Below, in pieces: positions 1 through 64,000 of a DNA stretch of 64,000 nucleotides. The DNA is from Candidatus Saccharimonadales bacterium (GTDB lineage: Bacteria > Patescibacteriota > Saccharimonadia > Saccharimonadales > 2-12-FULL-41-12). The DNA lies in the NCBI GenBank assembly GCA_025451045.1, contig JANWLD010000003.1, forward strand, positions 69,690 through 133,689, in the 5' to 3' direction. How positions within the stretch are numbered: the first letter of the stretch is position 1; the number at the start of each line of letters is the position of its first letter. The translations under genes were made by a program, and so were the position numbers. Under the pieces are notes generated by a model. That model did no database searches and was not told the origin of the DNA. It saw nothing but the letters and a program-made list of their open reading frames with translations.

Positions 1-160
1 CGCCTAAACTAGTAGGTGTTTCATCTGCACCGTCTAAAAAAGCTGGATTGCCCGAATAGAAAGCTCTTGCCTCGGGCACGCTTTGAGGGGTTTTTAATAT
101 TTCAGGAAGACCGGCTCCATCGACTTCAACCGGACTCGCTGTTGCTTGTCCATTTCCCAT
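1..160 (-). CDS. Partial CDS (5' end; continues past the left edge), hypothetical protein
   Basis: My own minus-strand translation from the ATG (complement of 158-160) gives MGNGQATASPVEVDGAGLPEILKTPQSVPEARAFYSGNPAFLDGADETPTSLG and stays open to the window edge. It is too short for the ORF track. It is divergent from prfB. Confidence 0.35.
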   Translation of the reverse strand, partial: MGNGQATASPVEVDGAGLPEILKTPQSVPEARAFYSGNPAFLDGADETPTSLG

Positions 161-240
161 AATTTACTAAGTTATATTGTATACTTTTTATGAAATAATT
201 GCAAGTATTTAAAGAGTAACTGCTATACTATAGTTCATAA

Positions 241-1329
241 ATGAAACCTATGGACAAAGAAGAAATAAAACAGCTAACCGGCCGGATAGATGATGCATTG
301 AAAATCATCAAGCTTGATGAACTTAAAAATCAGCGAGATGAGCTAAAAGCAAAAAGCGAACAGGCGAGCTTCTGGGATGATAACCAGAAGGCCTCAAAAG
401 TTATGCAAAAACTCTCCGCACTTGATGAAAAAATCACGGATTGGCAGGAAATATCCTCCGAAGCCAAAGATTTGCTGGAACTGTCTGATTTGTCTGACAG
501 CTCGCTTAAAAACGATTTGGACAAACAGTTTAAAAAGCTCAAAAAGCGGTTTGAAAAAGCCCACTTTGAACTAGCTTACAGCGGGCCATATGACGAAAAT
601 GGCGCCATTGTCAGCATCCATGCCGGCGCCGGCGGGGTAGATGCCCAGGATTGGGCCTCGATGTTGCTCAGGATGTATCTGCGCTGGGCCGAAAACAGCG
701 GTTTCAAGACCAAAATGATTGATGAGTCAGCTGGTGAGGAAGCCGGGCTGAAAAGTGCCAGTTTCAGCGTTCATGGTTCGCTGGCTTATGGAAAGCTCAA
801 GGGAGAGCATGGCGTACACCGCTTAGTTCGGCTTAGTCCGTTCAATGCCAACAACTTGCGCCAGACCAGCTTTGCCAAAATCGAGGTTTTACCGGAGATA
901 GATGAGCCGGAAACCGTGCCGATAGACGAAAAAGACCTTAAAATCGATGTTTTCCGTTCCGGCGGCCACGGCGGACAGAGTGTCAATACTACCGATTCGG
1001 CGGTTCGGGTTACCCATCTGCCAACCGGTATAACCGTGAGTATCCAAAACGAACGAAGCCAGATACAGAACAAAGAAACGGCAATGACCATTCTGCGCTC
1101 TAAACTGGCTCAACTGCAAATACAGCAGCACAAAGAGAATATAGCCGAAATAAAAGGCCCGAATCAGTCCGCTGAATGGGGCAATCAGATAAGAAGTTAT
1201 GTGCTGCACCCCTATAAGCAAGTAAAGGATTTGCGCACCGGACAAGAAAACTCGGATCCGAAGGCTGTTTTGGACGGCGATATAAATAAATTTATTGAAG
1301 AGTATACGGCCAGTCTTATAAAGAGCTAG
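241..1329 (+). CDS. prfB: Peptide chain release factor 2
   Basis: 362 aa. Contains the RF2-specific SPF tripeptide (LSPFNANN) and the GGQ motif (SGGHGGQSVN). The ORF is uninterrupted, with no internal TGA frameshift site. Confidence 0.95.
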   Translation: MKPMDKEEIKQLTGRIDDALKIIKLDELKNQRDELKAKSEQASFWDDNQKASKVMQKLSALDEKITDWQEISSEAKDLLELSDLSDSSLKNDLDKQFKKLKKRFEKAHFELAYSGPYDENGAIVSIHAGAGGVDAQDWASMLLRMYLRWAENSGFKTKMIDESAGEEAGLKSASFSVHGSLAYGKLKGEHGVHRLVRLSPFNANNLRQTSFAKIEVLPEIDEPETVPIDEKDLKIDVFRSGGHGGQSVNTTDSAVRVTHLPTGITVSIQNERSQIQNKETAMTILRSKLAQLQIQQHKENIAEIKGPNQSAEWGNQIRSYVLHPYKQVKDLRTGQENSDPKAVLDGDINKFIEEYTASLIKS

Positions 1330-1376
1330 ACTTGAGAATAAGTCAATTTAGTGTTAAATTACTTAAAATATAGAAC

Positions 1377-2081
1377 GTGATCTTAAGGAGTTATAGCTTG
1401 AACGGACGCAGTATTGAATTTGTTGAAAACAGAGATCCGAAGGGCTGTTTTGAGGCCGATGTCGAGGCATTGACATATATTCACCAGAACGAAGTACGCC
1501 TTGCCTTGGACAAAGCCGATCTTTATACGCCGGATGGCCTGAGGGTAGTTGGCGCCGAAGTCCTTAATGCGAGTATGAGGTCCGCGGTATTATCGGTTAA
1601 TTTTAAGGAAGTATTACCGCATTACAATGGCTTTAGCGGCGATGAGATAGCATTGGATGACTCACCGGATTTAGAGAAGGAGCGCTTGCAAACCTTACAA
1701 ACTAGTTTGGCAGAAGATGATCATCAAGGACTCATCCTTTTTTACCCTTGTAAGCGACCGGGCAGTCCATTAATATTTGGTCATTTCGTGGCCGCCATAG
1801 AAGGACAAGAAGCGGATGCGGCTCTAACTGTTATGGACCCAAGTGAATTAAGAGATCCCAAAACAGATGAGAGAATAGGCGGTGTTTTTCAAAAGAGTGA
1901 GGAAGAAGTATTAGAAATGCTAACCCCTGTTATTAATCTTGACCAACTGATACCTGTCTTTGCCTACTCGGTAAGGATAAATTCCTTGTCGCCTATTATG
2001 CAAGAAGCAGAAGCTAGCGCCGTAGGTGAAATCGAAGCCGAGCCTAAAGGCGAGGCTCGCGAACTTGCTTTAGCCTTATAA
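1377..2081 (+). CDS. Hypothetical protein
   Basis: 234-aa ORF with no recognisable motif. AAGGAG at 1383-1388 followed by an in-frame TTG at 1398 may be the true start. Confidence 0.6.
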   Translation: MILRSYSLNGRSIEFVENRDPKGCFEADVEALTYIHQNEVRLALDKADLYTPDGLRVVGAEVLNASMRSAVLSVNFKEVLPHYNGFSGDEIALDDSPDLEKERLQTLQTSLAEDDHQGLILFYPCKRPGSPLIFGHFVAAIEGQEADAALTVMDPSELRDPKTDERIGGVFQKSEEEVLEMLTPVINLDQLIPVFAYSVRINSLSPIMQEAEASAVGEIEAEPKGEARELALAL

Positions 2082-2125
2082 AATCAAGAATTATGTAATA
2101 AAACCGGTTTGCTATAATAAAGCTT

Positions 2126-2809
2126 GTGATTTTACTTGATAGGGTAACAAAAACTTACACTAGGAAAAAAACAGATGCGCTTTACCGTATCAACCTGCAT
2201 GTCGAGCCAAAAGAGTTCGTAATTGTCGTCGGCCCTTCTGGCGCCGGCAAATCAACTCTTCTTAAATTACTAACCAGAGAAGAAAAGCCTACCACCGGTA
2301 AAATAATCGTCGGCGGTATAGATTACGAACACCTTAAGGAAAAGGAAATCCCAACACTTCGCCGCAAAATAGGCGTAGTTTTTCAGGATTTTAAGTTACT
2401 ACCGAACAAGACAGTGTTTGAAAATGTCGCTTTCGCCCTGGAGATTGCCGGCTACTCCAACCGCGAAATCCGCCATACCGTACCAAAAGTCTTAAATATT
2501 GTCGGATTAAAAGGCAAAGAAAATAATTATCCGCGTGAACTCTCCGGCGGCGAGACCCAGCGGGTAGCAATAGCCCGCGCCGTAGTGCGCCAACCAAAAA
2601 TCCTGATCGCTGACGAGCCGACCGGCAACTTAGACCCCAAACATGCTTGGGATGTGATAAAGGTTCTGGAAAAGATTAACAAATATGGCACGACCGTGCT
2701 TTTGACGACCCATAATCAGGAGATTGTAAACAAGCTAAAAAGACGGGTAGTAACCATCAAAGACGGCAAGATTGTCAGTGATAAGGCCAGCGGAGGCTAC
2801 GAGATTTAG
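2126..2809 (+). CDS. ftsE: Cell-division ABC transporter ATP-binding protein FtsE
   Basis: Walker A GPSGAGKST, ABC signature LSGGETQRVAIARA, Walker B ILIADEPT. Lies immediately upstream of an FtsX-type permease. Confidence 0.9.
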   Translation: MILLDRVTKTYTRKKTDALYRINLHVEPKEFVIVVGPSGAGKSTLLKLLTREEKPTTGKIIVGGIDYEHLKEKEIPTLRRKIGVVFQDFKLLPNKTVFENVAFALEIAGYSNREIRHTVPKVLNIVGLKGKENNYPRELSGGETQRVAIARAVVRQPKILIADEPTGNLDPKHAWDVIKVLEKINKYGTTVLLTTHNQEIVNKLKRRVVTIKDGKIVSDKASGGYEI

Positions 2810-2811
2810 CC

Positions 2812-3783
2812 GTGAAAAGGAAGTTTATAACACTAGTCAGGGTAATTCGTAACGGCTGCATAAATTTTGTGCGCAATCTATCTTTAAGTGTTGCGGCCAC
2901 GGCCGTCATGGTTGTGACTTTGACTATCGTGCTGTTCTCCATAATTGCCAACGCGACGTTTAACAATACAATCAATGAGATCAACAGCAAGATAGATATT
3001 TCAGTCTATTTAAAAGACACGGTTACCGAGCAGCAACGCGATGACCTAATAAACCAGCTGAAGGGTCTGCCAAATGTCGCGTCAGTCGAATATGTTACCA
3101 AAGAACAAGCCTTGGAAAAATATAGGGAACAAAACAAAGACAACCTGAATTTGCTGCTGGCAATATCCCAGACTGATAACCCCTTGCCAGCAACGGTCCA
3201 GATAAAACCGCGTGACCCGATTCGGATAAACGATATAAAAACCGTTTTGGAAGATCCCAAAAACCTGGCTTTACAATCAGATGAAACTTCTTATTCCGGT
3301 GATCGCAAAGAGGCAATAGACAAGATTACGCATGCCACCGCGTTTTTCAGAAAAGCAGTCTTCGTAGGAGTGGTGATTTTCGCCATTATATCTATGCTGA
3401 TTATCTTTAATACTATCCGGATGGCGATTTTCAATCGCCGGAGCGAACTAAGGATCATGCGTCTTCTAGGTGCTAAACCGTGGTATATAAGGGGTCCGTT
3501 TATCATTGAGACGATGATTTATGGTATCGTGGCGGCAGTTGCTTCCATTGCTATCTGCAATTTCCTGTTTGCTGTGCAGTCCCAGGCATTTGATGCCAGC
3601 AGTTTGGGGTTACTGGATATAACTTATGCGAATGATTATTTCGCCGAGCATTTCTGGATGTTTCTCTTAATGCAGCTGGTGGCCGGCATGACCATTGGAG
3701 CCGTTTCGGCTTTGATAGCAACCAAGAAATATCTGAAAATGCAAAACAGCAGCAAGATACGCTTCCGTCTGTTTAGAAGATAA
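2812..3783 (+). CDS. ftsX: Cell-division permease-like protein FtsX
   Basis: 323 aa with one N-terminal TM segment, a large extracytoplasmic loop and three C-terminal TM segments. Separated from ftsE by a 2-nt gap. Confidence 0.85.
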   Translation: MKRKFITLVRVIRNGCINFVRNLSLSVAATAVMVVTLTIVLFSIIANATFNNTINEINSKIDISVYLKDTVTEQQRDDLINQLKGLPNVASVEYVTKEQALEKYREQNKDNLNLLLAISQTDNPLPATVQIKPRDPIRINDIKTVLEDPKNLALQSDETSYSGDRKEAIDKITHATAFFRKAVFVGVVIFAIISMLIIFNTIRMAIFNRRSELRIMRLLGAKPWYIRGPFIIETMIYGIVAAVASIAICNFLFAVQSQAFDASSLGLLDITYANDYFAEHFWMFLLMQLVAGMTIGAVSALIATKKYLKMQNSSKIRFRLFRR

Positions 3784-4113
3784 AAAGCAATAAACATAAA
3801 AGGTTTGATGATTATTCCAGGGCTTGCTACAATAGACTTTCAGCTCTGGGCTTATAGTATAATTTCTCAACTTATAATCTACTCCCGGGGCTAACTAACA
3901 TAGAAGTAAACCGCCAAAAAACTCAATTAACAATAATTCAAGACACCTATGCTTGAGTTTAAAAGTTGTTTTCTTATTTGAAGCTCAAAGCGAGATGTAT
4001 AAATAATACTTCGAGCGAGAACTGGAAATAAAAAACGGCTTTGAGACCAAGAAGCCAGTAGTGTCAGCGTCTCTGATGCTGAGCAGACTGGCTGGCATAG
4101 GGGTCGGGAGGGG

Positions 4114-5331
4114 TTGAAAAAGATGACTGCTTATGCTAAGATACAAGTGGTATTTTCAAAATACAAACCAAAAATAAAAATAGTAAAAATGCGAAAAAAC
4201 GCCTCACACCCAAGTAGAGATATTGTCCTGTTCAGCAAAGAGGGTCTGTTGGCTATGGTTATGGTATTTGCTCTTGTTTTTGCGACAGTAGGTTCTTCAC
4301 TGGTAAGCGCCGACAAATTTGACGAGAAGATAAAGGCTCTGGCCAGAGAAAACAACAAAACGGCTTCAGCCCGCAACGAGCTGGGCGCGGAAGCGGATAA
4401 CCTTAGCGACCAGATTGGCAAACTGCAGGATCAAATAGACGCCAAACAAGCTGCTATTAATCAGCATCAGGAAGAAGTCGACAAACTAAAAGTTGAGATT
4501 GAAAAAGCCCAGAAAGAACTGGATAGACAAAAGGAAGTCCTGGGCGAATCAATCCGGGCGATGTACCTGGAGGGCGACATCTCGACGCTCGAGATGCTGG
4601 CTACCAGCAAGAACTTGAGTGATTATTTTGACAAGCAGCAATACCGCGAATCGGTCCAGAACAAGATAAAGTCCACGCTGGATAAGATTACCCAACTGAA
4701 ACTGGATCTGAATACCAAGAAGACAAAGACCGAAGATTTGATAGCCGAACAAAAGGATCTAAAAGAAGAACTGGTCGGCCAGCGTTCGGAAAAAGACCGC
4801 TTGCTTTCACTCAACGAAGGCCAGCAAAGCGAACTTAATCAGGATATAAAGGCTAATAATGCCCGAATTGCCAAACTACGCCAGCAACAGGCGATTGAAA
4901 ACGCCCGGCACTTCAGCGGTGTAACTGTTATCGCCGGCCACAATGGCCGCGACAGCTATCCGGACGCTTGGCGCAACGCGCCGCAGGACAGCCGTCTGGA
5001 CAGTTGGGGTATGTATAACCGCGAATGTGTTAGCTATACAGCTTGGAAAGTCTATGAAAGCGGCCGCTTTATGCCGTACTGGGGTGGTCGGGGCAATGCC
5101 AACCGTTGGGATGACAACGCCCGCGCCGCCGGTATACCGGTAAGTTCTACGCCCCGCGCCGGCGATGTTGCGATTGCCCACTGGGGTGCGTTCGGCCACG
5201 CCATGTATGTAGAATCGGTCAATGGCGACGGCACCATCAACATTAGCCAGTACAACTGGGACTATAACGGCACTTACTCCGAAGCTTACCACTTCTCAAC
5301 AAGCGGACTGGTTTTCATACATTTTAGGTAG
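4114..5331 (+). CDS. Secreted coiled-coil + CHAP-domain peptidoglycan hydrolase (PcsB-like architecture)
   Basis: N-terminal TM/signal segment (LLAMVMVFALVFATVGSSLVSA) and a roughly 200-aa heptad-rich coiled coil. The C-terminal CHAP-like region has Cys (NRECVSYTAW) and His (GHAMYVESV) motifs. The start is uncertain (TTG 4114, ATG 4123 or ATG 4189). Confidence 0.8.
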   Translation: MKKMTAYAKIQVVFSKYKPKIKIVKMRKNASHPSRDIVLFSKEGLLAMVMVFALVFATVGSSLVSADKFDEKIKALARENNKTASARNELGAEADNLSDQIGKLQDQIDAKQAAINQHQEEVDKLKVEIEKAQKELDRQKEVLGESIRAMYLEGDISTLEMLATSKNLSDYFDKQQYRESVQNKIKSTLDKITQLKLDLNTKKTKTEDLIAEQKDLKEELVGQRSEKDRLLSLNEGQQSELNQDIKANNARIAKLRQQQAIENARHFSGVTVIAGHNGRDSYPDAWRNAPQDSRLDSWGMYNRECVSYTAWKVYESGRFMPYWGGRGNANRWDDNARAAGIPVSSTPRAGDVAIAHWGAFGHAMYVESVNGDGTINISQYNWDYNGTYSEAYHFSTSGLVFIHFR

Positions 5332-5542
5332 GCATTGCCTTATGAGAGGAGGGGACTCCTCCTCTCATCGAGCCAGGTTCGTAGTAAACGAACTTGGTCT
5401 GCTCACCTCCCAATTAGAATCAAGAAACCCGAAATAAATTCGAATTTCTTTCAACCATAGTTCAATCAGTTAAATTGGGTTCTAAGAATTCTTTTGGGGT
5501 ACAATGGTTAAGTTAATTTAAGTTCAGTCCAGGAAGGCTTTA

Positions 5543-6757
5543 GTGGAGCAGACCGATAAACCCAAAAAGTTCAAATTAAACACTAAAATAATCCGTAATT
5601 TGGTAATGATAGCCTTAGTTTTTACCGCCGGGGCGATTATTGGCAGCAAACATCCTAATTTTTTAAACGACCTTAGAAACGAAAAATCAGTTCAAAAGCA
5701 AAGTCTGCCAAATAAATTGGACTATAAAGAGGTGGAAGAAATTTATTCCATGCTTAAAGCTAACTATGATGGCCAGCTGGACATCGGCAAATTACAAGAT
5801 GGCCTGAAAGAAGGCTTGGTTAAAGCCGCTGGCGATCCTTACACCGAATATCTAAACGCTCAGGAAAGCAAGGATTTTGACGAGGCGCTCAATGGTTCGT
5901 TTGAGGGCATAGGCGCGGAACTAGGCAAAGACAAGCAAGCTATAGTTATTATCTCGCCGATAGCCGGTTTCCCAGCGGCCAAGGCCGGCCTAAAACCCAA
6001 GGACATAATAGCCGAGATAAACGGCGAGAATGCCCTGGATTTGAACATAGATGAAGCCGTCCAGAAAATCCGCGGACCGAAAGGTACCATGGTCAAATTG
6101 GGCATTATCCGCGACGGCAAGAAACTTGATTTTGAGATTACTCGGGCGCAGATTACGATTCCAAGCGTAACCAGTAAAGTGGTCAATGGCAACATAGGGG
6201 TGATAAAAATCAGCCGATACAGCGACGATACGGTCGAGTTGGCGACCAAATATGCCAATGAACTGAAAGACAAAGGGGCCAAAGGTATCATCTTAGACCT
6301 GCGCGGCAACCCGGGCGGACTGCTGGACGCAGCCGTTGGCGTTTCTAATTTATGGCTCGAGAACGGGCAGACGATTTTGCAGGAAAAGCGCGACAATGTA
6401 GTCGAGAAAACTTTTTTTGCCGAAGGCGAGCCAATACTAAGCGGTATCCCAACGGTGGTTTTGATAGACGAAGGCAGCGCCAGCGCCAGTGAAATTACTG
6501 CCGGCGCGCTCAAAGATAACGGCGCGGCGGTACTTATTGGCCAGAAGAGTTATGGCAAAGGCAGTGTTCAGGAAGTATTAAACCTAGGCTTTGGCGGCGA
6601 ACTGAAAGTTACTGTCGCCCGCTGGTATACGCCGAAAGGTATCAATATCGATAAAGAGGGCCTGCAGCCGGATCAAAAGGTCGGATTTTCTGAAGCCGAT
6701 GCGAAAGCCAAGCGCGATCCACAACAAGATGCGGCCATTAAGTACCTGAATAGATGA
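5543..6757 (+). CDS. S41 carboxyl-terminal processing protease (Ctp/Prc family) with PDZ domain
   Basis: N-terminal TM segment, PDZ-like segment (GFPAAKAGLKPKDIIAEING), and S41 motifs RGNPGGLL, DEGSASASEI and YGKGSVQ. Confidence 0.9.
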   Translation: MEQTDKPKKFKLNTKIIRNLVMIALVFTAGAIIGSKHPNFLNDLRNEKSVQKQSLPNKLDYKEVEEIYSMLKANYDGQLDIGKLQDGLKEGLVKAAGDPYTEYLNAQESKDFDEALNGSFEGIGAELGKDKQAIVIISPIAGFPAAKAGLKPKDIIAEINGENALDLNIDEAVQKIRGPKGTMVKLGIIRDGKKLDFEITRAQITIPSVTSKVVNGNIGVIKISRYSDDTVELATKYANELKDKGAKGIILDLRGNPGGLLDAAVGVSNLWLENGQTILQEKRDNVVEKTFFAEGEPILSGIPTVVLIDEGSASASEITAGALKDNGAAVLIGQKSYGKGSVQEVLNLGFGGELKVTVARWYTPKGINIDKEGLQPDQKVGFSEADAKAKRDPQQDAAIKYLNR

Positions 6758-6873
6758 TAGGTTCTAGGTGATAGTGAACAGGTAAAAACACCTAGCCCCT
6801 ATAACCTATACACTATCTCCTTGAAATGTGGTAATATAGTTGGATATTTGTTAAGGGGGAGCGAGTAGTAGCG

Positions 6874-8484
6874 GTGGCAAAGCCGACAAAATATATTTTT
6901 GTGACAGGTGGAGTCCTTTCCGGTCTCGGCAAGGGCATAACAGCAGCCTCTATCGCCAACCTCTTAAAAGCCCGCGGCCTAAAAGTAAACATCCAAAAAT
7001 GCGACCCTTATTTGAATGTTGACGCCGGCACGCTGAACCCGCGCGAACACGGCGAAGTTTTTGTAACCCGCGACGGAGCCGAAACCGACCTTGACCTTGG
7101 CCATTACGAAAGATTCATTGACGAAGAGTTGACTCAAGCCAGCAGCCTAATGAGCGGCCGGGTTTTACTTCAAGTTATTCAAGATGAGCGGGCCGGTAAA
7201 TACTCCGGCGAGGACGTGCAGATAATCCCGCATTTGACAGCGGCCATACAAAAATACATTCAATCTGCAGGCAAGGATTTTGACGTGCATATAGTCGAAC
7301 TTGGCGGCACAGTCGGCGACTACGAAGGGCTTAGCTTTATCGAGGCGATTCGCGAGCTGGGACTTAGGGTCGGCTTGCAAAATTGCCTGTATGTCCACGT
7401 GGTTTATATGCCATATCTGGGCGCTAGCCAGGAGTTTAAGACCAAACCGGCGCAGAATTCTGTCCGCGACCTGCGCGGCTTGGGTATTTCGCCGAATATT
7501 TTAGTTGCCAGAAGCGAAAAAGAACCGCCCGTAAGCGTTAAAAATAAATTAAGCCTGTTTTGCGGTGTCGGACCGGAAGCAATCGCGCTGTTGCCGAACG
7601 CATCAAGCATTTACGGCGTGCCGCTGGAGCTGGAAGACACCGGTATCGCTGACGTTATCGCAGACAAGTTGGATTTAAAAGTCAAAAAGCCTGATCTGAA
7701 AGATTGGCGTGAAGTCGTGCGTCTGACTACCACCAAATTTCCGACCAAAGTCACTGTCGGCGTGGTTGCCAAGTATCTGGACAATCAAGATACCTACATG
7801 AGTGTATTTGAAGCGCTGAGATCGGCCGCTTGGAGCAACGAAGTTAATGTCGATATCCGCTGGGTGGACGCCGAAAGCCTGGAAGAAAAGGGCGCGAAAG
7901 TAGCCGAAGCGCTTGCCAGTTGTGACGGTATAGTCGTGCCGGGCGGTTTCGGTATCCGTGGACTAAACGGCAAGATAAAAGCCGCCCAGTATGCGTTGAA
8001 ACACAAATTCCCATACCTCGGGCTGTGTCTGGGCCTGCAGATGGCGGTGATTGCCGCGGCCAAAAACGCCGGCATCAGCGATGCGACGACTACGGAACTT
8101 GATTCTAAAGCTAAAAACCAGGTTATTTCCACCATGGATGGCCAGCAGGGAATGGAACTGACCGGTGGAACCATGCGATTGGGCGATTACCCATGCAAAA
8201 TCGCGCCGGACAGCAAAGTCGGCAAGCTCTACGAGCAAAAAAACATACTCGAGCGCCACCGTCACCGTTTTGAATGCAATAATGCGTACCGCGACCAATA
8301 CGCTAAGTGGGGTATCCGCGCCGTTGGTACCAGCCCGGATGATAAATTAGTCGAAATTATCGAAGGCCTTAACCACCCATTCTTCGCCGCCAGCCAATTT
8401 CATCCGGAGTTCAAATCCCGGCCAAACCGGCCGCACCCGCTATTTAACGGTTTTATCCGGGCTTTGAAAGCTAAAAAAGCATAA
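6874..8484 (+). CDS. pyrG: CTP synthase
   Basis: 536 aa. N-terminal KYIFVTGGVLSGLGKGI, glutamine amidotransferase Cys motif GLCLGLQ, and C-terminal HPEF. Confidence 0.97.
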   Translation: MAKPTKYIFVTGGVLSGLGKGITAASIANLLKARGLKVNIQKCDPYLNVDAGTLNPREHGEVFVTRDGAETDLDLGHYERFIDEELTQASSLMSGRVLLQVIQDERAGKYSGEDVQIIPHLTAAIQKYIQSAGKDFDVHIVELGGTVGDYEGLSFIEAIRELGLRVGLQNCLYVHVVYMPYLGASQEFKTKPAQNSVRDLRGLGISPNILVARSEKEPPVSVKNKLSLFCGVGPEAIALLPNASSIYGVPLELEDTGIADVIADKLDLKVKKPDLKDWREVVRLTTTKFPTKVTVGVVAKYLDNQDTYMSVFEALRSAAWSNEVNVDIRWVDAESLEEKGAKVAEALASCDGIVVPGGFGIRGLNGKIKAAQYALKHKFPYLGLCLGLQMAVIAAAKNAGISDATTTELDSKAKNQVISTMDGQQGMELTGGTMRLGDYPCKIAPDSKVGKLYEQKNILERHRHRFECNNAYRDQYAKWGIRAVGTSPDDKLVEIIEGLNHPFFAASQFHPEFKSRPNRPHPLFNGFIRALKAKKA

Positions 8485-8527
8485 GCCTTCTTGTAAATAA
8501 ATAGATATTTAATTACTATTACTAGAT

Positions 8528-8914
8528 ATGAGCAACGCAAGCGAAAAAACTATCCTACTGGTTGAAGACGATGACCGGCTGGCTGAAGTCTATGAAACGC
8601 GGCTGAAAGCCGAAGGGTTCAAAACCAAGCGCGTAGCCAACGGCGAAGAGGCACTGGCGGCGGCACTGCAGGTCAAACCGGATTTGATTCTGTTGGATGT
8701 GATGATGCCGAAGGTCAGCGGCTTTGACGTACTCGATATTCTTCGCAATACGCCGGAAACCACCAATGTCAAAATCATCATGCTGACGGCTTTGAGCCAG
8801 GACAGCGACCGTGACCGGGCCAAATCACTAGGGGTGGACGATTACCTTATCAAATCCCAAGTCGTAATTGCCGATGTAGTTGCCAAAGTCAAAGAACACC
8901 TTAACCTGGCTTAG
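8528..8914 (+). CDS. Stand-alone response-regulator receiver domain protein (canonical)
   Basis: 128 aa with an acidic pocket (LLVEDDD), phospho-acceptor LILLDVMMP, T/S (MLTALS) and K (YLIKS). Confidence 0.85.
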   Translation: MSNASEKTILLVEDDDRLAEVYETRLKAEGFKTKRVANGEEALAAALQVKPDLILLDVMMPKVSGFDVLDILRNTPETTNVKIIMLTALSQDSDRDRAKSLGVDDYLIKSQVVIADVVAKVKEHLNLA

Positions 8915-8954
8915 GGCTTTGACACAATATAAGTTTTAGTGTATTTGTGTATTA

Positions 8955-9479
8955 ATGCAAACCGGTAATTTTGAAGTCGGGGAACTGGGTTATTGTGAGT
9001 TGAACTCGGTACTGCTCGGAGGTGATACAACCGAGCTGGTTTTATATCATGAGCTAGATGATACACCGGAAGAAATTGGCTATATTTGTGTCGCACCCGA
9101 CCCTTGGGGCGATGATAAAGCAGTGAAAGAAATTAGCGACTTATTTATCAGAAGAGAATTTAGGGGAAAAGGAGCTGGTTCATTTTTGGTTGATCAAGCT
9201 ATAGAGGATGCTAAGCAAGCCGGCCTGAATACTCTTCAGACTTGCGCGGTCAATGAACGGACGGTAAGCTCATTTTGCCGACATTTTAACCTGCCGGATC
9301 TTAGCTTTTATAAAAAGCATGGAATAGACGAGCCGCCTCGGCCGATTCAAATATCTCCAAGCGGTGCTATAGATTATCTGAGAAAAAGACGAAAAGAGCA
9401 GATTAAACAATCCGGAGTAGACGGAGAGTTAAAAGGATTCGGCATACATATTCTGGGTCGGCTGGCCCGAACTGCTTAA
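8955..9479 (+). CDS. GNAT-family N-acetyltransferase
   Basis: Acetyl-CoA-binding motif-A-like segment RREFRGKGAGSFLVDQAIEDAKQAG. Confidence 0.65.
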   Translation: MQTGNFEVGELGYCELNSVLLGGDTTELVLYHELDDTPEEIGYICVAPDPWGDDKAVKEISDLFIRREFRGKGAGSFLVDQAIEDAKQAGLNTLQTCAVNERTVSSFCRHFNLPDLSFYKKHGIDEPPRPIQISPSGAIDYLRKRRKEQIKQSGVDGELKGFGIHILGRLARTA

Positions 9480-9489
9480 GAGATAAAAT

Positions 9490-9762
9490 TTAAACTACGC
9501 TGACTTCGGTTCGTCTGACGCTACGGCCGGAATAAGTCTTAACTTTTCGGGTTTTGTAGGCAACGACACCGTCTTTGTCAGCGTGAATGGTAAAGTTACG
9601 GCTCATCTTGGTGCCCGGCCCGGGACGTTTGGTCATGCCGATCTGGCGCACAATAACCTGGCCGACTGTGGCTTTTTGGCCGCCGGAAATCTTGATACCT
9701 AGCCGCTGGCCGGGACTATCGTGGTTGTTTTTGCTGGAACCCCCAGCCTTTACTTTCGACAT
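9490..9762 (-). CDS. rpmA: 50S ribosomal protein L27
   Basis: 90 aa. KAGGSSKNNHDSPGQRLGIK...GQVIVRQ is typical of L27. Confidence 0.95.
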   Translation of the reverse strand: MSKVKAGGSSKNNHDSPGQRLGIKISGGQKATVGQVIVRQIGMTKRPGPGTKMSRNFTIHADKDGVVAYKTRKVKTYSGRSVRRTEVSVV

Positions 9763-9765
9763 CTG

Positions 9766-11022
9766 TTATTTCCTTTCGATTACGATGAGTTCACGTCCGA
9801 CAACCTGATCAGGTCTGTGATATATCAAATCGTCATTAGCAACGCGTGAGAATTTCAACCTATTGTACCCCAGTTGTTCTAATTTATCAAGGGTGGGGAG
9901 GCGAGTGAAGCCGCTTTTGGTCTTCCAGGCAGGGACGGCGATGCAGAGTCGAAAACCCGGTTTGGTTTGCGAAGAGATGTTTTTTAAGAATTTTTTAATA
10001 ATTGTGTCGCAGTCACTGACAATTTTTTTCAATGTTTGGTTGTCAGGCAAAGACGATAACGGGCGGCCTAAGAATGCTTCGCCGGCGATGACATCAGGCT
10101 TCGTTGTCCAGCGGTAGTTGGTCGCGTCGGCCTGCTCTAACCCCTTGAGCGAACCGCCGAAAGCGAAGGTATCTTCCAGCCAGTCTATGTTTTGTTGGCT
10201 ATATTCAACCATCCGCGGCTCTATGTCGCTGCCGAAGACGCCATAACCCATAAGCATCGCTTCCTGCAAAATTACGCCGGTACCGCAAAACGGGTCCAGC
10301 AGTAGCACGCCATCGTAATGATAGGCCGGAATCGGCTCGTCCGGCGGGATTTCGCAGACCGATTGGCGTGATTCTTCCGGTAATATTCCAGTAGCTAGGT
10401 TGATAATTATCTGGGCCAGTTTGGGCGGCAGCATGCCGACGCGGGCATCGCGGGCGGGTCGGGCTTGGTCGCGCCGGGAATAGCTTTCGATATCCTGTAC
10501 TTTTACGGTTTGGGCTACGATGGTGCTTTTGCCGTCGCGAATAAAAACCAGCTCCCAGCCGGTTGGCCCGGTCAGCTGGTTGTGGGTTACTTGCGCGGCA
10601 TTAAGCTCGGGCGATTTATTGGGGACAACGCGGACATTTCGGCCGGTCTTCTTAATAGCAGTCTTAAGTGTCAGAGCAGTGGCGTTCAGCTGTTTTATAC
10701 CGACATTCAGGCCGACTACGCTTAGCCCTAAGCGCATTTTGCCCTCAACCATCCGTTGGCTATGGCCGGGCGAAACCTGCACTAGAAATTTTTCAATCTC
10801 TTTCCAGTCGATAGTGTCGAGGGTAGTTAGGACGTTACAAAATTTTAAGCTGCCGCCTAAACGGTCAAAGGCAAATAAACAAGGGTCCACATCTACAATA
10901 GTGGTTTTTTCACCGACTGGCCGGACTTTTTTGCTGCCGTATAGGCTTTCCAGCTCAGCCCGGCCTAGTGCCGGTTGCCGCCCATGGACTATCAAACTTT
11001 GCATTGTTACAGTATAGAACAA
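9766..11022 (-). CDS. Class I SAM-dependent (RNA) methyltransferase, UPF0020/RlmL-Trm11-like
   Basis: Motif I LLDPFCGTGVILQEA followed by GSDIEPRMV. The N-terminal half is of unknown fold. The start may be the second Met (MQSLIV). Confidence 0.7.
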   Translation of the reverse strand: MFYTVTMQSLIVHGRQPALGRAELESLYGSKKVRPVGEKTTIVDVDPCLFAFDRLGGSLKFCNVLTTLDTIDWKEIEKFLVQVSPGHSQRMVEGKMRLGLSVVGLNVGIKQLNATALTLKTAIKKTGRNVRVVPNKSPELNAAQVTHNQLTGPTGWELVFIRDGKSTIVAQTVKVQDIESYSRRDQARPARDARVGMLPPKLAQIIINLATGILPEESRQSVCEIPPDEPIPAYHYDGVLLLDPFCGTGVILQEAMLMGYGVFGSDIEPRMVEYSQQNIDWLEDTFAFGGSLKGLEQADATNYRWTTKPDVIAGEAFLGRPLSSLPDNQTLKKIVSDCDTIIKKFLKNISSQTKPGFRLCIAVPAWKTKSGFTRLPTLDKLEQLGYNRLKFSRVANDDLIYHRPDQVVGRELIVIERK

Positions 11023-11097
11023 TTGACTAACTATTGACTAATGTGGTATAATATATAAATAATGTATATAGAGGCTGTATAAGATAGGATTAACCAT

Positions 11098-11436
11098 ATG
11101 CCGGTAAGTGTGTTTGAAACTACGGAAAGTAACAACAGAAGGGAAATCATTGTTACGCCACAGAAGCCGAAAGTATATCGGAACCATTCCAGCCAAAGGG
11201 GCGGCGAGGTCATATTAGTCGCCACTTTCGAAGATGATACGATGGCGTTGATAATGAAAATTTCCCGTATGGCCCTTATGGCCAGCCGCGGTGAAGAGCC
11301 CTCTATGCGACGAATGATGAGGTTCGTTAATAGCATGGTAGTAGTGCGCCAGGGTATTGAAGTAGTAGATTACGAACCGAACCCTGGTAGGACCGAACTC
11401 TTTGAGGTCCAGCATTTATCAACTGCTAATAACTAA
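11098..11436 (+). CDS. Hypothetical protein
   Basis: 112-aa ORF with globular-looking composition. It overlaps a hydrophobic antisense ORF (11031..11336) that looks like a shadow frame. Confidence 0.35.
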   Translation: MPVSVFETTESNNRREIIVTPQKPKVYRNHSSQRGGEVILVATFEDDTMALIMKISRMALMASRGEEPSMRRMMRFVNSMVVVRQGIEVVDYEPNPGRTELFEVQHLSTANN

Positions 11437-11708
11437 ATTTGATCTATACGGTGTTTGCGCGGCGGGCGGACATCAAATTCCAGAGGGGCTTCACGAAAGG
11501 CATTCATCGCCACTTCGCCGATACGCCTGACTGAGTGCAAGCTGCTCATAACAGTTTCGCCGGCACTTTTTACGACTGTTTTGAACCTTTCCCCGCTGGA
11601 TTCCGGGGTACGGAGGCTTGCGCCTGAAGAACTGTGGTTTGCTACGCTATTATTTGCCATAGAAAACATATTATATATAGGATTTTCGGCGGTCAGCAAA
11701 ATTGTCAA
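11433..11708 (-). CDS. Hypothetical small protein
   Basis: 91-aa ORF with no motifs. The competing + strand ORF 11455..11859 runs into repeat DNA. Confidence 0.35.
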   Translation of the reverse strand: MTILLTAENPIYNMFSMANNSVANHSSSGASLRTPESSGERFKTVVKSAGETVMSSLHSVRRIGEVAMNAFREAPLEFDVRPPRKHRIDQI

Positions 11709-11811
11709 AATGGCCTGTTTTTTAGCGCTAAAATGCTTATTTTTATATCAAAAAAGATATTTTTACCAAAAAACAATAAAAATTATTTCGATAAAGGTCT
11801 TCGACCTTTTT

Positions 11812-11990
11812 ACCGACCCGCTTTTGGTGTCAAAAGCGGGACAAAACCACCGGGACTAGTTCAATATCTTTATTGTTTCATTGCCCAAGCCAACAACAGC
11901 CTGCGGAACTCGCTATCGCTCAAACAGTCCTCGGCTATTAGTTGTTGTTTAGACATTTACCAATCAGGATATATCACAATGCCCGGACCC
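11812..11990. repeat. X element, copy 1 (179 bp)
   Basis: Identical to 34058-34236 apart from 4 mismatches, in the same orientation. It contains a 9-bp-stem hairpin (CCCGCTTTT-ggtgtc-AAAAGCGGG). It also carries a minus-strand 28-codon sORF (11870-11956, MSKQQLIAEDCLSDSEFRRLLLAWAMKQ). Confidence 0.9.
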
Positions 11991-12019
11991 ATGCCTGAAA
12001 ATACCAAGGTATTTTCTTT

Positions 12020-12244
12020 CCAGCATTTACAAAACCGAGTGAGGGACTTTTAATTTGACCGGGTGGAACGAAAAGCAACCCATTTCCTCCCTAAGAATCA
12101 TGAGATGGGCGACTGATAAGGAGTTTTTTCATTCAGGTCAAATTAAAACAAAGCGGACCTAGAGTTTTGTAACCTGCTGTCAGTTTTTGGATTCCGTTTT
12201 TGCTGACTCAAAAATGGAATGGTTTGGTTCTTGGCCACAAGAAC
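12020..12244. repeat. Y element, copy A (possible structured RNA)
   Basis: The 5' box 12020-12051 and the 58-nt core 12175-12232 match the reverse complement of 27999-28029 and 27836-27893; the core has 1 mismatch. An internal stem AATTTGACC/GGTCAAATT (12052-12060 / 12136-12144) and a terminal hairpin GTTCTT-ggccac-AAGAAC (12227-12244) are also present. Confidence 0.85.
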
Positions 12245-12271
12245 ATATTGGGTTCTTTTTAAAGAATGTCT

Positions 12272-12526
12272 TCAATTTATTGATTCTGGTTTTTCCGGAT
12301 GAAGGGTAACTACTACTTCGTTCGGGCCGCCTTCAGGCGGATCATAAATACCTCGTCTTTCAGGGATAGGAACTATTCGCATAAAGTGATTGCCGGTTCG
12401 CATAAAAGTCCGAGGTTTTTGTGGAGGATATTCAATAGGTACATCCGCGTTTATCGGCCGCTCTTTGCTTTCGCCTTTAGCCTGCCGGGCTAAGCCCATT
12501 AAAGATGATAATCTGCCGTTTGCCAT
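12272..12526 (-). CDS. Hypothetical small protein
   Basis: 84-aa ORF with no motifs. Confidence 0.4.
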   Translation of the reverse strand: MANGRLSSLMGLARQAKGESKERPINADVPIEYPPQKPRTFMRTGNHFMRIVPIPERRGIYDPPEGGPNEVVVTLHPEKPESIN

Positions 12527-12581
12527 AGAAAATAACCTTACAATACATTAAGGATAAAAGCAATAATGCTATCATAAAGTT

Positions 12582-12908
12582 ATGAAAAACAGGACTAAAC
12601 TCCAACAGGTAGGCTGGTGGGCAACCCTGTGGTGGGGCGTATCTTGTGCGTATGTCCTGTTGTTGGTCTGGCTGGCCGCCGACACCTATGCCGATATTTC
12701 CGAAAGCGCTGACTCACAAGGTTTTTTCTCTGACTGGCAATCAGCAGTTAGCAGTATTTACGCCGAAAATAGCTACTTGCCGGCATTACTCGGTTTTATC
12801 ATAGTTGTTTGGATTATCGGCGGTATCATCTGGCTAAAGGAACTTAAAAAGCAGAAAATCAGCTACAAAGCCGCCTTCAAAGATTTATTCCTGACCATCC
12901 GAAAATAG
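12582..12908 (+). CDS. Small membrane protein (2 TM)
   Basis: Two hydrophobic segments (WWATLWWGVSCAYVLLLVWLAA and LPALLGFIIVVWIIGGIIWL). Confidence 0.6.
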   Translation: MKNRTKLQQVGWWATLWWGVSCAYVLLLVWLAADTYADISESADSQGFFSDWQSAVSSIYAENSYLPALLGFIIVVWIIGGIIWLKELKKQKISYKAAFKDLFLTIRK

Positions 12909-12926
12909 TAAGTTCATAGACATTTT

Positions 12927-13574
12927 TTAGCCGTCGTCACGGCGGTTTTGCAGTATGAACAGACCGGCGCCTAGCAGGGCAAAGGCATAATCTTTGGTCG
13001 TTTCTGGCAGATTCTGGGCTGACAGGAAATTGATATATTGAGGATCGGCTATGAGTGCACTTTGGGTTTTTTCAGTAACAAAATTAGCAACTGTCGCCCC
13101 AGCTATAGCAACACTGGTCCGGAACCGGTCTGATATTCTACCAAATGCCGAAGTGGCCGCCCAGGCTCCGGTGTAACCGAGCACGGGATGGGCCAAACTG
13201 CTGGCAATAAACTTCGGAACTTCGGGTAGAGTGTTGGTGACACCGAGATATTCTGCGGTAGTAGCCAGTAAAGCCGCTCCGCCCAGGGCGCTGGCTGTGT
13301 ATACTTTAGTGCGCATACTTTCGGGTAGTGGCGGCAAGGACCCCAATTTTTCCGGAGCAACTGACTCAACTTGTTCATTCACCGTCCAATAATACCAGAC
13401 AAAACCGCCCGTTAGGAAATTAGCACAGAAAATGGCATAATATAGTAAATGGTTAATGTTGAGCCGGGACCGGCTACTCACGAAGTGTATGAAGCCCAAC
13501 AGGAAAACAGGCTTAGGGGTAAAGATTTGTCCGAAGCGTGCGGAATCTATAGCTTTCTTGTGCGCTACGAGCAT
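12927..13574 (-). CDS. Hypothetical membrane protein
   Basis: 215-aa ORF with several hydrophobic stretches. The start is uncertain. Confidence 0.5.
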   Translation of the reverse strand: MLVAHKKAIDSARFGQIFTPKPVFLLGFIHFVSSRSRLNINHLLYYAIFCANFLTGGFVWYYWTVNEQVESVAPEKLGSLPPLPESMRTKVYTASALGGAALLATTAEYLGVTNTLPEVPKFIASSLAHPVLGYTGAWAATSAFGRISDRFRTSVAIAGATVANFVTEKTQSALIADPQYINFLSAQNLPETTKDYAFALLGAGLFILQNRRDDG

Positions 13575-14000
13575 GGCGCTTTTAAGTTCAATAGTGTCAT
13601 CAATGACGTTAGGACGACTGCGCTAGGCTATCACGCGGTGTCGGTTAATATAGGTGTGCCGACTTCCACCAGAAACGGTTATCAGACAATGGTCAAAGCC
13701 AAAGACGGCTTGGTCTTGCCGCGGCATTTAATCGGCGGGCCGCTTCGGACGCTTTCTTTTCCTAGTCCGGAATCAGCTTATTTTTACAAGGAAGACAGGG
13801 AAGCAGACCTAGCGCCGGAAGAGCTTGCTTGGACCGGCGACGACACCGCAGAGGCCCTCAGTCTTTATGAAGGGCACGAGGAGCAAAAGCAGCAGCATTG
13901 GAAGCCGGGAGACAAAGTAATCCCGCATCCGTTGCTCGGCATCGGGCCGTTACTAGGCCTTGGCTTCGTAGTAGTGCCCAACCTCCGTCGCTCCCAATAA
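13449..14000 (+). CDS. Hypothetical protein (start uncertain)
   Basis: 183-aa ORF. The first 125 nt overlap the minus-strand ORF, so an internal start (for example MVKAKDG) is more plausible. Confidence 0.35.
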   Translation: MVNVEPGPATHEVYEAQQENRLRGKDLSEACGIYSFLVRYEHGAFKFNSVINDVRTTALGYHAVSVNIGVPTSTRNGYQTMVKAKDGLVLPRHLIGGPLRTLSFPSPESAYFYKEDREADLAPEELAWTGDDTAEALSLYEGHEEQKQQHWKPGDKVIPHPLLGIGPLLGLGFVVVPNLRRSQ

Positions 14001-14053
14001 AATTAAATAAAGATTAAACTTTCATTAAATAATTATTAATTTTCCTGTCAATT

Positions 14054-14203
14054 CAAAAACCCCTTAAAAATGTTATTTAGGCGTGAATTTGGGCTAAAAA
14101 TACTATAAATTCACGTTGTATTGACATTTAGGCGTGAATTTAGCCGCCAAAACGGTGTTTGGAAAATTGGGAAGTAATACCTACAAAAACCCCTTAAAAA
14201 ATG
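14054..14203 (+). promoter_or_regulatory. Repeat-rich control region upstream of and overlapping the hsdM start
   Basis: ATTTAGGCGTGAATTT occurs at 14075-14090 and 14126-14141, with the inverted half-site AAATTCACG at 14107-14115. CAAAAACCCCTTAAAAA(A)TG occurs at 14054-14072 and 14184-14203. TTGACA is at 14121-14126. Confidence 0.5.
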
Positions 14204-15726
14204 CTATGATTACTACTGTATTTCAGGAGTTAATTTTGGATATTCAACATTTAGAACAAAAACTTTGGCAATCTGCCGACAAACTACGAAACAACATGGA
14301 CGCGGCCGAGTATAAACATGTGGTGCTTGGACTTATTTTTCTCAAATACGTTTCAGATGCCTTTGCCGTACAGTACAAAAAAGCCGAAAAAGAGGGTTAC
14401 GACCCAGAAGACCGCGACTTTTACAAAATGGATAACATCTTTTGGGTGCCAAAAGAAGCCCGTTGGGATAATATTCGCGACAATGCGAAACAGCCCGAAA
14501 TAGGCAAACTACTTGATAATGCAATGGATGCCATAGAGCGTGAAAATACATCGCTCAAAGGTGTTTTACCGAAGAATTACGGTCGGGAAGCACTGGACAA
14601 AAGGCGCCTAGGGGAGCTAATAGACCTCTTCAGTACTGTTTCGCTTAACGAGGACGGGCACAAGAGCAAAGACCTTTTAGGCAGAATCTATGAATACTTT
14701 ATGGGCATGTTTGCCGATGCAGAGGGCAAGCGCGGCGGGCAGTTCTACACTCCGCGCAGTATAGTTCGCCTGCTTGTAAACATGGTTGAGCCTCATAAAG
14801 GCGCTAGAATTTATGACCCTTGCTGTGGTAGTGGTGGAATGTTTGTTCAGAGCGAAGAATTCGTAGAGGAACATTCTGGCAATATCGGCGATATTGCCAT
14901 TTACGGCCAGGAAAGCAACCAAACCACCTGGCGACTTATTAAGATGAACATGGCCATCCGCGGTATCGATGCAGATATCAAATACGGCGATACTTTGCAC
15001 AATGACCAGTTAAAAGATCTAAAAGCAGATGTTGTTTTAGCTAATCCGCCGTTTAATATAAGTGATTGGGGCGGTGAATTACTGCAGAGCGATGTTCGCT
15101 GGAAGTATGGCCCTCCGCCGAAGGGTAATGCTAACTTTGCTTGGGTTCAGCATTTTATCCATCATTTAAACCCAACCGGTACAGCCGGGTTTGTCTTAGC
15201 AAATGGTTCTATGAGTTCGCAAAGTTCCGGCGAAGGAGAAATCCGCAAAAACATTATCAAGGCAGATTTGGTAGATGCAATAGTTGCTTTACCAAGCCAG
15301 CTATTCTTTAACACTGGCATCCCAGCTTGTCTTTGGTTTGTTTCAAGAGATCGCAAAAATCGCAGCGGCAAAACTTTGTTTATCGACGCTCGCAATATGG
15401 GCAACATGATAAACCGCCGCAACCGCGAACTTACGGATGAAGATATAGTCAAAGTTGCAGAAATCTATAATGAATTTAAAAAATCAGGAACAGTAGAAGA
15501 TGTCCCCGGCTTTGCTAAAGTTTCAACTATAGATGAAATAAAAGAACATGACTATGTCCTTACGCCTGGTCGGTATGTAGGCGCAGAAGAAATAGAAGAA
15601 GACGACGAAACTTTCGAAGAAAAAATGCAAAAACTCACAACAGAACTAAAAGGACAATTTGCAGAATCCGACAAGTTAGAAAAGCAAATTAAAGAAAATT
15701 TAAAGAAGATCGGTTATGAATTATGA
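14134..15726 (+). CDS. hsdM: Type I restriction-modification system, N6-adenine DNA methyltransferase subunit
   Basis: HsdM N-terminal signature ([32 protein letters not shown]), SAM motif [10 protein letters not shown], and catalytic motif IV LANPPFN. The GTG at 14134 lies inside a repeat, so ATG 14206 (MITTVFQE) is the more likely start. Confidence 0.95.
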
Positions 15727-17141
15727 GTAAAGATGAAGTGACTATATTTTATTCATGGCAGTCAGATGAACCTAAGACCCGAAGCTACATTGAAAAATAT
15801 CTAAAAAATGCTATTGACGGTGTAGCAAGCAAGCCCGATTTAGAAATATCACCTAGAATGGATAAGGACACGCAAGATGAAGTGGGCGCAGTTCATATTG
15901 CTGAAACTATAAAAAAGAAAATAGATAAATGTGGAATCTTCGTCGCTGATGTTAGTTTGGTTGATAAAGGGGCTTCAGGGCGTTTATTAGTAAATCAAAA
16001 TGTACTTTTTGAACTAGGTTATACAGTTGGCAAGAAATCAGAATCATCTGTAATTTTAGTTGCCAATACCGATTTAGGAGATTTAAAAAATCTTCCATTT
16101 GATATTGCATATAATCGTATAATAGGGTTTTCTTTAAAAAACGATCCAAAGGGAGAAAAGTTTCAAAAATCAATTGAGTTTGCCATCAATGCCCACTTGG
16201 AGACCATATCAGTTCAGGAAAAACAGGATGAGTCAGAAGTCCTCAAGGAAAATCTTCTTTCGGCGATTGATAACAATAAACCCACCCGAACCTTATCAGA
16301 AAAATATTTTTCACAGTTATATAAAAAAATTAATTCAAAAGCACCAAGTCGTTATAAATCTAGAGATAATATTAAAGAATATAGAGCTCAAATTTATAAC
16401 AACTACGAAACCACTAAACCTTTAACCGAAGAATTATTTGAAGTGTTATCTGTGGCAACGGAATATAAAAAAATTGACGTGATATTAACAGCCTATAAAC
16501 AGATTGAGATCATATCACAATATTACGATATTGTACCCGAAGATAATGGCCAAATGTACGATATTTCAAGAGATTTTTATGAATTAGTGGTGTATGAGAT
16601 TTTTTCTATAATTTTAGGCTGCGTAGCAAAAGAAAAGTTGTGGGAGATATTACCAGAGATAAATAGTATTAAGCTTCGAAGACCGAGTGGTTATGACAAG
16701 CCACGTACTCTAGAACGTCTTTATGGCTATCCTGGAGCTGTACTTGAATATTATAAAGAGCTAAAAGATGTTAATTATGTGATTCCTATGACACCTATGG
16801 TAGAAGAAAGGTTTAAAGATAGAGAAGACATTCTGCAAGCTTATCTTAATGGATGTTTGCTCATGTATTTTATGGTTAATAACCATCCTTGGTTAGTGGG
16901 CTTACTCCTTGGAAGCTCTTGGCAACGATATATTCCGGACTTTATAGGAGAATTCCGAAAAAAAAGTTTTATAAATATTCTTCAAAAAATACCCAACGTA
17001 GCTTCTATAGATGAATACCGCACATACCTTTGGAGTCAAATAAATAGAGATATGGGGCACTGGTCATATTCGCAAGATAACTTACTTCCTGTATTCATGA
17101 TGGAAGGCATTAACCAAAAAGAAGATATAGGAAAAGAGTGA
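15723..17141 (+). CDS. TIR-like (nucleotide-binding/NADase-fold) N-terminal domain protein with a roughly 300-aa helical C-terminal domain of unknown function
   Basis: The N-terminal 150 aa show a beta-alpha pattern: [30 protein letters not shown] (Glu codon at 16011-16013) and SVILVAN. This resembles the bacterial TIR-like family consensus (..NVIFELGYF..). The start overlaps the hsdM stop (ATGA). Confidence 0.55.
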
Positions 17142-17168
17142 GCTGGATTGTTTATTTGGAATTAAATC

Positions 17169-18245
17169 ATGAGTAAACCAACTCTAAGTATTTATACCTT
17201 CAAGTTCGTTGTACGCGCCAATAGCTGGGACGATGTAGTATCAATATTAAAAGATGAGCTTGGTATTACGAAAAAACGAAACTCTAGTGACCGAAAAATA
17301 AGCGGCCTCTATCTTGTATCCTGTATTATTGATGATAAAGATATCACGAAAAATTTTTACAAAAAAATTGCTAAGTCCAATAATATAGTCATTCATTCAG
17401 ACGGTAAGTCTACTTCATTGTACCCAAAAATTTTAAAAGAAACTCAGATAGTCGAAGAAAAATTACGCTGGCTCCTGCTCCACGTAAGCGATGCAATAGA
17501 AGATTACGTAAAATTACTAGGGTATGAAAAAAACGATATTGTAGAAAATAGCAGCCTTGATCCACTTACTTCTAAATTAAGCTTTGAGACCATACTTGAT
17601 TTACTAGAAATAGATCAGTCATGGGCGAGAGATGGTGTAGATGATGGAAAGATGCGTCATCTTATAAAAAATAGTAGTGATTTTGCAACCTTTAAATCTA
17701 AATATATAGAGAAAACAACACCGAAAACAGTCTGGGGATCTATAAGCGACCTAGTGCTAGAACGACCTATAAAGTGGGAAACTATTTATAAAAAGCTTCA
17801 TAGTATACGAATACTTCGTAATAAGTGCGCGCATTTTCATACTGTAACAAGTGATGATTTTAGTCAGGCAAAGCATTTACGCACACAAATTATGAAAAAC
17901 CTAACGAAGAAAAGTTCATATACCTCTACGGATATTAAGACACTAACGGAACTTAGTAAGCAAATGGTAGAAACCGTAAGAACGCTACAGACGAGTTATT
18001 ACAAAGATATTGCTAAGTTAACCAATGCCTCTTTCTCTGCGCAGCAAGCATTAGCAAATCTTTCGGGGGGCGCGTATCAATCTCCATCAATAGCAGAGCT
18101 GGCAAAATCTGTAACACGAATGGTCAACAAAATGTATGCACCGGTGTTTAGTAGTGACTATTATAAACTTGCATCAAGAATGCCAGTATCGGGTCTAAAA
18201 GATAACGACAGTTCTCCTACTAAAAAGACAGGGGAAAAGCAATGA
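17169..18245 (+). CDS. HEPN-domain protein (Swt1-like / Abi-like putative RNase)
   Basis: Rx4H motif ILRNKCAH (17817-17834), preceded by the helical pattern EEKLRWLLLHV typical of Swt1-type HEPN domains. Confidence 0.6.
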   Translation: MSKPTLSIYTFKFVVRANSWDDVVSILKDELGITKKRNSSDRKISGLYLVSCIIDDKDITKNFYKKIAKSNNIVIHSDGKSTSLYPKILKETQIVEEKLRWLLLHVSDAIEDYVKLLGYEKNDIVENSSLDPLTSKLSFETILDLLEIDQSWARDGVDDGKMRHLIKNSSDFATFKSKYIEKTTPKTVWGSISDLVLERPIKWETIYKKLHSIRILRNKCAHFHTVTSDDFSQAKHLRTQIMKNLTKKSSYTSTDIKTLTELSKQMVETVRTLQTSYYKDIAKLTNASFSAQQALANLSGGAYQSPSIAELAKSVTRMVNKMYAPVFSSDYYKLASRMPVSGLKDNDSSPTKKTGEKQ

Positions 18246-19411
18246 AAAAAACGGTTTTGTTTGAGGATTTGGTAGCTCAAAAAATAGATAATCGAGGCAA
18301 GACGCCTCCTATTATAGATAGCGGATATCCGCTCCTAGAAGTTAATGCTATTTCAAAGAATAGTATTTATCCTGATTCCACAAAGGCGAGAAAATTCGTT
18401 GCTCAAGAAACCTGGGATAACTGGTTTCGCCAACACCTTGAAGAAGGCGACATTTTATTTACTACAGTTGGTACTATCGCCGAGTCAGCAATTGTACCAA
18501 AAAATCCCGGCTATGCTGTTGCGCAAAATATCCTTGGGTTTAGATTTGATAAAAAAGAGATCGAGCCATTTTATGCGCTATATCTAATGCGCAGTAAGTG
18601 GTTTATAGATCAAATTGCCGGGAGAACGGTGGAGACCGTTCAAAAAAGCATAAAATGGGCAGATATGCGGGGAATAAAAATAACCCTGCCGCCCATTAGC
18701 GAACAACAAAAAATAACTGAAATTGCCCGAGGAATTGATGAAATGATTGAGCTGAATCGGCGGATGAATGAGACTTTAGAAAAAATCGGCCAAACCCTTT
18801 TTAAACATTATTTTATAAACAACCCCGAAGCGGAGAAGTGGGAAAGAGGCATTTTGAGCGATATTATCGCGCTTAATCCACGCGAATCAATTCCAAAAAA
18901 CTTTCCGGTGAGATACCTTGAAATGAAGAATGTGCCGGAAGTTGGCATGAGTGTTAAGGCAACTGAGATTCGTAACTTTACGGCCGGCATGAAATACAGG
19001 AATGGGGACACTTTGCTTGCACGAATTACGCCGTGTCTTGAAAATGGAAAAACTGCCTTTGTAGATTTTCTCGATCAGGATGAGGCCGGTTTCGGCTCTA
19101 CAGAATATATTGTCATGAGACCAAAACAGGTTGAGCTGACGGAATATATTTATTTCCTTGCTAGGAGTAGTGTTTTTCGAGCATTTGCTATACAAAGCAT
19201 GGTTGGTACATCAGGCAGGCAGCGCGTGCAAAACGATTCCGTCGCGGCATATGAAGTAGCTATCCCTGATGTAGATTTACTTGCTAAGTTTCATCAAAAA
19301 ATGCAGAAGGCTTTTGCGCAAATCCGAAACAACGCTCGACAAATCCAAACCCTAACCATCCTCCGCGACACCCTCCTACCACACCTAATCTCCGGAAAGA
19401 TAAAAGTATGA
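18242..19411 (+). CDS. hsdS: Type I restriction-modification system, specificity subunit
   Basis: Two variable TRD halves are separated by the conserved helix LPPISEQQKITEIARGIDEMIELNRRMNETLEKIGQTLF. The C-terminal conserved helix is QTLTILRDTLLPHLISGKIKV. The start overlaps the previous stop (ATGA). Confidence 0.9.
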   Translation: MKKTVLFEDLVAQKIDNRGKTPPIIDSGYPLLEVNAISKNSIYPDSTKARKFVAQETWDNWFRQHLEEGDILFTTVGTIAESAIVPKNPGYAVAQNILGFRFDKKEIEPFYALYLMRSKWFIDQIAGRTVETVQKSIKWADMRGIKITLPPISEQQKITEIARGIDEMIELNRRMNETLEKIGQTLFKHYFINNPEAEKWERGILSDIIALNPRESIPKNFPVRYLEMKNVPEVGMSVKATEIRNFTAGMKYRNGDTLLARITPCLENGKTAFVDFLDQDEAGFGSTEYIVMRPKQVELTEYIYFLARSSVFRAFAIQSMVGTSGRQRVQNDSVAAYEVAIPDVDLLAKFHQKMQKAFAQIRNNARQIQTLTILRDTLLPHLISGKIKV

Positions 19412-20541
19412 GCTTGAGCCAAGGGTGGATCACCCCCAAGTATGATCCGATAGAACAAATACCAAACCAACTAAACGCAGGCTTAGATAGTGTTGATATT
19501 TGCAGCCAGTTCACAGCTAGAGCTGTTAAAAATGGTTTTGCTAATTCTGGTCTTAAAGCAATTCAGGATGGGCCAAGAGCAAAAATATTTGTATCAGCCC
19601 TACACATACCTGATATAAAAGAGGGTACCTCGCATCATTTCAAATTAGACATTGTAAAGTTTACAAGACCGAATAAAGACACTCCGTGGAAAAGGATAAA
19701 TTTTCAAACCATAGACAAAAAGGAGAGTATTGACCAGCTCATGACTTTCTTAAGAGAGCAGGCCTCTCTAGTTGGCGTGAAGATTGAAGACAATAAGCAA
19801 TATCAAGCAATTGCTGTAAATAATAAGCTAGGCGTGACCATTGAAAAAGTTCAAGCTTTTGTTGCGGACGCTCTATCTGGAGATAAGGCGGTGGTTGAAA
19901 AAGAGATATTAAAAACTCTTAAACAACAAAGGAGCTCAAAAGAACAAATAAAGCAGTACGAGAATGATCTCGCTGAGTTCAAAAGACTTATAGCGGAACC
20001 GGGGACTACAGAGACAGATATGCAAAATTTTCTTTCAACTCGCTTCTGGTTCTTTGGCCTAGATTATATCCAGAGCCATCTTCGATCAAAACCAAAATTT
20101 AGCACTGGCTTGGGGTCTGAGTATGACTTTCTTCTAGAAGGCTTCAATCAAGTTTATGACATTGCAGAGCTCAAGGGGCCTAATGCAAAGTTAATCGATG
20201 AAGTTAAAGCTTCAGATCGAAAAGGCGCATTCGATCCAAGGGTTGATTATAAATATTCTAGCGATTTTGGACGAGCTCTTCATCAAGTAATTTCTTATTT
20301 GGATGAGTTTGAGCAAAATTTTGGAAAAATAGAGGAGAGCCAGCCATCTATAAAACGATTCAACTATCCCTCTGCTGTTATTGTTATATCAAAAAGAAGT
20401 TTGTTTCCTGAGGCCGGTAAAGATAGTAAAAAATATTTACATTTGCTCAATCGACAGTTTGCAAATATTGACATTCTTACATATGACGATTTGGCAGACA
20501 GAGCAGAAAATATAATAAAATTCATGAAAGAAGAGTCCTGA
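19408..20541 (+). CDS. DUF4263 / Shedu (SduA)-like PD-(D/E)xK nuclease
   Basis: The C-terminal half reads TETDMQNFLSTRFWFFGLDY...GSEYDFLL...YDIAELKGP...ALHQVISYLDEF. This matches the DUF4263 pattern (..fL..nPWl.g..y...D.....ElK...Q..Y). The start overlaps the hsdS stop (ATGA). Confidence 0.6.
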   Translation: MSLSQGWITPKYDPIEQIPNQLNAGLDSVDICSQFTARAVKNGFANSGLKAIQDGPRAKIFVSALHIPDIKEGTSHHFKLDIVKFTRPNKDTPWKRINFQTIDKKESIDQLMTFLREQASLVGVKIEDNKQYQAIAVNNKLGVTIEKVQAFVADALSGDKAVVEKEILKTLKQQRSSKEQIKQYENDLAEFKRLIAEPGTTETDMQNFLSTRFWFFGLDYIQSHLRSKPKFSTGLGSEYDFLLEGFNQVYDIAELKGPNAKLIDEVKASDRKGAFDPRVDYKYSSDFGRALHQVISYLDEFEQNFGKIEESQPSIKRFNYPSAVIVISKRSLFPEAGKDSKKYLHLLNRQFANIDILTYDDLADRAENIIKFMKEES

Positions 20542-20616
20542 CATGGACAAAGCGCAATTACTGACAAGACGACGAGCCTCACTTCTGTTTTTCCTAATGT
20601 CCGTAAAGCTAAAAGT

Positions 20617-21963
20617 ATGATAAATATATCGGAAGAATTATTTATATCAACCATAGATTCTGGATTTTTTAGGCATATAAGAAAAAATAGTGTTTTACCT
20701 CAAGAGATAGATCAGACTCGTGAGGAATATCTAAAACAACTCTATAAGAAAGTTGTTACGGGCGAGTACTTCGTGGCAGGTCCGCGTGCTTTTAAAATAG
20801 AAAGTAAATCTCAAAAAGTTGCTCGGATTATACCTATGTTAACGGTTGCTGATTATTGCGTGTATTACTTTTGTGTCAAGCAGGTAGAGGATGAACTAGC
20901 CATTGATAGAGTAGCAAACACCTACGGAGCATTTAGCCTTGGAGGTATAATTAGGGATTCTGAAGAAGATCAACTAGACGCCATAAGCCTTGAATTACCA
21001 TCAACTCCATCAAGAGCTTACAATATGCTGGGTTGGATTGAATCATGGAAAGACTTTCAGAAAAAAGTTTGGCTTACTGCAAGTTCTGCGAATACTTCTG
21101 AATTTCTGTTTTCTGATATTGCTAACTTTTATGACACCATTGACCTAGACAAGCTAGAGGCAAAAATTAGACATGCTGTTCCAAAGGATAAGCTTCCAGT
21201 AATACACTTATTGTTTTCATTTTTAAAAAACTGGAATAGAAAAATCTATGGATACGCCCATCAGACAAAGGGATTGCCCCAGGATGAGGTGGGCGATTGT
21301 TCGCGCTTATTGGCTAATTTTTACCTACAGAATTATGATGAGAAAATTAGTAAATATTGTGATGATATTAATGTGACTTATTTTAGATATGCTGATGATC
21401 AAATTTTCATGTCTAACTCTAAAAAAGACAATCTGAAGGCTCTATACAAGGCATCTGTGCTACTCCACAATGAAGGATTAAATTTTGGTGTTTCCAAAGT
21501 AAAAATTCAGGATGAAAGTGAATTCTCCATATATTGGGCATTTGAAATATTTGATCTTCTAGGAGATTCAAATGACAAAGCCAGGGTTACTCAAGGCACA
21601 GAAAAGTATATAGCGTGGTCTAGTGAATACGGAAAAGATAAGTTTAGATGGTGGTCGGTGTTACTAAGGATTATTAGTTGTGATATATCGAGCTTATCAC
21701 CAGAACTAAGAGAAGGTATATTTACGGATCTGCTAAAAGAGGAATTTTTATTAGATCAATCATCATATGTTTTTAAGAGAATCCATAACGCTTTAGAGGA
21801 ATCTAAACGCAAAGACTTTATCGAAGTTCTATACAGTCTATCAAAAGAGAGCAGGTTCAATGCTTATCTGTACGAACTTCTTGACTTACAAAGAAGAATT
21901 GAAGTCTTCACAAAGGAACAGATTACTAAGATAGAAGAAAGAATAGAGGAATTGTCTTTATGA
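20617..21963 (+). CDS. Reverse transcriptase, defence-associated Abi/UG-like
   Basis: RT motifs are present: 1/2 KVARIIPMLTVADYCVYY, A FSDIANFYDTID, B GLPQDEVGDCSRLLANFYL, C FRYADDQIF (YADD = 21388-21399) and D/E LNFGVSKVKI. The helical C-terminal 150 aa has no endonuclease, maturase or retron VTG features. Confidence 0.85.
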   Translation: MINISEELFISTIDSGFFRHIRKNSVLPQEIDQTREEYLKQLYKKVVTGEYFVAGPRAFKIESKSQKVARIIPMLTVADYCVYYFCVKQVEDELAIDRVANTYGAFSLGGIIRDSEEDQLDAISLELPSTPSRAYNMLGWIESWKDFQKKVWLTASSANTSEFLFSDIANFYDTIDLDKLEAKIRHAVPKDKLPVIHLLFSFLKNWNRKIYGYAHQTKGLPQDEVGDCSRLLANFYLQNYDEKISKYCDDINVTYFRYADDQIFMSNSKKDNLKALYKASVLLHNEGLNFGVSKVKIQDESEFSIYWAFEIFDLLGDSNDKARVTQGTEKYIAWSSEYGKDKFRWWSVLLRIISCDISSLSPELREGIFTDLLKEEFLLDQSSYVFKRIHNALEESKRKDFIEVLYSLSKESRFNAYLYELLDLQRRIEVFTKEQITKIEERIEELSL

Positions 21964-22688
21964 ATTATAGATTAGTAGCAAATCAAATAGGTGATTTATT
22001 GAAATATGCTACCACCTACAACGAAATAGAACGTGCAGCGAAGTCTATATTTACCTTTCAAAAAGAAAAATTCCCTAATGATTCAATAACATCTGTTAGG
22101 GCACAGGCTTTTCATGACTGGGTTTTAACTCTTGCAAAACAATCAATGACCAATGAAGATCGGAATGATTTGTTGGTTCAATTTGTTTCTATCGTTACGC
22201 CGGAAGATCTAGAAAACGATGTAGATAAAATCTTAAAGAAAGCAAAAATTGACCTTAAAGTAGGATCTGTTATCTCGGATGATTTTATGAGTAGAAACTT
22301 TCATGAAGAAATCCATAAACACTGTCGAAAACTATTCATTCAAGAAAATTATTTTCATGCAGTATTTGAAGCGGCAAAAGTCTATAACAAACTTGTCCAA
22401 AAAAAGTCCCAAAACCAAAGAGACGGACAAGGCTTAATGTTAGATGTTTTTTCTTTAAAGGGAGTACTGAAACTTAATACTGGACGCACTCAAACAGAAA
22501 AAAATGTACAGGAAAGCGTTAAATTTTTATCTGCCGGATTAATGCAAGCGATGCGTAATCCAACCGCTCATGAACCAGCGCTTGATTGGCCTATATCAAA
22601 AGAGGACTGTTTAGACATGCTCAGTTTTATATCTTATTTGTTTAGACAATTAGACAAAGCAATTTATTTTAAAAGTACTGCTAATTAA
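21960..22688 (+). CDS. HEPN-domain protein of the TIGR02391 (Hypoth_Ymh) type
   Basis: C-terminal GLMQAMRNPTAHEP (Rx4H at 22554-22571), preceded by DGQGLMLDVFS and followed by EDCLDMLSFISYLFRQLD. The start overlaps the RT stop (ATGA). Confidence 0.75.
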   Translation: MNYRLVANQIGDLLKYATTYNEIERAAKSIFTFQKEKFPNDSITSVRAQAFHDWVLTLAKQSMTNEDRNDLLVQFVSIVTPEDLENDVDKILKKAKIDLKVGSVISDDFMSRNFHEEIHKHCRKLFIQENYFHAVFEAAKVYNKLVQKKSQNQRDGQGLMLDVFSLKGVLKLNTGRTQTEKNVQESVKFLSAGLMQAMRNPTAHEPALDWPISKEDCLDMLSFISYLFRQLDKAIYFKSTAN

Positions 22689-22963
22689 AAACGTTTGCGC
22701 CTTGCTACATTAATGAATTGTTCAAAACTTGTCATCTCCCTACGAGTCATAGGAATTTTGTCGAATACTCCGGTAGGAACTTTATCACTACCTTCAATTA
22801 TTATTCCTTTTTCTACTTCTTTTGAGGAGTATTTATTTTCAAGTTGATCAATATATTCCTGATACTCTTGGTTATTTGATGCGAAAGATTTACTTTTTTC
22901 TTCTTTGCCATCACTTAATAAAACTAATAGGACCACCATTACATGCTTAATTGTAGCGGTCAT
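22685..22963 (-). CDS. Hypothetical small protein (antisense to the operon); doubtful
   Basis: A 92-aa ORF exactly fills the spacer between the HEPN gene and hsdR. It has a hydrophobic N-terminus (VMVVLLVLL) and no motif. Confidence 0.3.
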   Translation of the reverse strand: MTATIKHVMVVLLVLLSDGKEEKSKSFASNNQEYQEYIDQLENKYSSKEVEKGIIIEGSDKVPTGVFDKIPMTRREMTSFEQFINVARRKRF

Positions 22964-25900
22964 TGTATACTAGTCAACAAATGACCGAAGATAAAGTAGA
23001 GCAAGAAGCGCTGAAAATACTAGCTAATTTAGGCTGGGAAGTTTTGAACGGACCGGAAATTGGCCCGGATGGCTCCGGCGAGCGACAATATCACGAAGTG
23101 TTTTTAGATAAAAAATTGACTGCTGCTGTACAAAAACTTAATCCGCAAATACCAAAAGAAGGCTTAGATAAAGTAAGAACTTTATTGAGCAGGAGTACCG
23201 CACCGACGCTACTAACTGATAATCATACCTTTCATAACCTTTTAGTTAATGGCCTGGATTATGAATACCGAAATAAAAACGGTGAAATAAGAACGGATAA
23301 AGTCTGGCTGTTTGACTTTGAAAACCTTGAAAATAACGAATTTGTGGCAGTAAACCAACTAACTGTTTTGCAAGGCGAGCATAACCGCCGGCCAGACATA
23401 GTGCTGTTTGTAAACGGCTTGCCGCTGGTAGTGATAGAGCTAAAAAATGCTGGGGATGCTAAGGCAGATGTGCGAGCGGCTTTTCGGCAAATACAGACAT
23501 ATAAAGACCAGATAAACGCGCTCTTTAGATTTAATGAACTGTGCGTGATAAGCGACGGGCTGGATGCACGGATGGGTACTATAAGCTCTGACTTTGAACG
23601 ATTTATGACATGGAAAACCATAGACGGCGAGAAGGAAGTAGGAAATGTCCCAATGCTGGAAGTACTACTACGCGGCGCGTGCGATAAGTCCAGACTGCTT
23701 GATATAGTGCGGAACTTCATAGTGTTTGAGCGGTCTGATGTGAATGAACAGAACTATATAAAAAAGGTTGCGGCATACCACCAGTATTGGGCAGTTAAAA
23801 AAGCAGTAAACAGTACGGTAGGGGCGACTAAGCCAGATTCTGACCACCGAGCAGGTGTAGTCTGGCATACGCAAGGTTCTGGCAAGTCACTATCTATGGC
23901 GTTTTATGCAGGATTATTGACTGTATCGCCAGAGCTAAAGAACCCCACAATATTAGTTGTAACGGACAGAAATGATCTGGATGGACAGCTTTTTGGTACG
24001 TTTGCGGCTTGTCATGATTTACTGCGACAAGAACCTGTGCAGGCGCACACCCGAAAAGAACTGAGAGAACTGCTGAATAGAGAATCTGGCGGAGTGATCT
24101 TTACCACTATACAGAAATTCTCACCAGGTGAAGATGAAGATACGTTGCCAGTTTTGAGCCCAAGAAACAACATAATAGTCATAGCTGATGAAGCACACCG
24201 TAGCCAATACGGGCTAAAAGCTCGCGTGCGAGAAAGCGATGCACAGCTGGTGTATGGATATGCAAAATATATGCGTGATGCATTGCCGGGAGCTAGCTAT
24301 ATAGGCTTTACCGGAACGCCAATAGAGCGTGAAGATAAATCTACCCCAGCGGTTTTTGGCGAATACATAGACATATACGACATACAGCAGGCCGTAGAAG
24401 ACCAAGCAACCGTGCCTATATATTATGAAAGCCGCCTGATAGACCTGGGCATGGATGAAACAACCAAAAAGTGGCTGGATAGTGAAGTAGAAAACCTGCT
24501 TGAGGGCGAAGAGCTATCACGCCAGGATAAGTTAAAGGCTGAATGGACACAAAAAGAAGCAATAGTGGGCAACACGGAGAGACTAAAGCTAATTGCCAAA
24601 GACATAGTTAAGCATTTTGAGGAACGTCAAACAGCGATAGAGGGCAAGGCCATGATTGTGACTATGAGCCGAAGGATTGCAGCTGCTTTGTATGATGAGA
24701 TTATTAAGCTTAGGCCAGAGTGGCACAATGAAGATGACGACAAAGGTCTAATAAAAGTCGTTATGACTGGCTCGGCGTCTGATGAGCAGGCGCTACAAAA
24801 ACATTTAAGAAGCAAAGATAAACAAAAGGCCCTGGCGGCGAGGATGAAAGATGTTGATTCTGAGCTAAAGCTAGTGATTGTGTGCGACATGTGGTTAACA
24901 GGATTTGACGTGCCGAATATGCATACAATGTATTTGGATAAACCATTAAAAGGGCATAACTTGATGCAAGCGATAGCAAGGGTAAACAGAGTTTATCCTG
25001 GGAAAATTGGCGGCTTGGTCGTGGACTATTTGGGAGTTGCAGCTGCACTACGTGAAGCAATGGCAGATTATACCGAAAGTGGCGGGGAAGGAACGCCTAC
25101 TTTGGACCAAGACAAAGCCGTGAAGATCATGAAGCAGAAATATGAAATCGTTCGAGATATGTTCCATGGGTTTGATTACAAAAAATATTTTGATGCTGAA
25201 ACCGGGGAGCAACTGCAGATTATTCTGGATGCCGAAGAACATATAACCGCCATGGATAATGGCCCGAAGAGATTGAAGCAACACGTTGTAGAACTGGGTA
25301 AAGCATTTGGTCTAGCTATGCCACGACCAGAGGCTCTGGAGCTGCGCGAGGAAGTAGCATTATTCCAGGCAGTCAATGCACGCCTAGAGAAAATAGATGG
25401 CCCTAGGGGTGGACCAACTGATGAAGATTACCGGATGGCAATAAAGCAAATTGTAGATAAAGCTATAGCCCCCGTGGGTGTAGTAGATATCTTTACTGCT
25501 GCAGGCCTAGAAAAGCCGAATTTGTCTATATTGTCTGATGAATTCTTGGCAGAAATGCGCAATATGGAGCGTAAAAATTTGGCGGCGATTGTTCTGCAGA
25601 AACTCTTAGACGATGAGATAAAAGTTAGGTTCAAACGAAATGCGGTAAAAACTCAGCAATTTTCAGAAATGCTGGAAGAGGCATTGGCTCGATATAAAAA
25701 CGGAACCATTGAGGCTGCGCAGGTAGTAGAAGAACTTATAAAGATTGCAAGAAATGTCCGAGAAGAAGTAAAAGAAAACGAAGAAAGCGGGCTTAGCGAA
25801 GCGGAGTTAGCTTTTTATGATGCTTTGGTGGCTCATGGGACAGCCAGAGAAGTAATGGGAGATGAAAAGCTTAGAGAACTTTCTAGGTTGTTGGTGCAAA

Positions 25901-26076
25901 GGGTCCGAAATAATGTATCCATAGACTGGACAATGCGGGAATCGGCACAAGCGAGACTGCGTGTAGAAGTAAAGAAGCTCCTACGAGAGTTTGGCTACCC
26001 GCCTGATAATCAAGCAATTGCTACAAAGTTAGTACTTGAACAAGCAAGCCTGTTTGCTGAAGAAGAGATTAAATAA
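22963..26076 (+). CDS. hsdR: Type I restriction enzyme, endonuclease/translocase subunit
   Basis: N-terminal nuclease region (PDIVLFVNGLPLVVIELK), helicase motif I TQGSGKS, motif II VIADEAHRSQ, and motif VI QAIARVNR. The track start is TTG 22963; ATG 22981 (MTEDKVEQEALKIL) is more likely. Confidence 0.95.
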   Translation: MYTSQQMTEDKVEQEALKILANLGWEVLNGPEIGPDGSGERQYHEVFLDKKLTAAVQKLNPQIPKEGLDKVRTLLSRSTAPTLLTDNHTFHNLLVNGLDYEYRNKNGEIRTDKVWLFDFENLENNEFVAVNQLTVLQGEHNRRPDIVLFVNGLPLVVIELKNAGDAKADVRAAFRQIQTYKDQINALFRFNELCVISDGLDARMGTISSDFERFMTWKTIDGEKEVGNVPMLEVLLRGACDKSRLLDIVRNFIVFERSDVNEQNYIKKVAAYHQYWAVKKAVNSTVGATKPDSDHRAGVVWHTQGSGKSLSMAFYAGLLTVSPELKNPTILVVTDRNDLDGQLFGTFAACHDLLRQEPVQAHTRKELRELLNRESGGVIFTTIQKFSPGEDEDTLPVLSPRNNIIVIADEAHRSQYGLKARVRESDAQLVYGYAKYMRDALPGASYIGFTGTPIEREDKSTPAVFGEYIDIYDIQQAVEDQATVPIYYESRLIDLGMDETTKKWLDSEVENLLEGEELSRQDKLKAEWTQKEAIVGNTERLKLIAKDIVKHFEERQTAIEGKAMIVTMSRRIAAALYDEIIKLRPEWHNEDDDKGLIKVVMTGSASDEQALQKHLRSKDKQKALAARMKDVDSELKLVIVCDMWLTGFDVPNMHTMYLDKPLKGHNLMQAIARVNRVYPGKIGGLVVDYLGVAAALREAMADYTESGGEGTPTLDQDKAVKIMKQKYEIVRDMFHGFDYKKYFDAETGEQLQIILDAEEHITAMDNGPKRLKQHVVELGKAFGLAMPRPEALELREEVALFQAVNARLEKIDGPRGGPTDEDYRMAIKQIVDKAIAPVGVVDIFTAAGLEKPNLSILSDEFLAEMRNMERKNLAAIVLQKLLDDEIKVRFKRNAVKTQQFSEMLEEALARYKNGTIEAAQVVEELIKIARNVREEVKENEESGLSEAELAFYDALVAHGTAREVMGDEKLRELSRLLVQRVRNNVSIDWTMRESAQARLRVEVKKLLREFGYPPDNQAIATKLVLEQASLFAEEEIK

Positions 26077-26113
26077 ATTCAAGAGCTAGCTTTACTAAAG
26101 GATTTGAATAGCC

Positions 26114-26142
26114 TTGTAAATTATTAAGTTTTATTCTATAAT
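26114..26142 (+). promoter_or_regulatory. Sigma70-type promoter candidate for the 26153 ORF
   Basis: TTGTAA (26114-26119), a 17-bp spacer, then TATAAT (26137-26142). Confidence 0.45.
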
Positions 26143-26152
26143 AATACTTAAT

Positions 26153-26482
26153 ATGCCTATTGAAGTTTTGATGCGAGGTCCTAAAGGAGAAGTTGCTTTA
26201 GGTAAAATAGAATCTGGTATGCCAGGTACTTTTAGTGACTATTCTACTGAGCCGCCAATGGTTATATCGGCGATGTGTTCTTGGGATTCAAGTGAAGGCA
26301 TGGTATATCACGTGCCTGGGAATACACAGGCTAAGTCAAAGCTAACTTTTATACCAGCATCGGCTTACAATGACGAGAATCTAGCCCAGAAGTTGACTTC
26401 AAAAGACAATACTTATGAAAAAGATATTATGAACAGTAATGGTAGGAAAGGCCGGCTGGTCTTAAGACTTACACAAAAATAA
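26153..26482 (+). CDS. Hypothetical protein
   Basis: 109-aa ORF downstream of a promoter-like sequence. No motifs. Confidence 0.5.
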   Translation: MPIEVLMRGPKGEVALGKIESGMPGTFSDYSTEPPMVISAMCSWDSSEGMVYHVPGNTQAKSKLTFIPASAYNDENLAQKLTSKDNTYEKDIMNSNGRKGRLVLRLTQK

Positions 26483-26502
26483 AAATTCTTAAAAACTAAT
26501 GT

Positions 26503-27684
26503 TTAGTAGTTGGTTTTTTCGACAAAAGTCAGGGCGTTGCCTGCTTTTCCGGCACGGCCGGCACGGCCTATGCGGTGGATATAATCGTCGTAGCTGGCCG
26601 GAGTAGAATAGTTGATGACATGTGTGATATCGGTGACATCGATACCCCGTGCCGCGACATCGGTTGCCACCAAAACGGTAATATTATTTTCCCGAAAATG
26701 ATTAAGCGCGCGCTGGCGAGAACCTTGAGTTTTGCCGCCGTGGATGGCGCCTGATTTGAAACCCCGGCTGGCAAGTTCTTTGCTGAGTCTTTCCACACTG
26801 CGCTGGGTGTCGTCAAAGACAAGAGCCTTTTTGACGTTTTCGTCTATTAAAAGATCATGGAGTTTGCCAATCTTTTCATTGGACGAGTTGTATTGAACGA
26901 TATTCTGCTCGACAAAGTCGCTGGTGTCGCCTTGTTTGACTGAAACGGTCACCGGGCTATTCATAAATGTTTGTATCAGAGCGTTAATCTTCGCGTCAAT
27001 TGTAGCGGAGAAGAATAGCGACTGCCGGTTTGGGCTGACTTGCCCAAGGATTGAACGAATATCGCCTATAAAGCCCATGTCCACCATGCGGTCGACTTCG
27101 TCCAGTACGACAATGTTGAACCTAGATAAATCGAGACTGCCGCGCTGTAAATGGTCCTTTATGCGTCCCGGGGTGCCGATGACTACATTCGGCCTTTCGC
27201 GAAGTCCGCGTAGCTGTTTGCCCATAGGCGAGCCGCCGATAAGAACAACGCCGCCAAGTCCGCTGCGCCGGGCAAACGAGATACATTCGTCCTCTATCTG
27301 CTGGGCCAGTTCGCGGGTTGGAGCTATGATGATAGCACGGGAGTTTTGGTCGACTATAAGGCGCTGAAGTATCGGTATAGCAAAGGCCGCGGTCTTTCCG
27401 GTACCGGTGTTGGCTATGCCGATAACATCTTTGCCGGCTAGCGCGTGCGGGATGGTTTGATCCTGGATAGGTGAAGGGGCTATGTAGCCTTTGGCTTTGA
27501 TATTTTCTTTCAGTAGAGGGTGAATATCAAAATCATCAAAATTATGTGTGGGCTCGTAAGCCTCAGCTTGCACTTGTTTGGCGGCTTTTATAAATTTGCC
27601 GGGGTGGATGTATTGCTTCCGGCGCGAACCATAGCTTGGCCGGCGATTGCGAGTATTCCTAGAAGAATACGATGAATAAGACAT
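26503..27684 (-). CDS. DEAD-box ATP-dependent RNA helicase
   Basis: Q motif (GYIAPSPIQ), I ANTGTGKTAAF, Ia PTRELA, II VLDEVD (a DEAD variant), III SAT and VI HRIGRAGRAG. The N-terminal tail is basic. Confidence 0.92.
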   Translation of the reverse strand: MSYSSYSSRNTRNRRPSYGSRRKQYIHPGKFIKAAKQVQAEAYEPTHNFDDFDIHPLLKENIKAKGYIAPSPIQDQTIPHALAGKDVIGIANTGTGKTAAFAIPILQRLIVDQNSRAIIIAPTRELAQQIEDECISFARRSGLGGVVLIGGSPMGKQLRGLRERPNVVIGTPGRIKDHLQRGSLDLSRFNIVVLDEVDRMVDMGFIGDIRSILGQVSPNRQSLFFSATIDAKINALIQTFMNSPVTVSVKQGDTSDFVEQNIVQYNSSNEKIGKLHDLLIDENVKKALVFDDTQRSVERLSKELASRGFKSGAIHGGKTQGSRQRALNHFRENNITVLVATDVAARGIDVTDITHVINYSTPASYDDYIHRIGRAGRAGKAGNALTFVEKTNY

Positions 27685-27787
27685 AAAAAAAGAATCCTTT
27701 ATTTCGTTAGTTATTTAGTCGGTTGATCAGTAATGAACAGCGAGTAAAAAACTACGAATGACCCGGATTCATTAGGTTGATGTAAAC

Positions 27788-27816
27788 ATTTTAACAGAAA
27801 AAAATGCTTATGTCAA
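27788..27816 (-). promoter_or_regulatory. Sigma70-type promoter candidate for the DEAD-box helicase gene
   Basis: On the minus strand: TTGACA (27816-27811), a 17-bp spacer, then TAAAAT (27793-27788). It lies about 100 nt upstream of the ATG at 27684. Confidence 0.55.
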
Positions 27817-27823
27817 TGAGGAT

Positions 27824-28029
27824 GTTCTTCTGACGAAGAACCAAGCCATTCCATTTTTGAGTCAGCAAAAACGGAATCCAAAAACTGACAGCAAGTTGAA
27901 AAAAACATGATGCTCGCTTTGTTGCGGTCTTGTCTGGCCTGCGGGACTCCTTCCAGTCGGCCATGAAGGCTGGTCCTCGGCCTGTTCCGACAAGACCGAA
28001 AGTCGCTCACTCAGTTTTTCAAATGCTGG
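27824..28029. repeat. Y element, copy C (inverted relative to copy A)
   Basis: This is the reverse complement of copy A. It has the terminal hairpin GTTCTTC-tgac-GAAGAAC (27824-27841) and the 58-nt core (27836-27893, 1 mismatch). The internal stem CGGTCTTGTC/GACAAGACCG (27925-27934 / 27989-27998) sits at the same relative position as the stem in copy A but has a different sequence. The 5' box is at 27999-28029. Confidence 0.85.
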
Positions 28030-28261
28030 GAATAAATCAGAATGCCTCGCAATACCCAACCCCAAAAAAACACAAGAGCCTGATTGCGAGCCAATCGGTC
28101 TGGCAAATGCTGAATCAAAGGATATTTGCTCAGGCTCAAGCAAAGCCGGAATAGCAAAAAGTTATCTTTCTAAATTAGAACGCTGGAAAAGCTGATTGCG
28201 CGTATTGTTCGTTAGAACATCTATTCGACAGATATTGTAAAAAATGTTAAAATGTTGGTAA

Positions 28262-29260
28262 ATGGAAAACCAGGAGTCGGCGAAAAAGATAATGGATTTA
28301 AGCCCAGAAGGAGTCGACAGGGCTTGGGATTTGGCCTATGCGTCGAATGTGGCTTATGATTTTTTGGCCGATGCATTAGAACCTAAATTCTTTGTTAGAA
28401 AAGACCGGCTAAAAATCACAGCCAAGGAGCTACTGGCTGACATAGCGATAGACACGCATAACCATAGTGCAGGCGAACGCCGCGATATGTTCCGCCGGAT
28501 GGTTGATTTTACAAGCGATTATGCCCATATGGAACACAGTCCATTCACAAGTACGCCCGAACATGGTGATCCGGCCGAAATATCAACTGAACCAGAAGTC
28601 GAAAATGATGGATCAGCTGCCGCAAAAGTGATTGAGCTAGCCTTATACCGGAAAAGCCATAAAGTAGAAACGGTTGAAGAAGAAACTCCTAACGAAGACG
28701 AGGATGATGAGCCGCTAATGGCTACCGGCAAACCTGTTTGGGAGGTAGAGCAACGTACCCAAGATATGGTAGATGCTTTTAAAAAAGAGCTGGACGACTT
28801 GCACCAAAGACACGGCACTGATAAAAAGATTCAATCCGCTGCCAAAAAACACTTGAGCCGAACAACAAAATTTTATATGCAAAAGGGCGGAATAAAGCTG
28901 GAAATGGAAGTGCGCAATCGTGAAGTTGCGACGGCTGACGAGAGATTGCAGCTACTGCTGTGGGTTGGCCAGGCAAACGGCCCACGGCAAGCACTGCTTA
29001 AGAACACCCCTGCAAAAAGGATGGATTATATACAAGAAATGATGAATGCCGGCAAACTGGACACAGAGACCCATCTCGACTCACAACAACTTGGCGAACT
29101 TATTGATCGGGCAGTCGAAGACGAACTTTTAGTTAACGGACATGAATTCGAAGATGATCCGAAACTGACAAGAAAAGGCATGCAATATATTTTGAAAGCC
29201 AAAATAGAGGATATAAAAGGCGAAAAACAGCGGCAGCAAGCAGGGAAACGCTGGAAATAA
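28262..29260 (+). CDS. Hypothetical acidic protein
   Basis: 332-aa ORF with no motifs. Confidence 0.6.
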   Translation: MENQESAKKIMDLSPEGVDRAWDLAYASNVAYDFLADALEPKFFVRKDRLKITAKELLADIAIDTHNHSAGERRDMFRRMVDFTSDYAHMEHSPFTSTPEHGDPAEISTEPEVENDGSAAAKVIELALYRKSHKVETVEEETPNEDEDDEPLMATGKPVWEVEQRTQDMVDAFKKELDDLHQRHGTDKKIQSAAKKHLSRTTKFYMQKGGIKLEMEVRNREVATADERLQLLLWVGQANGPRQALLKNTPAKRMDYIQEMMNAGKLDTETHLDSQQLGELIDRAVEDELLVNGHEFEDDPKLTRKGMQYILKAKIEDIKGEKQRQQAGKRWK

Positions 29261-29293
29261 AACGGACTTAACTCACTTAGCTAAGCTTGCGGC

Positions 29294-29797
29294 TTAAGCT
29301 ATATCTAGTTGAAAATGATTGAGCGCAAGAGGCGCAATATTGACAGGTTTATCATATTCGATAATTGTTTTCTCCGGAATATCACTGATAAACTGCGGGC
29401 CAACTACCAAAACCATGCCGGTATGTTCGACTGTTCTTGCCTGGCCAATTACCATGCCGCTGAATGCTTTTAGCTGGGCGATAACATTGGCGGTTGTTTG
29501 CTCATCGCTCTCTTGCAGGGTATTTTCACCTAACATGTGGCCCTGGCTGACTCCTTCGACAACGGAATGTTCTTGTATCCAAGGATTTTCTAACAAGGCG
29601 GATGCGGTTTCCATACTGTCAGGACTACCAGAAGAAATTACAACCAATCTGCCCGCTTCGGTAAGTATTTTTTTGATGCCTTTGACGTTTCTTTCAATTT
29701 TTGCCTGGCCTTTTTGATCAAAGTCAGAAGATTCGCCTTCTGTCATCCCAAAGACTTCAAACTTCGGTGTAACCGCTTGCTTAGTCTTTGCTGTCAT
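29294..29797 (-). CDS. Hypothetical protein
   Basis: 167-aa ORF with no motifs. Confidence 0.55.
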   Translation of the reverse strand: MTAKTKQAVTPKFEVFGMTEGESSDFDQKGQAKIERNVKGIKKILTEAGRLVVISSGSPDSMETASALLENPWIQEHSVVEGVSQGHMLGENTLQESDEQTTANVIAQLKAFSGMVIGQARTVEHTGMVLVVGPQFISDIPEKTIIEYDKPVNIAPLALNHFQLDIA

Positions 29798-29888
29798 TTG
29801 TATATATTATACCACACTTGTCAAGACCTGTAAAATCAAAGACTGCTTTGGCAAGATAATTCACGAACAGTGACAGTTTGACCGGGGT

Positions 29889-30391
29889 TCAATGTTTGCT
29901 TGGAATGATTTCTTGCTCGTCGAAGTATTTTATCTGGCCATTTAAAACAAACGAACTCATACATCGAAAACTAGTCTTTACTTTTTCCCCATCTCCTTCG
30001 GTCCAAGGCAATAAAACCACGCCGATTTCGCAGGCTTCCTGCATATCTTCTATGTCGCATTCCAGAACTTTGGCATCTTCTATAACTTCATTTGCCAGCT
30101 CTAAGCACGATTGGCGAAAGCAATACTGGCTTCAAGAGAATCATCTTCCGCCAGTAGCATCAGAGCTTCCCGTTCTTCTTGGGAAGTGTCACTTGCGATG
30201 TCTAGATACCTTGCCAGGTTGTCTTCAGTAATAATTTCTTCTTTAGATGCTTCGATGAGAAATCCGGCTTCAACTTGCATGGCCTGAAGTTTTATATCAA
30301 GCGATCGCCAAACCGGGCATTCAATATATTGGCCGGGACAAACTTCACTCATCGCAGTATAATAAACTAATTTTAGACAAAAAGTCCACAA
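29889..30391 (-). pseudogene. Acidic hypothetical protein gene apparently interrupted by a frameshift near 30100
   Basis: ORF 30101..30391 ends at TAG. A second minus-strand frame opens a few codons upstream of that stop, after an in-frame TGA, and reads SQYCFRQSCLELANEVIEDAKVLECDIEDMQEACEIGVVLLPWTEGDGEKVKTSFRCMSSFVLNGQIKYFDEQEIIPSKH, with its stop at 29889-29891. It has similar acidic composition. Confidence 0.35.
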
Positions 30392-30445
30392 AATGGTAGA
30401 AAAATAGAAACCGACGGCAGTGATTTTGTTTTATAATAAAGCGGC

Positions 30446-31501
30446 ATGGCAGAAAAACTTGGCAGACGATGGCGCAAAGCTATAACCATCGCTACTTTTG
30501 TAGCATTGACGTTGCTTATATATTTTTCGTGGGAAGAAATAGTCGATACCTTCAAGCGCTTTAATGAAGTAAACGCCCCGATTTTGGCTTTGATAGTACT
30601 ACTGCAATTTTTGAACCATCATTCCTATGCCAAGGTTTACCAGTCTTTGTTTAAAATAGTCGGTAAAACACTGAGGTATTGGCCGATGTTTCGGGTGTCG
30701 CTGGAAGTTAATTTCGTCAATAATGTGTTTCCGACAGGCGGCTTGACTGGCTTTTCGTATTTTGGCCTGAGGATGCAGCAGTTTGAGGTAAATGCTGGCA
30801 AATCCACACTGGTCCAGATGATGCGCTGGGTAGGTGTTTTCCTGTCCTTTCAGGTGCTGACACTGTTCGGGCTGGTTTCGCTGGCGGTGGAAGGCAAGGT
30901 CAATAACTTTACTATTTTGATAGCCAGCTCGCTGGTGACGTTGATTTTGGTCGGGACGATATTTATTACCTATATTGTGGGCAGCCGCCAGCGGATAGAC
31001 GCGTTTTTTACCTGGATTACCAAAGCGATAAACCGGGTTATCCAAGTGGTGCGGCCGAAACATCCGGAAACTATCAATGTAGCATCGTCGCGGCAGATGT
31101 TCTTTGACTTGCATGAAGACTACAACATTATTAAAAAAAGCTATACCAAGCTTGGAGCTTGGTTTGTTTATTCACTATTGGCCAACGTGGTTGAGATTGC
31201 CAGCATCTACGCAATTTATCTAGCCTTTGGCGACGTGGTTAATCCGGGGGCGGTCATTTTGGCTTATATCATTGCCAGCTTTGCCGGCTTTATATCAGTT
31301 TTGCCGGGCGGCGTAGGTATATATGAAGGTTTGATGGTCGCGGTATTGGCTACTGCCGGAATATCTCCGGGTATAAGCATTCCGGCGACGGTGATGTACC
31401 GTGTGCTGACCTCGGCTATCCAGTTACCGCCGGGATATTATTTTTACCAAAAAGCGATAGATGATACCGGCTGGGAGAAACCGGACAAGGGAAAAAAATG
31501 A
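30446..31501 (+). CDS. Flippase-like / lysylphosphatidylglycerol-synthase-TM-region family membrane protein (UPF0104)
   Basis: About 8 TM segments and the C-terminal motif ISVLPGGVGIYEG typical of this family. Confidence 0.7.
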   Translation: MAEKLGRRWRKAITIATFVALTLLIYFSWEEIVDTFKRFNEVNAPILALIVLLQFLNHHSYAKVYQSLFKIVGKTLRYWPMFRVSLEVNFVNNVFPTGGLTGFSYFGLRMQQFEVNAGKSTLVQMMRWVGVFLSFQVLTLFGLVSLAVEGKVNNFTILIASSLVTLILVGTIFITYIVGSRQRIDAFFTWITKAINRVIQVVRPKHPETINVASSRQMFFDLHEDYNIIKKSYTKLGAWFVYSLLANVVEIASIYAIYLAFGDVVNPGAVILAYIIASFAGFISVLPGGVGIYEGLMVAVLATAGISPGISIPATVMYRVLTSAIQLPPGYYFYQKAIDDTGWEKPDKGKK

Positions 31502-32619
31502 TTGGCACGGATCCGACTTTTTCGGTCAGCGAATTCGTAGCGGTTTTTAACCAGTCGATGGAAATGGTTTATCCAAGCGTCGGTATCACTGGCGAACTGG
31601 CCAATTTCCGGATTAGAAAAGGCCGCTGGTTGTATTTTGACCTTAAGGATGAAGATGCCAGCGTACCGTTCTTTGGCACAGTCCAGCAGCTGCCGGGGCC
31701 GCTGGAAGACGGGCTGAATCTGGAAATCTTCGGCCGGCCGCGCCTGCATCCGCAATTCGGCTTTACGGTCAATGTGACGAATATACAAGTGGTAGGCAAA
31801 GGTTCACTGAAAAAAGCCCAGGCGATGCTGGCTAAGAAACTCAAAGACGAGGGATTGTTTAGCGCCGAACGCAAACGACCGCTAGCGTACCCGCCGGAAC
31901 GCATCGGGCTGATTACCTCTATAGAATCGGCCGCTTACGCTGATTTTGTGAAAATAATAAACCAGCGTTGGGGCAATATGAACATTGAACTGGCGGATTC
32001 TTTAGTACAGGGGATGGAAGCGCCGACGCAACTGGTGAATGCGATTGAATATTTTAACCAGCTGGCTAATCCGCCGGAGGTTTTGGTAATAATCCGCGGC
32101 GGCGGCAGTGCTGATGATTTGGCGGCTTTTTCTACCGAACAGGTAGTTCGGGCGGTAGCGGCCAGCCGTATACCGACACTTGTAGCCATCGGCCACGAAG
32201 TAGACATCAGTTTGGCCGAGTTGGCGGCCGACAAGCAGGCCAGCACGCCAAGCAATGCCGCCGAACTGCTAGCGCCAGATATTGGTAATGAGCGGGTCAA
32301 TCTGGCTAGTTTGAAGAAGCATATGCACTATTCATTGCAGGCGGTTTATACGGATAAAAAACAGCAGACGGATGAAACGCGGGTTAAATTGGACGAAATT
32401 TTGAATAATATTATTACTCGTATAGAAACAGACCTCCAACAGAGGAGAATTTTACTCAAAACACTTGATCCAAAGGCGCCTTTGAGCCGCGGTTTTGCGC
32501 TAATCAGGGGGCCAAAAGGCGAGCTGATAAAGGCGGTAGCGGCGGCCAAGAGAGCCGGCCGGCTTTCAATAGATTTGCGCGACGGCACGATAAGTGCCAA
32601 AGTAGTGGACAAGGACTGA
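31498..32619 (+). CDS. xseA: Exodeoxyribonuclease VII large subunit
   Basis: N-terminal OB-fold region (VSEFVAVFNQSMEMVYPSVGITGELANF), IIRGGGSADDLAAF, and a C-terminal coiled coil. Followed by xseB. Confidence 0.92.
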   Translation: MIGTDPTFSVSEFVAVFNQSMEMVYPSVGITGELANFRIRKGRWLYFDLKDEDASVPFFGTVQQLPGPLEDGLNLEIFGRPRLHPQFGFTVNVTNIQVVGKGSLKKAQAMLAKKLKDEGLFSAERKRPLAYPPERIGLITSIESAAYADFVKIINQRWGNMNIELADSLVQGMEAPTQLVNAIEYFNQLANPPEVLVIIRGGGSADDLAAFSTEQVVRAVAASRIPTLVAIGHEVDISLAELAADKQASTPSNAAELLAPDIGNERVNLASLKKHMHYSLQAVYTDKKQQTDETRVKLDEILNNIITRIETDLQQRRILLKTLDPKAPLSRGFALIRGPKGELIKAVAAAKRAGRLSIDLRDGTISAKVVDKD

Positions 32620-32620
32620 G

Positions 32621-32815
32621 ATGGCAAAACAGGCAAAAACATATCGGCAATTAAAAGAAGAGTTGGACACGGTTTTGACTGAACTGGAAGCCGGCAGTGA
32701 TGATATTGACAAGTCTATAGACCAGTACAAGAAGGGTCGGGAGCTGATTGCGCAAATTGAAAAGTATCTGAAACACGCCAAAGCGAAAATAGACATCTTA
32801 AAACCGCCAAAATAA
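32621..32815 (+). CDS. xseB: Exodeoxyribonuclease VII small subunit
   Basis: A 64-aa helical protein directly after xseA (LKEELDTVLTELEAGSDDIDKSIDQYKKGRELIAQ). Confidence 0.85.
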   Translation: MAKQAKTYRQLKEELDTVLTELEAGSDDIDKSIDQYKKGRELIAQIEKYLKHAKAKIDILKPPK

Positions 32816-32816
32816 G

Positions 32817-33305
32817 ATGATTTATATATATCTGGCGGTGGTGTTGCTGACGGTATGCTTCTGCGGAGTGCTGTTGTTCGGCGCGCCGTATTTGCCGACT
32901 CTGGAAAAACAGCGGAAAACCGCGCTTGATTTGCTGGATTTGAAAAAGGGCCAGACACTTTTGGAGCCGGGTTCCGGCGACGGGCGGATATTGAAGCTGG
33001 CGGCCAAGCGGGGCATTAATGCGGTAGGCATCGAGCTTAACCCGATAATGTATTTGGTTTCACTATTGGTAACCTTCCGCTACCGCAAGAAAATCAAAAT
33101 CGTCTGGGGTGATTTTTGGAAAGTCGATTGGCCGGAGGCAGATGGCATATTCCTGTTTTTAATCACCAGATACATGCCGAAATTCGATGAAAAAATGAAA
33201 ACCGGCCGGAAAAAACCGGTCAAAGTCGCCAGCTTTGCCTTTCCTATACCGGGCAAAAAACCGGTCAAAGAAAAAGACGGCGTTTTCCTCTACGAATATA
33301 GATAA
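32817..33305 (+). CDS. Class I SAM-dependent methyltransferase (small, N-terminal TM)
   Basis: Motif I LLEPGSGDGRILKLAAKRG followed by GIELNP. Confidence 0.65.
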   Translation: MIYIYLAVVLLTVCFCGVLLFGAPYLPTLEKQRKTALDLLDLKKGQTLLEPGSGDGRILKLAAKRGINAVGIELNPIMYLVSLLVTFRYRKKIKIVWGDFWKVDWPEADGIFLFLITRYMPKFDEKMKTGRKKPVKVASFAFPIPGKKPVKEKDGVFLYEYR

Positions 33306-33337
33306 AGAGCAAGCATTTTTGTGTTACCATAAGGGTT

Positions 33338-33988
33338 ATGAAAATCAGAGACAAACAAGCCGGTGAGGCCAATTTTCTGCTGATATCGCTGATTTTTGCC
33401 GCTGTATTATTGCTGGCGGCATTGAGCTTCGGTTTATGGGCGTTTATGTCGCGCCAAGACTATAAGAATAATTCTGACCAAAAGGCCGCTGCAGCCGCCG
33501 AAGTTGCTAGCCAGCAGACTGCGGCCCAAAAAGATAATGAATATCTGGAAAAAGAGAAATATCCGCTCAAAGCTTACCAAGGCCCGTCTAATCTGGGCTC
33601 GATTTCAATGAAATATCCGAAAACCTGGAGTGGTTATATATCATCTGCGGATGAAAACTCATTTATATTTAACCCGGATGTTATCAATGGGGCCGATAAC
33701 ACGTTGTATGCCCTAAAAATCAGCGTCAAAGAAGACCAATACAGCGATACGATAAGCCAATATGACAGCCAGGTTCAGGACGGGAAGCTGAGGGCTAAGG
33801 CTTACAGCTTGCCGAAAGTATCGTCGGTTATCGGCGTCCGCTTTGACGGTGAAATAGAAGACGGCAAGCCGGGAGCGCTGGTGGTTTTGCCGCTGCGCGA
33901 CAAGACGATAACGATAGAGTGCCAAATTCCGGATAGGTTGAAGGACTTCAATAAGATTATTCTTCCGAATATCAGCTTTAATCCGTAA
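33338..33988 (+). CDS. Membrane-anchored hypothetical protein
   Basis: N-terminal TM segment (FLLISLIFAAVLLLAALSFGLWAF). The remainder has no motifs. Confidence 0.6.
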   Translation: MKIRDKQAGEANFLLISLIFAAVLLLAALSFGLWAFMSRQDYKNNSDQKAAAAAEVASQQTAAQKDNEYLEKEKYPLKAYQGPSNLGSISMKYPKTWSGYISSADENSFIFNPDVINGADNTLYALKISVKEDQYSDTISQYDSQVQDGKLRAKAYSLPKVSSVIGVRFDGEIEDGKPGALVVLPLRDKTITIECQIPDRLKDFNKIILPNISFNP

Positions 33989-34057
33989 TCGGACATTTCA
34001 TTTTCGGGGCGGTTCTTTCAAAGAACCAAACCTTTCGGCAGGTACTTCGTACCTACC

Positions 34058-34236
34058 ACCGACCCGCTTTTGGTGTCAAAAGCGGGACAAAACCACCGGG
34101 ACTAGTTCAATATCTTTATTGTTTCATTGCCCAAGCCAACAACAGCCTGCGGAACTCCCCATCGCTCAAACAGTCCTCGGCTATTAGTTGTTGTTTAGAC
34201 ATTCACCAATCAGGATATCTCACAATGCCCGGACCC
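34058..34236. repeat. X element, copy 2 (179 bp)
   Basis: See copy 1. There are four mismatches (two in one sORF codon, AGC to GGG) and the sORF is retained (MSKQQLIAEDCLSDGEFRRLLLAWAMKQ). Confidence 0.9.
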
Positions 34237-34366
34237 TTATTTTTAGCAAATGCTGGATAAGATAAAAAAGGGTTGTTTATAAAAACGCGATTTCATTTGT
34301 GCTAGAGCTTGCGGTCGTGTTGTTGGCCCATGCTAAGATTGAAAGGTATTTAAGTGGGGTAAAACG

Positions 34367-35077
34367 GTGCATAACCAACCGGAAGACAAAAACCTGCCAT
34401 CCGAGGAAAAACTGCTCAGTGCTCTGGCAAAAGAGCTGAAAAACCCGCTGCTTTTGATTGCGCGGCAAGCCGAATTGGAGAAAACGGGTGATGCGGCCGG
34501 GGCTCTTCAATCTATACAAAAAACGGCCGAAAACACACTCCAGCTCGTTGACAATTACCTGCTGGCCGCCCGCTCCGAGTATGGCCAGCACCGCTTGCCG
34601 CTGGAAACAGTCGGTGTCGGCTCGGTGATTTACGAAGTAGCGAACGATATCGCGCCTTATGCCAAGGCCGGAAAGATTGATTTTGGCATGGAAGTGAAAG
34701 ACGGTGAAGTAATGGCTAATCGCAAAGGGTTAAAAGCAGCAATTCGCTGCCTGTCCGAGCTGGTTATCGCCCAGCAGACCAAAGGAAAAGACGGCCGCCA
34801 AAAAGTCCGCATCCGGGCTGAAAGGGAAAAGGAAATAATCTCGGTTTCGGTACTCGGCAGTACGCTTGAGATTACCAACAAAGATATCGAGCTGGCCCGT
34901 CAGTTGCAGGGCAACGCACATTTGGCTGGCGGCAAGTTGTTTGACAGCGGCGTCCGGCTTGCTATTGCCGACATTCTGGCCGGGTCATTGGGAGCAAGCT
35001 TGCAGGTTAGGCAGATTGACGGGTTGAAAGGGCTTAACTTTGAGCTGGCGCGCAGTACCCAGCTTAGCCTGGTATAA
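34367..35077 (+). CDS. Histidine-kinase-like protein lacking catalytic residues (pseudokinase)
   Basis: The H-box-like segment LSALAKELKNPLLLIARQ has Lys where the phospho-His is expected (consensus SHELRTPL). The N-box Asn is absent (IRCLSELVIAQ), no DxGxG is present, and the G2-like region is degenerate (SGVRLAIADILAGSLGASL). It has no TM segments. Confidence 0.6.
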   Translation: MHNQPEDKNLPSEEKLLSALAKELKNPLLLIARQAELEKTGDAAGALQSIQKTAENTLQLVDNYLLAARSEYGQHRLPLETVGVGSVIYEVANDIAPYAKAGKIDFGMEVKDGEVMANRKGLKAAIRCLSELVIAQQTKGKDGRQKVRIRAEREKEIISVSVLGSTLEITNKDIELARQLQGNAHLAGGKLFDSGVRLAIADILAGSLGASLQVRQIDGLKGLNFELARSTQLSLV

Positions 35078-35080
35078 ATT

Positions 35081-35473
35081 ATGAAAGCTACGGATATACT
35101 TATCATCGAACCGTTGGAAGACTTGGCCAAGGTGCTGGCTCGGGCTTTCAAACGCAGCGGGCTGAGTTCGGCAATCGCAACCACGGCGCAGGAAGCCATC
35201 CGGCTGGCGGACGAGAAAGCACCGAGATTGGTGGTTATCGAGCTGCTGATACCCGGGCATAACGGAATGGAATTTATTCATGAATTTCGTTCGTATCCGG
35301 AGTGGTTAAAAACCCCGATAATCTTATATAGCCATCTGGCACCGGAAGAATTAGGCTTAAGCGACGAAGCAATGCAGGATATGGGTATCGCCGGACATTT
35401 TTATAAGCCGACGACTTCCCTTGGTAAATTGGTCGGGGCGACGGAGTCTATCTTTGCGCGCGAACATAATTGA
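35081..35473 (+). CDS. Receiver-domain-like protein with Glu at the phospho-acceptor position (pseudo-receiver)
   Basis: A REC fold is recognisable (ILIIEPLED; RLVVIELLIPGHNGMEF; IILYSH; FYKPT). The acidic pocket is E-P rather than D-D, and the acceptor Asp is replaced by Glu. Confidence 0.7.
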   Translation: MKATDILIIEPLEDLAKVLARAFKRSGLSSAIATTAQEAIRLADEKAPRLVVIELLIPGHNGMEFIHEFRSYPEWLKTPIILYSHLAPEELGLSDEAMQDMGIAGHFYKPTTSLGKLVGATESIFAREHN

Positions 35474-36140
35474 TAAAGCCATAATACTGTCCCGGACTGA
35501 TTACGGCGAAAAAGACCGGCTGATAACGGTGCTAACACCGAATCATGGCAAATTGCGGGCGATTGCCAAAAGCGTACGCTCGAGCAAAAGCCGGTTAGCT
35601 GGCGGTATCGAACTGTTCGCCGAGAACGAACTCGGATTGGTAGAAGGCCGCGGCGACCTATACACCGTGACGCATAGCCGGATGAAGCGCTATTTCGGCG
35701 ATATCGCGAGAGATTTGGACCGCTCGATGTACGCTTACGAATGCTTGAAGGCGATAAATAAACTGGCTCCGGATCACGCGGGCGGGGATTATTATGATGA
35801 TTTGAGCAAGCTGTTTGCGGCGCTTAGCGAGGACAAAGTGCCGTTTATGCAAATAAAGATATGGTACGGGCTGAAACTGCTGGAGACGATGGGCGCTTCG
35901 CCGAACCTGATAACCGGACCGGACGGCAAGAAACTGACAGCGGGTGAAAGCTACCAATATGATTTTGACAAACATTGCTTTTACAACGCATCAGAAGGGG
36001 CTTATGGCGCTGACCATATCAAAACCCTGCGCCATCTATCGACGGCCAGCCAGCCGAAAGAGATAGTGGGCCTTGATGAAAAGCTGGCCGGTTCTGCTGA
36101 GCATTTAGTTACGCTGGAAGTCAAAAACCACCTCAGTTAA
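35421..36140 (+). CDS. recO: DNA repair protein RecO
   Basis: AIILSRTDYGEKDRLITVLTPNHGKLRAIAKSVRSSKSRLAGGIELF is a typical RecO OB-fold N-terminus. The real start is probably a downstream TTG, close to the stop of the preceding gene. Confidence 0.85.
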   Translation: MVNWSGRRSLSLRANIIDKAIILSRTDYGEKDRLITVLTPNHGKLRAIAKSVRSSKSRLAGGIELFAENELGLVEGRGDLYTVTHSRMKRYFGDIARDLDRSMYAYECLKAINKLAPDHAGGDYYDDLSKLFAALSEDKVPFMQIKIWYGLKLLETMGASPNLITGPDGKKLTAGESYQYDFDKHCFYNASEGAYGADHIKTLRHLSTASQPKEIVGLDEKLAGSAEHLVTLEVKNHLS

Positions 36141-36196
36141 ATCTGGCTTACTGTTGACAAAAGTGGTATAATATAGATTGAAACAGGAGTTTTTCA

Positions 36197-37420
36197 ATGG
36201 CGAATCCGGAAGTTTTGGTGCCTAACAATATAGATTACGACTTTGGCAGAGGCAATGTCATGCAAGTCGGACGTATATTTCTGGGAGAAAATGGTGCATT
36301 TGCGGCTGAGCCTATGAAGGTAGACATATCCGTTGAACGATACGACGAATTGGGCATGGGCATACCGCAGTATGGCTCAGCGGAATTCGTAGGACAGTAT
36401 AAACAAAAATTAGTTGAGATCCGTGACAATCTGGAAATAATAGAGGATCCACAAACCGGCGATACTTTTGAAATCACCATCGTCAATAAAGATATTTTAG
36501 AAGACGGTGTGGGAGCGGTTGTGCAGATTTCTACGTCTAACTCAACGATTCCGGATAACCCCGGCAATGCTATTGAACTGGCGCAAAACGCCGTAATCAA
36601 TCCGAACAGAGCAATTATTTATGTCGCCAGTCCCGGCAACGGCGGTTCAATCAGCTTGACTGACGAAGAATTATTGCATGCCAAGCAAGACGGTTTATTG
36701 GTCCAGAGAAGCAGTTGGCAGGGCCTAGATTCTCCTCCTCCAGCAGAATTATACGAAGCATTTCCAACGATACAGGCTTTGGCGAGGGCGTTGGGAACAC
36801 TAGATGACAGAGTAACGCACTTGTCTTCCGATGCCAGCGGCGCGCATTATTCTTCGGCGCTTATGACGGCTTTGCCCGAAGGTCAATTGGAAGCGGCATT
36901 TTTATATAACCCGACAAATATATCTAGTCTCTCAGCATTGGGCTATAAGTTCAGGATGCTGAAGGAAATAGCCACCCAAGGACGCTACGGCGATGCGGCC
37001 GAACGTATGGCAGTAACTTCGGAAAGAATTGATGAAGCAAGACAGATAATGGGCAAAGATTTTGGCGCTAAAGCAACGCAATTGCGCTCAGGTACATTTC
37101 GATTGTCAAAAATGATGAATGAAGCGCAGATTTACCGCGGCGGCTGGGCCGGAGAACCCGGAAAAGCCGCAAAGACACACCTGACAATTGGCTTAAGCCG
37201 TCAGCCCGATGCGAAAGTTACTTACGCCTTTCCGGAGTTCAGCGCCAATTATAAAAGACCCAATGATATAGCTGAATTTATGAGAAGCGCATTGGATATC
37301 GGTGGTTTCTCATTAGATGCTGCCGGAGTCGAGGGCTACAAGTTGCCGGTAGGCCAGTATTGGCACAGCCATCATCCGTTTGCCCGTCTGGCCTTGCAAG
37401 ACGAAGCTTTCAACAGATAG
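36197..37420 (+). CDS. Hypothetical protein
   Basis: 407-aa ORF with no convincing motif. Confidence 0.65.
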   Translation: MANPEVLVPNNIDYDFGRGNVMQVGRIFLGENGAFAAEPMKVDISVERYDELGMGIPQYGSAEFVGQYKQKLVEIRDNLEIIEDPQTGDTFEITIVNKDILEDGVGAVVQISTSNSTIPDNPGNAIELAQNAVINPNRAIIYVASPGNGGSISLTDEELLHAKQDGLLVQRSSWQGLDSPPPAELYEAFPTIQALARALGTLDDRVTHLSSDASGAHYSSALMTALPEGQLEAAFLYNPTNISSLSALGYKFRMLKEIATQGRYGDAAERMAVTSERIDEARQIMGKDFGAKATQLRSGTFRLSKMMNEAQIYRGGWAGEPGKAAKTHLTIGLSRQPDAKVTYAFPEFSANYKRPNDIAEFMRSALDIGGFSLDAAGVEGYKLPVGQYWHSHHPFARLALQDEAFNR

Positions 37421-37456
37421 ATTTACGTTAGCCTTTAAGCTATAATCAAGCCCAAG

Positions 37457-38758
37457 ATGAGTGAAGTGAAGTTGGAAGATATTGTTTCTCTGTGCAAGCG
37501 CAGGGGTTTCATCTACCAGGGTTCCGAAGTTTACGGCGGCCTGGCCGGCACGTGGGATTACGGCCCGCTGGGCGTGGAGCTGAAGCGTAACATAATCCAC
37601 CTATGGTGGAAGACATTCGTGCAAGACCGCGATGACATGTACGGTGTAGACGCGGCGATTTTGATGAACCAGAAAGTCTGGCAAGCAAGTGGCCACGCGA
37701 CAGGCTTTAATGACCCAATGGTCGAATGCAAAAATTGTAAAGCAAGACTTCGCCAAGACCATGTTGAAAAAGACAAATGCCCGGTCTGCGGTACGGTCGG
37801 CAAATTCAGTGAGCCGCGCCAATTTAATATGATGTTCAAGACTAATGTCGGTCCGGTTGAGGATGATAGTTCTCTAAGTTATCTACGGCCGGAAACAGCA
37901 CAGGGGATTTTTACCAATTACAAGAATGTGTTAGATAGTTTTTATCCGGATTTGCCATTTGGTATGGCACAGATTGGTAAGGCTTTTAGAAATGAAATAA
38001 GCCCGCGGGATTTTGTATTCCGCAGCCGCGAATTCGGCCAAATGGAGATAGAATATTTCATTAATCCGGATGATTGGAAGCCGGAATTTGAAAAATGGGT
38101 TAAAGAAATCCACGAGTTCTTGGACAAACTCGGTTTGCCGAAAAATATGGTCCATGAGCTGGAAGTGCCGGAAGCCGATAGGGCGCATTATTCCGAACGG
38201 ACGATTGATTTTGAGTTTGATTATCCGCATAAACGCGACGAATTGCTCGGTCTGGCGTACCGCACCGATTTTGATTTAGGCAACATCGCAAAAGCTACCG
38301 GCAAGAATATGGAATACCGGCCAAAAGATGGTTCCAAGCCGTTTGTGCCGCATGTGATAGAGCCGAGTTTCGGCATAGAACGTGCTGTTATGGCCGTTTT
38401 GGTCAGCGCCTACAAGGAAGACGAAGTAGAAGGTGAGAAGCGCAGTTATTTGGCATTGCCGGAGCATCTGGCCCCCGTTAAAGTTGCTGTTAGTCCGCTA
38501 CTAAAGAACAAACCGGAGCTGGTTAAAAAAGCCCATGAAGTTTACAAAACGCTGAAAAAAGAATTCGGTAACGTGATGTATGACGACAACGGTAATATAG
38601 GCAAGAGGTACCGTCGCCAGGACGAAATCGGCACGCCACATTGCGTAACCATCGACTTCGACACACTAGAAGACGGCACAGTAACTCTACGAAACCGCGA
38701 CACCACCAAGCAAAACAGAATCAAAATAGCAGATTTAATTTCAGCAATAACTAATTAG
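37457..38758 (+). CDS. glyQS: Glycine--tRNA ligase (homodimeric class II type)
   Basis: RRGFIYQGSEVYGGLAGTWDYGPLG, a zinc-ribbon-like insertion CKNCKARLRQD..CPVCG, class II motifs, and a C-terminal anticodon-binding domain. Confidence 0.95.
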   Translation: MSEVKLEDIVSLCKRRGFIYQGSEVYGGLAGTWDYGPLGVELKRNIIHLWWKTFVQDRDDMYGVDAAILMNQKVWQASGHATGFNDPMVECKNCKARLRQDHVEKDKCPVCGTVGKFSEPRQFNMMFKTNVGPVEDDSSLSYLRPETAQGIFTNYKNVLDSFYPDLPFGMAQIGKAFRNEISPRDFVFRSREFGQMEIEYFINPDDWKPEFEKWVKEIHEFLDKLGLPKNMVHELEVPEADRAHYSERTIDFEFDYPHKRDELLGLAYRTDFDLGNIAKATGKNMEYRPKDGSKPFVPHVIEPSFGIERAVMAVLVSAYKEDEVEGEKRSYLALPEHLAPVKVAVSPLLKNKPELVKKAHEVYKTLKKEFGNVMYDDNGNIGKRYRRQDEIGTPHCVTIDFDTLEDGTVTLRNRDTTKQNRIKIADLISAITN

Positions 38759-39035
38759 CTGTAGCTTGTTGGGACGAGGGATCGGCTTCTAGTTCAACTT
38801 CGACTATTGGCTGAACTACGCGGGGAGCGATATCTTTTACGCCCTTTTTCCTTCGTGATTCAAGCCTGGTTTGTTGTCTATAATATCGACGATCTCTTGT
38901 CTTTATTTTGTCTGGGGCTCGCTGGGGAGTTTCATCAGGAAAAGCTTCTTCAGCCCAGTCTTGCCAATCACCATATGGATTATTGTTACCTGGATCACTT
39001 TCCTTAGACTGGCCAGAAAATTTTGATTGTGTCAC
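38751..39035 (-). CDS. Hypothetical small charged protein
   Basis: 94-aa ORF with no motifs. Confidence 0.4.
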   Translation of the reverse strand: MTQSKFSGQSKESDPGNNNPYGDWQDWAEEAFPDETPQRAPDKIKTRDRRYYRQQTRLESRRKKGVKDIAPRVVQPIVEVELEADPSSQQATAN

Positions 39036-39145
39036 TGAAAAATGATAATAGAATTGCTATTATTTTGGCAAGCATGAGGATTTATTAAAATAATAAAGTT
39101 GCTATGATTGAAGCACGGTAAGACGGGTGGAGAAAGTGAGCTATT

Positions 39146-39643
39146 TTGCCAGACTCAGGTTATTCGCCGGAAATGGATAAATTAGCAGTTGATGCTTGGC
39201 ACAGCTTCAACTCCTTGAATAGTGGCTTTTTTACCTTGTCGCATTTTGAAAGAGGGAGCGTAGTCAAGGTTGATTTGGCTGGCGAACAGTCTGATGGCGT
39301 AATCTTGTCGGTGGATTCAGGTTTGAGTGGAATCCTTACGGAGCCACGTCATAATGTAATTCAACTTAAACATACCAATTGCCCGAATCTGGAGAATTTA
39401 CACGGCCGGGAAATTGGGCTGGGCGCAAGCGGTCTCCTGCCAACGCCTATTGGCGAAGTAGGCATATCTTTACGCGCTATAAGGAAAGGTTTTGAAGCGG
39501 TTTATTATTTGCCAGAACAAGTCGGCGGCAAATATGACTGTCCAAGAGAAGATCAGTATCATCATTTAATGGCCAATTATGGCCGTATAAGCATCAACGG
39601 CACTGTGTTGTTCGACCAAAAAGACAACTCTTTCCTTTTCTGA
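39146..39643 (+). CDS. Hypothetical protein
   Basis: 165-aa ORF with no motifs. Confidence 0.5.
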   Translation: MPDSGYSPEMDKLAVDAWHSFNSLNSGFFTLSHFERGSVVKVDLAGEQSDGVILSVDSGLSGILTEPRHNVIQLKHTNCPNLENLHGREIGLGASGLLPTPIGEVGISLRAIRKGFEAVYYLPEQVGGKYDCPREDQYHHLMANYGRISINGTVLFDQKDNSFLF

Positions 39644-39673
39644 ATTGGATGTCCAAAATGCTATGATTTAGTT

Positions 39674-40615
39674 ATGGAGAAGTTTAAGAAAGCTTTGGTT
39701 GTGGGTATAGATGAGGAGTCGCTAGACCAAGAATATTGGAGGCAAATAGATGGGCTAGTTGAGACAATTGTCAAAGTTCCGAAAGACGACCCGAGTATTC
39801 AAACCGAAATAGTTGATGTGGATTGTCTGCTTTTAGGCTTTCAGATTGATATTAACCGCGAACTTATAGAATCTGCCAAGGAACTGAAGTATATCGGGGT
39901 CATGGCAACGGCTTACGGCACAGTTGATACAGAAGCAGCGGCAGAAAAAGATATACCAGTTTGTAATTTGGCCGGATACAGCAGTGAGTCAGTGGCAGAG
40001 TTTACAATTGCGGTGATTCTTTCCAAAGTTCGCAAACTGGAAGAGGGTAGAAATATGGCGGCTAAAGGTGAATATTGGGATGCCAGCTTTTCGACAAAAG
40101 GATTAAAAGGTAATAATTTCGGAGTAGTCGGACTCGGCAGTATAGGCAACCGGGTTGCTGAATTGGCAGAGAGCTTCGGAGCAAATGTGTCTTATTGGTC
40201 GCGAAATGAAAAACAGACTGATTTTAAGAAAGTTGAGCTGGATGAACTATTATCAACTTCTGATTATATTTCACTAAACGTTGCGCAAACGGATGAAACG
40301 AACGGCTTGATTAATGCCGATAATCTTAAGTTAGTAAAGCAGGGTGCAATAATGGTGAGTACGGTTCCGCCGGAAGTCGTAGATACCGATGCTCTGGCAG
40401 AAAAATTAAAAACTGACAAAGATTTCATCTATATTACAGACCATCCGGATGAAATGGCAGAAGAAGATTTAGTAAAAATCAAAGACTTGCCGAACTGCAT
40501 TATATATCCGGCCATAGCCTACACAACGGAAGAGGCAAAGCAGGTTAAGCAGGATATGTTCGTCGGTAATATCAAGGCTGCTTTAGCCGGCAGGCCCAAA
40601 AACAAAGTTAATTGA
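39674..40615 (+). CDS. D-isomer-specific 2-hydroxyacid dehydrogenase family, NAD-binding
   Basis: Rossmann motif GVVGLGSIGNRVAELAESFGANV and family-typical layout. Confidence 0.85.
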   Translation: MEKFKKALVVGIDEESLDQEYWRQIDGLVETIVKVPKDDPSIQTEIVDVDCLLLGFQIDINRELIESAKELKYIGVMATAYGTVDTEAAAEKDIPVCNLAGYSSESVAEFTIAVILSKVRKLEEGRNMAAKGEYWDASFSTKGLKGNNFGVVGLGSIGNRVAELAESFGANVSYWSRNEKQTDFKKVELDELLSTSDYISLNVAQTDETNGLINADNLKLVKQGAIMVSTVPPEVVDTDALAEKLKTDKDFIYITDHPDEMAEEDLVKIKDLPNCIIYPAIAYTTEEAKQVKQDMFVGNIKAALAGRPKNKVN

Positions 40616-40725
40616 TGAAAATAGTTGATTTGTCGGTTGCGGTTAATGAGGATACCCCGGCTTATCCGGGCGACCCGAAAATTAAGGCGTTCTTTGATCT
40701 TGTTCCTGGGCTATATCGTGGATAG
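40615..40725 (+). pseudogene. Orphan 5' fragment of a cyclase / kynurenine-formamidase-family gene
   Basis: The ATG overlaps the upstream TGA. MKIVDLSVAVNEDTPAYPGDPKI matches the family N-terminus (MKIIDLSHPI...P.YPGDP). Similarity is lost after about residue 23 and a stop follows at codon 37. The His-rich catalytic core is absent. Confidence 0.5.
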
Positions 40726-41020
40726 CATCGAGATGTAAATCCTGCATAGCATCATCTAGTTCGGTAGGTTCAGGCTCCGGTTCCATCGCTGCTTCTTCCG
40801 GGGAAGGCAACTCACGAGATGGAGGAGGTTTACGCTTAGAGTCTTTAGCTTGCTTGTCCCATCTTTTATTAAGTTTGGCATTGGTTGTTCTATCTCTTTT
40901 CATCCTTATGTTGGGTGCCAAGGGCTGTTCAGGGTCTTCATCTTCCATCCAGCCCCACTCTTTCTCGTAAGGTGAATCCAGTTCGGGACCTAGGTCTATA
41001 GAAAAACGTTTGTTTGACAT
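40682..41020 (-). CDS. Hypothetical charged protein
   Basis: 112-aa ORF with no motifs. Confidence 0.45.
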   Translation of the reverse strand: MSNKRFSIDLGPELDSPYEKEWGWMEDEDPEQPLAPNIRMKRDRTTNAKLNKRWDKQAKDSKRKPPPSRELPSPEEAAMEPEPEPTELDDAMQDLHLDAIHDIAQEQDQRTP

Positions 41021-41130
41021 ATTTTTTATTATATCATTTTTAACATTATTTGTAAATATTAGAAGTTCGTATGATAGCTTTAATCTACCAGATTCTTTTG
41101 TCCATTAAAATGTTATGATTTAGTTAAGGT

Positions 41131-41652
41131 CTACTTTGATTCGGAAGCTGGAAAGGTTTGCAGGTTGAATTTGATTGGCTTAGTTTGGGCAGGATTGAAA
41201 GTAATGACAGATAGTTCTTGTTTTGTTCCTAGCCATTGTTCATCCACGGAGTGCTCGTCTACGAGTTCCGTAATTATGCGACCGAACACATATTCGCGGT
41301 CGGTTAAGACGTCCGTATCGTGTATTCTTTCTGTTTCCGTATTGCCACCGGCTAAAGTCGTACCGCTGAGCCAGGCTTTCAGCTCCAAACTATCCCTTTC
41401 GATTTCTTTAAGCTGGTCAATCATGTCGTCAAAGCTTGCTCGGTCGCCATTGTGGCGCGAATGAGGCGAAGAGAAGTGGCCTAGATAACCTCTTCTCAAG
41501 CGCGGATTAACTACGGCAATAACTAGGCAGGAAGACACGCCAAGAGTGCCGAGCAGGCCGTCGGTTTTGGTGGCTTTCCATTCGCCTTGGGCTACTTCGG
41601 CAAAACCGTTAGGCAGTTCCGGCCGCCCTTCAACTAAACTCAAATCGCTCAT
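41131..41652 (-). CDS. Hypothetical protein (weak CheD-like resemblance)
   Basis: I trimmed the ORF to the Met of MSDLSLVEG. GVSSCLVIAVVNPRLRRGYLGHF is reminiscent of the CheD deamidase Cys region, but the similarity is weak. Confidence 0.5.
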   Translation of the reverse strand: MSDLSLVEGRPELPNGFAEVAQGEWKATKTDGLLGTLGVSSCLVIAVVNPRLRRGYLGHFSSPHSRHNGDRASFDDMIDQLKEIERDSLELKAWLSGTTLAGGNTETERIHDTDVLTDREYVFGRIITELVDEHSVDEQWLGTKQELSVITFNPAQTKPIKFNLQTFPASESK

Positions 41653-41734
41653 TTTTATATTATAAAATACTTCAAACTTTTGGTAAAGATAAAAATAGAC
41701 AAACATATCGTAATATTGTATAATCTAAGAAGTT

Positions 41735-42529
41735 ATGAGTGCTCCAGTACCAGTTGAAGCCCTTGAGATTCTTCCAAACAGACTAAGCGTGGCTGAATTC
41801 AGTCCGCCGGAAGTGCATGCTATTGTTGGCGATGATCCGAAATTGCATAATTTCCGGACCGAAAGCTTCAATTGGATCGCATCCTATCTAGTTGAAGAGG
41901 CTGGGCTGTTTGAAAGTAACGTTGTGGATTGGTTTACTAACAGTGTGCCGGGCGATGGCGAGACACGGCCGATAGACCTTTGGGAAAACGAAGACGGACT
42001 GGAAGAGGTTTTTGAGCTGGCGCAGAAATTTAAACAAGAAAATGATGAATATCTTGCTGAAGACGACAAAAAATACGGTGTGAAAATCAAGCCGAGATCG
42101 CATGATGTCGCAAGCTATGCGCTAGGCATACTATATAAAAGTTTTAGCATAGCAGGAGCTGGCATTACTTACGATTGGCTGAACCCGGAAGATACTCAGA
42201 TGCGTGCGATATTTAATCCTGACAATGACACAGGACCGGTTGTTCGCTGGAAAAGCAACAGTGTTCTTGAAGATTTTAGAATAACCATCAATCAAGGCGA
42301 CAGGACGGGGATGTATTATGTAGTCCAACATGTAAGACCGAATGAAAAACCGCTTCATTTGCAATCCGGAGTAGTTGAACATTTCAAGGGAGAACCTTTT
42401 GGCGATTCGACAACTGATTCGGATTTGGACGGCCGTCCGCCTAGCGCTAATGACGTAGCGCCTTTTGTAATAGCTGTAGCAAACGAAACCCTCAATCATT
42501 CTTTGAAGCCTATGGCCGCGGCTGCCTAA
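41735..42529 (+). CDS. Hypothetical protein
   Basis: 264-aa ORF with no motifs. Confidence 0.6.
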   Translation: MSAPVPVEALEILPNRLSVAEFSPPEVHAIVGDDPKLHNFRTESFNWIASYLVEEAGLFESNVVDWFTNSVPGDGETRPIDLWENEDGLEEVFELAQKFKQENDEYLAEDDKKYGVKIKPRSHDVASYALGILYKSFSIAGAGITYDWLNPEDTQMRAIFNPDNDTGPVVRWKSNSVLEDFRITINQGDRTGMYYVVQHVRPNEKPLHLQSGVVEHFKGEPFGDSTTDSDLDGRPPSANDVAPFVIAVANETLNHSLKPMAAAA

Positions 42530-42677
42530 ATCTCTGATATGATTGTCGGCGGGATAATATTATTGAACATAGTTTGATGGGTAGGCGTATACTTAAGACA
42601 GAACAAAAATATCAAATTATTAATTAAACAAGCTCGCCGAAAATTTTTGATAAATTTAAGCGGGCAAGGAGGGGAAA

Positions 42678-43052
42678 ATGTTAAGCGATTTTAACATTGC
42701 GCCGACGGTGGCGGTAAAAAACATAGAAGAGGCAAAAAAATTTTATGAAGGTAAGCTCGGCCTGAGCGGGGAATCCGATCCGGGCGGAATCAGGTACAAA
42801 TGCGGCAGTACATACTTGTATGTGTATGAGTCGCAATACGCGGGTAGCAATAAGGCTACTTATGCGGGTTGGAATACCCCGGACTTGTCTGCGGTAGTCG
42901 AGGAGTTAAAATCGAAAGGCGTAACGTTTGAAAAATACGATATGCCGAACGTTACCTATGAAGGCGACATACACGTCCTGGAAGGTGCATACAGGGCCGT
43001 ATGGTTCAAAGACCCGGATGGCAATATATTTGCCATTGACGAGCGTGAATAA
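42678..43052 (+). CDS. VOC / glyoxalase-bleomycin-resistance family protein
   Basis: 124 aa with AKKFYEGKLGL at the N-terminus and FKDPDGNIFAIDE at the C-terminus. Confidence 0.8.
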   Translation: MLSDFNIAPTVAVKNIEEAKKFYEGKLGLSGESDPGGIRYKCGSTYLYVYESQYAGSNKATYAGWNTPDLSAVVEELKSKGVTFEKYDMPNVTYEGDIHVLEGAYRAVWFKDPDGNIFAIDERE

Positions 43053-43074
43053 TCCAGTAGAATTACTGGAGCTT

Positions 43075-43476
43075 ATGACAATAAAAGGGATAGTTATACC
43101 CAATAAACGCAATGGAACAAAATTTGGCTATCCGACGGCGAATATTACTTTCGGCGATCGGACCACCGACGGGCTATTTGTCGGCTATACTTCGCTTTTG
43201 ACCACTGATAATGTGAAAGTTGCGGCGGCATTTATCAACCGTAAACTGCCGTCGATAATTTTTATCGGGGCGGCCGAAACTTTGAATGAGACCGAGCATA
43301 GGCTGGAGTCGCATATATTGGATTTTCCGTTGATTGATTTGTATGGCAGTGAAATAGAAGTTGAGGTGCTGGAAAGACTGCGTGACAACGTGAAATTTGA
43401 AAGCGTCGAAAAGCTGATAGAACAAATGAAACTCGATGAACAGAACACCCGCGCTTGGTTCAGCCAAAAGGACTGA
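43075..43476 (+). CDS. Riboflavin kinase (stand-alone RibF C-terminal-type domain)
   Basis: GIVIPNKRNGTKFGYPTANI...ESHILDFPLIDLYGSEIEVEVLERLRDNVKFESVEKLIEQMKLD. I trimmed the track ORF (42928) to ATG 43075 to remove its overlap with the VOC gene. Confidence 0.75.
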   Translation: MTIKGIVIPNKRNGTKFGYPTANITFGDRTTDGLFVGYTSLLTTDNVKVAAAFINRKLPSIIFIGAAETLNETEHRLESHILDFPLIDLYGSEIEVEVLERLRDNVKFESVEKLIEQMKLDEQNTRAWFSQKD

Positions 43477-43477
43477 C

Positions 43478-44446
43478 TTAAGAGCTGGCGATTTGGTCAA
43501 GCAGGGCCATGCGGATATAAAGTCCGTTGCCGGCCTGCTCGAAATACTTGGCGCGCGGGTCTTTGTCTACTTCAGGGTCAATCTCGTCTACGCGGGGGAG
43601 AGGATGTAGGATTATGGCTTCTTTAGGTAATTTTGAAATATTATCTGCTGTCAGCGTAAATCCGCCGCTGTCTATCGAACCCGGGTTTTCCAGACGTTCT
43701 TTTTGCAAGCGGGTCCAGTAAACTACGTCAGTATCAGCAAAAACTTTGTTTACATCATCGGTTTCATCATAGGTTGTGCCGGATTTTTGTAGCAGTTGTT
43801 TTATATCGTCAGCCATTTGTAGTTCAGGGGTGGAGACAAAACTGACGTGGTTGCCGGGATATAAGGCAAGCAGGCGGCAAAGCGAACGGATAGTACGGCC
43901 ATACTTGAGATCACCGCCGGCTACAACTTTGAGATTATCCAAGCGGCCGAAGTGTTTTTTGATGGTGTAGGCGTCTAGTAACGCCTGGGTTGGATGTTCG
44001 CCGGTGCCATCGCCGGCATTGATGATAGGCACCTTGCTGACAGAAGCGGCTTTCCCGGCGGCGCCGGTTTCAGTATGCCGGATAATTATCGCGCTTAGCC
44101 CGTAATTGTTAAGGACGTTTATAGTGTCTTCCAGCGTTTCGCCTTTGGCGGCAGAGGAAAACCCGGCGGCGTTTTCGGTGGAAACAACGCCCATACCGAG
44201 TTTCAAGCCGGCGGTTTCAAAACTCAAGCGCGTCCGGGTGGAAGGCTCATAAAACAGCGTACAAATCTGTTTGTCAAAGTGTTTCTGGGCCAGTTCCTTA
44301 GCGGCTTTTTTGTCTTTTAGTCTCCGTTCAATCGATTCAGCAAGGGAAAATATTTTTTCCAGTTGTTTTATATCAAATTGGTCAACCGACAAAACATCCA
44401 TGTTCGATACACCATTCTGAGCCATAAGGATAATAAAATCAAGCAT
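43478..44446 (-). CDS. pyrB: Aspartate carbamoyltransferase catalytic subunit
   Basis: FYEPSTRTRLSFE, HPTQALLD and HPLPRVDEI. The start is probably an internal Met (MDVLSVDQF). Confidence 0.9.
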   Translation of the reverse strand: MLDFIILMAQNGVSNMDVLSVDQFDIKQLEKIFSLAESIERRLKDKKAAKELAQKHFDKQICTLFYEPSTRTRLSFETAGLKLGMGVVSTENAAGFSSAAKGETLEDTINVLNNYGLSAIIIRHTETGAAGKAASVSKVPIINAGDGTGEHPTQALLDAYTIKKHFGRLDNLKVVAGGDLKYGRTIRSLCRLLALYPGNHVSFVSTPELQMADDIKQLLQKSGTTYDETDDVNKVFADTDVVYWTRLQKERLENPGSIDSGGFTLTADNISKLPKEAIILHPLPRVDEIDPEVDKDPRAKYFEQAGNGLYIRMALLDQIASS

Positions 44447-44465
44447 AACTGCTGTTATACTAGTT

Positions 44466-45761
44466 TTGATAATGAAAGAAGAAAAAAACGCCGAAATCTT
44501 TCCAAAACACTTTTTCTGGGGCGCCAGTATATCGGCCCATCAGGTCGAAGGCGACAATCACAACCAATGGACGGTCTGGGAGCTGGAGAACGCCTCAAGG
44601 CTGGCCCAAACCGCCCATATCCGCCTGAGCTGGCTGCCGACCTGGGCGAAGTTCAAAGATCAGGCCGAAGAGCCGTCGAACTACGTATCGGGGGAGGGTG
44701 TAGACCACTACCGCAGATATAAAGAGGATTTTGACCTGATTAAGAAGCTGAACCTGAATTCTTTGCGGTTTACGATTGAATGGTCGCGGATTGAGCCGGA
44801 AGAGGGCAAATGGGATGAAGAAGCGATAGAATACTACAAAAATTACGTTCGCGAGCTGAGAAAGCGTAAAATAGAGCCGTTTTTAAACATCTGGCATTGG
44901 ACGCTTCCGGTATGGTTTGCCGAACTTGGAGGGTTTGAGAAAAAAGCCAATCTAAAACATTTCGACCGCTTTATCGAGAAAATCTGTAAAGCCGGACTGC
45001 TGGATGACATCGAATACGTGCTGACCATCAACGAACCAAGCAATTACGCCACTTTTTGCTATCTGTTAGGGGAGTGGCCGCCGCAAGATAAAAATATCTG
45101 GAAGTTTACCAAAGTTTACTGGTACATGACTAAAGTGCACAAGCGGAGCTATAAGATAATCAAAGCGCATAAGCCGTCGATACAGGTGGGGCTGGCGATG
45201 ATTTTAGCCAACATTCAGGCCAAGCATCCTCATAACATACTGGATGAAACTTCGACCAAAATTATGCGCTATGTCTGGAACTGGTGGTTTTTGCGGCGGG
45301 TAAAGCGCCAGGTTGATTTTATAGGGGTGAATTATTATTTCAGCGACTATTACACCGGACTGGGGCGGCGGGATAACCCGAAAGTACCACTAAATGACCT
45401 CGGCTGGTATGCAGAGCCGGAGGGGCTTTATCCGATTTTGCTGCGTAGTTGGGCAAAGTTTAAAAAACCGTTGTTTGTTTCCGAAAGCGGTATTGCCGAC
45501 AGTGATGACGGGTTAAGGCATTGGTGGATACAGGAGAATATAGTCGCTATGGAGCGGGCGCTCAGCGAAGGCGTGGATTTGCGCGGTTACTTCCATTGGA
45601 GCCTGCTGGATAATTTTGAATGGGCCTATGGATGGTGGCCGCAGTTCGGACTGATACATGTTGATAGAAAAAACGACATGAAGCGTATAATCCGGCCCAG
45701 TGCCTGGTGGTTCGCGCTGTGGATATCCAAGCTTAAAAAAGCCCAGGGCGAACAAGAATGA
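44466..45761 (+). CDS. Glycoside hydrolase family 1 (beta-glucosidase-like)
   Basis: FFWGASISAHQVEG, acid/base TINEP, and a nucleophile region VSESGIA in place of the usual ITENG. Confidence 0.85.
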   Translation: MIMKEEKNAEIFPKHFFWGASISAHQVEGDNHNQWTVWELENASRLAQTAHIRLSWLPTWAKFKDQAEEPSNYVSGEGVDHYRRYKEDFDLIKKLNLNSLRFTIEWSRIEPEEGKWDEEAIEYYKNYVRELRKRKIEPFLNIWHWTLPVWFAELGGFEKKANLKHFDRFIEKICKAGLLDDIEYVLTINEPSNYATFCYLLGEWPPQDKNIWKFTKVYWYMTKVHKRSYKIIKAHKPSIQVGLAMILANIQAKHPHNILDETSTKIMRYVWNWWFLRRVKRQVDFIGVNYYFSDYYTGLGRRDNPKVPLNDLGWYAEPEGLYPILLRSWAKFKKPLFVSESGIADSDDGLRHWWIQENIVAMERALSEGVDLRGYFHWSLLDNFEWAYGWWPQFGLIHVDRKNDMKRIIRPSAWWFALWISKLKKAQGEQE

Positions 45762-45807
45762 TAAAAAATGTGTTCAGTAATTTAAAATAGCGTCATAAGG
45801 AGTAAAT

Positions 45808-46338
45808 ATGGACAGTATAACCGACAAATTACCGGAGCGCTTAGAGGAAGAAGGGCTGAAAGTTATAGTCGCTCAGGCACGCGACGTACCTGAAAAATAT
45901 ATCAAACAGGTTATCGAAAAATCCCGCCAGCCGCATGTGATGCAGTTTGAAGGGCATGAGGATGCCGGCGGGCGGTTCAAGGATTTGCCAGCCTATCAAA
46001 AATGGGCTGAGAAAGACCGATTAGTTTATCTGTTAATGAACAACGAAGATGTTGGCGGCATAATCTGGTTTGGCAGACGCCTAAACGAGCATATTGACCC
46101 CAAATATCAACTGACTTTCGGTATCCGGCTTTATGAAGGCTGCGTTGGCAAAGGGCTGGCAGTGCCGTTTATGAGGGTGACTCATGATGATTTGAAACGG
46201 TTTTATCCCGGAGAATCCATCTGGCTTGATTTTGCCGAAGATAATATAGCGGCCCGCAAAGCATACGAAAAGTTCGGCTATATACATCTGACAGAAGCCG
46301 AAGGGCGGGCAGTTATGGGTTATCATATAGGCAAATGA
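45808..46338 (+). CDS. GNAT-family acetyltransferase
   Basis: GCVGKGLAVPF...NIAARKAYEKFGY. Confidence 0.6.
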   Translation: MDSITDKLPERLEEEGLKVIVAQARDVPEKYIKQVIEKSRQPHVMQFEGHEDAGGRFKDLPAYQKWAEKDRLVYLLMNNEDVGGIIWFGRRLNEHIDPKYQLTFGIRLYEGCVGKGLAVPFMRVTHDDLKRFYPGESIWLDFAEDNIAARKAYEKFGYIHLTEAEGRAVMGYHIGK

Positions 46339-47303
46339 ACGATAAAAAAATCGTCGTAATAGGAGGTGGACACGGTGCCAGCATAGTTCTGTCGGCGCTG
46401 GATGGCTCCGGCCTGAAACTATGCGGAGTATTGTCGATGGCTGATGACGGCGGTTCGACTGGCAGGCTTAGGAAAGAACTGGGGGTCTCCGCAGTCGGTG
46501 ACATACGGCAATGCTTGGTTGCTTTGTCTGCTAAACCGGACATCGCTAGGCTGTTCGCCTACCGGTTTGACAGAGGGAACTTAAGCGGACACAGTTTAGG
46601 CAACCTGTTCTTAGCGGCCGGCGAACTGCAAACAGGCAGTATCGAAAAAAGCATTGAAGCGGCCAAGAAACCACTGGGCGTTAGCGTCGATATAGTACCT
46701 TCTACCGAAGATAAATGCGACCTAGTACTTAACCAGGGCGACAAAATGGTAGTAGGCGTCTATGATATTGCCAACACCGATTTTGGAAACGATAAACCGG
46801 ATTTGGCACTAAAGCCTGCCGCCGCACTGTCAGCTTCGGCCAAAGCGGTGATTGAGGCGGCCGACTTAATCATCATCGCACCCGGCAATTTCTATTGTTC
46901 GATTATCCCGGTACTGCTGGTAGAAGGAATGGCCAGGGCGATAAATGATTCGAATGCAAAAGTTATTCAAATATGTAATCTGGTCAACCGGAGCGGGCAA
47001 ACAGCAGGCTTTAGCGCTACTGACTATCCTCAGGAGATTAAGCGATTGGCCGGACCGATAAAGCTGGATACGCTTATTTATAACACTTCAGCTATCCCCT
47101 CTGATTGCTTGAGACAGGGCGAGGAGCCGGTGGCTGCCAGTAATGTAAAAGCAGCAGATTATAAAATACAGGGCAGCGAAATATCCGATAACCAAAAAGT
47201 CCCCGCAAATGAAAATGATAAAATTGCGCCGGTTCGCTCGCTGGTTCGGCATGATAAGGCTAAACTGGCCCAAGCTATCGCAGAAGCCGCAGAGGGGCTA
47301 TAA
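46335..47303 (+). CDS. YvcK / CofD-like family protein (UPF0052, gluconeogenesis-factor type)
   Basis: VVIGGGHGASIVLSAL...MADDGGSTGRLRKELGVSAVGDIRQCLVAL. Confidence 0.85.
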   Translation: MNDKKIVVIGGGHGASIVLSALDGSGLKLCGVLSMADDGGSTGRLRKELGVSAVGDIRQCLVALSAKPDIARLFAYRFDRGNLSGHSLGNLFLAAGELQTGSIEKSIEAAKKPLGVSVDIVPSTEDKCDLVLNQGDKMVVGVYDIANTDFGNDKPDLALKPAAALSASAKAVIEAADLIIIAPGNFYCSIIPVLLVEGMARAINDSNAKVIQICNLVNRSGQTAGFSATDYPQEIKRLAGPIKLDTLIYNTSAIPSDCLRQGEEPVAASNVKAADYKIQGSEISDNQKVPANENDKIAPVRSLVRHDKAKLAQAIAEAAEGL

Positions 47304-47951
47304 ATGACCGAAAACAGCGTTTTATACGTAATTGACTTGGATAGGACGCTGTTGAATGTAGATAAAGTAATGGAGTTGGTCGAAAAGGTCTGTATTCAAA
47401 TCGACATTGATTACGAAAATATTAAAAAAGCTCAGCGTATTGTGGCCGAAGCCGGTAAATCATACAGCCCGATAGAAACCATCGGCGAACATGGGGAAGA
47501 AAAACTAGAACAATTCAGGGAAAAATTTGTCGAAACGGCCAACGCTAAAGAGTTAATTTACCCCGATGGAAAGCGCTACCTTGATAAGCTGGAAAGTGTT
47601 TCAGCACAGTATATTATTCTGACGTATGCCTTAAACGAAGAGTGGCAGAGGCTCAAGTTTGAAGCCGCGGAGCTGGCCCAGATACCGCATATCATCACTT
47701 TTTCTTCCGACAAAGACCGCCAACTGGCCAGCTGGCAAAGTGAGGATGGCGTATTCATGGCCCCTGTAACGGGAATCAAGCCGGCTCAGAAACTAGTATT
47801 TATCGATGACCGTCTAAGGGTTTTCCAAAATCTCCCGAAAAATTGCGAAGGCTACCGGATTAAAAGGTCGGATTCTTTGGATGAAGAAGGGGTTTTGCCG
47901 CATGGCGTGCGCCAAATCGCCAGCTTCGATGAAATAATTGACAAAGTGTAA
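47304..47951 (+). CDS. HAD-superfamily-like hydrolase
   Basis: Motif I LYVIDLDRTLL. The remainder is weak. Confidence 0.5.
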   Translation: MTENSVLYVIDLDRTLLNVDKVMELVEKVCIQIDIDYENIKKAQRIVAEAGKSYSPIETIGEHGEEKLEQFREKFVETANAKELIYPDGKRYLDKLESVSAQYIILTYALNEEWQRLKFEAAELAQIPHIITFSSDKDRQLASWQSEDGVFMAPVTGIKPAQKLVFIDDRLRVFQNLPKNCEGYRIKRSDSLDEEGVLPHGVRQIASFDEIIDKV

Positions 47952-47994
47952 CACCGATTACACTAGTGTAGTGAATCAGCCATAAACGCTAGAT

Positions 47995-48102
47995 GTGGTG
48001 TATTTTTTACCCCTGTGGAAAACTCTGAGGCTTTTCTCTATAAAAACAGTAAAAAACTCTTGTCTGTGGGAGATTGTGGGTAGTAAACTCATGTTAGTGG
48101 GT
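47995..48102 (+). promoter_or_regulatory. dcw promoter region with GTGG(G) direct repeats (putative MraZ operator)
   Basis: GTGGG occurs at 48066-48070, 48076-48080 (10-bp phasing) and 48098-48102. GTGGA is at 48015-48019 and GTGGTG at 47995-48000. The region lies about 100-200 nt upstream of mraZ. Confidence 0.5.
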
Positions 48103-48203
48103 AATCGTAGGTAATCAAAAGCAATTATCAACGAACAGCTCGAACCTTTAAAACAGAGGTTTGAGGCAAAAATAAAAACCACTAGTATCACTAAATAACT
48201 TTT

Positions 48204-48590
48204 ATGGCCACAGTAGACTACTTTGAGAGGAAACTAGATGAGAAACGGCGGTTAACTATACCGCCTGAACTTCGTCATCAGTTTGCGACCGGAGCAGTCG
48301 TGACCCGAGGGTTCGGCAAATACCTGCACCTATACCCGAAAGATGTATGGGATCGCCGGGTAGAACCCAGGCTCGACGGCGATATTCTCGATGAGAAGAT
48401 TGCTGACTTGAACGTCCGGTTTAGGACGGGCAAAGTAGAAGCCGAGCCGGATGGGAAACAGGGGCGGATTACGCTGGAGCAGCATTTGCTGGACTACAGC
48501 GGAATCAACCGGGAAGTAGTAGCCGTAGGGGTTGGGCAGTATTGGCGCCTAATGTCGCCGAAAGAGGCTAATAAAGCCGCCGCCAAGTGA
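48204..48590 (+). CDS. mraZ: Transcriptional regulator MraZ
   Basis: Two SpoVT/AbrB-like halves (KRRLTIPPELRHQF and KQGRITLEQHLLDYSGI) in first position of the dcw block. Confidence 0.85.
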   Translation: MATVDYFERKLDEKRRLTIPPELRHQFATGAVVTRGFGKYLHLYPKDVWDRRVEPRLDGDILDEKIADLNVRFRTGKVEAEPDGKQGRITLEQHLLDYSGINREVVAVGVGQYWRLMSPKEANKAAAK

Positions 48591-48826
48591 TAGTACCTTA
48601 ACAAATAATAGTTCCCCGTATTTTCAAGGGAAATACGAGGTCAGCTATTCGGCAGTCAGTAAGTGGAAATTAAAGGGTAACCACTGTAAAAACCCTCGCT
48701 CTTTCTATTTAAAACACCTCCCAAAACTCCACCTCACACATAAGTCTCTAAGAATCACAGTTTGTAAGAGCATCTATCGATAAACTTTAGAGAGTTTATC
48801 TGCTGTTACATCAAAACTGCGTTTCA

Positions 48827-48917
48827 AATAAAAACAAAAACAACCCAAAAACAAAAAACTGACTGCTGAGTAGGTGACCTTGTAAAACAAAAACAAAAAA
48901 ACAAAAACAAACAAGAA
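48827..48917 (+). repeat. A/C-rich low-complexity tract ((C)AAAAA-type repeats) in the rsmH leader
   Basis: aaataaaaacaaaaacaacccaaaaacaaaaaac ... aaaacaaaaacaaaaaaacaaaaacaaacaag, read directly from the sequence. Confidence 0.8.
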
Positions 48918-48926
48918 GAATCACCT

Positions 48927-49805
48927 ATGAAAAAACAAAAACATGTTCCGGTAATGGCACGCGAAGTACTAGAGTTATTTCAGCCAAAACCGGGCGAGCG
49001 GTATCTGGATCTGACAGCCGGTTATGGCGGGCACGCTTCAGCGGTGCTTGATTATATCGGTAAAGAAGGTTCAATGACGCTTGTCGACAGAGATGAAGAA
49101 GCCATTAGGGCGTTAACAGCTCTGTTTAAAGGAAATAAGCAGGTTGAAATAATCCACCAGGACTTTTTAACCGCTTCAAAGGCTCTGCTACAGCAGGGTA
49201 GCAAGTATGACATGATTTTGGCAGATTTAGGCGTATCGTCACCGCACCTTGACAATCCGGACCGAGGCTTTTCGTTTGCAAGCGAAGGACCGCTTGATAT
49301 GCGTATGGACAGGACGCAGACGCTGAACGCGGCTGAGATAGTCAATACGTATGAAGCGGACCAACTGGCAAAGCTATTTCGTGATTACGGCGAAATAAGA
49401 AATGCGCATAAGTTGGCGCGCAGGCTTGTTGAACACAGACCATATAAAAGCACAAGCGAGTTGGCGAAAAAAATTGTTCAACTTCGCAGGAGTAAGAAGC
49501 GCAGACACCCGGCAACCGAAGTTTTTCAAGCACTGAGGATTGCGGTCAACGATGAGCTCGGACAACTTCAAAAAAGCCTGGACGTATGGATGGAACTATT
49601 GGCGGACCAGGGCAGGATAGGGGTCATATCGTTCCATAGTCTGGAAGACCGGCTGGTAAAGCAGGCCTTCAATGATTATGGCGGTAACCGGTATGACGCC
49701 AGACTGCACATTGTGACCAAAAAAGCGGTTACGGCAGCCGAAAAAGAAGTTGTTTTTAATCCACGTGCCCGAAGCGCTAAACTTCGGGTAGCGCAGCGAA
49801 AATAA
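48927..49805 (+). CDS. rsmH: 16S rRNA (cytosine1402-N4)-methyltransferase
   Basis: HVPVMAREVLELF, DLTAGYGGHA, ADLGVSSPHLDNPDRGFSF, and FHSLEDRLVK. Confidence 0.93.
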   Translation: MKKQKHVPVMAREVLELFQPKPGERYLDLTAGYGGHASAVLDYIGKEGSMTLVDRDEEAIRALTALFKGNKQVEIIHQDFLTASKALLQQGSKYDMILADLGVSSPHLDNPDRGFSFASEGPLDMRMDRTQTLNAAEIVNTYEADQLAKLFRDYGEIRNAHKLARRLVEHRPYKSTSELAKKIVQLRRSKKRRHPATEVFQALRIAVNDELGQLQKSLDVWMELLADQGRIGVISFHSLEDRLVKQAFNDYGGNRYDARLHIVTKKAVTAAEKEVVFNPRARSAKLRVAQRK

Positions 49806-49957
49806 AAACATAGAAAGGGAGACACGATGCCTATACAGGTAAAAAGTACCTCCCGAGCCTACAAAGTACACGTTCGCGTGTTATAGAGGTAGGCGAAGCC
49901 CTGCGGCGGGCCTTGGCCCGCCGGGCAGGGAAAAACAAAAATAAAAAAAGGACAAAC

Positions 49958-50302
49958 ATGACCTATTCAAGTTCAATAAGTATCGGACGCAGACGTTTTG
50001 CCACCCGGCATCAGAACGCGGTTTCGATGGCCGAACAGGCTCGTACTATCGGTCCGGTTAGCAACAGTATCGTACTAGTGATACTCACTTGTCTGCTGGG
50101 ACTACTTTATTTAACGCAAGTCACCAAAACTAACTCCAGCGGTTATAAAATTGACCAGCTGAAAAAAGAGTACTCTCAACTACAGCGCGACCATGACGAG
50201 TTGGAACTGACAGCCGCCCGCCTGCAATCGATGGACAGGGTGGCTAAAAGCAACGCGGCCAAAGAGCTGGCTTCGGTAGCACCAACTGCAACCGTACGCT
50301 AA
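49958..50302 (+). CDS. ftsL: FtsL-like cell-division protein
   Basis: Single TM segment (IVLVILTCLLGLLYLTQV) followed by a coiled coil, positioned between rsmH and ftsI. I trimmed it to ATG 49958 because the track start TTG 49913 lies in the loop of a GC-rich hairpin. Confidence 0.6.
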   Translation: MTYSSSISIGRRRFATRHQNAVSMAEQARTIGPVSNSIVLVILTCLLGLLYLTQVTKTNSSGYKIDQLKKEYSQLQRDHDELELTAARLQSMDRVAKSNAAKELASVAPTATVR

Positions 50303-50316
50303 ACGAGGATAAAAAA

Positions 50317-52056
50317 TTGCCGCCACCTAGAAATAATCAGGCTAAAGTTTCAATCAGCAATCTGAGATTTGATATGTTCTACGGATTGCTTATTTTAATT
50401 TTCGCGGTGTTTATCGTGCGGCTATTTTATGTTCAAGTCATCAAACATGAGGACTATAAACAAGCGGCGCTTAGCGGCCAGTTGAAGCAATATAGTATTC
50501 CGGCGGAACGCGGCATAATCGAGGCTTATTCGGGTAATAGCGTCGTACCGATTGTTTTGAACGAGGAAGTCTATACGCTTTTTGCTGATCCGGTGTACGT
50601 GGCGGACAAAAAAGCTGTCGCGGAACAACTGTCTAAGATAACAGGAGACAAAGCTAAAGATTATCTGGCTAAAATGAGCAAGGATACACGCTACGCGGTG
50701 CTAGCCAAGAAATTAGACAATAAGAAGAAAACCGCGATTGAGAAACTAAAATTCAAGGGCGTGGGACTGAGAACCGAATCCATCCGGGCCTACCCGCAAG
50801 GCGATCTCGCGGCCCAATTGCTGGGCTTTGTCAATGACGGCGGGCAGGGTACTTATGGCATCGAACAGTTTATGGATAGCCAGCTGGCCGGAACTCCGGG
50901 TGAGTTAAAGGCGATTACCGACATTAGGGGCGTACCGCTGGTTGCCAGTAAAGACAATGTCCTTAAAGACCCTGTTAACGGCCAAAAAATCCGCCTGACA
51001 ATTGAAATCGGCATGCAGAAAAAAGTTGAAGAATTGCTTAAAGAACACCTGCCAACCGTCAATTCCAAGTCCGGCAGCGCGATAGTGCTGGATCCGAATA
51101 ACGGGGCGATAAAGGCGATTGCTAATTATCCCAGCTATAATCCAAGCCGGTATTTCGACGTTAAAGACGCGGCGTTATTTACCAATCCGGCGGTCAGCTC
51201 GCCGCTGGAAGTCGGTTCGATAATGAAGACCTTGACGGTAGCTACCGGTCTGAACAGCGGAGCTATCAAAGTGAACCAAACATTCTATGACCCGGCCCAA
51301 TTCACGGTGGACGGCTATACAATCCATGACGTAGCCGAAGACGGCGGCGCCCAAACCCGTTCAATATCGGATATATTAAAATTTTCGCTTAATAGCGGCG
51401 CGACCTGGATAATGATGCAACTAGGCGGCGGCCAGATTAACGAAAAGGCTCGAAAGCTGGATTATGATTATTTGACTAACCATTATTTCTTCGGCCAAAA
51501 AACTGGAGTGGAACAAGGCTATGAAGCGCCCGGAGTAGTACCTGACCCAAGCGAGGGCTTCGGCCTTAATATAAAATACGCCAATATGGCTTTTGGCCAG
51601 GGCCTGACAGTAACGCCTTTACAGATGGCGGCGGCGTTCGCGGCGACCATAAACGGCGGCACTTACTATCAGCCGCATTTGGTGGATGACGGAAAGGGCG
51701 CGGCTTCAAAAATAAAAAAACAAAACATAATTAGCCCTAAAATCTCGGCCCAACTTCGGTCTTTGCACGAGAATAGCGTGAATACACATTACACCAGCTT
51801 GATACATCCCGGCTATAAAATCGGCGGCAAGACTGGTACGGCACAGATTGCCGGATCCAATGGCAAGTACCGCACGGACGTTTTTAACGGTACTTTTATC
51901 GGTTACATCGGCGGCGACAAACCGGCATACGTTATTATGATAAGAATCAACGAACCGCACGTCAGCTATTTTGCCGGGGCGGCCGCAGCGGCGCCTTTGT
52001 TCAAAAAAATATCAGACATGTTAATAGATAACTTCTCGATTCCAAGAGCCGATTAA
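50317..52056 (+). CDS. ftsI: Penicillin-binding protein (class B transpeptidase, FtsI/PBP2-like)
   Basis: N-terminal TM segment plus SxxK (GSIMK), SxN (SLNSG) and KTG (GKTGTA). Confidence 0.9.
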   Translation: MPPPRNNQAKVSISNLRFDMFYGLLILIFAVFIVRLFYVQVIKHEDYKQAALSGQLKQYSIPAERGIIEAYSGNSVVPIVLNEEVYTLFADPVYVADKKAVAEQLSKITGDKAKDYLAKMSKDTRYAVLAKKLDNKKKTAIEKLKFKGVGLRTESIRAYPQGDLAAQLLGFVNDGGQGTYGIEQFMDSQLAGTPGELKAITDIRGVPLVASKDNVLKDPVNGQKIRLTIEIGMQKKVEELLKEHLPTVNSKSGSAIVLDPNNGAIKAIANYPSYNPSRYFDVKDAALFTNPAVSSPLEVGSIMKTLTVATGLNSGAIKVNQTFYDPAQFTVDGYTIHDVAEDGGAQTRSISDILKFSLNSGATWIMMQLGGGQINEKARKLDYDYLTNHYFFGQKTGVEQGYEAPGVVPDPSEGFGLNIKYANMAFGQGLTVTPLQMAAAFAATINGGTYYQPHLVDDGKGAASKIKKQNIISPKISAQLRSLHENSVNTHYTSLIHPGYKIGGKTGTAQIAGSNGKYRTDVFNGTFIGYIGGDKPAYVIMIRINEPHVSYFAGAAAAAPLFKKISDMLIDNFSIPRAD

Positions 52057-52126
52057 TCTATAATAAGAAAGTATTAATGCCAGATATGAAAACCAGAAAC
52101 AAAAATTTAAATAACAGGATCAACCA

Positions 52127-53173
52127 ATGAATGAAACTTTGCTGATATCACTGGACGGCAACCGGTTGCTGGAGATACTATTCATGGCTTTTGCCGGTTT
52201 CGCGCTAAGTATGATTCTAACCCCTGTTTATACCAACTTCGCTTATAAAAAGAAATGGTGGAAAAAACTAAGAAGCGATGCGACCACCGGGGAAAAAGCC
52301 AAGATTTTTACCAGTCTTCATGCTTCGAAGCATGCCCGTAATATACCGACAATGGCCGGCTTGATATTTTTGGTTTCGGTTACGGCCGTGACAATAGCGT
52401 TGAACCTATCACGCAGCCAGACCTGGTTGCCGCTGGCGGCTTTTTTGGGCGCAGGAATGGTTGGCCTGATTGACGACGTGGTTAATCTACGCGGCTCGGG
52501 TAATGGTACCGGCGGTTTGCCGGCCCGTCTCAAACTTGGGCTGATAACTTGCGTAGCGTTTATCGGCGGTATGTATTTCTATTACAAGCTGGATTATGCC
52601 AGCTTGCAGTTGCCGGGTATCGGTGACGTCAGTATCGGTGCTTTAATTGTCCCGCTGTTCGTGCTGGTGGTGGTTGCTACCGCCAACGCTGTAAATATCA
52701 GCGACGGTTTAGACGGTTTGGCCGGCGGCCTGACATCCTCAGCCTTTGGCGTTTATGCCATCATCGCCTTTATGCAGGGCCGTTTCGGTATCGCCGGTTT
52801 CTGCCTGACGATTGTCGGCGCATTACTCAGTTACACTTGGTTTAATATCTATCCGGCGCGTTTTTTCATGGGCGATGTCGGCTCGTTTGCGCTGGGTACG
52901 GCGCTGGGAGTGGTGGCAATGATTACCAATACGGTATTGCTACTACCGATTATTGGCGCCGTTTTTGTGGTAGAAGCCGGTTCTTCACTGATTCAGATAA
53001 TGTCTAAAAAACTGCGCGGTGGCAAAAAAATCTTCAAGATCGCGCCAATACATCATCATTTCGAAGCCTCCGGCTGGCCGGAAACCAAAGTAACAATGCG
53101 GTTTTGGATACTTGGCCAGATATCGGCTTTTGTCGGGCTGATGATATTTATAATCGGAAATTACCATGTTTAA
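52127..53173 (+). CDS. mraY: Phospho-N-acetylmuramoyl-pentapeptide transferase
   Basis: About 10 TM segments, NAVNISDGLDGLAGG, MGDVGSFALG, and APIHHHFE. Confidence 0.93.
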   Translation: MNETLLISLDGNRLLEILFMAFAGFALSMILTPVYTNFAYKKKWWKKLRSDATTGEKAKIFTSLHASKHARNIPTMAGLIFLVSVTAVTIALNLSRSQTWLPLAAFLGAGMVGLIDDVVNLRGSGNGTGGLPARLKLGLITCVAFIGGMYFYYKLDYASLQLPGIGDVSIGALIVPLFVLVVVATANAVNISDGLDGLAGGLTSSAFGVYAIIAFMQGRFGIAGFCLTIVGALLSYTWFNIYPARFFMGDVGSFALGTALGVVAMITNTVLLLPIIGAVFVVEAGSSLIQIMSKKLRGGKKIFKIAPIHHHFEASGWPETKVTMRFWILGQISAFVGLMIFIIGNYHV

Positions 53174-54455
53174 AAAAAGGCCCAGTCGCCGTAACTTTCC
53201 AACCAAGAGTCGTCGTCAGGGCAATATTTCAAGCGACGATTCGGCCGCTTTTCGCCGGCATAGGCCGGATTATTGGCTGTTGATTATCACGTTCTTCTTG
53301 ATGCTGATGGGTATTGTGGTGGTTTATTCAATCAGCCCCGGCCTAGCCGCGGCGCAAGGTATCAGCGAACATTATTATGTAACTAAACAGCTTATAGCGT
53401 TAGCTTTGGGGCTGGCCGGTTTTGTCTTTTTTAGCAACCTGCCCATCGCGGCAGTGAAGCGGATGACCAAATCGCTCATCTGGCTGTCAGTGCTGATGAT
53501 AGGCGCGGTGCAGATATTCGGGCAAGAGGCTAACGGTGCCTACCGTTGGGTACAGGTAGGCGGCTTTTCCTTTCAGGTAGCTGAACTGGTTAAGTTCGCG
53601 CTTGTTATCTGGCTGGCCGGTTTTTTGGTTGAACGTTTAAACCGGGGAGAGATGGAATCTACCAAAAAGACCCTGTATCCGCTGATAATAGCAGTCATGC
53701 TAATCGGCATTTTAATAGCGGGACTGGAGAGTGATTTGGGCTCAGCCGGGGTTATGATAGCAATAATCGCGGTAATGGGCTTTTCAGCCGGTTTGCCCCT
53801 GAAAAAAATCGGTATTATCGTCGGAATTATTACGCTTTTGGCGACTCTGGCGATTATGAGCACGCCTTATCGACGGGATAGACTGACTACTTTTTTGAAT
53901 CCAACCGCTGATTGCCAAGCCGAGGGTTATCAGTCTTGTCAGGCACTGATAGCGGTCGGTAGCGGCGGTGTCTTCGGGTTGGGACTGGCTAATGGCGTAC
54001 AGGAATACGGCTATCTTCCGGAAGCGGCCAACGATTCGATTTTCGCGATTTTAGGCGAGAAATTCGGTTTTGTCGGCACGACTATAGTCATTGGACTATA
54101 CGGTGTGCTGTTTGCCCGGATGCGGCGGATAATCCAGCGGACACCGGATTTGTTTTCGCGGCTGGCAGTTATCGGTATAGTGGCGTGGCTGAGCGTGCAA
54201 GCAGTTATCAATATCGGCGCTATGATAGGCGTTTTGCCGCTCAAAGGCATAACTTTGCCACTGGTCAGCTATGGCGGCACCAGCTTAGTATTCATTTTGG
54301 CGGCTATCGGCCTGGTTTTTCAGATTTCACGCTACACCAGTTATTCAACTCTTAGAAACGTTTCTTTAAAAGACAAGGAAGGGGGCACAAGTGAAAGTTC
54401 TCCTCGTAGGCGGGGGCAGCGGCGGCCATATTACGCCGCTTCTGGCAATCGCTAG
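53166..54455 (+). CDS. ftsW: SEDS-family peptidoglycan glycosyltransferase FtsW/RodA
   Basis: Polytopic membrane protein with FQVAELVKFALVIWLA, NDSIFAILGEKFGF and LPLKGITLPLVSYGGTS. Confidence 0.9.
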   Translation: MFKKRPSRRNFPTKSRRQGNISSDDSAAFRRHRPDYWLLIITFFLMLMGIVVVYSISPGLAAAQGISEHYYVTKQLIALALGLAGFVFFSNLPIAAVKRMTKSLIWLSVLMIGAVQIFGQEANGAYRWVQVGGFSFQVAELVKFALVIWLAGFLVERLNRGEMESTKKTLYPLIIAVMLIGILIAGLESDLGSAGVMIAIIAVMGFSAGLPLKKIGIIVGIITLLATLAIMSTPYRRDRLTTFLNPTADCQAEGYQSCQALIAVGSGGVFGLGLANGVQEYGYLPEAANDSIFAILGEKFGFVGTTIVIGLYGVLFARMRRIIQRTPDLFSRLAVIGIVAWLSVQAVINIGAMIGVLPLKGITLPLVSYGGTSLVFILAAIGLVFQISRYTSYSTLRNVSLKDKEGGTSESSPRRRGQRRPYYAASGNR

Positions 54456-55566
54456 CGAACTTAAACGCGAGCATCCGGCCTGCAAAATCACCATTATATC
54501 CGAGCGGATGGGTGTGTTTAACCATCTGTTTGACGATGCCGAAGAAGGCGATGTTGACGATGTTTACTATATTAATGCCGGCAAATACCGGCGATATCAC
54601 GGACAAGGACTGTTTGATAAGCTCTTTGATGTTAAAAGGGCGGCTTTGAACTTCCGCGATGTCTTCAAGCTGTTTATCGGTATTATTGAGAGTTTCTGGT
54701 TGCTGGTGCGTATCCGTCCGAACGTAGTTTTTATCAAAGGCGGCTATGTCGGCGTACCGGTTGGACTCGCCTGTCGGTTGCTAAAAATGCCTTACGTGAC
54801 TCACGACTCCGACGCGCTACCGGGCCTGACCAATCGGCTGATTGCCAAAAAAGCCAAAGCCAACGCCGTTGGCATGCCGGTAAAATACTACAACTATCCC
54901 AGAAACAAGATGGTTTATGTCGGTATTCCGGTGACTAAAGATTTTATCAATATATCTGCCGAAATCAGAAGTAAAAAACGACGTGAGCTTGAACTTCAAT
55001 CATCGGATTTCCTGTTACTTATTACCGGCGGAAGCAACGGCGCGCTTAGACTGGATAAACTGGTCCATGACTCGTTGCAGCCACTTTTAGAAAAGTATCC
55101 CAAGCTTAACATTGTCCATCAAGTCGGCAAGGAGAACGAAGAAGTTTACAGCGATTATCCGGCCCATCTGCACTCCAAACTGCGAATAGCCGCTTTTTTA
55201 AAACCTCTTTCTGCTTACATAGCGGCGGCTGATGCAGTAATTGCCCGGGCCGGCGCTACTTCGATAACAGAGGTAGCTTTGCAAGAAAAACCGCTGATTA
55301 TAGTACCGAACCCTTACCTTAGCGGGGGGCACCAGCTGAAAAACGCGCTTGTTTATGAAGAGAAAAAAACGGCTATCGTCATCCATGAACATCAAGCGCA
55401 AAAAGATCCGAAAGTATTGGCCGACGCCTTGGAACGGCTTATGACCAATCCACAGCTGAGCAAATCTTTAGCAGAAAACCTGCACGGCATGGCTCGGACC
55501 GATTCAGCCGAGAAAATAGCCGGGTTACTGATAAATATCGCCCATAAGAAAGGCCTGCGCAGTTGA
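54391..55566 (+). CDS. murG: UDP-GlcNAc:lipid I GlcNAc transferase
   Basis: VLLVGGGSGGHITP, ITGGSNGA, ARAGATSITE, and GGHQLKNA. The GTG start is preceded by GGAAGGGGG. Confidence 0.9.
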   Translation: MKVLLVGGGSGGHITPLLAIASELKREHPACKITIISERMGVFNHLFDDAEEGDVDDVYYINAGKYRRYHGQGLFDKLFDVKRAALNFRDVFKLFIGIIESFWLLVRIRPNVVFIKGGYVGVPVGLACRLLKMPYVTHDSDALPGLTNRLIAKKAKANAVGMPVKYYNYPRNKMVYVGIPVTKDFINISAEIRSKKRRELELQSSDFLLLITGGSNGALRLDKLVHDSLQPLLEKYPKLNIVHQVGKENEEVYSDYPAHLHSKLRIAAFLKPLSAYIAAADAVIARAGATSITEVALQEKPLIIVPNPYLSGGHQLKNALVYEEKKTAIVIHEHQAQKDPKVLADALERLMTNPQLSKSLAENLHGMARTDSAEKIAGLLINIAHKKGLRS

Positions 55567-56453
55567 GCCGGTTACTTGGACCAAGACGGGCGAGAATCCG
55601 CAAAGCCAATAAAAATAATAAACCGCGGGTCTTTAATTACAGTTCTTCCCAGGATTTGGATGCTAAAGCCTCAGGCAGTCCGGCAAAAGCTCCATCTGCT
55701 GGCTTGCAAAAGAAGATATCAGTGTTTGTGAATTATCTTATTGGAGCGGCCATTCTTGGCGGCGTGCTTTATATGTGCGTACTCAATCCGTCGGCGCAAA
55801 TAAAGGTAACAGGCGAGAAAGTTTATCCGAGGGAACGTAGTAGCTATGAACAAGGAGTAAACGACCGGCTGAAAGACTCCATTTTCTACCGCTTCAAGCC
55901 GACTTTTGACGGTGCTAAACTGACGGCGGCAATCAAGGCGGATTTTCCGGAGGTAAATGATGTTGACATCAGCATTTCACCATTCAGGCACCGGCCGATT
56001 ATTGAGTTAGGTTTGGCTAAACCGACAGCCAAGCTGGTTACAGCCGACAAAACTTATATTTTAGACGAAGAGGGCAGGGCTTTATTTGATGAGAAGTATG
56101 CTTCTGCCAGTCTTAACGAGGCCGCCCTTTTAACTATCAACGATGTTTCAGGGCAAAATATACAACTTGGCAAGCCGGCGCTTACCCAAGCCCAGATCAG
56201 CTTTATCAGGGAGGTTATCGGACAAACCAAGGCCAAGGGTTTGAATCCGCGTACATTTACGCTTTCCGGCGGCGGTACGGCTCTGGACGTGCGGTTTGAG
56301 GGATTGGATTTCTTCGTCAAATTCAGCTTTTATGCCGACCCGAAACAGAGCAGCGGGGCTTTTATAGCGCTTTACGAACAGCTTAAAAGAGATGGCAGCC
56401 TACCAAGACAATACATCGACTTGCGGGTTCCGGAAAAAGCCTTCGTTAAATAA
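55563..56453 (+). CDS. ftsQ: FtsQ-like cell-division protein (POTRA-type)
   Basis: Single TM segment followed by a periplasmic beta-rich domain, in last position of the dcw block. Confidence 0.65.
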   Translation: MSRLLGPRRARIRKANKNNKPRVFNYSSSQDLDAKASGSPAKAPSAGLQKKISVFVNYLIGAAILGGVLYMCVLNPSAQIKVTGEKVYPRERSSYEQGVNDRLKDSIFYRFKPTFDGAKLTAAIKADFPEVNDVDISISPFRHRPIIELGLAKPTAKLVTADKTYILDEEGRALFDEKYASASLNEAALLTINDVSGQNIQLGKPALTQAQISFIREVIGQTKAKGLNPRTFTLSGGGTALDVRFEGLDFFVKFSFYADPKQSSGAFIALYEQLKRDGSLPRQYIDLRVPEKAFVK

Positions 56454-56685
56454 TACTCCACTGCTCTTTCGTGTTCGTATTTTGTTCAGGTATAGCTATT
56501 TGCTTAGATTCTTAAAAAAATATATTTTTATATACAAATAATGAAAAGTCAAAAAAAGCAAAAAATCGGAAAAGGCAGGGGAGATTAAATAAAAAATATA
56601 CAAGGCGTGAAATAGCGTGAAAAATCAAATCCACTTGTGGAAAACTTTTAATATGGTCTTAATATATTTTCGGACACTAGGGACT

Positions 56686-56727
56686 GGTTAGTGGTTAGTA
56701 ATTAGTTGTTAGTAATTAGTGATTGAT
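56686..56727. repeat. Heptamer tandem repeat (NNTTAGT x5 plus a degenerate sixth unit)
   Basis: ggttagt ggttagt aattagt tgttagt aattagt gattgat, read directly from the sequence. Confidence 0.85.
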
Positions 56728-57047
56728 GGAGGAGCGATGCGCGGGAACGCATTAATGTTGCCGGAGCTGTAAATACTCCCCTAGCATAGGGGTATCGGAA
56801 CACATCTGACATAGATATATTAAAGTCGCAAAATATACATTGTGCGACGTTATGTCTAACGCTCAGACTGGTGTTCTCTTGCCACTATCCTGCTTATGTT
56901 TTTCTTATTTTCCCTGTTTTTGGTTTTGAAATTTTTTGCTCCCCGCCACTCCGGATACCCCCGCCATAAAAATCCGCTTTTGTGCCACATACCCTTTTTT
57001 GTTTATTTTATGATGTTCGTATTTTGTTCAATATTCCTGAATATAAT

Positions 57048-57506
57048 TTAGAGGTCTTTCGGTAGACGGATAGTCGGTACCGGTGTTTCGCTATTTTCAG
57101 GCACATGAGCATAGACTTGAGTCGCGTAGCCTTCGCGGCCTTTCTTTTTCTTCCGGCCCACATCAATGATTGTTACAGGGTTTTCCAGGTCATGGCCTTC
57201 AATTTCAAAGTTTTCTAAAGTTTCTTCGCCGGCATAGTGTATTGCATATTCCGCGACGAATTCAGCGGTAGCTTCAACCCAAGGCTTTCCGTCTTTTGGT
57301 AGCCCTTCTTCGTTTAAATCTTCCGGCTTGGGATCTTCGACTACTGGCCTGTCTGACTCATTGGCCACATAAACTTCAAAATCCTCACGGTTGACACCGA
57401 ATTCTTTGGCCATAGCTTTGGCGGCCCACTTGGCAAACTTACGCTGTTTTTTACTAAGCTCTTTGAGTAGGGGGTCTTTTTCTGGTGCTTTTTCGTGTGA
57501 GGCCAT
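57048..57506 (-). CDS. Hypothetical acidic protein
   Basis: 152-aa ORF with no motifs. Confidence 0.55.
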   Translation of the reverse strand: MASHEKAPEKDPLLKELSKKQRKFAKWAAKAMAKEFGVNREDFEVYVANESDRPVVEDPKPEDLNEEGLPKDGKPWVEATAEFVAEYAIHYAGEETLENFEIEGHDLENPVTIIDVGRKKKKGREGYATQVYAHVPENSETPVPTIRLPKDL

Positions 57507-57523
57507 TTTGTCAATATCCTGTT

Positions 57524-58549
57524 TTACTCGGCTAAGGCGTAAGTGGCTTTGGCGGTACGCTTGAACTGCGGTTTGCCTTGAAGATTAAGCAAAATCGTAG
57601 TTTCTTTGACGTAGCGGCTTTTTAGCACGCGCTTGACGATTTCGTCGCGGTGCAAAGGGCCGTCGGCTTCTTGAAGGACTTCAGCGATTATGTCGGCAAC
57701 AGTTCCCTTTTTGTAACCCCATTCTTTGAGCGCGTAAATTCCCCGCCCGATCAAAACGAAACGACTATCTTTAATCAGCTCGTTATGGATGGCCTGAGTG
57801 GTGACATCTTTGCGCTTAAAGTCGGACCCTTTGATAGCATCGGCTATCTCGTTGAAATGCATGTGCCTGCCCTGCTCTTTTAAAATCACATAGATTTTGT
57901 CGCGGATATTCTTGGGGTTAACAGTCGGCCATTTGACCAGGCCCCACAGCCCATTAAGCGTGGCGAGGTGCTTGCTTGTGCTGGAAAGCGCTTCTACGTG
58001 CTTCGGATCGCTTTGCTCAACCTTTTCGGTAACTTTCTCTATTGGGCGGGGTTCGCCAAGTGATTTTATGGCGTCGATTATCTTGCTGACATATCCCTGC
58101 ACTGCTTTGTGGTCGTGGACTTCTTTGATAGCAATGGACTGGTGGAAATGGTCATTTTCAGGGACTACGCTTAATACCGGGCTTAATTCGGCAAAAAACG
58201 CTACGCGGGACTGGTCCAGCTTGTTGCTTGGCTTGCCGATAACGGCGTCTGTCAGGTTGCTGACGCGGGCAACATTGCCAATATCGAGCAGTTTGGCCTT
58301 CAGAGAGGCTTCTATATCGGAAAGTCCCGGTATATCACCTTTCTCCCCGTCGGCTTTCAGCCGCAAAAGTACTGATTTTTCCAGTTGTCGTACCCGTTCG
58401 CGGGTAATGCCCAGAAGTTCACCGATTTGCTCTAAAGTTTCCCTTCTATCAAAAAGACCGAAACGGCGCGCAATTATCTCACGTTCCCTGTCCCGTTCAA
58501 TAGTGGAAAGGATAGTTTTTACCTTTTGCTCAATGTCTTTCTCGGTCAT
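57524..58549 (-). CDS. DNA-binding protein with sigma-70 region-4-like HTH and C-terminal HARE-HTH-like domain
   Basis: LEQIGELLGITRERVRQLEKSVLLRLK matches region 4.2. The C-terminal IYVILKEQGRHMHFNEIADAI...RFVLIGRGIYALKEWGY is a HARE-HTH-like pattern. No sigma region 2 is present. Confidence 0.6.
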   Translation of the reverse strand: MTEKDIEQKVKTILSTIERDREREIIARRFGLFDRRETLEQIGELLGITRERVRQLEKSVLLRLKADGEKGDIPGLSDIEASLKAKLLDIGNVARVSNLTDAVIGKPSNKLDQSRVAFFAELSPVLSVVPENDHFHQSIAIKEVHDHKAVQGYVSKIIDAIKSLGEPRPIEKVTEKVEQSDPKHVEALSSTSKHLATLNGLWGLVKWPTVNPKNIRDKIYVILKEQGRHMHFNEIADAIKGSDFKRKDVTTQAIHNELIKDSRFVLIGRGIYALKEWGYKKGTVADIIAEVLQEADGPLHRDEIVKRVLKSRYVKETTILLNLQGKPQFKRTAKATYALAE

Positions 58550-58737
58550 TATTCTCTTCCCCGTGTAATCATTTATGCTTATTATATAACTTTAATTTTT
58601 AATAGTCAAGGATTATTGTTTTATAATATTACAACAACACTTTTCACCTCTTTTGTGAACATTAGTATAACACGCTAAACAAAATGTCCAAAATATACGT
58701 TAGCAGTATAAAGTAGCCTGCCTAAACAGTGGTGGCT

Positions 58738-61017
58738 TTACTTCTTGTTTCTTCTTTTTCCTCTGGCTGGAGCGGCTTCAATGAGCGATTTGGCCGCCTG
58801 TTCATCGATTTCTTCGGGTTTTGTGCCTTTTGGTATGCGGGCGTTCTTTTTCCCGTCAGTAATATATGGTCCGTAAGGGCCGCGGACTATCGCTAATTTA
58901 CCGCTGAACTTCTTGATATAACGATTGGCTTCGGTCTCTTTTTTGGCTTTATATAGTTCTCTGGCGGCGGTTTCGTCAATAGTCATCGGATCATGCGGTT
59001 TTATAGAAACAAAAGTCTTACCTACCTTTATATAAGGCCCGAACCGGCCGATATTGGCGGTGATCTCTTCCCCATCTTCGGTCTTGCCGACGACTCTTGG
59101 CAGATTGAACATTTCCAGGGCTTGCTCGAATGTAACATTGTTTATGGTGGTATCAGCTGGCAGCGGCGCGAAAACCGGCTTTTCTTCATCTTCGGCGTTG
59201 CCCTTTTGCAGCATCGGGCCATAGCGGCCAAAACGGGCAAAAATCGGCTTGCCGGTCTTTGGATCGGTGCCAAGTTCGCGGGCTTGGGCGGTTTCCTGCC
59301 GGCTAACGGTTTCGGATTTTTTAACCAGTGGCGCGAAATCTTTATAAAAGTCGGCTATCATCTTATGCCAGATGACATCGCCATCGGCTATCTTGTCAAA
59401 ATCGGCTTCGACGTGCGCTGTGAATTTGTAATCCAAAATTGGCGCGAAATGTCGTATCAAAAAGTCATTAGTCCTCTCAGCCAAGTGGGTCGGAACCAGT
59501 TTTTTCCGTTCTACCCCCGTATTTTCGGTGACGGAACCGCTTTTGATTTCCCCGCCCGAAAGTACAAGGGTCTTCAGCTCCCTTTCCTGGCCTTCGGAGT
59601 CGGTTTTTTCTACATAGCCGCGCGATTGGATGGTTGAGATGGTCGGCGCATAGGTGCTGGGCCGGCCGATACCGAGTTCTTCCAGCTTTTTTACCAATGA
59701 TGCTTCGGAGTAACGGCTAGGCGGCCGGTCAAAGGACTGGATGGCTTTCATTTCCTGTAGCTCTAAGCCGGCGCCGACTTTGATGTCGGGCAATATGGTG
59801 TCTTCCTTGCCGCCTCCCCAAACTTTGATAAAGCCGTCGAATTTGAGTACCTCGCCCTTGGCAATCAGCTTTTCCGGGCGGGTCGAAATATCGATGTTAA
59901 TCTGGGTCTTTTCCAGCTGGGCGGCGGCCATCTGACTGGCAATCGCCCGCTTCCAAATCAGCTGGTAGAGTTTTTCCTGCTGGTCATCATCACCGGCGGA
60001 TTCAACGCTGAAATCAGTCGGTCGGATGGCCTCGTGGGCTTCTTGGGCACTAGCATTCTTGGTCTTGTATTGCCGCGATTCGTGATAATCTTTCCCGAAT
60101 TTGCCTTCTATATATTTGCCAGCGGCGGCGATGGCTATGGTTGACAGGTTGGTGCTGTCGGTACGCATATAGGTAATCCGGCCGCTTTCGTACAGTCGTT
60201 GGGCTACCGACATGGTCTGGCGTACGCTGAAGCCGAGTTTTGTTGAGGCATCCTGCTGGAGGCTGCTGGTAGTGAATGGCGGGCTGGGGTTGCGAGTAGC
60301 GGATTTTTTGTCCGTACCGGCTACCTTATAATTAGCGTCTTTGCAGTCGCTTAAAAATCCTTTCGCTTCTTCTTCGTTTTCCAGCGGTTTTGGAAGTTCG
60401 GCTTTGATTTCGTGCCTATCTATACTAAAAGCCGCCTGCAGCTTGAAACTGGACTTTGGCTCGTGCGCGTCGATTTCCCGTTCGCGTTCAACTATTAAAC
60501 GTACGGCTACAGACTGGACCCGGCCGGCAGAAAGTCCAGCCTGAACCTTTTTCCAGAGTACTGGCGATAGTTCATAACCGACTATCCGGTCCAGTACACG
60601 TCTTGCCTGCTGGGCATCGACCAGCTTTTGGTCTACATTGCGCGGATTTTTGACAGCTTGTTCAATCGCCGGCTTGGTGATTTCGTGAAAGACAATACGT
60701 TTAGTGGCTTTGGGATCAAGTTTAAGCGCATAGCAAAGATGCCAAGCGATGGCTTCCCCTTCCCGGTCTTCATCGCTGGCCAGCCAGACTAAAGTATCTT
60801 TATCGATTGATTTTTTTAGCTCGGCGACAATTTTTTTCTTATCAGCCGGAATCTCGTATTCGGGAGTAAAGTCGTTCTCTATATCTACCGACAAACCTTT
60901 TTTTGGCAGGTCGCGTATGTGGCCGAAGCTGCTTTTTACGGTGTAATCCGAACCCAAATACCGTTCAATGGTTTTGGCTTTGGCCGGGCTTTCTACTATA
61001 ACTAAATTTTTGCTCAT
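58738..61017 (-). CDS. topA: DNA topoisomerase I
   Basis: TOPRIM N-terminus (LVIVESPAKAKTIERYLG; DEDREGEAIAW), active-site region (RITYMRTDS), and C-terminal zinc-ribbon-less repeats. Confidence 0.95.
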   Translation of the reverse strand: MSKNLVIVESPAKAKTIERYLGSDYTVKSSFGHIRDLPKKGLSVDIENDFTPEYEIPADKKKIVAELKKSIDKDTLVWLASDEDREGEAIAWHLCYALKLDPKATKRIVFHEITKPAIEQAVKNPRNVDQKLVDAQQARRVLDRIVGYELSPVLWKKVQAGLSAGRVQSVAVRLIVEREREIDAHEPKSSFKLQAAFSIDRHEIKAELPKPLENEEEAKGFLSDCKDANYKVAGTDKKSATRNPSPPFTTSSLQQDASTKLGFSVRQTMSVAQRLYESGRITYMRTDSTNLSTIAIAAAGKYIEGKFGKDYHESRQYKTKNASAQEAHEAIRPTDFSVESAGDDDQQEKLYQLIWKRAIASQMAAAQLEKTQINIDISTRPEKLIAKGEVLKFDGFIKVWGGGKEDTILPDIKVGAGLELQEMKAIQSFDRPPSRYSEASLVKKLEELGIGRPSTYAPTISTIQSRGYVEKTDSEGQERELKTLVLSGGEIKSGSVTENTGVERKKLVPTHLAERTNDFLIRHFAPILDYKFTAHVEADFDKIADGDVIWHKMIADFYKDFAPLVKKSETVSRQETAQARELGTDPKTGKPIFARFGRYGPMLQKGNAEDEEKPVFAPLPADTTINNVTFEQALEMFNLPRVVGKTEDGEEITANIGRFGPYIKVGKTFVSIKPHDPMTIDETAARELYKAKKETEANRYIKKFSGKLAIVRGPYGPYITDGKKNARIPKGTKPEEIDEQAAKSLIEAAPARGKRRNKK

Positions 61018-61069
61018 ATATATAATGTGCCGTACCGCTCATGCTACTTGGCATGTCGTGCTTGGTCAA

Positions 61070-61160
61070 GCCCCGTAGTAGACTTTTGAGTTGGCTTCCT
61101 TTCAGGAAGCTAGCTTCCCGGCCACTTGGCCGAGAAGGTCTCAAAAGCTCACTACGGGGC
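61070..61160. repeat. Z element, copy 1 (about 91 nt, three-way-junction palindrome)
   Basis: 21-nt arms GCCCCGTAGTAGACTTTTGAG / CTCAAAAGCTCACTACGGGGC enclose two hairpins (GCTTCC-tttca-GGAAGC and a GGCC-containing hairpin). Pairing is best on the minus strand. Confidence 0.8.
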
Positions 61161-61207
61161 AAGTTTCAAGACTAATTGGTTTCTTATATATATGCAAGAA
61201 AAATAAT

Positions 61208-62068
61208 TTATTTCAGGTGCCATTGGTTGTTGCCCAAAGGACTTATGGCGCCTTTGATTTCAAGCATAGAAAGGGTTTGCTGAAAAAGCCGTATATTTAA
61301 ATTACTCTGTGCCAGTAGTTCGTCGCCGCTGTTAATACCGTTGCTGAGTAAATTTAGTAGAACGGATTCTTGTTCATTGTCACCGTAAATATCAGTTTGC
61401 TCCATTTGCTTCGGCTTTATGCCTAAGGCTTCAAAAATATCCTGTCCGCTGGTTACCATTACCGCGCCGGTCTTTAGCAAGTTGTTGGTTCCGGTACTGG
61501 TCGGGCTGGTTATATTGCCCGGTACGGCTAGTACAGTCTTGCCTAGCTCCAGCGCGAAATTTGCAGTATATAAACTGCCGCTTTTCTCGGCTGCTTCGGT
61601 GACTAACAGAACATCTGACAAAGCGGCGATTATCCGATTGCGCTGGATGAAAGATTCTCTTCTTGGTCGAAAATCGTCTTCGTACTCGCTGACTAGCACG
61701 CCGTCTTTGGCGATAATGTTTCTAGCCAGTTGCCGGTGGCTGGCCGGATAAATTTCTTTGATGCCGCTAGGGAGAACGGCTACAGTTTTGCCTTTTGCTT
61801 TTAGCGTGCTCATGTGGGCGATACTATCAACGCCCAACGCCAAGCCGCTGATTATACAAATCCCCGCCCTTGCCAAGGAGCTGGCCATCTCTTCGGTTAT
61901 ACCGCGGCCATAACTGCTGACTTTACGCGAGCCAACTATACCGACGGTCGGCATATCAAGCAGTTTGTTGATATCACCTAGGACATTTAATTCCACCGGC
62001 GGCTTAGCTAATAGCTTAAGCCGTTGCGGGTAGGTTTTTGCCTTTTTGCTTATCCTTATTATCTTCAT
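61208..62068 (-). CDS. dprA: DNA processing protein DprA (Smf)
   Basis: VGIVGSRKVSSYG, ISGLALGVDSIAH, and a Rossmann-like fold pattern. The C-terminal winged-helix-like tail is short. Confidence 0.9.
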   Translation of the reverse strand: MKIIRISKKAKTYPQRLKLLAKPPVELNVLGDINKLLDMPTVGIVGSRKVSSYGRGITEEMASSLARAGICIISGLALGVDSIAHMSTLKAKGKTVAVLPSGIKEIYPASHRQLARNIIAKDGVLVSEYEDDFRPRRESFIQRNRIIAALSDVLLVTEAAEKSGSLYTANFALELGKTVLAVPGNITSPTSTGTNNLLKTGAVMVTSGQDIFEALGIKPKQMEQTDIYGDNEQESVLLNLLSNGINSGDELLAQSNLNIRLFQQTLSMLEIKGAISPLGNNQWHLK

Positions 62069-62108
62069 TTACACTTTTTTGATAAATGTACAATTTTATA
62101 TTTAAGTA

Positions 62109-62137
62109 TTGACATAAAGTAACATTTTTGCTAAAAT
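62109..62137 (+). promoter_or_regulatory. Consensus sigma70-type promoter driving the structured RNA
   Basis: TTGACA (62109-62114), a 17-bp spacer, then TAAAAT (62132-62137). Confidence 0.6.
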
Positions 62138-62143
62138 TGCAAC

Positions 62144-62520
62144 TTGTAAGTCCGCCTAGTCGGATTTAAGCACCTTACACCCTTCCGTTCCGCTGTATAG
62201 CGGATTTACGGAAAGTTAGATTGTTTTAGAGTGCAGGTTACCTGCTGGCTAAACTAAGTTGTTACCCTCCACTTAGTATAGCCTATCCGCTTATGTTAGC
62301 AGATGCTCTAAAGCAAGCTAACCCCTTTAACTATTGCAGTCACCCTCGGGTGGCAATTGCGGTACCCCGTTCAATGCGAGCCTAAACGGTTTGTTCGTTT
62401 AACGACGGAGAAAACACGATCCTTTACGAGTTTATGGGAATCGATGTTTCGCCGGGGTGGGTTGAAGGGTGTAATGAGTCTCTAGCGGTGCCCACCCCCT
62501 CTAGAGACTCTTTTTATTTT
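62144..62520 (+). ncRNA. Unassigned structured RNA (about 375 nt), either a stand-alone RNA or a long cis-regulatory leader
   Basis: No ORF of 60 codons or more in any frame. An 11-bp long-range helix TTACACCCTTC (62175-62185) / GAAGGGTGTAA (62464-62474) encloses at least six local hairpins. GGGGTGGG (62455-62462) is complementary to CCCACCCC (62491-62498) in the terminator loop. The RNA ends in an intrinsic terminator. Confidence 0.6.
62476..62520 (+). terminator. Rho-independent terminator
   Basis: A 10-bp stem GAGTCTCTAG / CTAGAGACTC (62476-62485 / 62501-62510) is followed by TTTTTATTTT. Confidence 0.8.
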
Positions 62521-62639
62521 GCTTGATTATCACGGTTGACGCTTCGCTCGTGACTACATAAAAGTCCACCGGACTTTTATGCCCTCTAGAGACTCTTTTT
62601 ATTTGCTATTTTGTTGTTAATATTGTAAAATTATCATAA

Positions 62640-63287
62640 ATGAGAATTAGTGATATTGGAAAACTGGCTAAAGCCGAAGCCGATGATAATTTTGAGCTGA
62701 GGGTCTGGCTTATAAAACAACAACACAGTAAAGATACTGAAAGGCGCTGGAAAATAGAAAGAGATCTGAGAAATGGCGTTGGTGAAGACTATGATGTGCC
62801 CGAGCAACTGAACGCTATACTACTTAAAAGGATTTTTAACTTAATGAACGGACTATGGAACACGGAAAGTTATGGAACTTTTACCTCCGAAATAGCTATT
62901 GGCAGACCATCCAAAGAGAATCCTCGCCCTATGCTAGATAATTTAAGAGGTATTAGGTCTTCGCAAACATTTAAAATACCAGGTGTAGGCAAACCGGTCG
63001 TTATGGATCGGTGGGATGGATATCGCGTCTATGGCATAGGTGAAAGAGATGAGTTTACTACCAGCCTAGGGCTGAGAGGCCAGCTAGGCTCTTTTGCACT
63101 GGTGGGAGAGGGTAAGAGTTTTTACATGATGCCTGAGATAACCGAATCGCCTACAGAAACACAGCTTAGCGGTTTAGGCCGGACTGCAACTTATCAACGG
63201 GATATTGAAACTTTAGTTAATATATATTCCACGCTTGATTTAGATAAATCAATAATGCACGAAGAACCGGTAATCCAACCGGTTTAG
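62640..63287 (+). CDS. Hypothetical protein
   Basis: 215-aa ORF with no motifs. Confidence 0.6.
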   Translation: MRISDIGKLAKAEADDNFELRVWLIKQQHSKDTERRWKIERDLRNGVGEDYDVPEQLNAILLKRIFNLMNGLWNTESYGTFTSEIAIGRPSKENPRPMLDNLRGIRSSQTFKIPGVGKPVVMDRWDGYRVYGIGERDEFTTSLGLRGQLGSFALVGEGKSFYMMPEITESPTETQLSGLGRTATYQRDIETLVNIYSTLDLDKSIMHEEPVIQPV

Positions 63288-63302
63288 ACAATAAAACTGC
63301 GG

Positions 63303-63396
63303 GCCAGGTAGTGAGCTTTTGAGAATAACTCTGCCAAACGGCAGGGTTATTTAGTTCGCTTGAAAGAGCGAACTGCTCAAAAGTCTACTACTTGGC
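63303..63396. repeat. Z element, copy 2 (about 94 nt; opposite orientation to copy 1)
   Basis: The arms GCCAGGTAGTGAGCTTTTGAG / CTCAAAAGTCTACTACTTGGC are the reverse-complement versions of the copy 1 arms. The inner hairpins are AATAACTCTGCC-aaac-GGCAGGGTTATT and AGTTCGCT-tgaaag-AGCGAACT. The right arm overlaps the last codons of pth. Confidence 0.8.
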
Positions 63397-63946
63397 GGGT
63401 TTCGGCTGGGAGTTCCCCGCTGCCGTGGGCGTACTCGCTCAAGATACTGTTAGTTTCCTGGAGCAGTAGTTTCAGGTTTTCTTTTTGTTCTTTGCTGAAT
63501 TTACCAAGAACGAAATCTTCGCTGGCGATTTTCTCAGGTGATTTCGGTCCGACGCCAATTCGCACCCGGCCAAAATCTTCACCGCAGTGTTCTATAAGCG
63601 ATTTGATACCGTTATGGCCGGCAGATTTACCGCCGATACGTGTTCTGATAGACCCGAAGTCAATGTCCAGTTCGTCATGGACTACCAAAGTTTTTGAATT
63701 GTCTATCCGGTAAAAATGCTGGACAGCATGCAATGCTACCCCGCTGACGTTCATAAAAGTCGTCGGTTTTATCAAGATGATTTTGTTATTGCCCAGAGTA
63801 TGTGAAGTAAGCTCGCACTTCAAATCTTTTTTGTTAATCCAGTCTGGGAAATCTTGTTTTTTAGCAAAATTATCTAAAGCATCAAAGCCGATGTTGTGAC
63901 GCGTGCCAACGTAATTTTTACCGATATTACCAAGGCCAACAATCAA
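63377..63946 (-). CDS. pth: Peptidyl-tRNA hydrolase
   Basis: MIVGLGNIGKNYVGTRHNIGF, VVHDELD, and GGHNGIKS-like (SAGHNGIKS). Confidence 0.93.
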   Translation of the reverse strand: MIVGLGNIGKNYVGTRHNIGFDALDNFAKKQDFPDWINKKDLKCELTSHTLGNNKIILIKPTTFMNVSGVALHAVQHFYRIDNSKTLVVHDELDIDFGSIRTRIGGKSAGHNGIKSLIEHCGEDFGRVRIGVGPKSPEKIASEDFVLGKFSKEQKENLKLLLQETNSILSEYAHGSGELPAETRQVVDF

Positions 63947-64000
63947 GAGCGTGTTGCCCAGCCCTAAGGTATAAAAAGGCGCGGATGATTCAATTACCGG

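Follow-up and report, generated by a model that had tools for sequence, protein, structure and literature searches.

The Y element and the adjacent X repeat belong to one undescribed family of intergenic structured elements of approximately 200-250 nt, which is found in a few Saccharimonadales (CPR) genomes. With slightly better than even confidence, the family is read here as a new multi-copy family of structured small RNAs, transcribed from the strand on which a 5' box precedes a conserved core. The window analysed is the whole stretch of 64,000 nt (64 kb). Its gene content included a prfB-like RF, ftsEX, pyrG, a dcw cluster, topA, dprA and pth, and homologues of its helicase are named Candidatus Saccharimonadales. 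The window holds four family members, of which one has the box-before-core order on the plus strand (Y-A) and three on the minus strand (Y-C, X1 and X2).

An earlier note on this DNA had described Y as an element present twice, and both copies were found where it had placed them, with checked spans of 12020-12246 (+) for Y-A and 27822-28029 (-) for Y-C. The pattern of the 5' box (CCAGCATTTNNAAAACNGAGTGAGNGACTTT, 27 specified bases) had exactly two matches in the window, at 12020-12050 (+) and 27999-28029 (-), with 0.00 expected from shuffles. The 58-nt core, which had been said to carry one mismatch, started at 12175 in Y-A and did differ at a single position between Y-A and Y-C. A repeat search returned the 3' parts of the two copies as an 82-nt inverted pair (12165-12246 and 27822-27903) with 91% complementarity. 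The stems quoted for the copies (AATTTGACC/GGTCAAATT and CGGTCTTGTC/GACAAGACCG, each followed by ACAAAGCG), the core hairpin (ATTCCGTTTTT/AAAAATGGAAT) and the terminal hairpins were all present and were used in the minimum free energy (MFE) folds, which reached -67.8 kcal/mol for Y-A (z = -3.1) and -75.5 kcal/mol for Y-C (z = -3.6). The claim that the interior between box and core cannot be aligned was too narrow, since the block ATGG(G/C)CGACTG..AAGGAGT is common to both copies; the apical part of Y-C is also nearly identical to that of a copy in another genome. The Y copies and their parts were located as follows.

12020..12246, plus strand: Y-A, full element, plus-strand family member
12020-12050, plus strand: 5' box of Y-A
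12021-12025 (CAGCA) and 12175-12179 (TGCTG), plus strand: closing stem of the P1 rod of Y-A
12180-12190, plus strand: U-rich linker of Y-A, TCAGTTTTTGG
12191-12220, plus strand: hairpin H2 of Y-A
12227-12244, plus strand: hairpin H3 of Y-A
12250..12268, plus strand: extra 3' hairpin H4 of Y-A, GGGTTCTTTTTAAAGAAT
11997..12016, no strand assigned: H0, a perfect palindrome of 20 bp (GAAAATACCAAGGTATTTTC), flanked by the 5' ends of X1 (-) and Y-A (+)
27822..28029, minus strand: Y-C, with the box at 27999-28029, then P1, the linker, H2 at 27848-27877 and H3 at 27824-27841

H0 forms a small hairpin just 5' of the Y-A box. H4 is a second GGTTCTT/AAGAAC module and lies at the stop codon (12272-12274) of a weakly coding minus-strand ORF of 84 aa.

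The count of two was right for Y and an undercount for the family. A 192-nt repeat, X, lies beside Y-A and again at 34 kb (11799-11990 = 34045-34236), and it is a paralogue of Y on the opposite, minus strand, on which it showed the same architecture as Y (fold z = -3.6). In addition, a box-like relic was found directly 5' of Y-C.

11791..11995, minus strand: X1, with P1 closed by CCGGG/CCCGG, head-to-head with Y-A
within X1, minus strand: apical motif, GCCGAGGAC..GUUCCGCAGGC
within X1, minus strand: linker, UGGUUUUGU
11817-11840, minus strand: H2 of X1, CCCGCUUUUG/CAAAAGCGGG
within X1, minus strand: H3, AAAGGUC/GACCUUU
34005..34241, minus strand: X2, second X copy
34012-34032: additional hairpin of X2, GGUUCUUU/AAAGAACC
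28030..28125, minus strand: degenerate box-like relic, directly 5' of Y-C

X1 and X2 are near-identical from 3 nt 5' of P1 to 6 nt 3' of H2 and diverge beyond these points, and H3 of X2 differs from that of X1 with compensation (GUAGGUAC/GUACCUGC). The relic sequence CAGCATTTGCCAGACCGA (28095-28112) resembles the box of a short member from a related genome (L029:9700-9895, below), and the relic as a whole folded no better than its shuffles (z = +0.9).

Y-A and Y-C share one fold. A rod of about 150 nt (P1) leads through a U-rich linker to the 12-bp hairpin H2, after which come one or two GUUCUU/AAGAAC hairpins. In both copies the rod is closed by pairing of the box CAGCA with UGCUG at the start of the core. 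The closing stem is followed by P1a of 8-9 bp (UUACAAAAC/GUUUUGUAA in Y-A and UUGAAAAA/UUUUUCAA in Y-C), in which two base pairs differ on both sides. The internal-loop region is then kept between the copies; its 5' side reads YGAGUGAGSGAC and its 3' side ACAAAGCG..., and for the family as a whole it is YGAGNGAGCG/AGCGA. CUUU/AAAG and a 10-bp stem, P1b, come next; eight of the ten P1b pairs changed between Y-A and Y-C with pairing kept in all, and across the family P1b is about 10 bp long and free in sequence. The apical domain of both copies holds the common block (AUGG(G/C)CGACUG..AAGGAGU in the RNA), and the family apical motif is GCCGAGGAC...GUCCCGCAGGC. After the rod, the single-stranded UCAGUUUUUGG leads to the 12-bp H2, with a G.U pair that is present in all Y copies, and then to the GUUCUU/AAGAAC hairpin H3. 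The general form of H2 is N5-UUUUUG-loop-CAAAAA-N5; after it come one to three small hairpins (H3, H4). A check for a pseudoknot between the linker and the H2 loop (GUCAG/CUGAC, UCGGC/GCCGA) found 74% of cells able to pair, which equals one of the slid controls.

The search of relatives proposed in the earlier note produced three further members in two related Saccharimonadales MAGs. The loci searched encode helicases with 79-89% protein identity to the helicase of the window, and all were reached via that gene, which makes any association of members with the helicase in the relatives subject to ascertainment bias. A full Y homologue (L029-Y) was found in L029 (GCA_034680565.1) at L029:15644-15852 (+), where it follows a Fic/Doc gene by 24 nt and is convergent to a gene for a response regulator. 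With a covariance model (R1) of the 100-nt 3' module, a fourth Y was recovered in L036 (GCA_964464875.1), convergent with the helicase gene and abutting its stop codon (L036-Y). Weaker R1 matches were the minus strand of the X repeat and the following short member.

L029:9700-9895, plus strand: mini-member, 5' of the L029 helicase promoter

In this mini-member the box reads CCAGCATTTGCCAAACCGA, and P1 is short and is followed by a U-rich linker and by GCAUGCUUUUUGU/ACAAAAAGCAUGU as H2; the apical domain is missing. After one iteration of the model (R2), all seven members scored 56-105 bits. The distribution is patchy: no family member was found in L028, L030-L032, L034, L037, L038 and L040 with R2, or in L033, L035 and L039 with R1. 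The family therefore stands at seven examples from three genomes, which amount to about five independent sequences.

Two motifs were specific to the family in the DNA searched. CGAGGAC-N10-40-CCGCAG occurred in the window and 40 loci only in X1, X2, Y-C and L029-Y (0.03 expected), and the GTTCTT..AAGAAC hairpin was confined to family members in the window and the loci searched. Colinearity of Y-A with L036-Y extends from H0 to H4; the H0 hairpin is kept in L036 in an altered sequence (AAACAC..GTGTTT), and the two are by their sequence one copy inherited vertically. L036-Y folded no better than its shuffles, because of which some copies may be decaying.

Matches to known sequences and RNA classes were not obtained. 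The core 18-mer had 23 matches in 185,579 species genomes and a 20-mer had four in the JGI metagenomes, all at the level of chance; four patterns searched against viral contigs and blastn against phages and plasmids gave none. Rfam 15 at gathering thresholds gave no match in the whole window, and at E ≤ 10 the searches with Y-A/X1, Y-C and L029-Y returned only chance-level hits (snoRNA, SmY, miRNA) of 10-21 bits against thresholds of 36-80. A retron ncRNA was rejected: the sole reverse transcriptase of the window is a UG13b DRT located 6-8 kb from either Y copy, none lies beside X2, L029-Y or L036-Y, and the favoured strand is opposite to the retron-like order.

The proposal that structure is kept through sequence turnover, as in a functional RNA or ssDNA, was supported by L029-Y, in which stems are exchanged with pairing retained. 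Its closing stem changed from CAGCA/UGCUG to CCGGC/GCCGG, P1a to UUGCCAGAC/GUC(C)UGGCAA, the lower H2 stem from AUUCC/GGAAU to UCCGC/GCGGG, and all ten pairs of P1b were replaced (AGUUCGCAUC/GAUGCGAACU). The unpaired motifs UGAG.GAGCG, CGAGGACCAGCC, GGCCGAC, GUCCCGCAG and AGCGA.CAUCAUG were retained, as was the UUUUUG/CAAAAA core of H2. In the alignment of the three full-length Y copies (MAFFT, RNAalifold structure), 91.5% of cells were paired and 23 of 75 pairs showed compensatory double changes; controls with the partner slid by 1-3 columns gave 2-8, and none of 500 shuffles reached the observed count. The same compensatory pattern was carried by the 3' module of all seven members, aligned by fitting to the covariance model, with 95.1% of cells paired and double changes in 13 of 19 pairs (slid controls 0-5; shuffles 0/500). 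These figures are counts and not probabilities, as the sequences are few and related, although the contrast with the slid controls is still large.

The energies also differed between strands. The RNAalifold consensus was -69.0 kcal/mol on the assigned strand and -55.2 kcal/mol on the reverse. The MFE was lower on the assigned strand in six of six members, by 1.1-14.8 kcal/mol, with the largest differences in X1, X2 and L029-Y and a modest bias in Y-A, Y-C and L036-Y. Fold z-scores among members were -3.1, -3.6, -3.6 and -5.9. In the single-sequence MFE folds the two strands did not differ in their G.U counts, and the strand signal was seen only in the energies and the consensus fold. Overall, the asymmetry appears to favour the assigned strand.

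In the window, Y-A and Y-C are inverted and bracket the helicase gene together with a low-GC defence island, and Y-C ends 8 nt from the -35 hexamer of the helicase promoter.

14134-26076: defence island, low GC
27788..27816, minus strand: DEAD-box helicase promoter, sigma-70-type TTGACA-17-TAAAAT, which bounds Y-C and lies outside the family

The island includes type I R-M genes (hsdM 14134, hsdS 18242, hsdR 22963), interleaved with Shedu SduA (19408), a HEPN/Ymh (PD-Lambda-3_B-like) protein, a reverse transcriptase at 20617-21963 of the UG13b DRT class (3e-125) and two further proteins, one of which gave only a weak TIR-domain Pfam match (E 2e-5, with no PADLOC match) and the other a marginal AbiD match (E 1e-3). 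The gene order of the window is kept in L028, where a different island (ubiquitin-like/E2/ThiF, HNH, SLFN-like helicase, DUF4145, DUF3800) occupies the same place 3' of the helicase, and the intergenic site of X2 holds an unrelated sequence there. L036-Y abuts the helicase stop codon, whereas approximately 14 kb of island lies between Y-A and the helicase in the window.

Y-C as part of a conserved helicase leader was rejected. Nine relatives keep the promoter and the 5' UTR and their DNA upstream is unrelated, and the family is absent 5' of the helicase in L028 and L030-L037. The helicase promoter (TTGACATAAGCATTTTTTTCTGTTAAAAT) and its 5' UTR of about 100 nt (ATCAACC.AATGAATCCGGGTC...TTTACTCGCTGTTCATTACTGATCAACCGA...AAGGATTCTTTTTTTATG) are themselves near-invariant in the window (27685-27816, -) and in L028-L037, and this 5' UTR may be a conserved, possibly autoregulatory, leader. 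Just 5' of the promoter, L030, L031 and L032 carry the same sequence, which by eye resembles a tRNA gene and varies in orientation by locus; no tRNA was found in the 64 kb of the window. The region upstream of the helicase seems to be a rearrangement hotspot.

The ends of the members lie close to neighbouring genes. At Y-A, X2, L029-Y and L036-Y, 3-40 nt separate the end of the element from a convergent gene's stop codon, and Y-C and X1 end directly 5' of the strong promoter of the next gene (the helicase and a 91-aa gene, respectively). No protein gene was shared among the neighbours of the member loci. A convincing sigma-70 promoter was not found 5' of any copy; extended -10-like TGN motifs are readable 5' of X1, X2 and Y-C by sequence inspection only, and a promoter before the Y of L036 would have hardly any space beside H0 and a hairpin that resembles a terminator. 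A seed-target search with the linker gave 9 matches against 6.9 expected and no trans target, and no matches to the variable P1b stems were found.

Other repeated sequences were observed in the window. The 9-mer CCAGCATTT occurs at eight sites (11409, 12020, 23445, 25667, 28021, 30790, 34248 and 63714) where about one is expected; one of these lies 11 nt 5' of X2 on the strand of X2 and is followed by the extended -10-like sequence TGCTAAAAAT. A strong promoter-like block (..TTGAC(T/A)A(A/T)(T/A)GTGGTATAATATA) is duplicated at 11024-11055 and 36144-36175, which indicates that the plus-strand ORF 11098-11436 is a real gene and the minus-strand ORF 11031-11336 is not, and the codon scores agree (0.145 and 0.001, respectively). 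Finally, a small inverted repeat pair at 61117-61160 and 63303-63346, one copy between topA and dprA and the other next to pth, keeps the block UCUCAAAAGCUCACUAC, while its hairpin varies with compensation (GGCCacuuGGCC vs UGCCguuuGGCA), and these repeats may be a second structured intergenic family.

Stems that are free in sequence with pairing kept, invariant unpaired motifs and the energy bias towards one strand together point to selection on a folded single strand. An RNA is favoured since G.U pairs and the strand bias fit it, since the units resemble small genes that end in hairpins and since one copy is vertical yet structurally constrained. On the other side, the 3' hairpins are without canonical U tails, and a strand-specific function of ssDNA would give the same strand bias. 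On the most economical model, each copy would be a small stable RNA, and its transcription would start at a weak or extended -10 promoter of its own or arrive by read-through. A genome-encoded partner, either a protein or another RNA, would make contact at the invariant loops and the 3' module, the P1 rod would provide stability, and the 3' hairpins would end the transcript and also block convergent or upstream transcription into neighbouring genes. Within a genome, discrete units would be acquired, lost and homogenised, which would explain why Y-A and Y-C have a near-identical core and why X1 is near-identical to X2.

It is unlikely, though worth serious weight, that Y/X are instead non-autonomous mobile DNA (MITE, REPIN, PATE or attC-like) with ssDNA hairpins recognised by a transposase or recombinase encoded elsewhere, the RNA structure being incidental. 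The elements are small and non-coding, with four copies in 64 kb, near-identical X1 and X2 with sharp unit boundaries, modular 3' hairpins and presence or absence at orthologous intergenic sites in related genomes; copies lie in rearranged regions adjoining the defence island, and both strands fold well. attC sites and the ends of IS200/IS605 likewise typically have conserved bulges and stems that covary. However, MITE terminal inverted repeats were absent from the unit ends (GGGTCCGGGCATTG... and ...CAAAAGCGGGTCGGT in X, CCAGCATTT... and ...CAAGAACAT in Y), the complementary P1 arms being internal, and no direct repeat indicating a target-site duplication was found within ±3 nt of the similarity boundaries of X1, X2, Y-A and Y-C. 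No transposase, integrase or Y1/HUH gene was found in the 64 kb of the window or in the 20-kb loci, the neighbourhoods of the L029 and L036 copies included, and a clean empty site was not found. The diverged X and Y keep the whole fold and the unpaired motifs, which argues for long-term selection and not for recent selfish spread, and the G.U pairs and the strand energy asymmetry suit RNA better.

A role as cis-acting punctuation, that is a terminator, insulator or mRNA-end stabiliser that serves only the neighbouring genes and does nothing as a free RNA, is decidedly improbable as the whole explanation. It would account for the 3' hairpins that abut convergent stop codons or precede strong promoters, for the U tract after P1 and for the terminator scan, which flagged H2 of Y-A as terminator-like; in addition, H3 of X1 reads on the plus strand as a hairpin and TTTTT behind a plus-strand gene, and SPRITE and ERIC are precedents (PMC3184786). 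A terminator, however, needs about 30 nt, which leaves unexplained a 150-nt rod with motifs kept across paralogues and genomes, the orthologous genes in relatives manage without the element, and canonical U tails are absent.

It is very improbable that Y-A and Y-C are the inverted repeats of an invertible or transposable segment of 15.6 kb (helicase and island), with their similarity due to recombination. The inverted copies, cores inward, do bracket 12.2-27.8 kb with the type I R-M/Shedu/DRT island, and the single mismatch in 58 nt gives the 3' domain a homogenised look. Against this, a core helicase gene lies inside the segment, no recombinase is present, single members occur elsewhere (X2, L029-Y) and the covariation across genomes is left unexplained. 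The window is also colinear with L028 from ExoVII through the helicase and the island position to a 108-aa gene, with no inversion. An inversion between the Y copies had been hinted at by a 418-aa gene near the L028 helicase, and was rejected on this colinearity and because the protein is not homologous.

Finally, it is barely credible that the elements are what remains of a protein-coding gene or of a type I toxin mRNA. Y-C and L029-Y do share an open frame through the core (..QFLDSVFADSKMEWLGS.. / ..GFLLRVFAEPKMRELGS..) from the conserved CAUCAUG, but this frame has no start codon in Y-A, has stops in L036-Y and is not conserved between A/L036 and C/L029, with a frameshift by a 2-nt indel in A/L036, and no reading frame is free of stops in all copies. 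ORFs overlapping the elements had negative codon-usage scores (neighbouring real genes being positive) and no Pfam matches, and the substitutions are stem-compensatory and not third-position, in agreement with the view in the earlier note that Y is not a decaying gene fragment.

The reading as structured small RNAs can be carried further, as a long shot, to a new class of Saccharibacteria complex-folded ncRNA with a dedicated partner, which would multiply as a transcript-sized unit and mark the edges of a variable defence-island hotspot by the helicase. Multiplication as a transcript-sized unit is proposed from the identity of X1 and X2, which runs from just before P1 to just after H2, and the marking of island edges from the contrast between L036-Y at the helicase stop codon and the island in between in the window. 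If true, the family would be an RNA-level player in CPR genome plasticity or defence and not an ordinary sRNA or repeat. Apart from the universal non-coding RNAs, hardly any are known from CPR/Patescibacteria, and in such tiny genomes a conserved, structured and non-coding share of about 1 kb in every 64 kb is unlikely to lie idle. Invariant loops with heavily covarying stems, in an element of ~220 nt, are a signature of the kind by which new ribonucleoproteins, ribozymes or mobile-element RNAs have come to light. The family is now defined by fold, motifs, strand and its seven examples, which is enough for a full covariance model, and its position at the borders of a defence-island hotspot makes a role in island turnover testable.

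Several known systems resemble Y/X in part. Sibling sRNA families exist in bacteria, and 6S and Y RNA are protein-binding RNAs with rod-like helices. Y/X are likewise small and non-coding, carry 3' hairpins of their own, occur as several paralogues per genome and have a rod whose conserved internal loops could bind a protein, and differ in giving no Rfam match to 6S, SRP, Y RNA, tmRNA or RNase P. 6S RNA was also rejected on structure, as the internal-loop region of Y/X is partly paired with covariation (pairs 31:159 and 35:154) with no open bubble, and a 75-nt 3' extension follows the rod. Integron attC sites and IS200-IS605 ends are structure-specific ssDNA recombination sites with conserved unpaired bases and strand specificity; attC sites are 57-141 nt long, with R'' RYYYAAC and R' GTTRRRY boxes and an adjacent integron integrase. 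The hairpins of Y/X also vary in sequence and keep structure and unpaired bases with a strand bias. Unlike attC sites, they are longer (200-250 nt), the P1a sequences of three copies (ACAAAAC, GAAAAAC, GCCAGAC) do not consistently fit R'' RYYYAAC or the R''/R' consensus, and no IntI, TnpA or TnpB is nearby, and membership in attC was rejected.

The nearest counterparts are the transcribed repeats, with which Y/X share dispersed intergenic copies and an RNA-level hairpin kept by compensatory changes, as in bcr1, ERIC and BOX. bcr1 of the Bacillus cereus group (~155 bp) is dispersed, patchy between close relatives, transcribed and flanked by 5-bp direct repeats, and shows compensatory changes (PMC3184786). 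Y/X are likewise dispersed and patchy among relatives and are without the 5-bp direct repeats, with a larger asymmetric fold of rod and 3' hairpin module, invariant loops and no sequence similarity to bcr1. ERIC, BOX and SPRITE are multi-copy and fold into long hairpins when transcribed, SPRITE being located at convergent 3' ends and BOX being modular; ERIC has TIRs, target duplications and a flanking TA, and mobilisation by IS has been proposed for BOX (PMC3184786). Y/X members are modular as in BOX (P1, H2 and a variable number of GUUCUU hairpins) and tend to lie at convergent genes' 3' ends as in SPRITE. The mobility signatures of ERIC and BOX were not found in Y/X, in which the conservation of unpaired motifs across deeply diverged paralogues is stronger than such repeats would lead one to expect. 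Overall, sharing no sequence with bcr1, ERIC, BOX or SPRITE and belonging to none of them, Y/X are a new family which in kind is closest to the transcribed structured repeats.

Follow-up and report, generated by a model that had tools for sequence, protein, structure and literature searches.

The window, the whole stretch of 64,000 nucleotides of Saccharimonadales DNA that was analysed, contains two similar intergenic sequences, Y1 and Y2, that lie in opposite orientation on either side of a defence operon. This raises the question whether such repeats delimit, mobilize or invert the DNA between them, or whether they are elements with a function of their own. In a repeat search of the window, no inverted pair was longer than the arms 12165-12246 and 27822-27903 (82 nt, 91% complementary, 15,575 nt apart); the runners-up measured only 30-44 nt at 73-77%. 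This bears out the sequence-only reading, in which inverted Y copies were placed at these positions around the hsd/defence operon. The full-length elements are Y1 at 12020-12246 on the plus strand (274 bits with model R1, 178 bits with model R2) and Y2 at 27822-28029 on the minus strand. Pairwise blastn aligned a 5' box of 31 nt (87%, 12020-12050 against 28029-27999) and a 3' core of 72 nt (94.4% identity, 12175-12246 against 27893-27822), the first 48 nt of which are identical (12175-12222 on the plus strand, 27893-27846 on the minus strand). The 'near-identical 58-nt core' reported earlier is therefore real, but its size is better given as 48 perfect bases in a 72-nt stretch of 94% identity. 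Two 24-nt sub-patterns of Y have exactly two occurrences each in the window, where shuffled sequences lead one to expect 0.00-0.01. Over their central ~110-130 nt, Y1 and Y2 cannot be aligned as sequence, but the pairing there is retained. The 48-nt identity is the sole part of Y that is long and similar enough to serve as a substrate for homologous recombination. Its perfection indicates that it is either strongly constrained or homogenized through gene conversion.

The DNA between the repeats is dominated by a Type I restriction-modification operon (hsdM, hsdS and hsdR, 14134-26076, plus strand), in which genes for TIR-like, AbiD/Abi2-like, Shedu SduA, UG13b reverse transcriptase and HEPN/Ymh proteins are embedded. 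The operon is compositionally foreign, with a GC content of 33-41% and a tetranucleotide distance of up to about twice the background. This atypical composition is confined to ~14-26 kb and ends 1.7-1.9 kb inside each Y. On the left the island is flanked by o12582 (12582-12908, plus strand), a small membrane-protein gene, and on the right by a DEAD-box RNA helicase gene (26503-27684, minus strand), which is a core gene of Saccharibacteria. The helicase promoter (TTGACA-17-TAAAAT with a TG) and its leader of ~100 nt occupy 27685-27816 on the minus strand and are near-identical in the relatives L083 and L084; the 3' end of Y2 is located 6 nt upstream of the -35 box.

Conserved synteny was not observed at any of 80 GTDB-representative helicase loci, and closer relatives were reached through protein homologues. 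In L083, the helicase of which is 87-90% identical to that of the window, the slot that separates the helicase from the o12582 homologue (65% conserved at the amino acid level, at the far side of the slot) measures ~9.3 kb and holds different defence genes, a Bub-like/HNH/SLFN-helicase/DUF4145 cluster, in the same order and orientation of the flanks. No Y is present upstream of the L083 helicase, where homology to the window starts exactly at the -35 box. Gene order is thus kept in a relative without Y2, the content of the island differs, and the flank on the Y1 side is unseen in L083. This goes part of the way towards a case that the sequence-only reading had held to speak against its proposal, namely relatives that lack Y elements but agree in gene order and content. 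In L086 another defence cluster was found beyond MTase-o11098. Because L083 exchanges the cargo between helicase and o12582 without having a Y upstream of that helicase, the limits of the island are these two conserved genes, inside the Y pair, and not the Y repeats. As the Y copies are positioned outside o12582 and the helicase, they bracket the island by position only. The claim that they mark its ends could not be upheld, since the composition boundary falls inside the Ys and conserved genes stand between repeat and island. The description of the whole bracketed segment as accessory holds for the hsd operon but not for the helicase, a core gene, or for o12582, which is conserved in a relative. 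Y2 was also considered as part of a conserved helicase leader; this was rejected, as the conservation with L083 and L084 begins at the -35 box, downstream of Y2.

These limits bear directly on the idea that a once-mobile island of the composite-transposon kind spans 12020-28029, with the Y copies as its terminal inverted repeats. Inverted repeats do bracket horizontally acquired defence genes here. However, the supposed element would include the core helicase and the conserved o12582, its foreign composition stops short of both ends, and L083 swaps the island without a Y2. Besides, Y-type elements occur singly elsewhere and the outer flanks do not show a direct duplication (TATTTTCTTT versus GAATAAATCA). 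The sequence-only reading had seen no integrase, transposase or tRNA, and this was confirmed: none was detected with Pfam, NCBIfam or PADLOC, and the tRNA/tmRNA scan was empty at the borders. A search for att-like direct repeats around the hsd operon yielded only chance 10-12-mers, and the inner flanks share no direct repeat of 12 nt or more. A composite transposon is therefore largely refuted and hardly credible as an origin of the pair.

The Y copies might instead be crossover sites at which RecA or another recombinase inverts the 15.6-kb block, thereby flipping the defence operon together with the helicase. The perfect 48 bp within the 72 bp of 94% identity are in the inverted orientation that this would require, and in both Ys the identical part lies on the side towards the interior of the block, as exchange or gene conversion at that place would predict. 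Moreover, a flipped arrangement of X1 (a neighbouring repeat described below), Y, promoter and helicase would match the order X-Y-helicase of L023 and L084. On the other hand, the cumulative GC skew climbs steadily through the block and does not reverse at 12.2 or at 27.8 kb, and in L083, which is devoid of Y2 and is the only syntenic relative, flippase side, helicase, island and o12582 follow one another and are oriented as they are here. The absence of a skew reversal and the orientation shared with L083 imply that there is no sign of inversion having happened. In L023 and L084 the elements linked to the helicase agree with Y2, and not with Y1, in the apical domain; this fits a Y2-helicase linkage that was never inverted. 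An invertase is not present, and hsdS would stay unaltered by the flip. A site-specific invertible segment would have a recombinase gene beside short inverted crossover sites, but no recombinase domain was found at 9-36 kb. The 48 bp make the pair a substrate for inversion in principle, as had been proposed, but we consider it very improbable that the block is inverted through them.

The two copies also share a fold. In the Y element a 5' box (12020-12050 in Y1) and a closing helix are combined with a long hairpin, which is irregular and bears a conserved motif at its apex, and with two 3' hairpins (~12188-12222 and ~12226-12244 in Y1). Between Y1 and Y2, 16 of the 61 predicted pairs are compensatory. 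Among five members of the family 36 of the 61 pairs are altered on both sides, a covariation that was reached in none of 500 shuffles, and 93.9% of the cells pair as against 37-48% with slid partners; these values are to be read as those of only five sequences in an alignment that was fitted to the model. In such a model-fitted alignment of five sequences the structure is thus kept by compensatory changes, as is characteristic of structured non-coding RNA. Since compensatory change also arises in DNA palindromes, which can give the same signal, covariation is no proof of function at the RNA level. The unpaired blocks GAGUGAG, ACAAAGCG and GGCCGAC..GGAG are conserved as well. With Rfam 15 there were zero matches at gathering thresholds in the window, and relaxing the limit to E values of up to 10 over Y1/X1, Y2, X2 and the L023 element gave chance-level matches only. 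Scans of the members for promoters and terminators revealed neither a consistent upstream motif nor U-tract terminators. Two other identities were considered for Y. A small peptide encoded in the 3' core was rejected because the differences between Y1 and Y2 are all non-synonymous and compensate in the hairpin instead. A retron or defence-RT non-coding RNA was discarded as well: the reverse transcriptase of the window is of the UG13b class and 8 kb away, and gene calling gave no RT gene in the retrieved L084 locus, where Y-family members are present.

A second pair of repeats, X, is found in the same DNA. X1 (11780-11990, minus strand) adjoins Y1 back-to-back, 5' end to 5' end, and is probably a distant member of the Y family (model R1 with filters off, 19.7 bits, E 2.8e-4). 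The perfect palindrome GAAAATACCAAGGTATTTTC, read directly from the sequence, is located between the two at 11997-12016. X2 (33995-34256, minus strand), outside the bracketed block, has covarying flanking hairpins and a CCAGCATTT box on the 5' side of its minus strand; its part 34045-34236 is 95-98% identical to X1, and the two loci are unrelated. Full-length matches of the Y model on X fall on the minus strand, where X also folds far better (9-13 G-U pairs versus 2); this asymmetry between strands is clear in X and not clear in Y. The exact motif CCGAGGAC...GUYCCGCAGG is common to Y and to the minus strand of X and is represented in X1 by CCGAGGAC...GUUCCGCAGG at 11934-11900. This suggests that X, when its minus strand is read, probably belongs to the Y family, of which 4-5 members are present within the 64 kb. 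Upstream of Y2, sequence comparison revealed what may be left of another 5' box of the Y type (GATTCAGCATTTGCCAGACCGATTGG, 28090-28116, minus strand); it matches the 5' box of a short Y-like element upstream of the L084 helicase. A further family of long hairpins, Z, was noticed in the window.

Beyond the source genome, Y-family members were identified in two other Saccharimonadales MAGs. In L084 every helix of the element at 15642-15855 (108.5 bits, E 1e-29), the 3' hairpins among them, displays compensatory changes, and a short member at 9704-9843 lies directly upstream of the helicase promoter; the elements of this genome also flank the helicase and a small R-M/Fic cluster, so that a link between Y-family elements and island edges is possible. 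In L023 the element upstream of the helicase (9580-9766) is an almost perfect hairpin of 190 nt (z = -11), which resembles a DNA palindrome more than it does an ordinary RNA gene. The helicase-upstream element is present in the window, L084 and L023 and absent in L083, L087-L090 and most of L001-L080; the family was seen in only 3 of the ~88 helicase or MTase neighbourhoods sampled. The related elements at other intergenic sites (X1, X2, L084 15642-15855 and L023 9580-9766) lean towards Y copies being numerous and randomly placed, an outcome that the sequence-only reading had held to speak against an island bracketed by its own repeats. A search of 1.4 Mb with the three-member model R2 gave no additional members. 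An exact 24-mer pattern of Y had 0 matches in GTDB genomes, and a 20-mer had two chance matches only in JGI metagenomes, inside a transporter gene. Y matches in viral contigs numbered 0, as did blastn matches to phages and plasmids, and literature searches brought up no report of intergenic elements of Saccharibacteria that are structured or repeated. The Y family is absent from Rfam and undescribed.

It is conceivable, if rather unlikely, that X and Y represent DNA palindromes of the REP/BIME or MITE kind, selfish or mobile but non-autonomous, which spread to permissive intergenic sites and keep their pairing at the DNA level, RNA structure being a by-product. The patchy presence among relatives is in line with this, as are the 98% identity of X1 and X2 at unrelated loci, the very long and near-perfect hairpins of L023 (z = -11 to -14), the back-to-back pairs of X(-) and Y(+) that resemble a BIME-like alternation, and the occurrence of the additional family Z. 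However, by inspection the borders of X and Y are without terminal inverted repeats or target-site duplications, the window does not contain a transposase, RAYT-like or IS200/605-like gene, and the exact cores are without matches in GTDB genomes or JGI metagenomes. Furthermore, the conserved unpaired blocks and the G-U bias of X towards one strand suggest a function that is specific for sequence and strand.

On balance it is probable, by a modest degree, that Y1 and Y2 are old paralogues of a structured intergenic element of ~210-230 nt that acts as RNA and is positioned outside the exchanged island. Such elements would act as small structured transcripts or as gene-boundary signals at the RNA level, and their terminal hairpins may also stop convergent transcription. 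They would accumulate in permissive intergenic DNA surrounding a hotspot of defence islands beside the core DEAD-box helicase gene, where the island (~12.9/14.1 to 26.1/26.5 kb) is exchanged between the conserved o12582 and the helicase. More tentatively, and with greater doubt, X and Y might constitute a new, lineage-specific Saccharimonadales family of functional structured RNAs of ~200-260 nt, located repeatedly by the helicase promoter and at the hotspot edges and usually paired back-to-back between divergent genes. Their candidate roles would then be those of partners or substrates of the helicase, of boundary or insulator signals, or of homology handles for the exchange of cargo.

For the locus this means that the cargo of the hotspot differs between relatives, that its delimiters are the helicase and o12582, and that no evidence points to an inversion switch or a transposon. 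It also means that an ultra-small Saccharibacteria genome harbours several long, folded intergenic families (X, Y and Z). To our knowledge hardly any non-coding RNA has been charted in the Candidate Phyla Radiation. Y, with its strong compensatory covariation, its lack of an Rfam match and its recurrence beside the helicase promoter in three genomes, is a concrete candidate for a non-coding RNA family in this group.

Among known systems, REP/BIME elements resemble X and Y in being intergenic imperfect palindromes that fold as hairpins, with neighbouring units in opposite orientation (as X(-)/Y(+) here), several sub-types per genome, and sites at gene ends and between divergent genes. REP units of enterobacteria are ~35-40 nt long and number hundreds per genome, whereas X and Y are multi-domain elements of 200-260 nt, with 4-5 in 64 kb and no RAYT transposase found, and their conserved unpaired blocks and the one-strand G-U bias of X point to a function at the RNA level. 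With paralogous bacterial sRNA families they have in common multiple copies, a conserved core beside covarying stems, an intergenic position and 3' hairpins; they differ in that scans of X and Y gave no promoter, U-tract terminator or Rfam match, and in being known from sequence alone. The inversions mediated by IS or rrn copies likewise involve inverted homologous sequences that flank a multi-gene block, but those copies are ~1-5 kb long as against an identity tract of 48 bp (72 bp at 94%) in Y, and the block studied here does not give evidence of a change of orientation or a disturbance of skew. Finally, defence-island hotspots bounded by core genes are resembled in the replacement of cargo between conserved flanks, Type I R-M/Shedu/UG13b-RT in the window versus the cluster of L083. 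This likeness concerns the island only, the Y repeats being situated just outside its conserved flanks.

The two inverted copies of the folded intergenic element Y were confirmed at the place given by the sequence-only reading. A repeat search of the window returned arms at 12165-12246 and 27822-27903 (82 nt, 91% complementary, 15,575 nt apart); no other inverted pair in the 64 kb is as long. Two 24-nt sub-patterns of Y had exactly two occurrences each in the window, with 0.00-0.01 expected. From the aligned regions, homology extends over about 227 nt in Y1 (12020-12246, plus strand) and about 208 nt in Y2 (28029-27822, minus strand). Pairwise alignment revealed a common 5' box of 31 nt (87% identity) and a common 3' core of 72 nt (94%), of which the initial 48 nt are identical; the central part could not be aligned as sequence. 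The motif CCAGCATTT, of which the 5' box is made in both Y1 and Y2, was found at 8 sites in the window against 1.0 expected (e.g. 11409, 12020, 28029, 34256 and 63722). One of these sites is 12 nt ahead of X2, a copy of the X repeat, on the minus strand, and several further sites are intragenic. Upstream of Y2, CAGCATTT is seen again at 28105-28112.

Y belongs to a family of folded elements that is under selection for pairing and probably includes the X repeat. Y1 and Y2 adopt one architecture. Its closing helix (CAGCA/UGCUG and an A/U-rich helix) leads into an internal loop that conserves GAGUGAG and ACAAAGCG; the other parts are a long, irregular hairpin whose apical block (GGSCGACUG..AAGGAGU) is conserved, and two 3' hairpins. 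RNAalifold predicted 61 pairs on the Y1-Y2 alignment, 16 of which retain pairing through two-sided changes, one of them in the terminal hairpin. We derived a covariance model from Y1 and Y2 and used it to search 1.27 Mb of helicase neighbourhoods from Patescibacteria; further loci were scanned later with the filters disabled. Three related elements were detected. One is a full-length member at 15642-15855 of the relative locus L084 (GCA_034680565.1; 108.5 bits, E 1e-29), in which every helix carries compensatory changes. The others are a short member at 9704-9843 of the same locus and a match at 9608-9778 of locus L023 from genome JAQGGW01, where the element spans about 9580-9766 (+). In the alignment of these five members, standard pairs occupy 93.9% of the cells, compared with 37-48% when partners are slid, and 36 of the 61 pairs show a two-sided change, values attained in none of 500 shuffles; the signal is large even though the alignment comprises five sequences only, fitted to the covariance model. 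Rfam 15 gave no match at gathering thresholds and chance-level matches only at E up to 10, and nothing Y-like was present in the phage, plasmid or viral collections searched.

The X repeat occurs at 11799-11990 (X1, 30 nt from Y1) and 34045-34236 (X2), in direct orientation, with 98% identity across 179 nt in pairwise alignment; the flanking hairpins differ in sequence and retain pairing. In both copies the minus-strand fold is much more stable than the plus-strand fold (-72 and -78 versus -57 and -58 kcal/mol), with 9-13 G-U pairs versus 2. The layout is that of Y: a closing helix, a long hairpin, then a U-run/A-run hairpin and, last, a short terminal one. The X motif CCGAGGAC...GUUCCGCAGG is also found in Y2 and in L023 at 9652-9696 (+) and 9463-9423 (-), and the L084 member has a close variant of it, UCGAGGAC...GUCCCGCAG. 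The two-member model gave a full-length minus-strand match to X1 (19.7 bits, E 2.8e-4) and a partial one on that strand to X2, and a three-member model gave weaker full-length matches to both (E 0.07-0.08). The far better minus-strand fold, the layout, the motif in common with Y2 and these model matches indicate that X, when read on the minus strand, is probably a distant relative of Y, which would bring the family to at least four members within the window. X1(-) and Y1(+) lie back to back around a perfect 20-nt palindrome (11997-12016). L023 has this layout as well, upstream of its helicase (about 9392-9495 on the minus and 9580-9766 on the plus strand), and in L084 an X-like hairpin and the short Y precede the helicase. 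Long hairpins of yet another family, Z, are present in the window at 61071-61162 and 63301-63396 in mutually opposite orientation. They have the closing stem GCCnnGUAGUnnnCUUUUGAG...CUCAAAAGnnnACUACnnGGC and show compensatory differences, and each is situated just beyond the 3' end of a gene.

The Y copies had also been suggested as possible ends of a formerly mobile or recombination-delivered island covering 12245-27823. The window is ordinary chromosome of a Saccharimonadales bacterium (prfB, ftsEX, ctp, pyrG, a Trm11-like methyltransferase, xseAB, recO, glyS, a PBP gene and topA), and tRNA and domain searches, in agreement with the sequence-only reading, found no tRNA, integrase or transposase in it. 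Atypical composition is confined to about 14-26 kb, where GC falls to 33-41% and the tetranucleotide distance reaches 2x background; the DNA at 12-14 kb and at 26-28 kb appears native. This atypical DNA coincides with an hsd Type I R-M operon (14134-26076) with embedded genes for TIR-like, AbiD/Abi2-like, Shedu SduA, UG13b-class reverse transcriptase (PADLOC 3e-125) and HEPN/Ymh (PD-Lambda-3_B-like) proteins, and the lowest GC of the operon (33-36%) lies over the inserted genes. Both Y copies are positioned outside the DEAD-box helicase gene (26503-27684, minus strand) and o12582, a small membrane-protein gene. The helicase is a core gene: tblastn confirmed 126 relatives of it in the genomes of GTDB species, and its close homologues number in the thousands. 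The flanking sequence shows no target duplication around the Y pair, and no att-like repeat was found flanking the hsd operon. It is thus very improbable that the Y copies are the island ends.

The sole relative with synteny across the slot, read as far as its o12582 homologue, is L083, the Logan contig SRR16915459_103256, with a helicase 87-90% identical. Its gene order follows the right side of the window (response regulator, HisKA, g33338, g32817, xseB, xseA, flippase). Next come unrelated genes over about 5 kb, then the helicase, and then a different set of defence genes spanning about 9.3 kb (11299-20508: Multi_ubiq/E2/ThiF/BubE of the Bub-like ubiquitin type, HNH, an SLFN-like helicase, DUF4145 and DUF3800). 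This cargo is followed by a 65%-identical o12582 homologue in the orientation expected from the window. The exchangeable slot therefore runs from the helicase to o12582, and both Y copies are outside it. On the opposite side, locus L086 retains methyltransferase-o11098, followed by another defence cluster (486-6916: EcoRI-type methylase, GmrSD/HNH, OLD-TOPRIM, DUF2130), and L084 carries MutH-like, N6_N4 methylase and Fic genes at 13492-15620. Around the helicase and methyltransferase-o11098 there is thus a defence hotspot whose cargo differs per relative. In L084 the two Y-family elements (9704-9843 and 15642-15880) are on one strand, in direct rather than inverted orientation, and enclose the helicase and a ClpP/R-M/Fic cluster, which hints that Y-type elements tend toward the edges of the variable region. 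The helicase of L083 is not preceded by a Y; the contig becomes similar to the window right at the -35 box of the conserved helicase promoter, and the end of Y2 is six bases away from that point. This promoter (TTGACA-17-TAAAAT) and a leader of ~100 nt are near-identical in three genomes (window 27685-27816 on the minus strand, L083 9867-10000, L084 9871-10000) with helicases of 86-90% identity; the final ~90 nt can be detected in loci L001-L010. Judged from this conservation, the leader is probably a regulatory 5' UTR of the helicase. For the 332-aa gene divergent from the helicase (28262-29260), a set of 5.8 billion clustered proteins yielded no homologue but the gene itself at E <= 1e-10, and the gene has no Pfam or PADLOC domain. 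On the o11098 side, a promoter-like 32-nt sequence (TTGACnAAnGTGGTATAATATA) at 11024-11055, upstream of this small conserved gene, is 84% alike to one at 36144-36175, upstream of a 407-aa gene at 36197; the two genes may share regulation.

An identity of 48 bp is about the minimum useful length for RecA recombination, so inversion between the Y copies is conceivable, and a flip would restore the X-Y-helicase order of L023 and L084. However, the cumulative GC skew climbs steadily across both junctions, and L083, a contig lacking Y2, has helicase, island and o12582 in the order and orientation of the window when viewed from the flippase side. Moreover, the apical motif of the helicase-linked elements of L023 and L084 is in Y2 and not in Y1, as expected for an old, undisturbed linkage of Y2 to the helicase. 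These findings speak against a past inversion of the block, and a role of the Y pair in inversion is unlikely.

Members are often located directly upstream of a same-strand promoter (Y2 and the helicase-linked elements of L023 and L084), and promoter-like hexamers also follow X1; Y1, X2 and L084 15642-15880 are between convergent gene ends. We somewhat favour the idea that the elements act as RNA, since every helix covaries, unpaired blocks are conserved and the G-U bias of X is restricted to one strand. Such RNAs could be small transcripts or could serve as signals at boundaries, and the terminal hairpins (GGUUCUU..AAGAAC) may also halt convergent transcription. Promoter and terminator scans revealed no consistent promoters or U-tract terminators at the members. 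Alternatively, X and Y could be mobile, selfish DNA palindromes, with which their patchy distribution and the 98% identity of X1 and X2 are about equally consistent. The same holds for the near-perfect hairpin of 190 nt in L023 (z = -11); the 420 nt upstream of the L023 helicase (9380-9800) form three long near-perfect hairpins (MFE -190 kcal/mol versus -118 shuffled, z = -14). We consider this origin possible but rather doubtful.

Compared with known systems, the island is of a known kind: a Type I R-M operon of the standard sort, into which defence genes are embedded, in a hotspot bounded by core genes. The Y and X elements behave like REP/BIME units or multi-copy sRNA families but match no described family. 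We group them with the dispersed structured intergenic repeats, a known kind; the chance that they are a truly new family of functional RNAs in the Candidate Phyla Radiation is moderate.

Follow-up and report, generated by a model that had tools for sequence, protein, structure and literature searches.

This locus raises the question of what kind of sequence its two Z elements are. In the 64,000-nt stretch of a Candidatus Saccharimonadales genome that we analyzed (the window), two strongly palindromic elements lie close to the genes for DprA, TopA and Pth, whose identities were checked. The initial annotation read them as possible RNA stability or processing elements, a small RNA, or members of a REP-like family.

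Both copies are located where they had been reported, and their arms are recovered by an inverted-repeat search of the window: 21-nt arms that are 86% complementary at 61070-61090/61140-61160 (copy 1) and 81% complementary at 63303-63323/63376-63396 (copy 2). Overlapping palindromes aside, these are the top-ranking short-range inverted repeats of the window. The inverted arms described initially are thus real, but the outermost of their 21 "pairs" is the R/Y of a 4-bp target duplication, and the stem proper has 20 bp. The arms also share a core, as had been claimed; however, the proposed 17-letter consensus is one letter too long and has no match, whereas the 16-nt core GTAGTRRRCTTTTGAG has four exact occurrences in the 64 kb, which are the four arms.

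Copy 1 is an 89-bp element (61071-61159) whose top strand, 5'-CCCCGTAGTGAGC..., is the minus strand of the window (covariance model score 84.7 bits, E 2e-22). On this strand the 5' arm, or GAG-type end, reads CCCC GTAGT GAG CTTTTGAG (61140-61159) and the 3' arm, or AGA-type end, reads CTCAAAAG TCT ACTAC GGGG (61071-61090); between them lie hairpin H1, CTTCTCGGCC-AAGT-GGCCGGGAAG, with one T·G (61114-61137, minus strand), and hairpin H2, GCTTCCT-GAA-AGGAAGC (61094-61110, minus strand). The element is bordered by a direct repeat at 61067-61070 and 61160-61163, which is CAAG on the plus strand and CTTG on the top strand of the element. The top strand of copy 2, which measures 92 bp (63304-63395; 71.8 bits, E 1e-18), is the plus strand, and on it follow one another the 5' arm CCAG GTAGT GAG CTTTTGAG (63304-63323), H1 with AATAACTCTGCC-AAAC-GGCAGGGTTATT (63324-63351), H2 with TAGTTCGCTT-GAAA-GAGCGAACTG (63352-63375), and the 3' arm CTCAAAAG TCT ACTAC TTGG (63376-63395). 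Its flanking repeat is CGGG at 63300-63303 and 63396-63399, the latter appearing as CCCG in pth codons.

In both copies the 20-bp closing stem surrounds the two hairpins, and both strands of both copies fold well below dinucleotide shuffles (z -8 to -9.5). In copy 1 it is the minus strand that is more stable (-59.8 vs. -56.6 kcal/mol for the plus strand), and in copy 2 the plus strand (-58.9 vs. -44.7 kcal/mol for the minus strand), in agreement with the strand preference proposed initially. A search of the 64-kb window with a covariance model derived from 28 members of the family recovers these two copies and nothing else, the next match having an E value of 0.3. The two copies lie within 2.3 kb, inverted relative to each other, and bracket dprA and orf215.

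Relatives were sought with a two-arm pattern in one genome per bacterial species and with a relaxed pattern in metagenomes; extra copies within the resulting loci were added by fuzzy searches and the covariance model. The species-level scan returned three loci, all from Saccharibacteria/Saccharimonadales MAGs, and the metagenome scan 38 loci, about 30 of which are genuine members; relatives do contain further copies. The matches L006, L007, L010, L013/L030 and L016/L017 share the searched letters only and are mostly other long palindromes; we regard them as probable chance matches. The relaxed pattern also had 38 matches in viral_contigs, none of them a family member. About 38 non-redundant copies were recovered in all, every one from Saccharibacteria/Patescibacteria.

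The top-strand consensus is 5'-CCYN GTAGT GAG CTTTTGNN - A - hairpin 1 - hairpin 2 - R - NNCAAAAG TCT ACTAC NRGG-3', with a closing stem of 20 pairs in the 38 non-redundant copies. Covariation is seen at stem positions -1 and 13-16, where as many as four types of Watson-Crick pair occur and mismatches are very rare, whereas position 6 is G·T in 37 of the 38 copies, position 7 is A·C in all 38, and position 8 is G·T in 36. The G·U-type asymmetry from which the initial annotation had deduced the direction of transcription is genuine, but it is a constant trait of the element and does not depend on local transcription. In a MAFFT alignment of 28 copies, double-sided changes affect seven of the 20 pairs in 30 cells, a value equaled in none of 500 shuffles; the covariation noted earlier for the outer arm pairs is thus confirmed and extends to inner pairs. 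In these 28 copies 93.8% of the cells in the terminal inverted repeats are paired; sliding the pairing register lowers pairing to about 40%, and when partner arms were permuted among copies the observed pairing was never matched. Arm positions 1-5 and 9-14 were set by the search patterns, and their invariance is in part ascertainment; the patterns left positions -4 to -1, 6-8 and 15-16 free, and also positions 13-14 in the copies that came from the looser core search. Two duplex binding sites that are independent of each other would not be expected to covary between the left and the right end, from which we infer that the substrate is a folded single strand, and the invariant triple in an otherwise covarying stem points to recognition of such a strand.

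The interiors alone (31-53 nt) also fold better than shuffles (mean z -4.4; below -2 in 31 of 35), and they nearly always form two hairpins that differ in sequence among copies but retain the fold. H1 is a recognizable family with the base A-Y-Y-A/T-T-C...G-A-T, in which CTCGGCC-AAGT-GGCCGGG is common. The two window copies share this hairpin (CTCGGCC-AAGT-GGCCGGG vs. CTCTGCC-AAAC-GGCAGGG) with a compensatory change from G-C to T-A, and the H1 of copy 1 recurs with compensatory changes in L001, L004, L008, L012, L021, L026 and L033. The claim that the enclosed hairpins are unrelated was therefore only half right, and the TGAAA(G) loop that the second hairpin was thought to have as a constant feature is absent as a family trait among the relatives. 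L001 has a different stem at the position of H2, while its remainder matches copy 1 save one outer stem pair. With RNA parameters the GAG-first strand is the more stable in 26 of 35 copies, but with DNA parameters this bias vanishes (17 of 35); given that the strands fold equally well as DNA, the choice of strand rests on the conserved triple only. At one orthologous site the interior is reverse-complemented relative to the arms (L014 vs. L038), and in one gene-bearing copy, discussed below, the gene is reverse-complemented relative to the polarity of the arms (L097).

The boundaries of the elements bear the mark of insertion, as a 4-bp direct repeat borders nearly all copies. Exactly at the element boundary this repeat is perfect (4/4) in 23 of the 38 non-redundant copies, and 121 of the 152 positions compared are identical; when left flanks were paired with the right flanks of other copies, perfect repeats averaged 2.0 and never exceeded 8 in 10,000 permutations, and at other offsets there were 0-2. 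The duplicated tetramers are of 15 different kinds, all of the form YNNR. Perfect duplications are absent in the other 15 of the 38 copies, which counts against the explanation that we favor below.

Empty sites were sought at the loci of the closest TopA homologues (L055 and L056, with 82% and 79% identity). In these relatives the dprA-topA spacer is 88 and 99 bp long, compared to 190 bp in the window, and it contains a single CTTG where the window has CTTG-element-CTTG: ...TCTTGA(AG/GG)CTTGACCAAGC... in the relatives aligns with ...TCTTGAAACTTG[89 bp]CTTGACCAAGC... in the window. On the minus strand at 61069-61041, with copy 1 inserted immediately upstream of it, there is a promoter-like site for topA, TTGACC-17-TAGCAT, which is a consensus match only; its -35-like TTGACC overlaps the left target duplication of copy 1, and the CTTGACC that was retained supplies the -35-like box.

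The empty site for copy 2 reveals that this copy, which had been described as lying between the 62640 ORF and pth, in fact interrupts the pth coding sequence. The intact pth of L056 ends ...GCC GAA ACC CGC AGC TTC CTT ATA TAA. In the window, copy 2 begins after ...GCC GAA ACC CG, and the stop codon is now a TGA inside the arm of the element (63377-63379, minus strand; ORF 63377-63946, Pfam Pept_tRNA_hydro). The C-terminus of Pth has become ...AETRQVVDF*, as opposed to ...AETRSF(I/L)(V/I)* without the insertion. The former 3' end of pth, CCCGCAGTTTTATTGTCTAA, was severed and persists as an orphan beyond copy 2 (63284-63303, minus strand), where it aligns with the end of the intact L056 gene, ...CCCGCAGCTTCCTTATATAA. 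The insertions are evolutionarily recent relative to species that are about 80% identical in TopA.

With little doubt, then, the copies in the window are insertions of a MITE-like element: they are shorter than about 500 bp and non-coding, and they have terminal inverted repeats, a 4-bp target site duplication (TSD) of fixed length, and empty sites in relatives. Structurally they are MITEs, and the unusual part is the partner element, a longer element with the same ends whose sole gene encodes a GIY-YIG nuclease.

This element was found at positions 5066-5379 of L002, where the same ends and a TATG/TATG duplication surround a 104-aa ORF (Pfam GIY-YIG, E 2.4e-16). The arms of the unit, CCTAGTAGTGAGCTTTCTAT...ACAGAAAGTCTACTACTAGG, are 305 bp apart, with a compensatory inner box, CTTTCT/AGAAAG. 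Two miniature copies are located 0.8 kb and 2.2 kb away, and among the loci examined L002 is the only one in which gene-bearing and miniature copies were seen together. The full-size element, of about 313 bp, consists of two 20-bp inverted ends, 5'-CCYN GTAGT GAG CTTT... / ...AAAG TCT ACTAC NRGG-3', around one gene. A protein search with the nuclease retrieved 614 homologues, and the named sources among the matches listed are Saccharibacteria or other Patescibacteria. Among the best 120 of the 614, 70 are exactly 104 aa long, 102 start with MPSSEL(S), which is encoded by the left arm, and 94 end in QKVYY, encoded by the right arm; another eight of the 120 end in RKSTTRYA, which is the same right-arm DNA translated in another frame. 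That the same arm DNA is read in different frames shows that the ends are conserved at the DNA level. The core of the enzyme diverges to about 55% identity, with the catalytic-type GIY-YIG residues invariant, and the unit of gene plus ends is kept in more than 100 lineages, including another Patescibacteria lineage. The Pfam domain spans residues 11-78 of the 104; an AF2 model with a mean pLDDT of 82 predicts disorder (pLDDT < 60) solely for the termini that the arms encode, and the nearest solved folds are UPF0213 BH0048 and Slx1.

In all six genomic contexts examined the gene-bearing unit is placed at a start codon, in the arrangement NATG, element, NATG. Five of these contexts are from Saccharibacteria, upstream of a Fur-like gene, a 181-aa gene after ruvB, a 381-aa gene, a XerC-like integrase gene, and tig; the sixth is from the other Patescibacteria lineage (L097). 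The host gene starts at the right-hand ATG, which follows the stop of the nuclease gene by 3 nt, and the nuclease ORF opens with the left-hand ATG. The gene-bearing form, too, has an empty site: the hisS-tig spacer measures 45-49 bp and has a single start codon in L099/L100, compared to 357 bp with the unit in L054. No promoter or ribosome-binding site of its own is visible in the gene-bearing form. Gene-bearing copies apparently occur once per genome, unlike a proliferating insertion sequence, and this counts against our favored explanation as well, as do the co-occurrence of the two forms in L002 only and the lack of a GIY-YIG gene in the window.

Given their shared ends, the miniature copies are very probably akin to the GIY-YIG unit. 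We conclude that the Z elements are probably non-autonomous, MITE-like derivatives of a very small mobile element of Saccharibacteria/Patescibacteria, for which the GIY-YIG nuclease would be supplied in trans. The ends that the Z elements have in common with the GIY-YIG unit suggest that such a nuclease can drive transposition, and mobilization by this nuclease is the most economical hypothesis, which we put forward tentatively. Still more tentatively, the unit of about 313 bp may be an autonomous transposon with an Ssn-like GIY-YIG nuclease as its transposase. GIY-YIG enzymes act by hydrolysis and are known neither for transferring strands nor for transposing DNA, which counts against this view. 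In the proposed mechanism, the miniature form would have kept the ends and exchanged the gene for two short hairpins. One strand of the element would fold so that its two ends pair into the 20-bp stem, in which the invariant G·T/A·C/G·T distortion would mark polarity and is a likely recognition site. The nuclease acting in trans would come from a gene-bearing copy at another place in the genome; the 64-kb window itself was found to contain no GIY-YIG gene. It might cut the boundaries of the element, make a 4-nt staggered cut in the target, or both, and host repair or other host functions would then fill in the duplication and complete the integration. For the gene-bearing form, the duplicated left ATG would serve as the start of the nuclease ORF, and the right ATG would restore the host gene. 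Any effects at the RNA level, on transcript ends or stability, would be a by-product of the landing place.

The closest described system is that of the Ssn nucleases and their SRM repeats. Ssn nucleases are site-specific, single-domain GIY-YIG enzymes of about 94 aa; they bind ssDNA at a hairpin repeat (NTS/SRM) and cut a single strand upstream of this repeat, do not act on dsDNA or RNA, and in Neisseria modulate natural transformation; the ssn genes are flanked by repeats, a layout that the authors liken to an insertion sequence, while the mobility of repeat-ssn-repeat units and the spread of the repeats are left as a hypothesis (Chenal 2025, PMC11893778). The present family is similar in that a single-domain GIY-YIG protein of about 90-100 aa is encoded between inverted copies of a repeat that has a fixed polarity and is also dispersed in the genome. 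However, the repeats differ from the SRM motif and do not form hairpins by themselves; instead, the two ends pair with each other. TSDs, empty sites, insertion at start codons and gene-less miniatures are shown here for the present family, and it has few copies per genome region as opposed to hundreds. The terms "target site duplication", "direct repeat", Patescibacteria and Saccharibacteria do not occur in the text of PMC11893778. The SRM motif, HGTCWY..YYVSBRH..WNVSBRG..RNCYNB, has no match in 384 kb of the loci studied here, while an NTS control and a Rhizobium locus match it. In the Rhizobium locus a plasmid-encoded homologue of the nuclease is bracketed by perfect inverted matches to the SRM motif, and in an hhalign comparison our 30-sequence profile aligns with this SRM-flanked, Ssn-type protein over 70 columns (probability 98%, E 6e-14). 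The corresponding comparison with E. coli YhbQ (UPF0213) gave an E value of 7e-6 over 32 columns.

Several alternatives to a mobile element with its own nuclease have to be weighed. If the copies were a structured RNA, a three-way junction that is transcribed with the upstream mRNA and works as a 3'-end stabilizer, a processing site or a small RNA, then the very stable fold, the covarying stem and the higher stability of the GAG-first strand under RNA parameters would be accounted for, and both window copies are indeed co-oriented with an upstream gene. However, the copies are oriented at random with respect to their neighbors, the outcome that the initial annotation had named beforehand as refuting its own RNA reading: between co-directional genes the top strand is sense in nine copies and antisense in 11, and other copies lie between convergent or divergent genes. 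The TSDs, the empty sites and the protein-coding gene bracketed by the same ends argue in the same direction, and the reversal of the interior relative to the arms would destroy any strand-specific RNA. Rfam 15 has no match at the gathering score, and a relaxed search, up to E 1, returns only a chance match to U2 (E 0.17). A structured RNA at gene 3' ends is therefore very unlikely. As the initial annotation had observed, no T-run follows either copy, on either strand, and intrinsic terminators were rejected on these grounds; the lone terminator-like match inside a copy (63344-63331, minus strand, 5 pairs) satisfies only a loose 5-of-8-T rule, and the seven such matches in the scan are within chance (3.4 expected). 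A scan for tRNA and tmRNA found none. We also rejected a hammerhead-type ribozyme, an attC site, a Y RNA, an L10 leader (L001 is upstream of rplJ) and a DNA uptake sequence: conserved junction nucleotides and GTTRRRY/RYYYAAC boxes are absent, the contexts are unrelated, and the copy number is low.

The main rival is an ordinary MITE moved in trans by a conventional transposase, for example of the DDE type, that is encoded elsewhere, with the GIY-YIG gene a passenger or a homing endonuclease that colonized one MITE. Inverted ends accompanied by 4-bp duplications classically point to DDE transposases, and the 20-bp ends found here fit this pattern; moreover, free-standing GIY-YIG genes that lack these ends occur in the same group (L019), and we noted above that enzymes of this type are not known to transpose. 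Yet in the fetched loci, about 0.6 Mb in all, we saw no transposase bounded by these ends. Gene and ends make up the whole unit, which has no space for another function, and its conservation across more than 100 lineages, at protein identities as low as about 55%, is hard to reconcile with a chance passenger. Left/right-end covariation is not what a duplicated duplex protein-binding site would be expected to show. On balance we regard a conventional transposase as unlikely. Somewhat less likely still is a domesticated system of the Ssn/SRM type, in which the copies would be cut sites in incoming ssDNA that modulate transformation, with an ancient spread and a role that is now regulatory. The affinity of the protein to an SRM-flanked nuclease, the cutting of one strand of a folded ssDNA repeat and the repeat-flanked genes known for Ssn (PMC11893778), the fixed strand polarity of the elements, the clustering of copies around genes (dprA and orf215 in the window; also in L002, L004 and L014), and the competence genes of Saccharibacteria, such as dprA here, all speak for domestication. 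The absence of the SRM motif noted above, single arms that are not hairpins, the low copy number (two in 64 kb, none in the 60 kb around three gene-bearing copies) and the recent age of the insertions speak against it. This reading is, in any case, compatible with mobility and not a true alternative to it.

The REP-like family considered in the initial annotation was right in spirit, as these are dispersed palindromic repeats that are mobile, but they differ from REP/REPIN elements mobilized by a RAYT (Y1 HUH) transposase. The arms begin with GTAG, reportedly the tetranucleotide conserved at the 5' ends of REPs, and two inverted conserved modules surround a variable spacer, as in REP doublets. 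On a broader level, REP/REPIN-RAYT and IS200/IS605 systems share with the present family palindromic repeats that are recognized in folded single-stranded form, strand polarity, association with a very small gene, and scenarios of domestication. However, the individual arms are not palindromes, target duplications are present although single-strand transposition by HUH tyrosine enzymes makes none, and the gene between the same ends encodes a GIY-YIG nuclease and not a Y1 transposase. A REP/REPIN origin can hardly be entertained on this evidence.

The favored reading, a MITE-like family with a GIY-YIG partner, has parallels in other systems. Like the Correia elements of Neisseria, RUP and Nezha, the Z elements measure about 90 bp, do not code for protein, have terminal inverted repeats and a short TSD, are intergenic, vary in presence among relatives, fold stably, and can land near promoters and gene ends. 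They differ from these MITEs in that the partner sharing their ends encodes a GIY-YIG nuclease instead of a DDE transposase, that the interior is two hairpins and not a decayed transposase gene, and that the two ends differ by a conserved 3-nt block. The gene-bearing unit resembles homing GIY-YIG genes such as seg of phage T4 in being a small selfish gene wedged between host genes; however, those genes are copied into alleles by recombination, have no inverted ends or duplications, and yield no gene-less miniatures at unrelated sites. We found no account of this family on searching the literature for GIY-YIG in combination with inverted repeats, target duplication, Saccharibacteria or MITE.

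For the proposed mobility of Ssn units, the present family fills the gaps on the sequence side, with exact boundaries, YNNR 4-bp TSDs, empty sites for both forms, gene-less derivatives, and reproducible landing on host start codons. Whether a GIY-YIG nuclease is sufficient for transposition has become directly testable with a 313-bp construct. If it is, the unit would represent a class of prokaryotic transposon with a new mechanism and might be the smallest transposon that is autonomous; it would recognize its own ends as a folded single strand, make 4-bp YNNR duplications, parasitize host start codons for its expression and spawn MITEs like the two in the window, and the question raised in the Ssn paper about the mobility of repeat-ssn-repeat units would be answered. 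The ends also provide defined candidate recognition sites in folded ssDNA for a new branch of programmable ssDNA nucleases. The elements document that mobile DNA is active in Saccharibacteria/Patescibacteria, whose genomes are very small, and its consequences are visible in the window in the rewritten C-terminus of Pth and in the insertion adjoining the putative topA promoter. Copies tend to occur in clusters, as is the case for the pair in the window and for those in L002, L004, L014 and L020.

Copies of the element group locally. The two copies in the window lie within 61071-63395 and enclose, in inverted orientation, dprA, a candidate non-coding RNA and orf215, and similar groups are found at five loci with element relatives (L002, 2748-5379; L004, 10122-10867; L014, 14-306; L020, 3024-6943; and L026, 2748-3804). 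A Pfam search assigned orf215 to no family, and its slot is not conserved: the sole ORF called there in L056, one of the two loci with the closest TopA homologues, is unrelated, has no similarity to it and is probably spurious; it is the 141-aa ORF described below. The insertion of copy 2 altered the C-terminus of Pth (63377-63399 and 63284-63303) from ...AETRSFIV* to ...AETRQVVDF*; before this insertion, the stop codons of pth and orf215 overlapped.

The long spacer between dprA and orf215 contains a candidate structured non-coding RNA of about 370 nt (62109-62522, plus strand). The region carries a strong promoter-like sequence (TTGACA-17-TAAAAT with TG, 11/12) and an intrinsic terminator with the stem GAGTCTCTAG...CTAGAGACTC and a T-run; its folding gives an MFE z of -6.1, and it contains no ORF of at least 60 aa. 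Searches against Rfam and for tRNA and tmRNA returned zero matches, even at E<=10. The region is retained at 73-74% identity in both loci with the closest TopA homologues (L055, 8-452, and L056, 4636-5004), and RNAalifold on these two sequences and that of the window found compensatory changes at 16 pairs. A 141-aa ORF is called over the region in L056; it has no Pfam matches and is probably spurious. A palindrome, AAAGAGTCTCTAGAGG / CCTCTAGAGACTCTTT, recurs nearby in the window (62473-62513 and 62583-62598) and in L056 (4289-4304 and 4441-4456), in each case with one copy on either side of a conserved stretch of about 90 nt (TTATCACGGTTGACGCTTCGCTCGTGACTACATA...). The palindrome resembles a terminator stem that has been reused, with a promoter-like box coming after it.

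The interior of the element can be inverted relative to the fixed polarity of its arms. Two related genomes show this even where the sites are orthologous: the interiors of L014 237-302 and L038 254-319 are in opposite orientations relative to the arms, and the tetramer on each flank is different too, in a concordant way (TATG/TATG versus CGTG/CGGG). Further reverse-complemented interiors are found at L024 2309-2371 and L003 3466-3535, and in the gene-bearing unit from another Patescibacteria lineage (L097, 5960-6300) it is the GIY-YIG gene that forms the interior reverse-complemented relative to the arms. At L003 3440-3560, GTTATACC occurs three times, within the element and in each of the two flanks, and TTATACC also flanks the L002 copy at 4181; these repeats may mark a favoured target site, or an insertion that is nested or has been rearranged.

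Other long palindromes containing GTAGTnnnCTTTTG (L006, 1090-1184; L007, 59-152; L016, 778-890; L017, 1388-1502; and L013/L030) are perfect or near-perfect, with arms of up to about 32 nt. Their central triples are symmetric and they lack the CC...GG ends; they are probably unrelated elements that contain GTAGTnnnCTTTTG by chance and were picked up by the search pattern.

A GIY-YIG gene without arms (L019, 200-522, minus strand) encodes an 83-aa protein 40% identical to the L002 GIY-YIG protein; after the gene come four copies of TATTGGCCGGGT in tandem. The region L058 1380-2380, from plasmid pRheCIAT894e of Rhizobium sp. CIAT894, contains a GIY-YIG gene of the Ssn type together with SRMs, the repeats flanking Ssn nuclease genes (PMC11893778): one SRM lies upstream, the opposite strand has three downstream, and another copy on the same strand is found at 2250-2280. 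This gene is set within a larger palindrome (CACCACCTCTCCTCC...GGAGGAGAGGTGGTG) and is adjoined by an IS4 transposase gene.

Follow-up and report, generated by a model that had tools for sequence, protein, structure and literature searches.

A predicted free-standing structured RNA gene conserved beside dprA in Saccharimonadales

We consider it rather likely that the 570-bp gap between dprA (61208-62068, minus strand) and the open reading frame (ORF) at 62640 contains a free-standing, conserved gene whose product, a structured noncoding RNA not classified before, would act in trans, probably as an RNP or a compact functional particle. The gap has so far been annotated as an empty spacer, and the annotation of this spacer would have to be changed to one that holds an RNA gene. 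All coordinates refer to the window, i.e., the whole stretch of 64,000 nt of Saccharimonadales DNA that was analysed.

Predicted promoter, transcript and terminator

The RNA gene is predicted to span 62109-62520 on the plus strand and to give a transcript of approximately 375 nt from its own extended -10 sigma-70-type promoter, ending at an intrinsic terminator (Table 1). Transcription would start at about 62143-62146. An earlier note on this DNA had proposed an unassigned, independently transcribed structured RNA here. This proposal is upheld, as promoter and terminator are both conserved and no Rfam family was recovered, and every sequence element listed in support of it was located either exactly where it had been placed or at most 1 nt away. 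The promoter, recognized earlier as TTGACA-17-TAAAAT, matches the consensus at 11 of 12 positions, carries the TG extension in addition, and is the top promoter-like site within 61500-64000. It is also kept across homologues. Among 95 of them, the -35 box reads TTGACA in 87 and TTGACT in 8, the spacer is 17 nt long in 93, TG is present in 94, and the -10 hexamer takes the form TAnAAT or TAnnAT. In these loci the promoter sits 283-511 nt upstream of the terminator-loop motif.

The 10-bp-stem terminator with its T-run had likewise been reported before, and its stem shows compensatory changes in homologues: pairs 3-10 are paired in 99-100% of the sequences, with both-side changes at seven of these eight pairs in 18-51 sequences. 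At least five T residues follow the stem in 109 of 122 loci. A generic scan overlooked this terminator because it permits loops of only 3-8 nt, while the actual loop has 15 nt. The loop 19-mer AGCGGUGCCCACCCCCUCU is identical in eight homologues that were retrieved via TopA, independently of the RNA sequence; in the set fetched with the 19-mer itself, which makes up most of the homologues, loop invariance is given by construction.

Table 1 Predicted features of the RNA gene in the window.
Feature	Position	Strand	Sequence, partner or composition	Basis
Promoter	62109-62137	+	-35 TTGACA 62109-62114, 17-nt spacer, TG 62129-62130, -10 TAAAAT 62132-62137	
P1, 5' hairpin	62147-62168	+	UAAGUCCG / CGGAUUUA	fold and covariation
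Conserved strand	62170-62182	+	GCACCUU-ACACCC; G(C/U)AC(C/U)UU in nearly all homologues	
P2 hairpin	62183-62213	+	UUCCGU/ACGGAA around (U)CCGCU-GUAU-AGCGG(A)	fold
P3, 5' strand	62215-62232	+	GUUAGAUUGUUUUAGAGU; partner 62305-62322	
P3a, small variable hairpin	62233-62245	+	GCAGG-UUA-CCUGC	fold
P3b hairpin	62252-62277	+	11-nt apical loop UGUUACCCUCC at 62260-62270	
P3c region	62279-62304	+	UAGCC 62279-62283 with GGCUA 62247-62251, then hairpin 62285-62304	fold only
P3, 3' strand	62305-62322	+	GCUCUAAAGCAAGCUAAC; partner 62215-62232	
P4, 5' strand	62323-62331	+	CCCUUUAAC; partner 62461-62469; encloses variable 3' domain	
P5 hairpin	62333-62363	+	AUUGCA...UGCGGU, apical stem GUCACC-CUCG-GGUGGC	fold
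P6 domain	62376-62452	+	GCGAG 62376-62380 with UUCGC 62448-62452	
Hairpins inside P6	62390-62413, 62414-62447	+	second includes CGAUCC...GGAAUCG	
G-rich strand	62454-62461	+	GGGGUGGG; candidate partner of terminator-loop CCCACCCC	
P4, 3' strand	62461-62469	+	GUUGAAGGG; then UGUAA 62470-62474	
Intrinsic terminator	62476-62520	+	10-bp stem, 15-nt loop CGGUGCCCACCCCCU (62486-62500), T-run	
Terminator stem, 5' strand	62476-62485	+	GAGTCTCTAG / GAGUCUCUAG	
Terminator-loop segment	62491-62498	+	CCCACCCC	
Terminator stem, 3' strand	62501-62510	+	CTAGAGACTC / CUAGAGACUC	
Terminator T-run	62511-62520	+	TTTTTATTTT / UUUUUAUUUU	

Homologues in Saccharibacteria

Retrieval with TopA assigned the window to Saccharimonadales (Saccharibacteria/TM7, CPR). 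The first set of homologues came from seven Saccharimonadales genomes chosen through TopA alone. Searches with nhmmer placed the RNA next to dprA in all seven (E-values 8e-47 to 1e-17), and in the alignment of this TopA-found set the promoter hexamers were nearly fully conserved and several internal blocks were invariant. The loop 19-mer was then used to fetch at least 120 metagenome loci, and five distant loci were found via DprA or TopA (L007, L195/L196, L197, L198, and L199, with L195/L196 carrying the source label Nanosyncoccaceae). The homologous loci number more than 130 in total. Full-length identity of the RNA to that of the window is 36-59%, and TopA identity between carriers is 54-66%. 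The distant Saccharibacteria versions are 235-290 nt long and occupy the same genomic place. They retain the promoter, P1, the long helix with a C-rich loop at its tip, and P4, as well as the GGUGGG hairpin and CCCACCC in the terminator loop.

These comparisons show that the range of the predicted RNA takes in at least the order Saccharimonadales (Saccharibacteria/TM7). Its putative conserved core consists of P1, P3 with the C-rich loop hairpin, P4, GGUGGG, and the terminator with the CCCACCC loop. Directly after P3, P4 is predicted to close an exchangeable 3' module, for which at least four or five architectures were found.

In one member of Patescibacteria from outside Saccharibacteria (L010), the same gap has a different-looking RNA of approximately 215 nt with a promoter and a terminator.

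Fold of the RNA

For 62140-62520, the folding energy of the plus strand is -144.6 kcal/mol, which corresponds to z = -8.2 relative to dinucleotide shuffles; the minus strand has a z-score of -5.5. The folding signal exceeds chance, and the region is kept in more than 90 distinct homologues, which carry compensatory changes. A multi-branched structure, as proposed in the earlier note, is supported: when homologous intergenic regions were compared, compensatory changes appeared in several helices, and both sequence and structure proved to be kept among these relatives. RNAalifold on a full-length MAFFT alignment was dropped in favour of an anchor-based analysis, because the variable hairpins were too poorly aligned. 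Covariation backs P1, P3, P3b, P4, P6, and the terminator stem.

In the 5' part, the outer eight pairs of P1 are paired in 76% of cases versus 66% in shuffles, with none of 500 shuffles reaching the same value and with numerous double changes. P2 is a lineage-specific insertion; a hairpin of 0-60 nt varies here among homologues, most of which carry UUCUAACA instead. P3 was evaluated in a structure-blind MAFFT alignment of 77 sequences, in which 93% of its positions were paired and 13 of 20 pairs had changed on both sides. When P3 and P3b were counted as one structure, none of 500 shuffles scored as high, and slid controls were 32-49% paired. The columns of the P3b loop UGUUACCCUCC are invariant in the 77 sequences, and covariation from A-U to C-G is seen at the pairs that close it; distant homologues have an altered yet still C-rich loop (e.g., CCCCUUCCCC). 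P3a varies in length and is missing from some homologues, and the hairpin equivalent to P3c is variable in both sequence and length.

P4 is paired at 99.4% in 89 sequences. At pair 9, 76 of them have C-G and the other 13 have G-C, without exception; pair 1 is G-C in 3, and the distant locus L195 combines CUCCUCAAC with GUUGAGGAG, adding two further compensatory pairs. Inside the 3' module, homologues have a hairpin of differing sequence at the position of P5, and the closing helix of P6, RYGAG:UUCRY, occurs among 63 window-type homologues as GCGAG:UUCGC, GUGAG:UUCAC, AUGAG:UUCAU, and ACGAG:UUCGU. Several helices of this module are ambiguous. A fold constrained to P3, P4, P6, and the terminator lies only 4.5 kcal/mol above the free minimum, and the 5' and 3' ends of the RNA do not pair with each other in any fold computed.

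Two of the pairings proposed earlier have to be revised. The 11-bp long-range helix (62175-62185 with 62464-62474) is a perfect complement as described, but GAAGGG at 62464-62469 covaries with CCCUUU of the 5' strand of P4, and only UUACA:UGUAA (62175-62179 with 62470-62474) is compatible with P4. These five pairs form in the covariation-constrained fold, stacked on P4. An 8-bp form, UUAYACCC:GGGURUAA, is found in approximately 20 of 90 homologues with C-G, U-A, and U.G variants, so the 11-bp helix may be an alternative or partial pairing. The GTTAGC/GCTAAC hairpin was not sustained, being specific to the window, and its GCUAAC falls in P3.

A further proposal concerned the terminator loop. 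The G-rich GGGGTGGG lies at 62454-62461, shifted by 1 nt from the earlier placement at 62455-62462, and it is plausible that the loop segment CCCACCCC pairs with this strand, GGGGUGGG, in a pseudoknot or kissing contact. Covariation is uninformative on this contact because both segments barely vary. In the nested fold, GGGGU (62454-62458) of the G-rich strand pairs with ACCCC (62364-62368) instead. GGUGGG is present in nearly all homologues. In other architectures it forms a hairpin loop, either CCUUCAA-GGUGGG-UUGAAGG or GUGA-GGUGGG-UCAC, and the contact would therefore be a kissing complex there. Additionally, GCACC (62170-62174) near the 5' end could pair with GGUGC of the terminator loop.

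Strand and coding potential

The covarying helices are rich in U.G pairs, and these would turn into A.C if the opposite strand were the transcript; the covariance model of the P3 domain (R1) scored 76-102 bits on the plus strand versus 20-31 bits in reverse. Together with the z-scores and the polarity of promoter and terminator, these results indicate that the plus strand is the functional one. A minus-strand reading, including the T-box-like string that occurs on that strand only, in the reverse complement of the terminator loop, was rejected since polarity, U.G pairs, and scores all oppose it. We also discarded a small-ORF reading. As had been noted earlier, there is no ORF of 60 codons or more in 62069-62639, where the longest encodes 42 aa; the longest sense ORFs among homologues range from 11 to 79 codons, and none is conserved. 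The predicted plus-strand RNA is noncoding.

Comparison with known RNA families

No match to Rfam 15 was obtained at the gathering score, either in the 64-kb window or in 14 homologous loci. At E ≤ 10, searches with 801 nt and 391 nt gave only chance-level matches of 12-18 bits (RT-8, microRNA families, snoR77Y, and sucA), none of which was backed by the family alignment. With the exact 391 nt, cmscan at this cut-off would list matches of approximately 13 bits or more; the four that were listed scored 13-18 bits, and none was to RNase P, tmRNA, SRP, or 6S RNA. The cmscan comparison suggested in the earlier note thus returned no credible family. The putative RNA matches no described RNA family, and no description of it was found in the literature searched.

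A highly divergent housekeeping RNA (RNase P, tmRNA, SRP, or 6S) that the Rfam models miss is nevertheless worth weighing. The size would suit RNase P RNA or tmRNA, and such a gene would also fit with the separate promoter and terminator, with the long-range helices, and with conservation throughout the order. Furthermore, some CPR RNase P RNAs score below Rfam cut-offs (PMC8172020), so we additionally examined signature motifs. Patterns described for RNase P, tmRNA, and SRP were absent from nearly all of 92 family members. For the P4 strands of RNase P, these patterns are G.AA..UC.G.G / GAAAGUC (CR-I) and AC...A....G..UA (CR-V). CR-I was present in 0-1 of the 92 members and CR-V in 3, and the window has neither. 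RF00010 and RF00011 gave no match at the gathering score or at E ≤ 10 on the 391 nt. The AAGUCC in P1 of the window, a point in favour of a divergent housekeeping RNA, is shared by only 10 of 92 homologues and lies within a covarying local hairpin. Patterns of the tmRNA T-arm and CCA(CCA) end were seen in 1 of 92, no tRNA-like domain was found, and ARAGORN predicted neither tRNA nor tmRNA in the 64 kb. SRP domain IV patterns were present in 0-1 of 92, with no Rfam SRP match. An arrangement that recalls the SRP Alu domain, two kissing-loop hairpins linked by UGUAAU, is confined to some subtypes of the RNA, and with domain IV missing this likeness was set aside. For 6S RNA there was no Rfam match either, and the multi-branched fold of approximately 375 nt differs from its rod of approximately 180-200 nt with a central bubble. 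The lack of pairing between the two ends and the conservation of the terminator loop as part of the RNA also argue against this reading, which we regard as very improbable. The earlier note had found no signature sequences of RNase P, tmRNA, SRP, 6S, T-box, or the common riboswitch classes, which agrees with the lack of Rfam matches and of the signature motifs tested.

Class A RNase P RNA, including the divergent CPR forms (PMC8172020), is similar to the RNA described here in length, in its housekeeping-like promoter and position, in long-range helices that enclose domains, and in the lineage-wise gain and loss of peripheral helices, but the present RNA has no P4/CR-I/CR-V and no end-pairing P1, and keeps its terminator as a conserved part. 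tmRNA resembles it in size, in a pseudoknot-rich fold, and in having its own promoter and terminator; the present RNA differs from tmRNA in that it lacks a tRNA-like domain, a CCA end, and a tag reading frame. Parallels are also offered by OLE, GOLLD, ROOL, and the raiA motif RNA, each of which is several hundred nucleotides long with many conserved helices, candidate pseudoknots, and highly conserved nucleotides, and forms a stand-alone unit in one lineage with an uninformative gene context. However, the covariance models of OLE, GOLLD, ROOL, HEARO, and the raiA motif gave no match in the window or the 14 homologous loci, and the present RNA occurs in Saccharibacteria and has a conserved terminator-loop element and an exchangeable 3' module. 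Features of type III toxin-antitoxin systems were not observed, as there are no tandem repeats and no conserved toxin gene downstream.

Gene neighbourhood

dprA lies upstream of the RNA in divergent orientation in 63 of 75 loci with enough flanking sequence, and pth lies downstream in convergent orientation in 78 of 94. The genes pth, dprA, and topA are all on the minus strand, with the RNA gene antisense in the pth-dprA gap. Between the RNA and pth lie approximately 0 to 3 kb, and the 51 ORFs found there fall into 46 families, only 5 of the 51 being related. Among the insertions examined here, none showed an integrase. This hot spot of variable genes at the 3' flank of the RNA and the partly duplicated 3' end, i.e., a single 23-nt duplicate of the 3' half of the terminator, recall tRNA/tmRNA integration sites. 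The 62640 ORF (215 aa) has no match in Pfam, PHROGs, or PADLOC, and none of 127 other loci has a homologue of it beside the RNA. No partner protein gene is consistently adjacent among the loci, and the RNA is untied to any co-oriented downstream gene.

These observations bear on the suggestion in the earlier note that the RNA is a leader of 62640, i.e., a riboswitch-like element or attenuator acting via the terminator. In the window the terminator does precede a co-oriented ORF and its loop has a possible alternative pairing. The suggestion is refuted because this ORF is unique to the window, in a hypervariable insertion spot, and no downstream gene is conserved; the usual neighbour is the convergent pth, often directly downstream on the opposite strand. 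Moreover, the candidate pseudoknot uses the loop and not the stem, and would therefore not compete with terminator formation. No Rfam cis-regulatory family matched, and a conserved co-oriented downstream gene, as for a riboswitch, T-box, or attenuator, is absent. We regard a leader role as extremely unlikely.

The antisense position also raises a role in cis, in which strong convergent or antisense transcription together with a shared bidirectional terminator insulates or tunes the termination of pth and the expression of dprA and topA. In the window and a few hand-checked loci, the dprA start codon and the -35 box of the RNA are only approximately 20-40 nt apart, which leaves scant room for a separate dprA promoter. 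Furthermore, in 16 of 82 loci fewer than 60 nt lie between the pth stop codon and the terminator motif, and 26 of 122 have an A-run in front of the terminator stem. Against this, interference would not require approximately 375 nt of covarying helices with invariant loops, the structure is preserved specifically on the plus strand, and the variable distance to pth is filled with unrelated insertions. A role in cis is a possible side effect, but it leaves the conserved RNA architecture unexplained, and as the main function it appears improbable.

Possible mode of action

The main rival to a folded particle is a regulatory RNA that acts by base pairing like RNAIII or 6C, with C-rich loops binding G-rich or Shine-Dalgarno-like regions of mRNAs. 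Two C-rich loops, UGUUACCCUCC of P3b and CCCACCCCC of the terminator, are invariant in the close family, and C-richness is retained in distant homologues despite changed loop sequence. CCUCC matches the anti-Shine-Dalgarno core. RNAIII of S. aureus and the actinobacterial 6C RNA resemble the present RNA in their apical loops, which are C-rich and include that of the terminator, in their multi-hairpin form, and in having an own promoter. Targets are not enriched in the DNA examined, though. In 856 kb of Saccharimonadales DNA, a count that covers the neighbourhood of one locus per genome, complements of the loops outside the RNA gene numbered 13 versus 7-14 for control words, and the window has none. 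Most genes of the window are missing a Shine-Dalgarno sequence and some look leaderless, which weakens anti-Shine-Dalgarno mimicry. The present RNA is non-homologous to RNAIII and 6C, far more deeply conserved, and more intricate in its fold, and a conserved candidate partner for its terminator loop lies within the molecule itself. Its size, putative pseudoknots, and deep helix conservation are atypical of base-pairing sRNAs. Weakened by the target and Shine-Dalgarno results, regulation by base pairing is in our view unlikely.

Instead, judged by its deep conservation and its conserved helices and junctions, the RNA appears to be closer to RNP- or ribozyme-type RNAs than to base-pairing sRNAs. 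We propose that its transcription is constitutive and that it functions in trans in the form of a folded particle. The terminator hairpin would remain part of the mature RNA, and docking of its loop on GGGGUGGG, possibly also on GCACC near the 5' end, would tie both ends together and make the particle compact and pseudoknotted. A partner would most likely make contact at the invariant loop UGUUACCCUCC, which is exposed, and the most likely role of the RNA would be that of the RNA part of an RNP or of another structure-dependent machine.

To our knowledge, very few bacterial noncoding RNAs longer than approximately 250 nt have deeply conserved pseudoknotted folds. The large RNAs that are understood, such as rRNA, RNase P, tmRNA, group I/II introns, and in part OLE, ROOL, and GOLLD, are ribozymes, RNP cores, or higher-order assemblies. 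A large structured RNA is unexpected in Saccharibacteria, whose genomes have only approximately 1 Mb, and it stands at a fixed chromosomal position with one of the best promoter matches of the region. As a tentative and rather unlikely extension, it may be a lineage-defining large functional RNA of Saccharibacteria, acting either as a ribozyme or as the RNA core of an RNP. If so, it would be kept in these small genomes for a biochemical task that is possibly done by proteins in other bacteria, and the terminator-loop pseudoknot and the invariant C-rich loop would be its functional sites. Some Saccharibacteria are cultivable and naturally transformable, and libraries of transposon insertions are available (PMC10633639). 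If cultivated strains carry the RNA, its expression, essentiality, and partners would therefore be open to direct study.

Insertion hot spot downstream of the RNA

A hypervariable hot spot, with a length of 0-3 kb across loci, separates the terminator of the RNA from pth. The 51 ORFs found in it fall into 46 unrelated families, and most of them lie on the same strand as the RNA. In the window, the hot spot is occupied by an orphan ORF of 215 aa that matches nothing in Pfam, PHROGs or PADLOC. Among the ORFs inserted there, five, of 278-314 aa, belong to a single fast-evolving family and have an N-terminal motif in common, approximately W..(G)..L.DP.(S/T)G. An exact second copy of part of the RNA terminator, namely its 3' half plus the T-run (CCCTCTAGAGACTCTTTTTATTT), is present 85 nt downstream in the window. 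A small hairpin (AAAAGTCC-ACCG-GACTTTT) lies in the stretch separating the two copies. On this analysis, the repeat looks like an insertion or duplication scar at the 3' end of the RNA, of the same kind as those of tRNA and tmRNA genes.

Coordinates of features in the window and in homologous loci (L handles)
Feature	Location	Strand	Remarks
Hypervariable spot, window	62640-63287	+	215-aa ORF
Equivalent hypervariable spots	L001, L004, L079, L082, L096, L101, L109, L128, L148, L149, L156, L160, L194 and others
Inserted ORF family	L096:2719-3639; L082:118-1017; L160:258-1094; L194:3646-4488; L149:8119-9063		RNA-oriented coordinates
Copies of terminator 3' half and T-run (CCCTCTAGAGACTCTTTTTATTT)	window 62497-62519 and 62582-62604		exact repeat
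Segment between the copies	window 62520-62581		62 nt
Spacer between dprA and RNA promoter	window 62069-62108		equivalent region in homologues
RNA-like unit of L010	L010:4518-4732	-	promoter, terminator, fold
Starts with close TATAAT-like box (examples)	window 2126, 30446, 41735	+
Start with close TATAAT-like box (example)	window 29797	-

Upstream spacing and a possible switch

In the window and in the few homologous loci inspected by hand, the divergent RNA promoter has its -35 box only approximately 20-40 nt from the start codon of dprA. Given so short a spacer, a promoter for dprA would necessarily share sequence with the RNA gene or the RNA promoter, unless dprA is expressed by read-through from pth. 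In most homologues, e.g., L001 and L111, UUCUAACA is located immediately upstream of P3 (RNA positions ~45-60) and repeats CUAAC from the P3 3' strand, while the window and the homologous locus L009 lack it and have an unrelated hairpin there instead. As UUCUAACA could replace the P3 3' strand as the partner of GUUAGA, a conformational switch is possible.

An RNA-like unit in another Patescibacteria locus

The same gap between pth and dprA in L010, a Patescibacteria locus from outside Saccharibacteria, holds an RNA-like unit of ~215 nt with a promoter and a terminator. Its fold is an extended rod (z = -5.2), in which UCCCUCCUU forms the apical loop and the internal loops are C-rich. Its similarity to the window RNA was not detectable, and it had no matches in Rfam.

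Gene starts and RNA genes across the window

Neither tRNA or tmRNA genes nor Rfam matches at gathering level were found in the entire 64-kb window (1-64000). Several window genes have a TATAAT-like box just ~6-10 nt 5' of the start codon, and 44 of the 58 long ORFs (some of which are probably not genes) have no Shine-Dalgarno-like motif. Both observations suggest that leaderless mRNAs are frequent.
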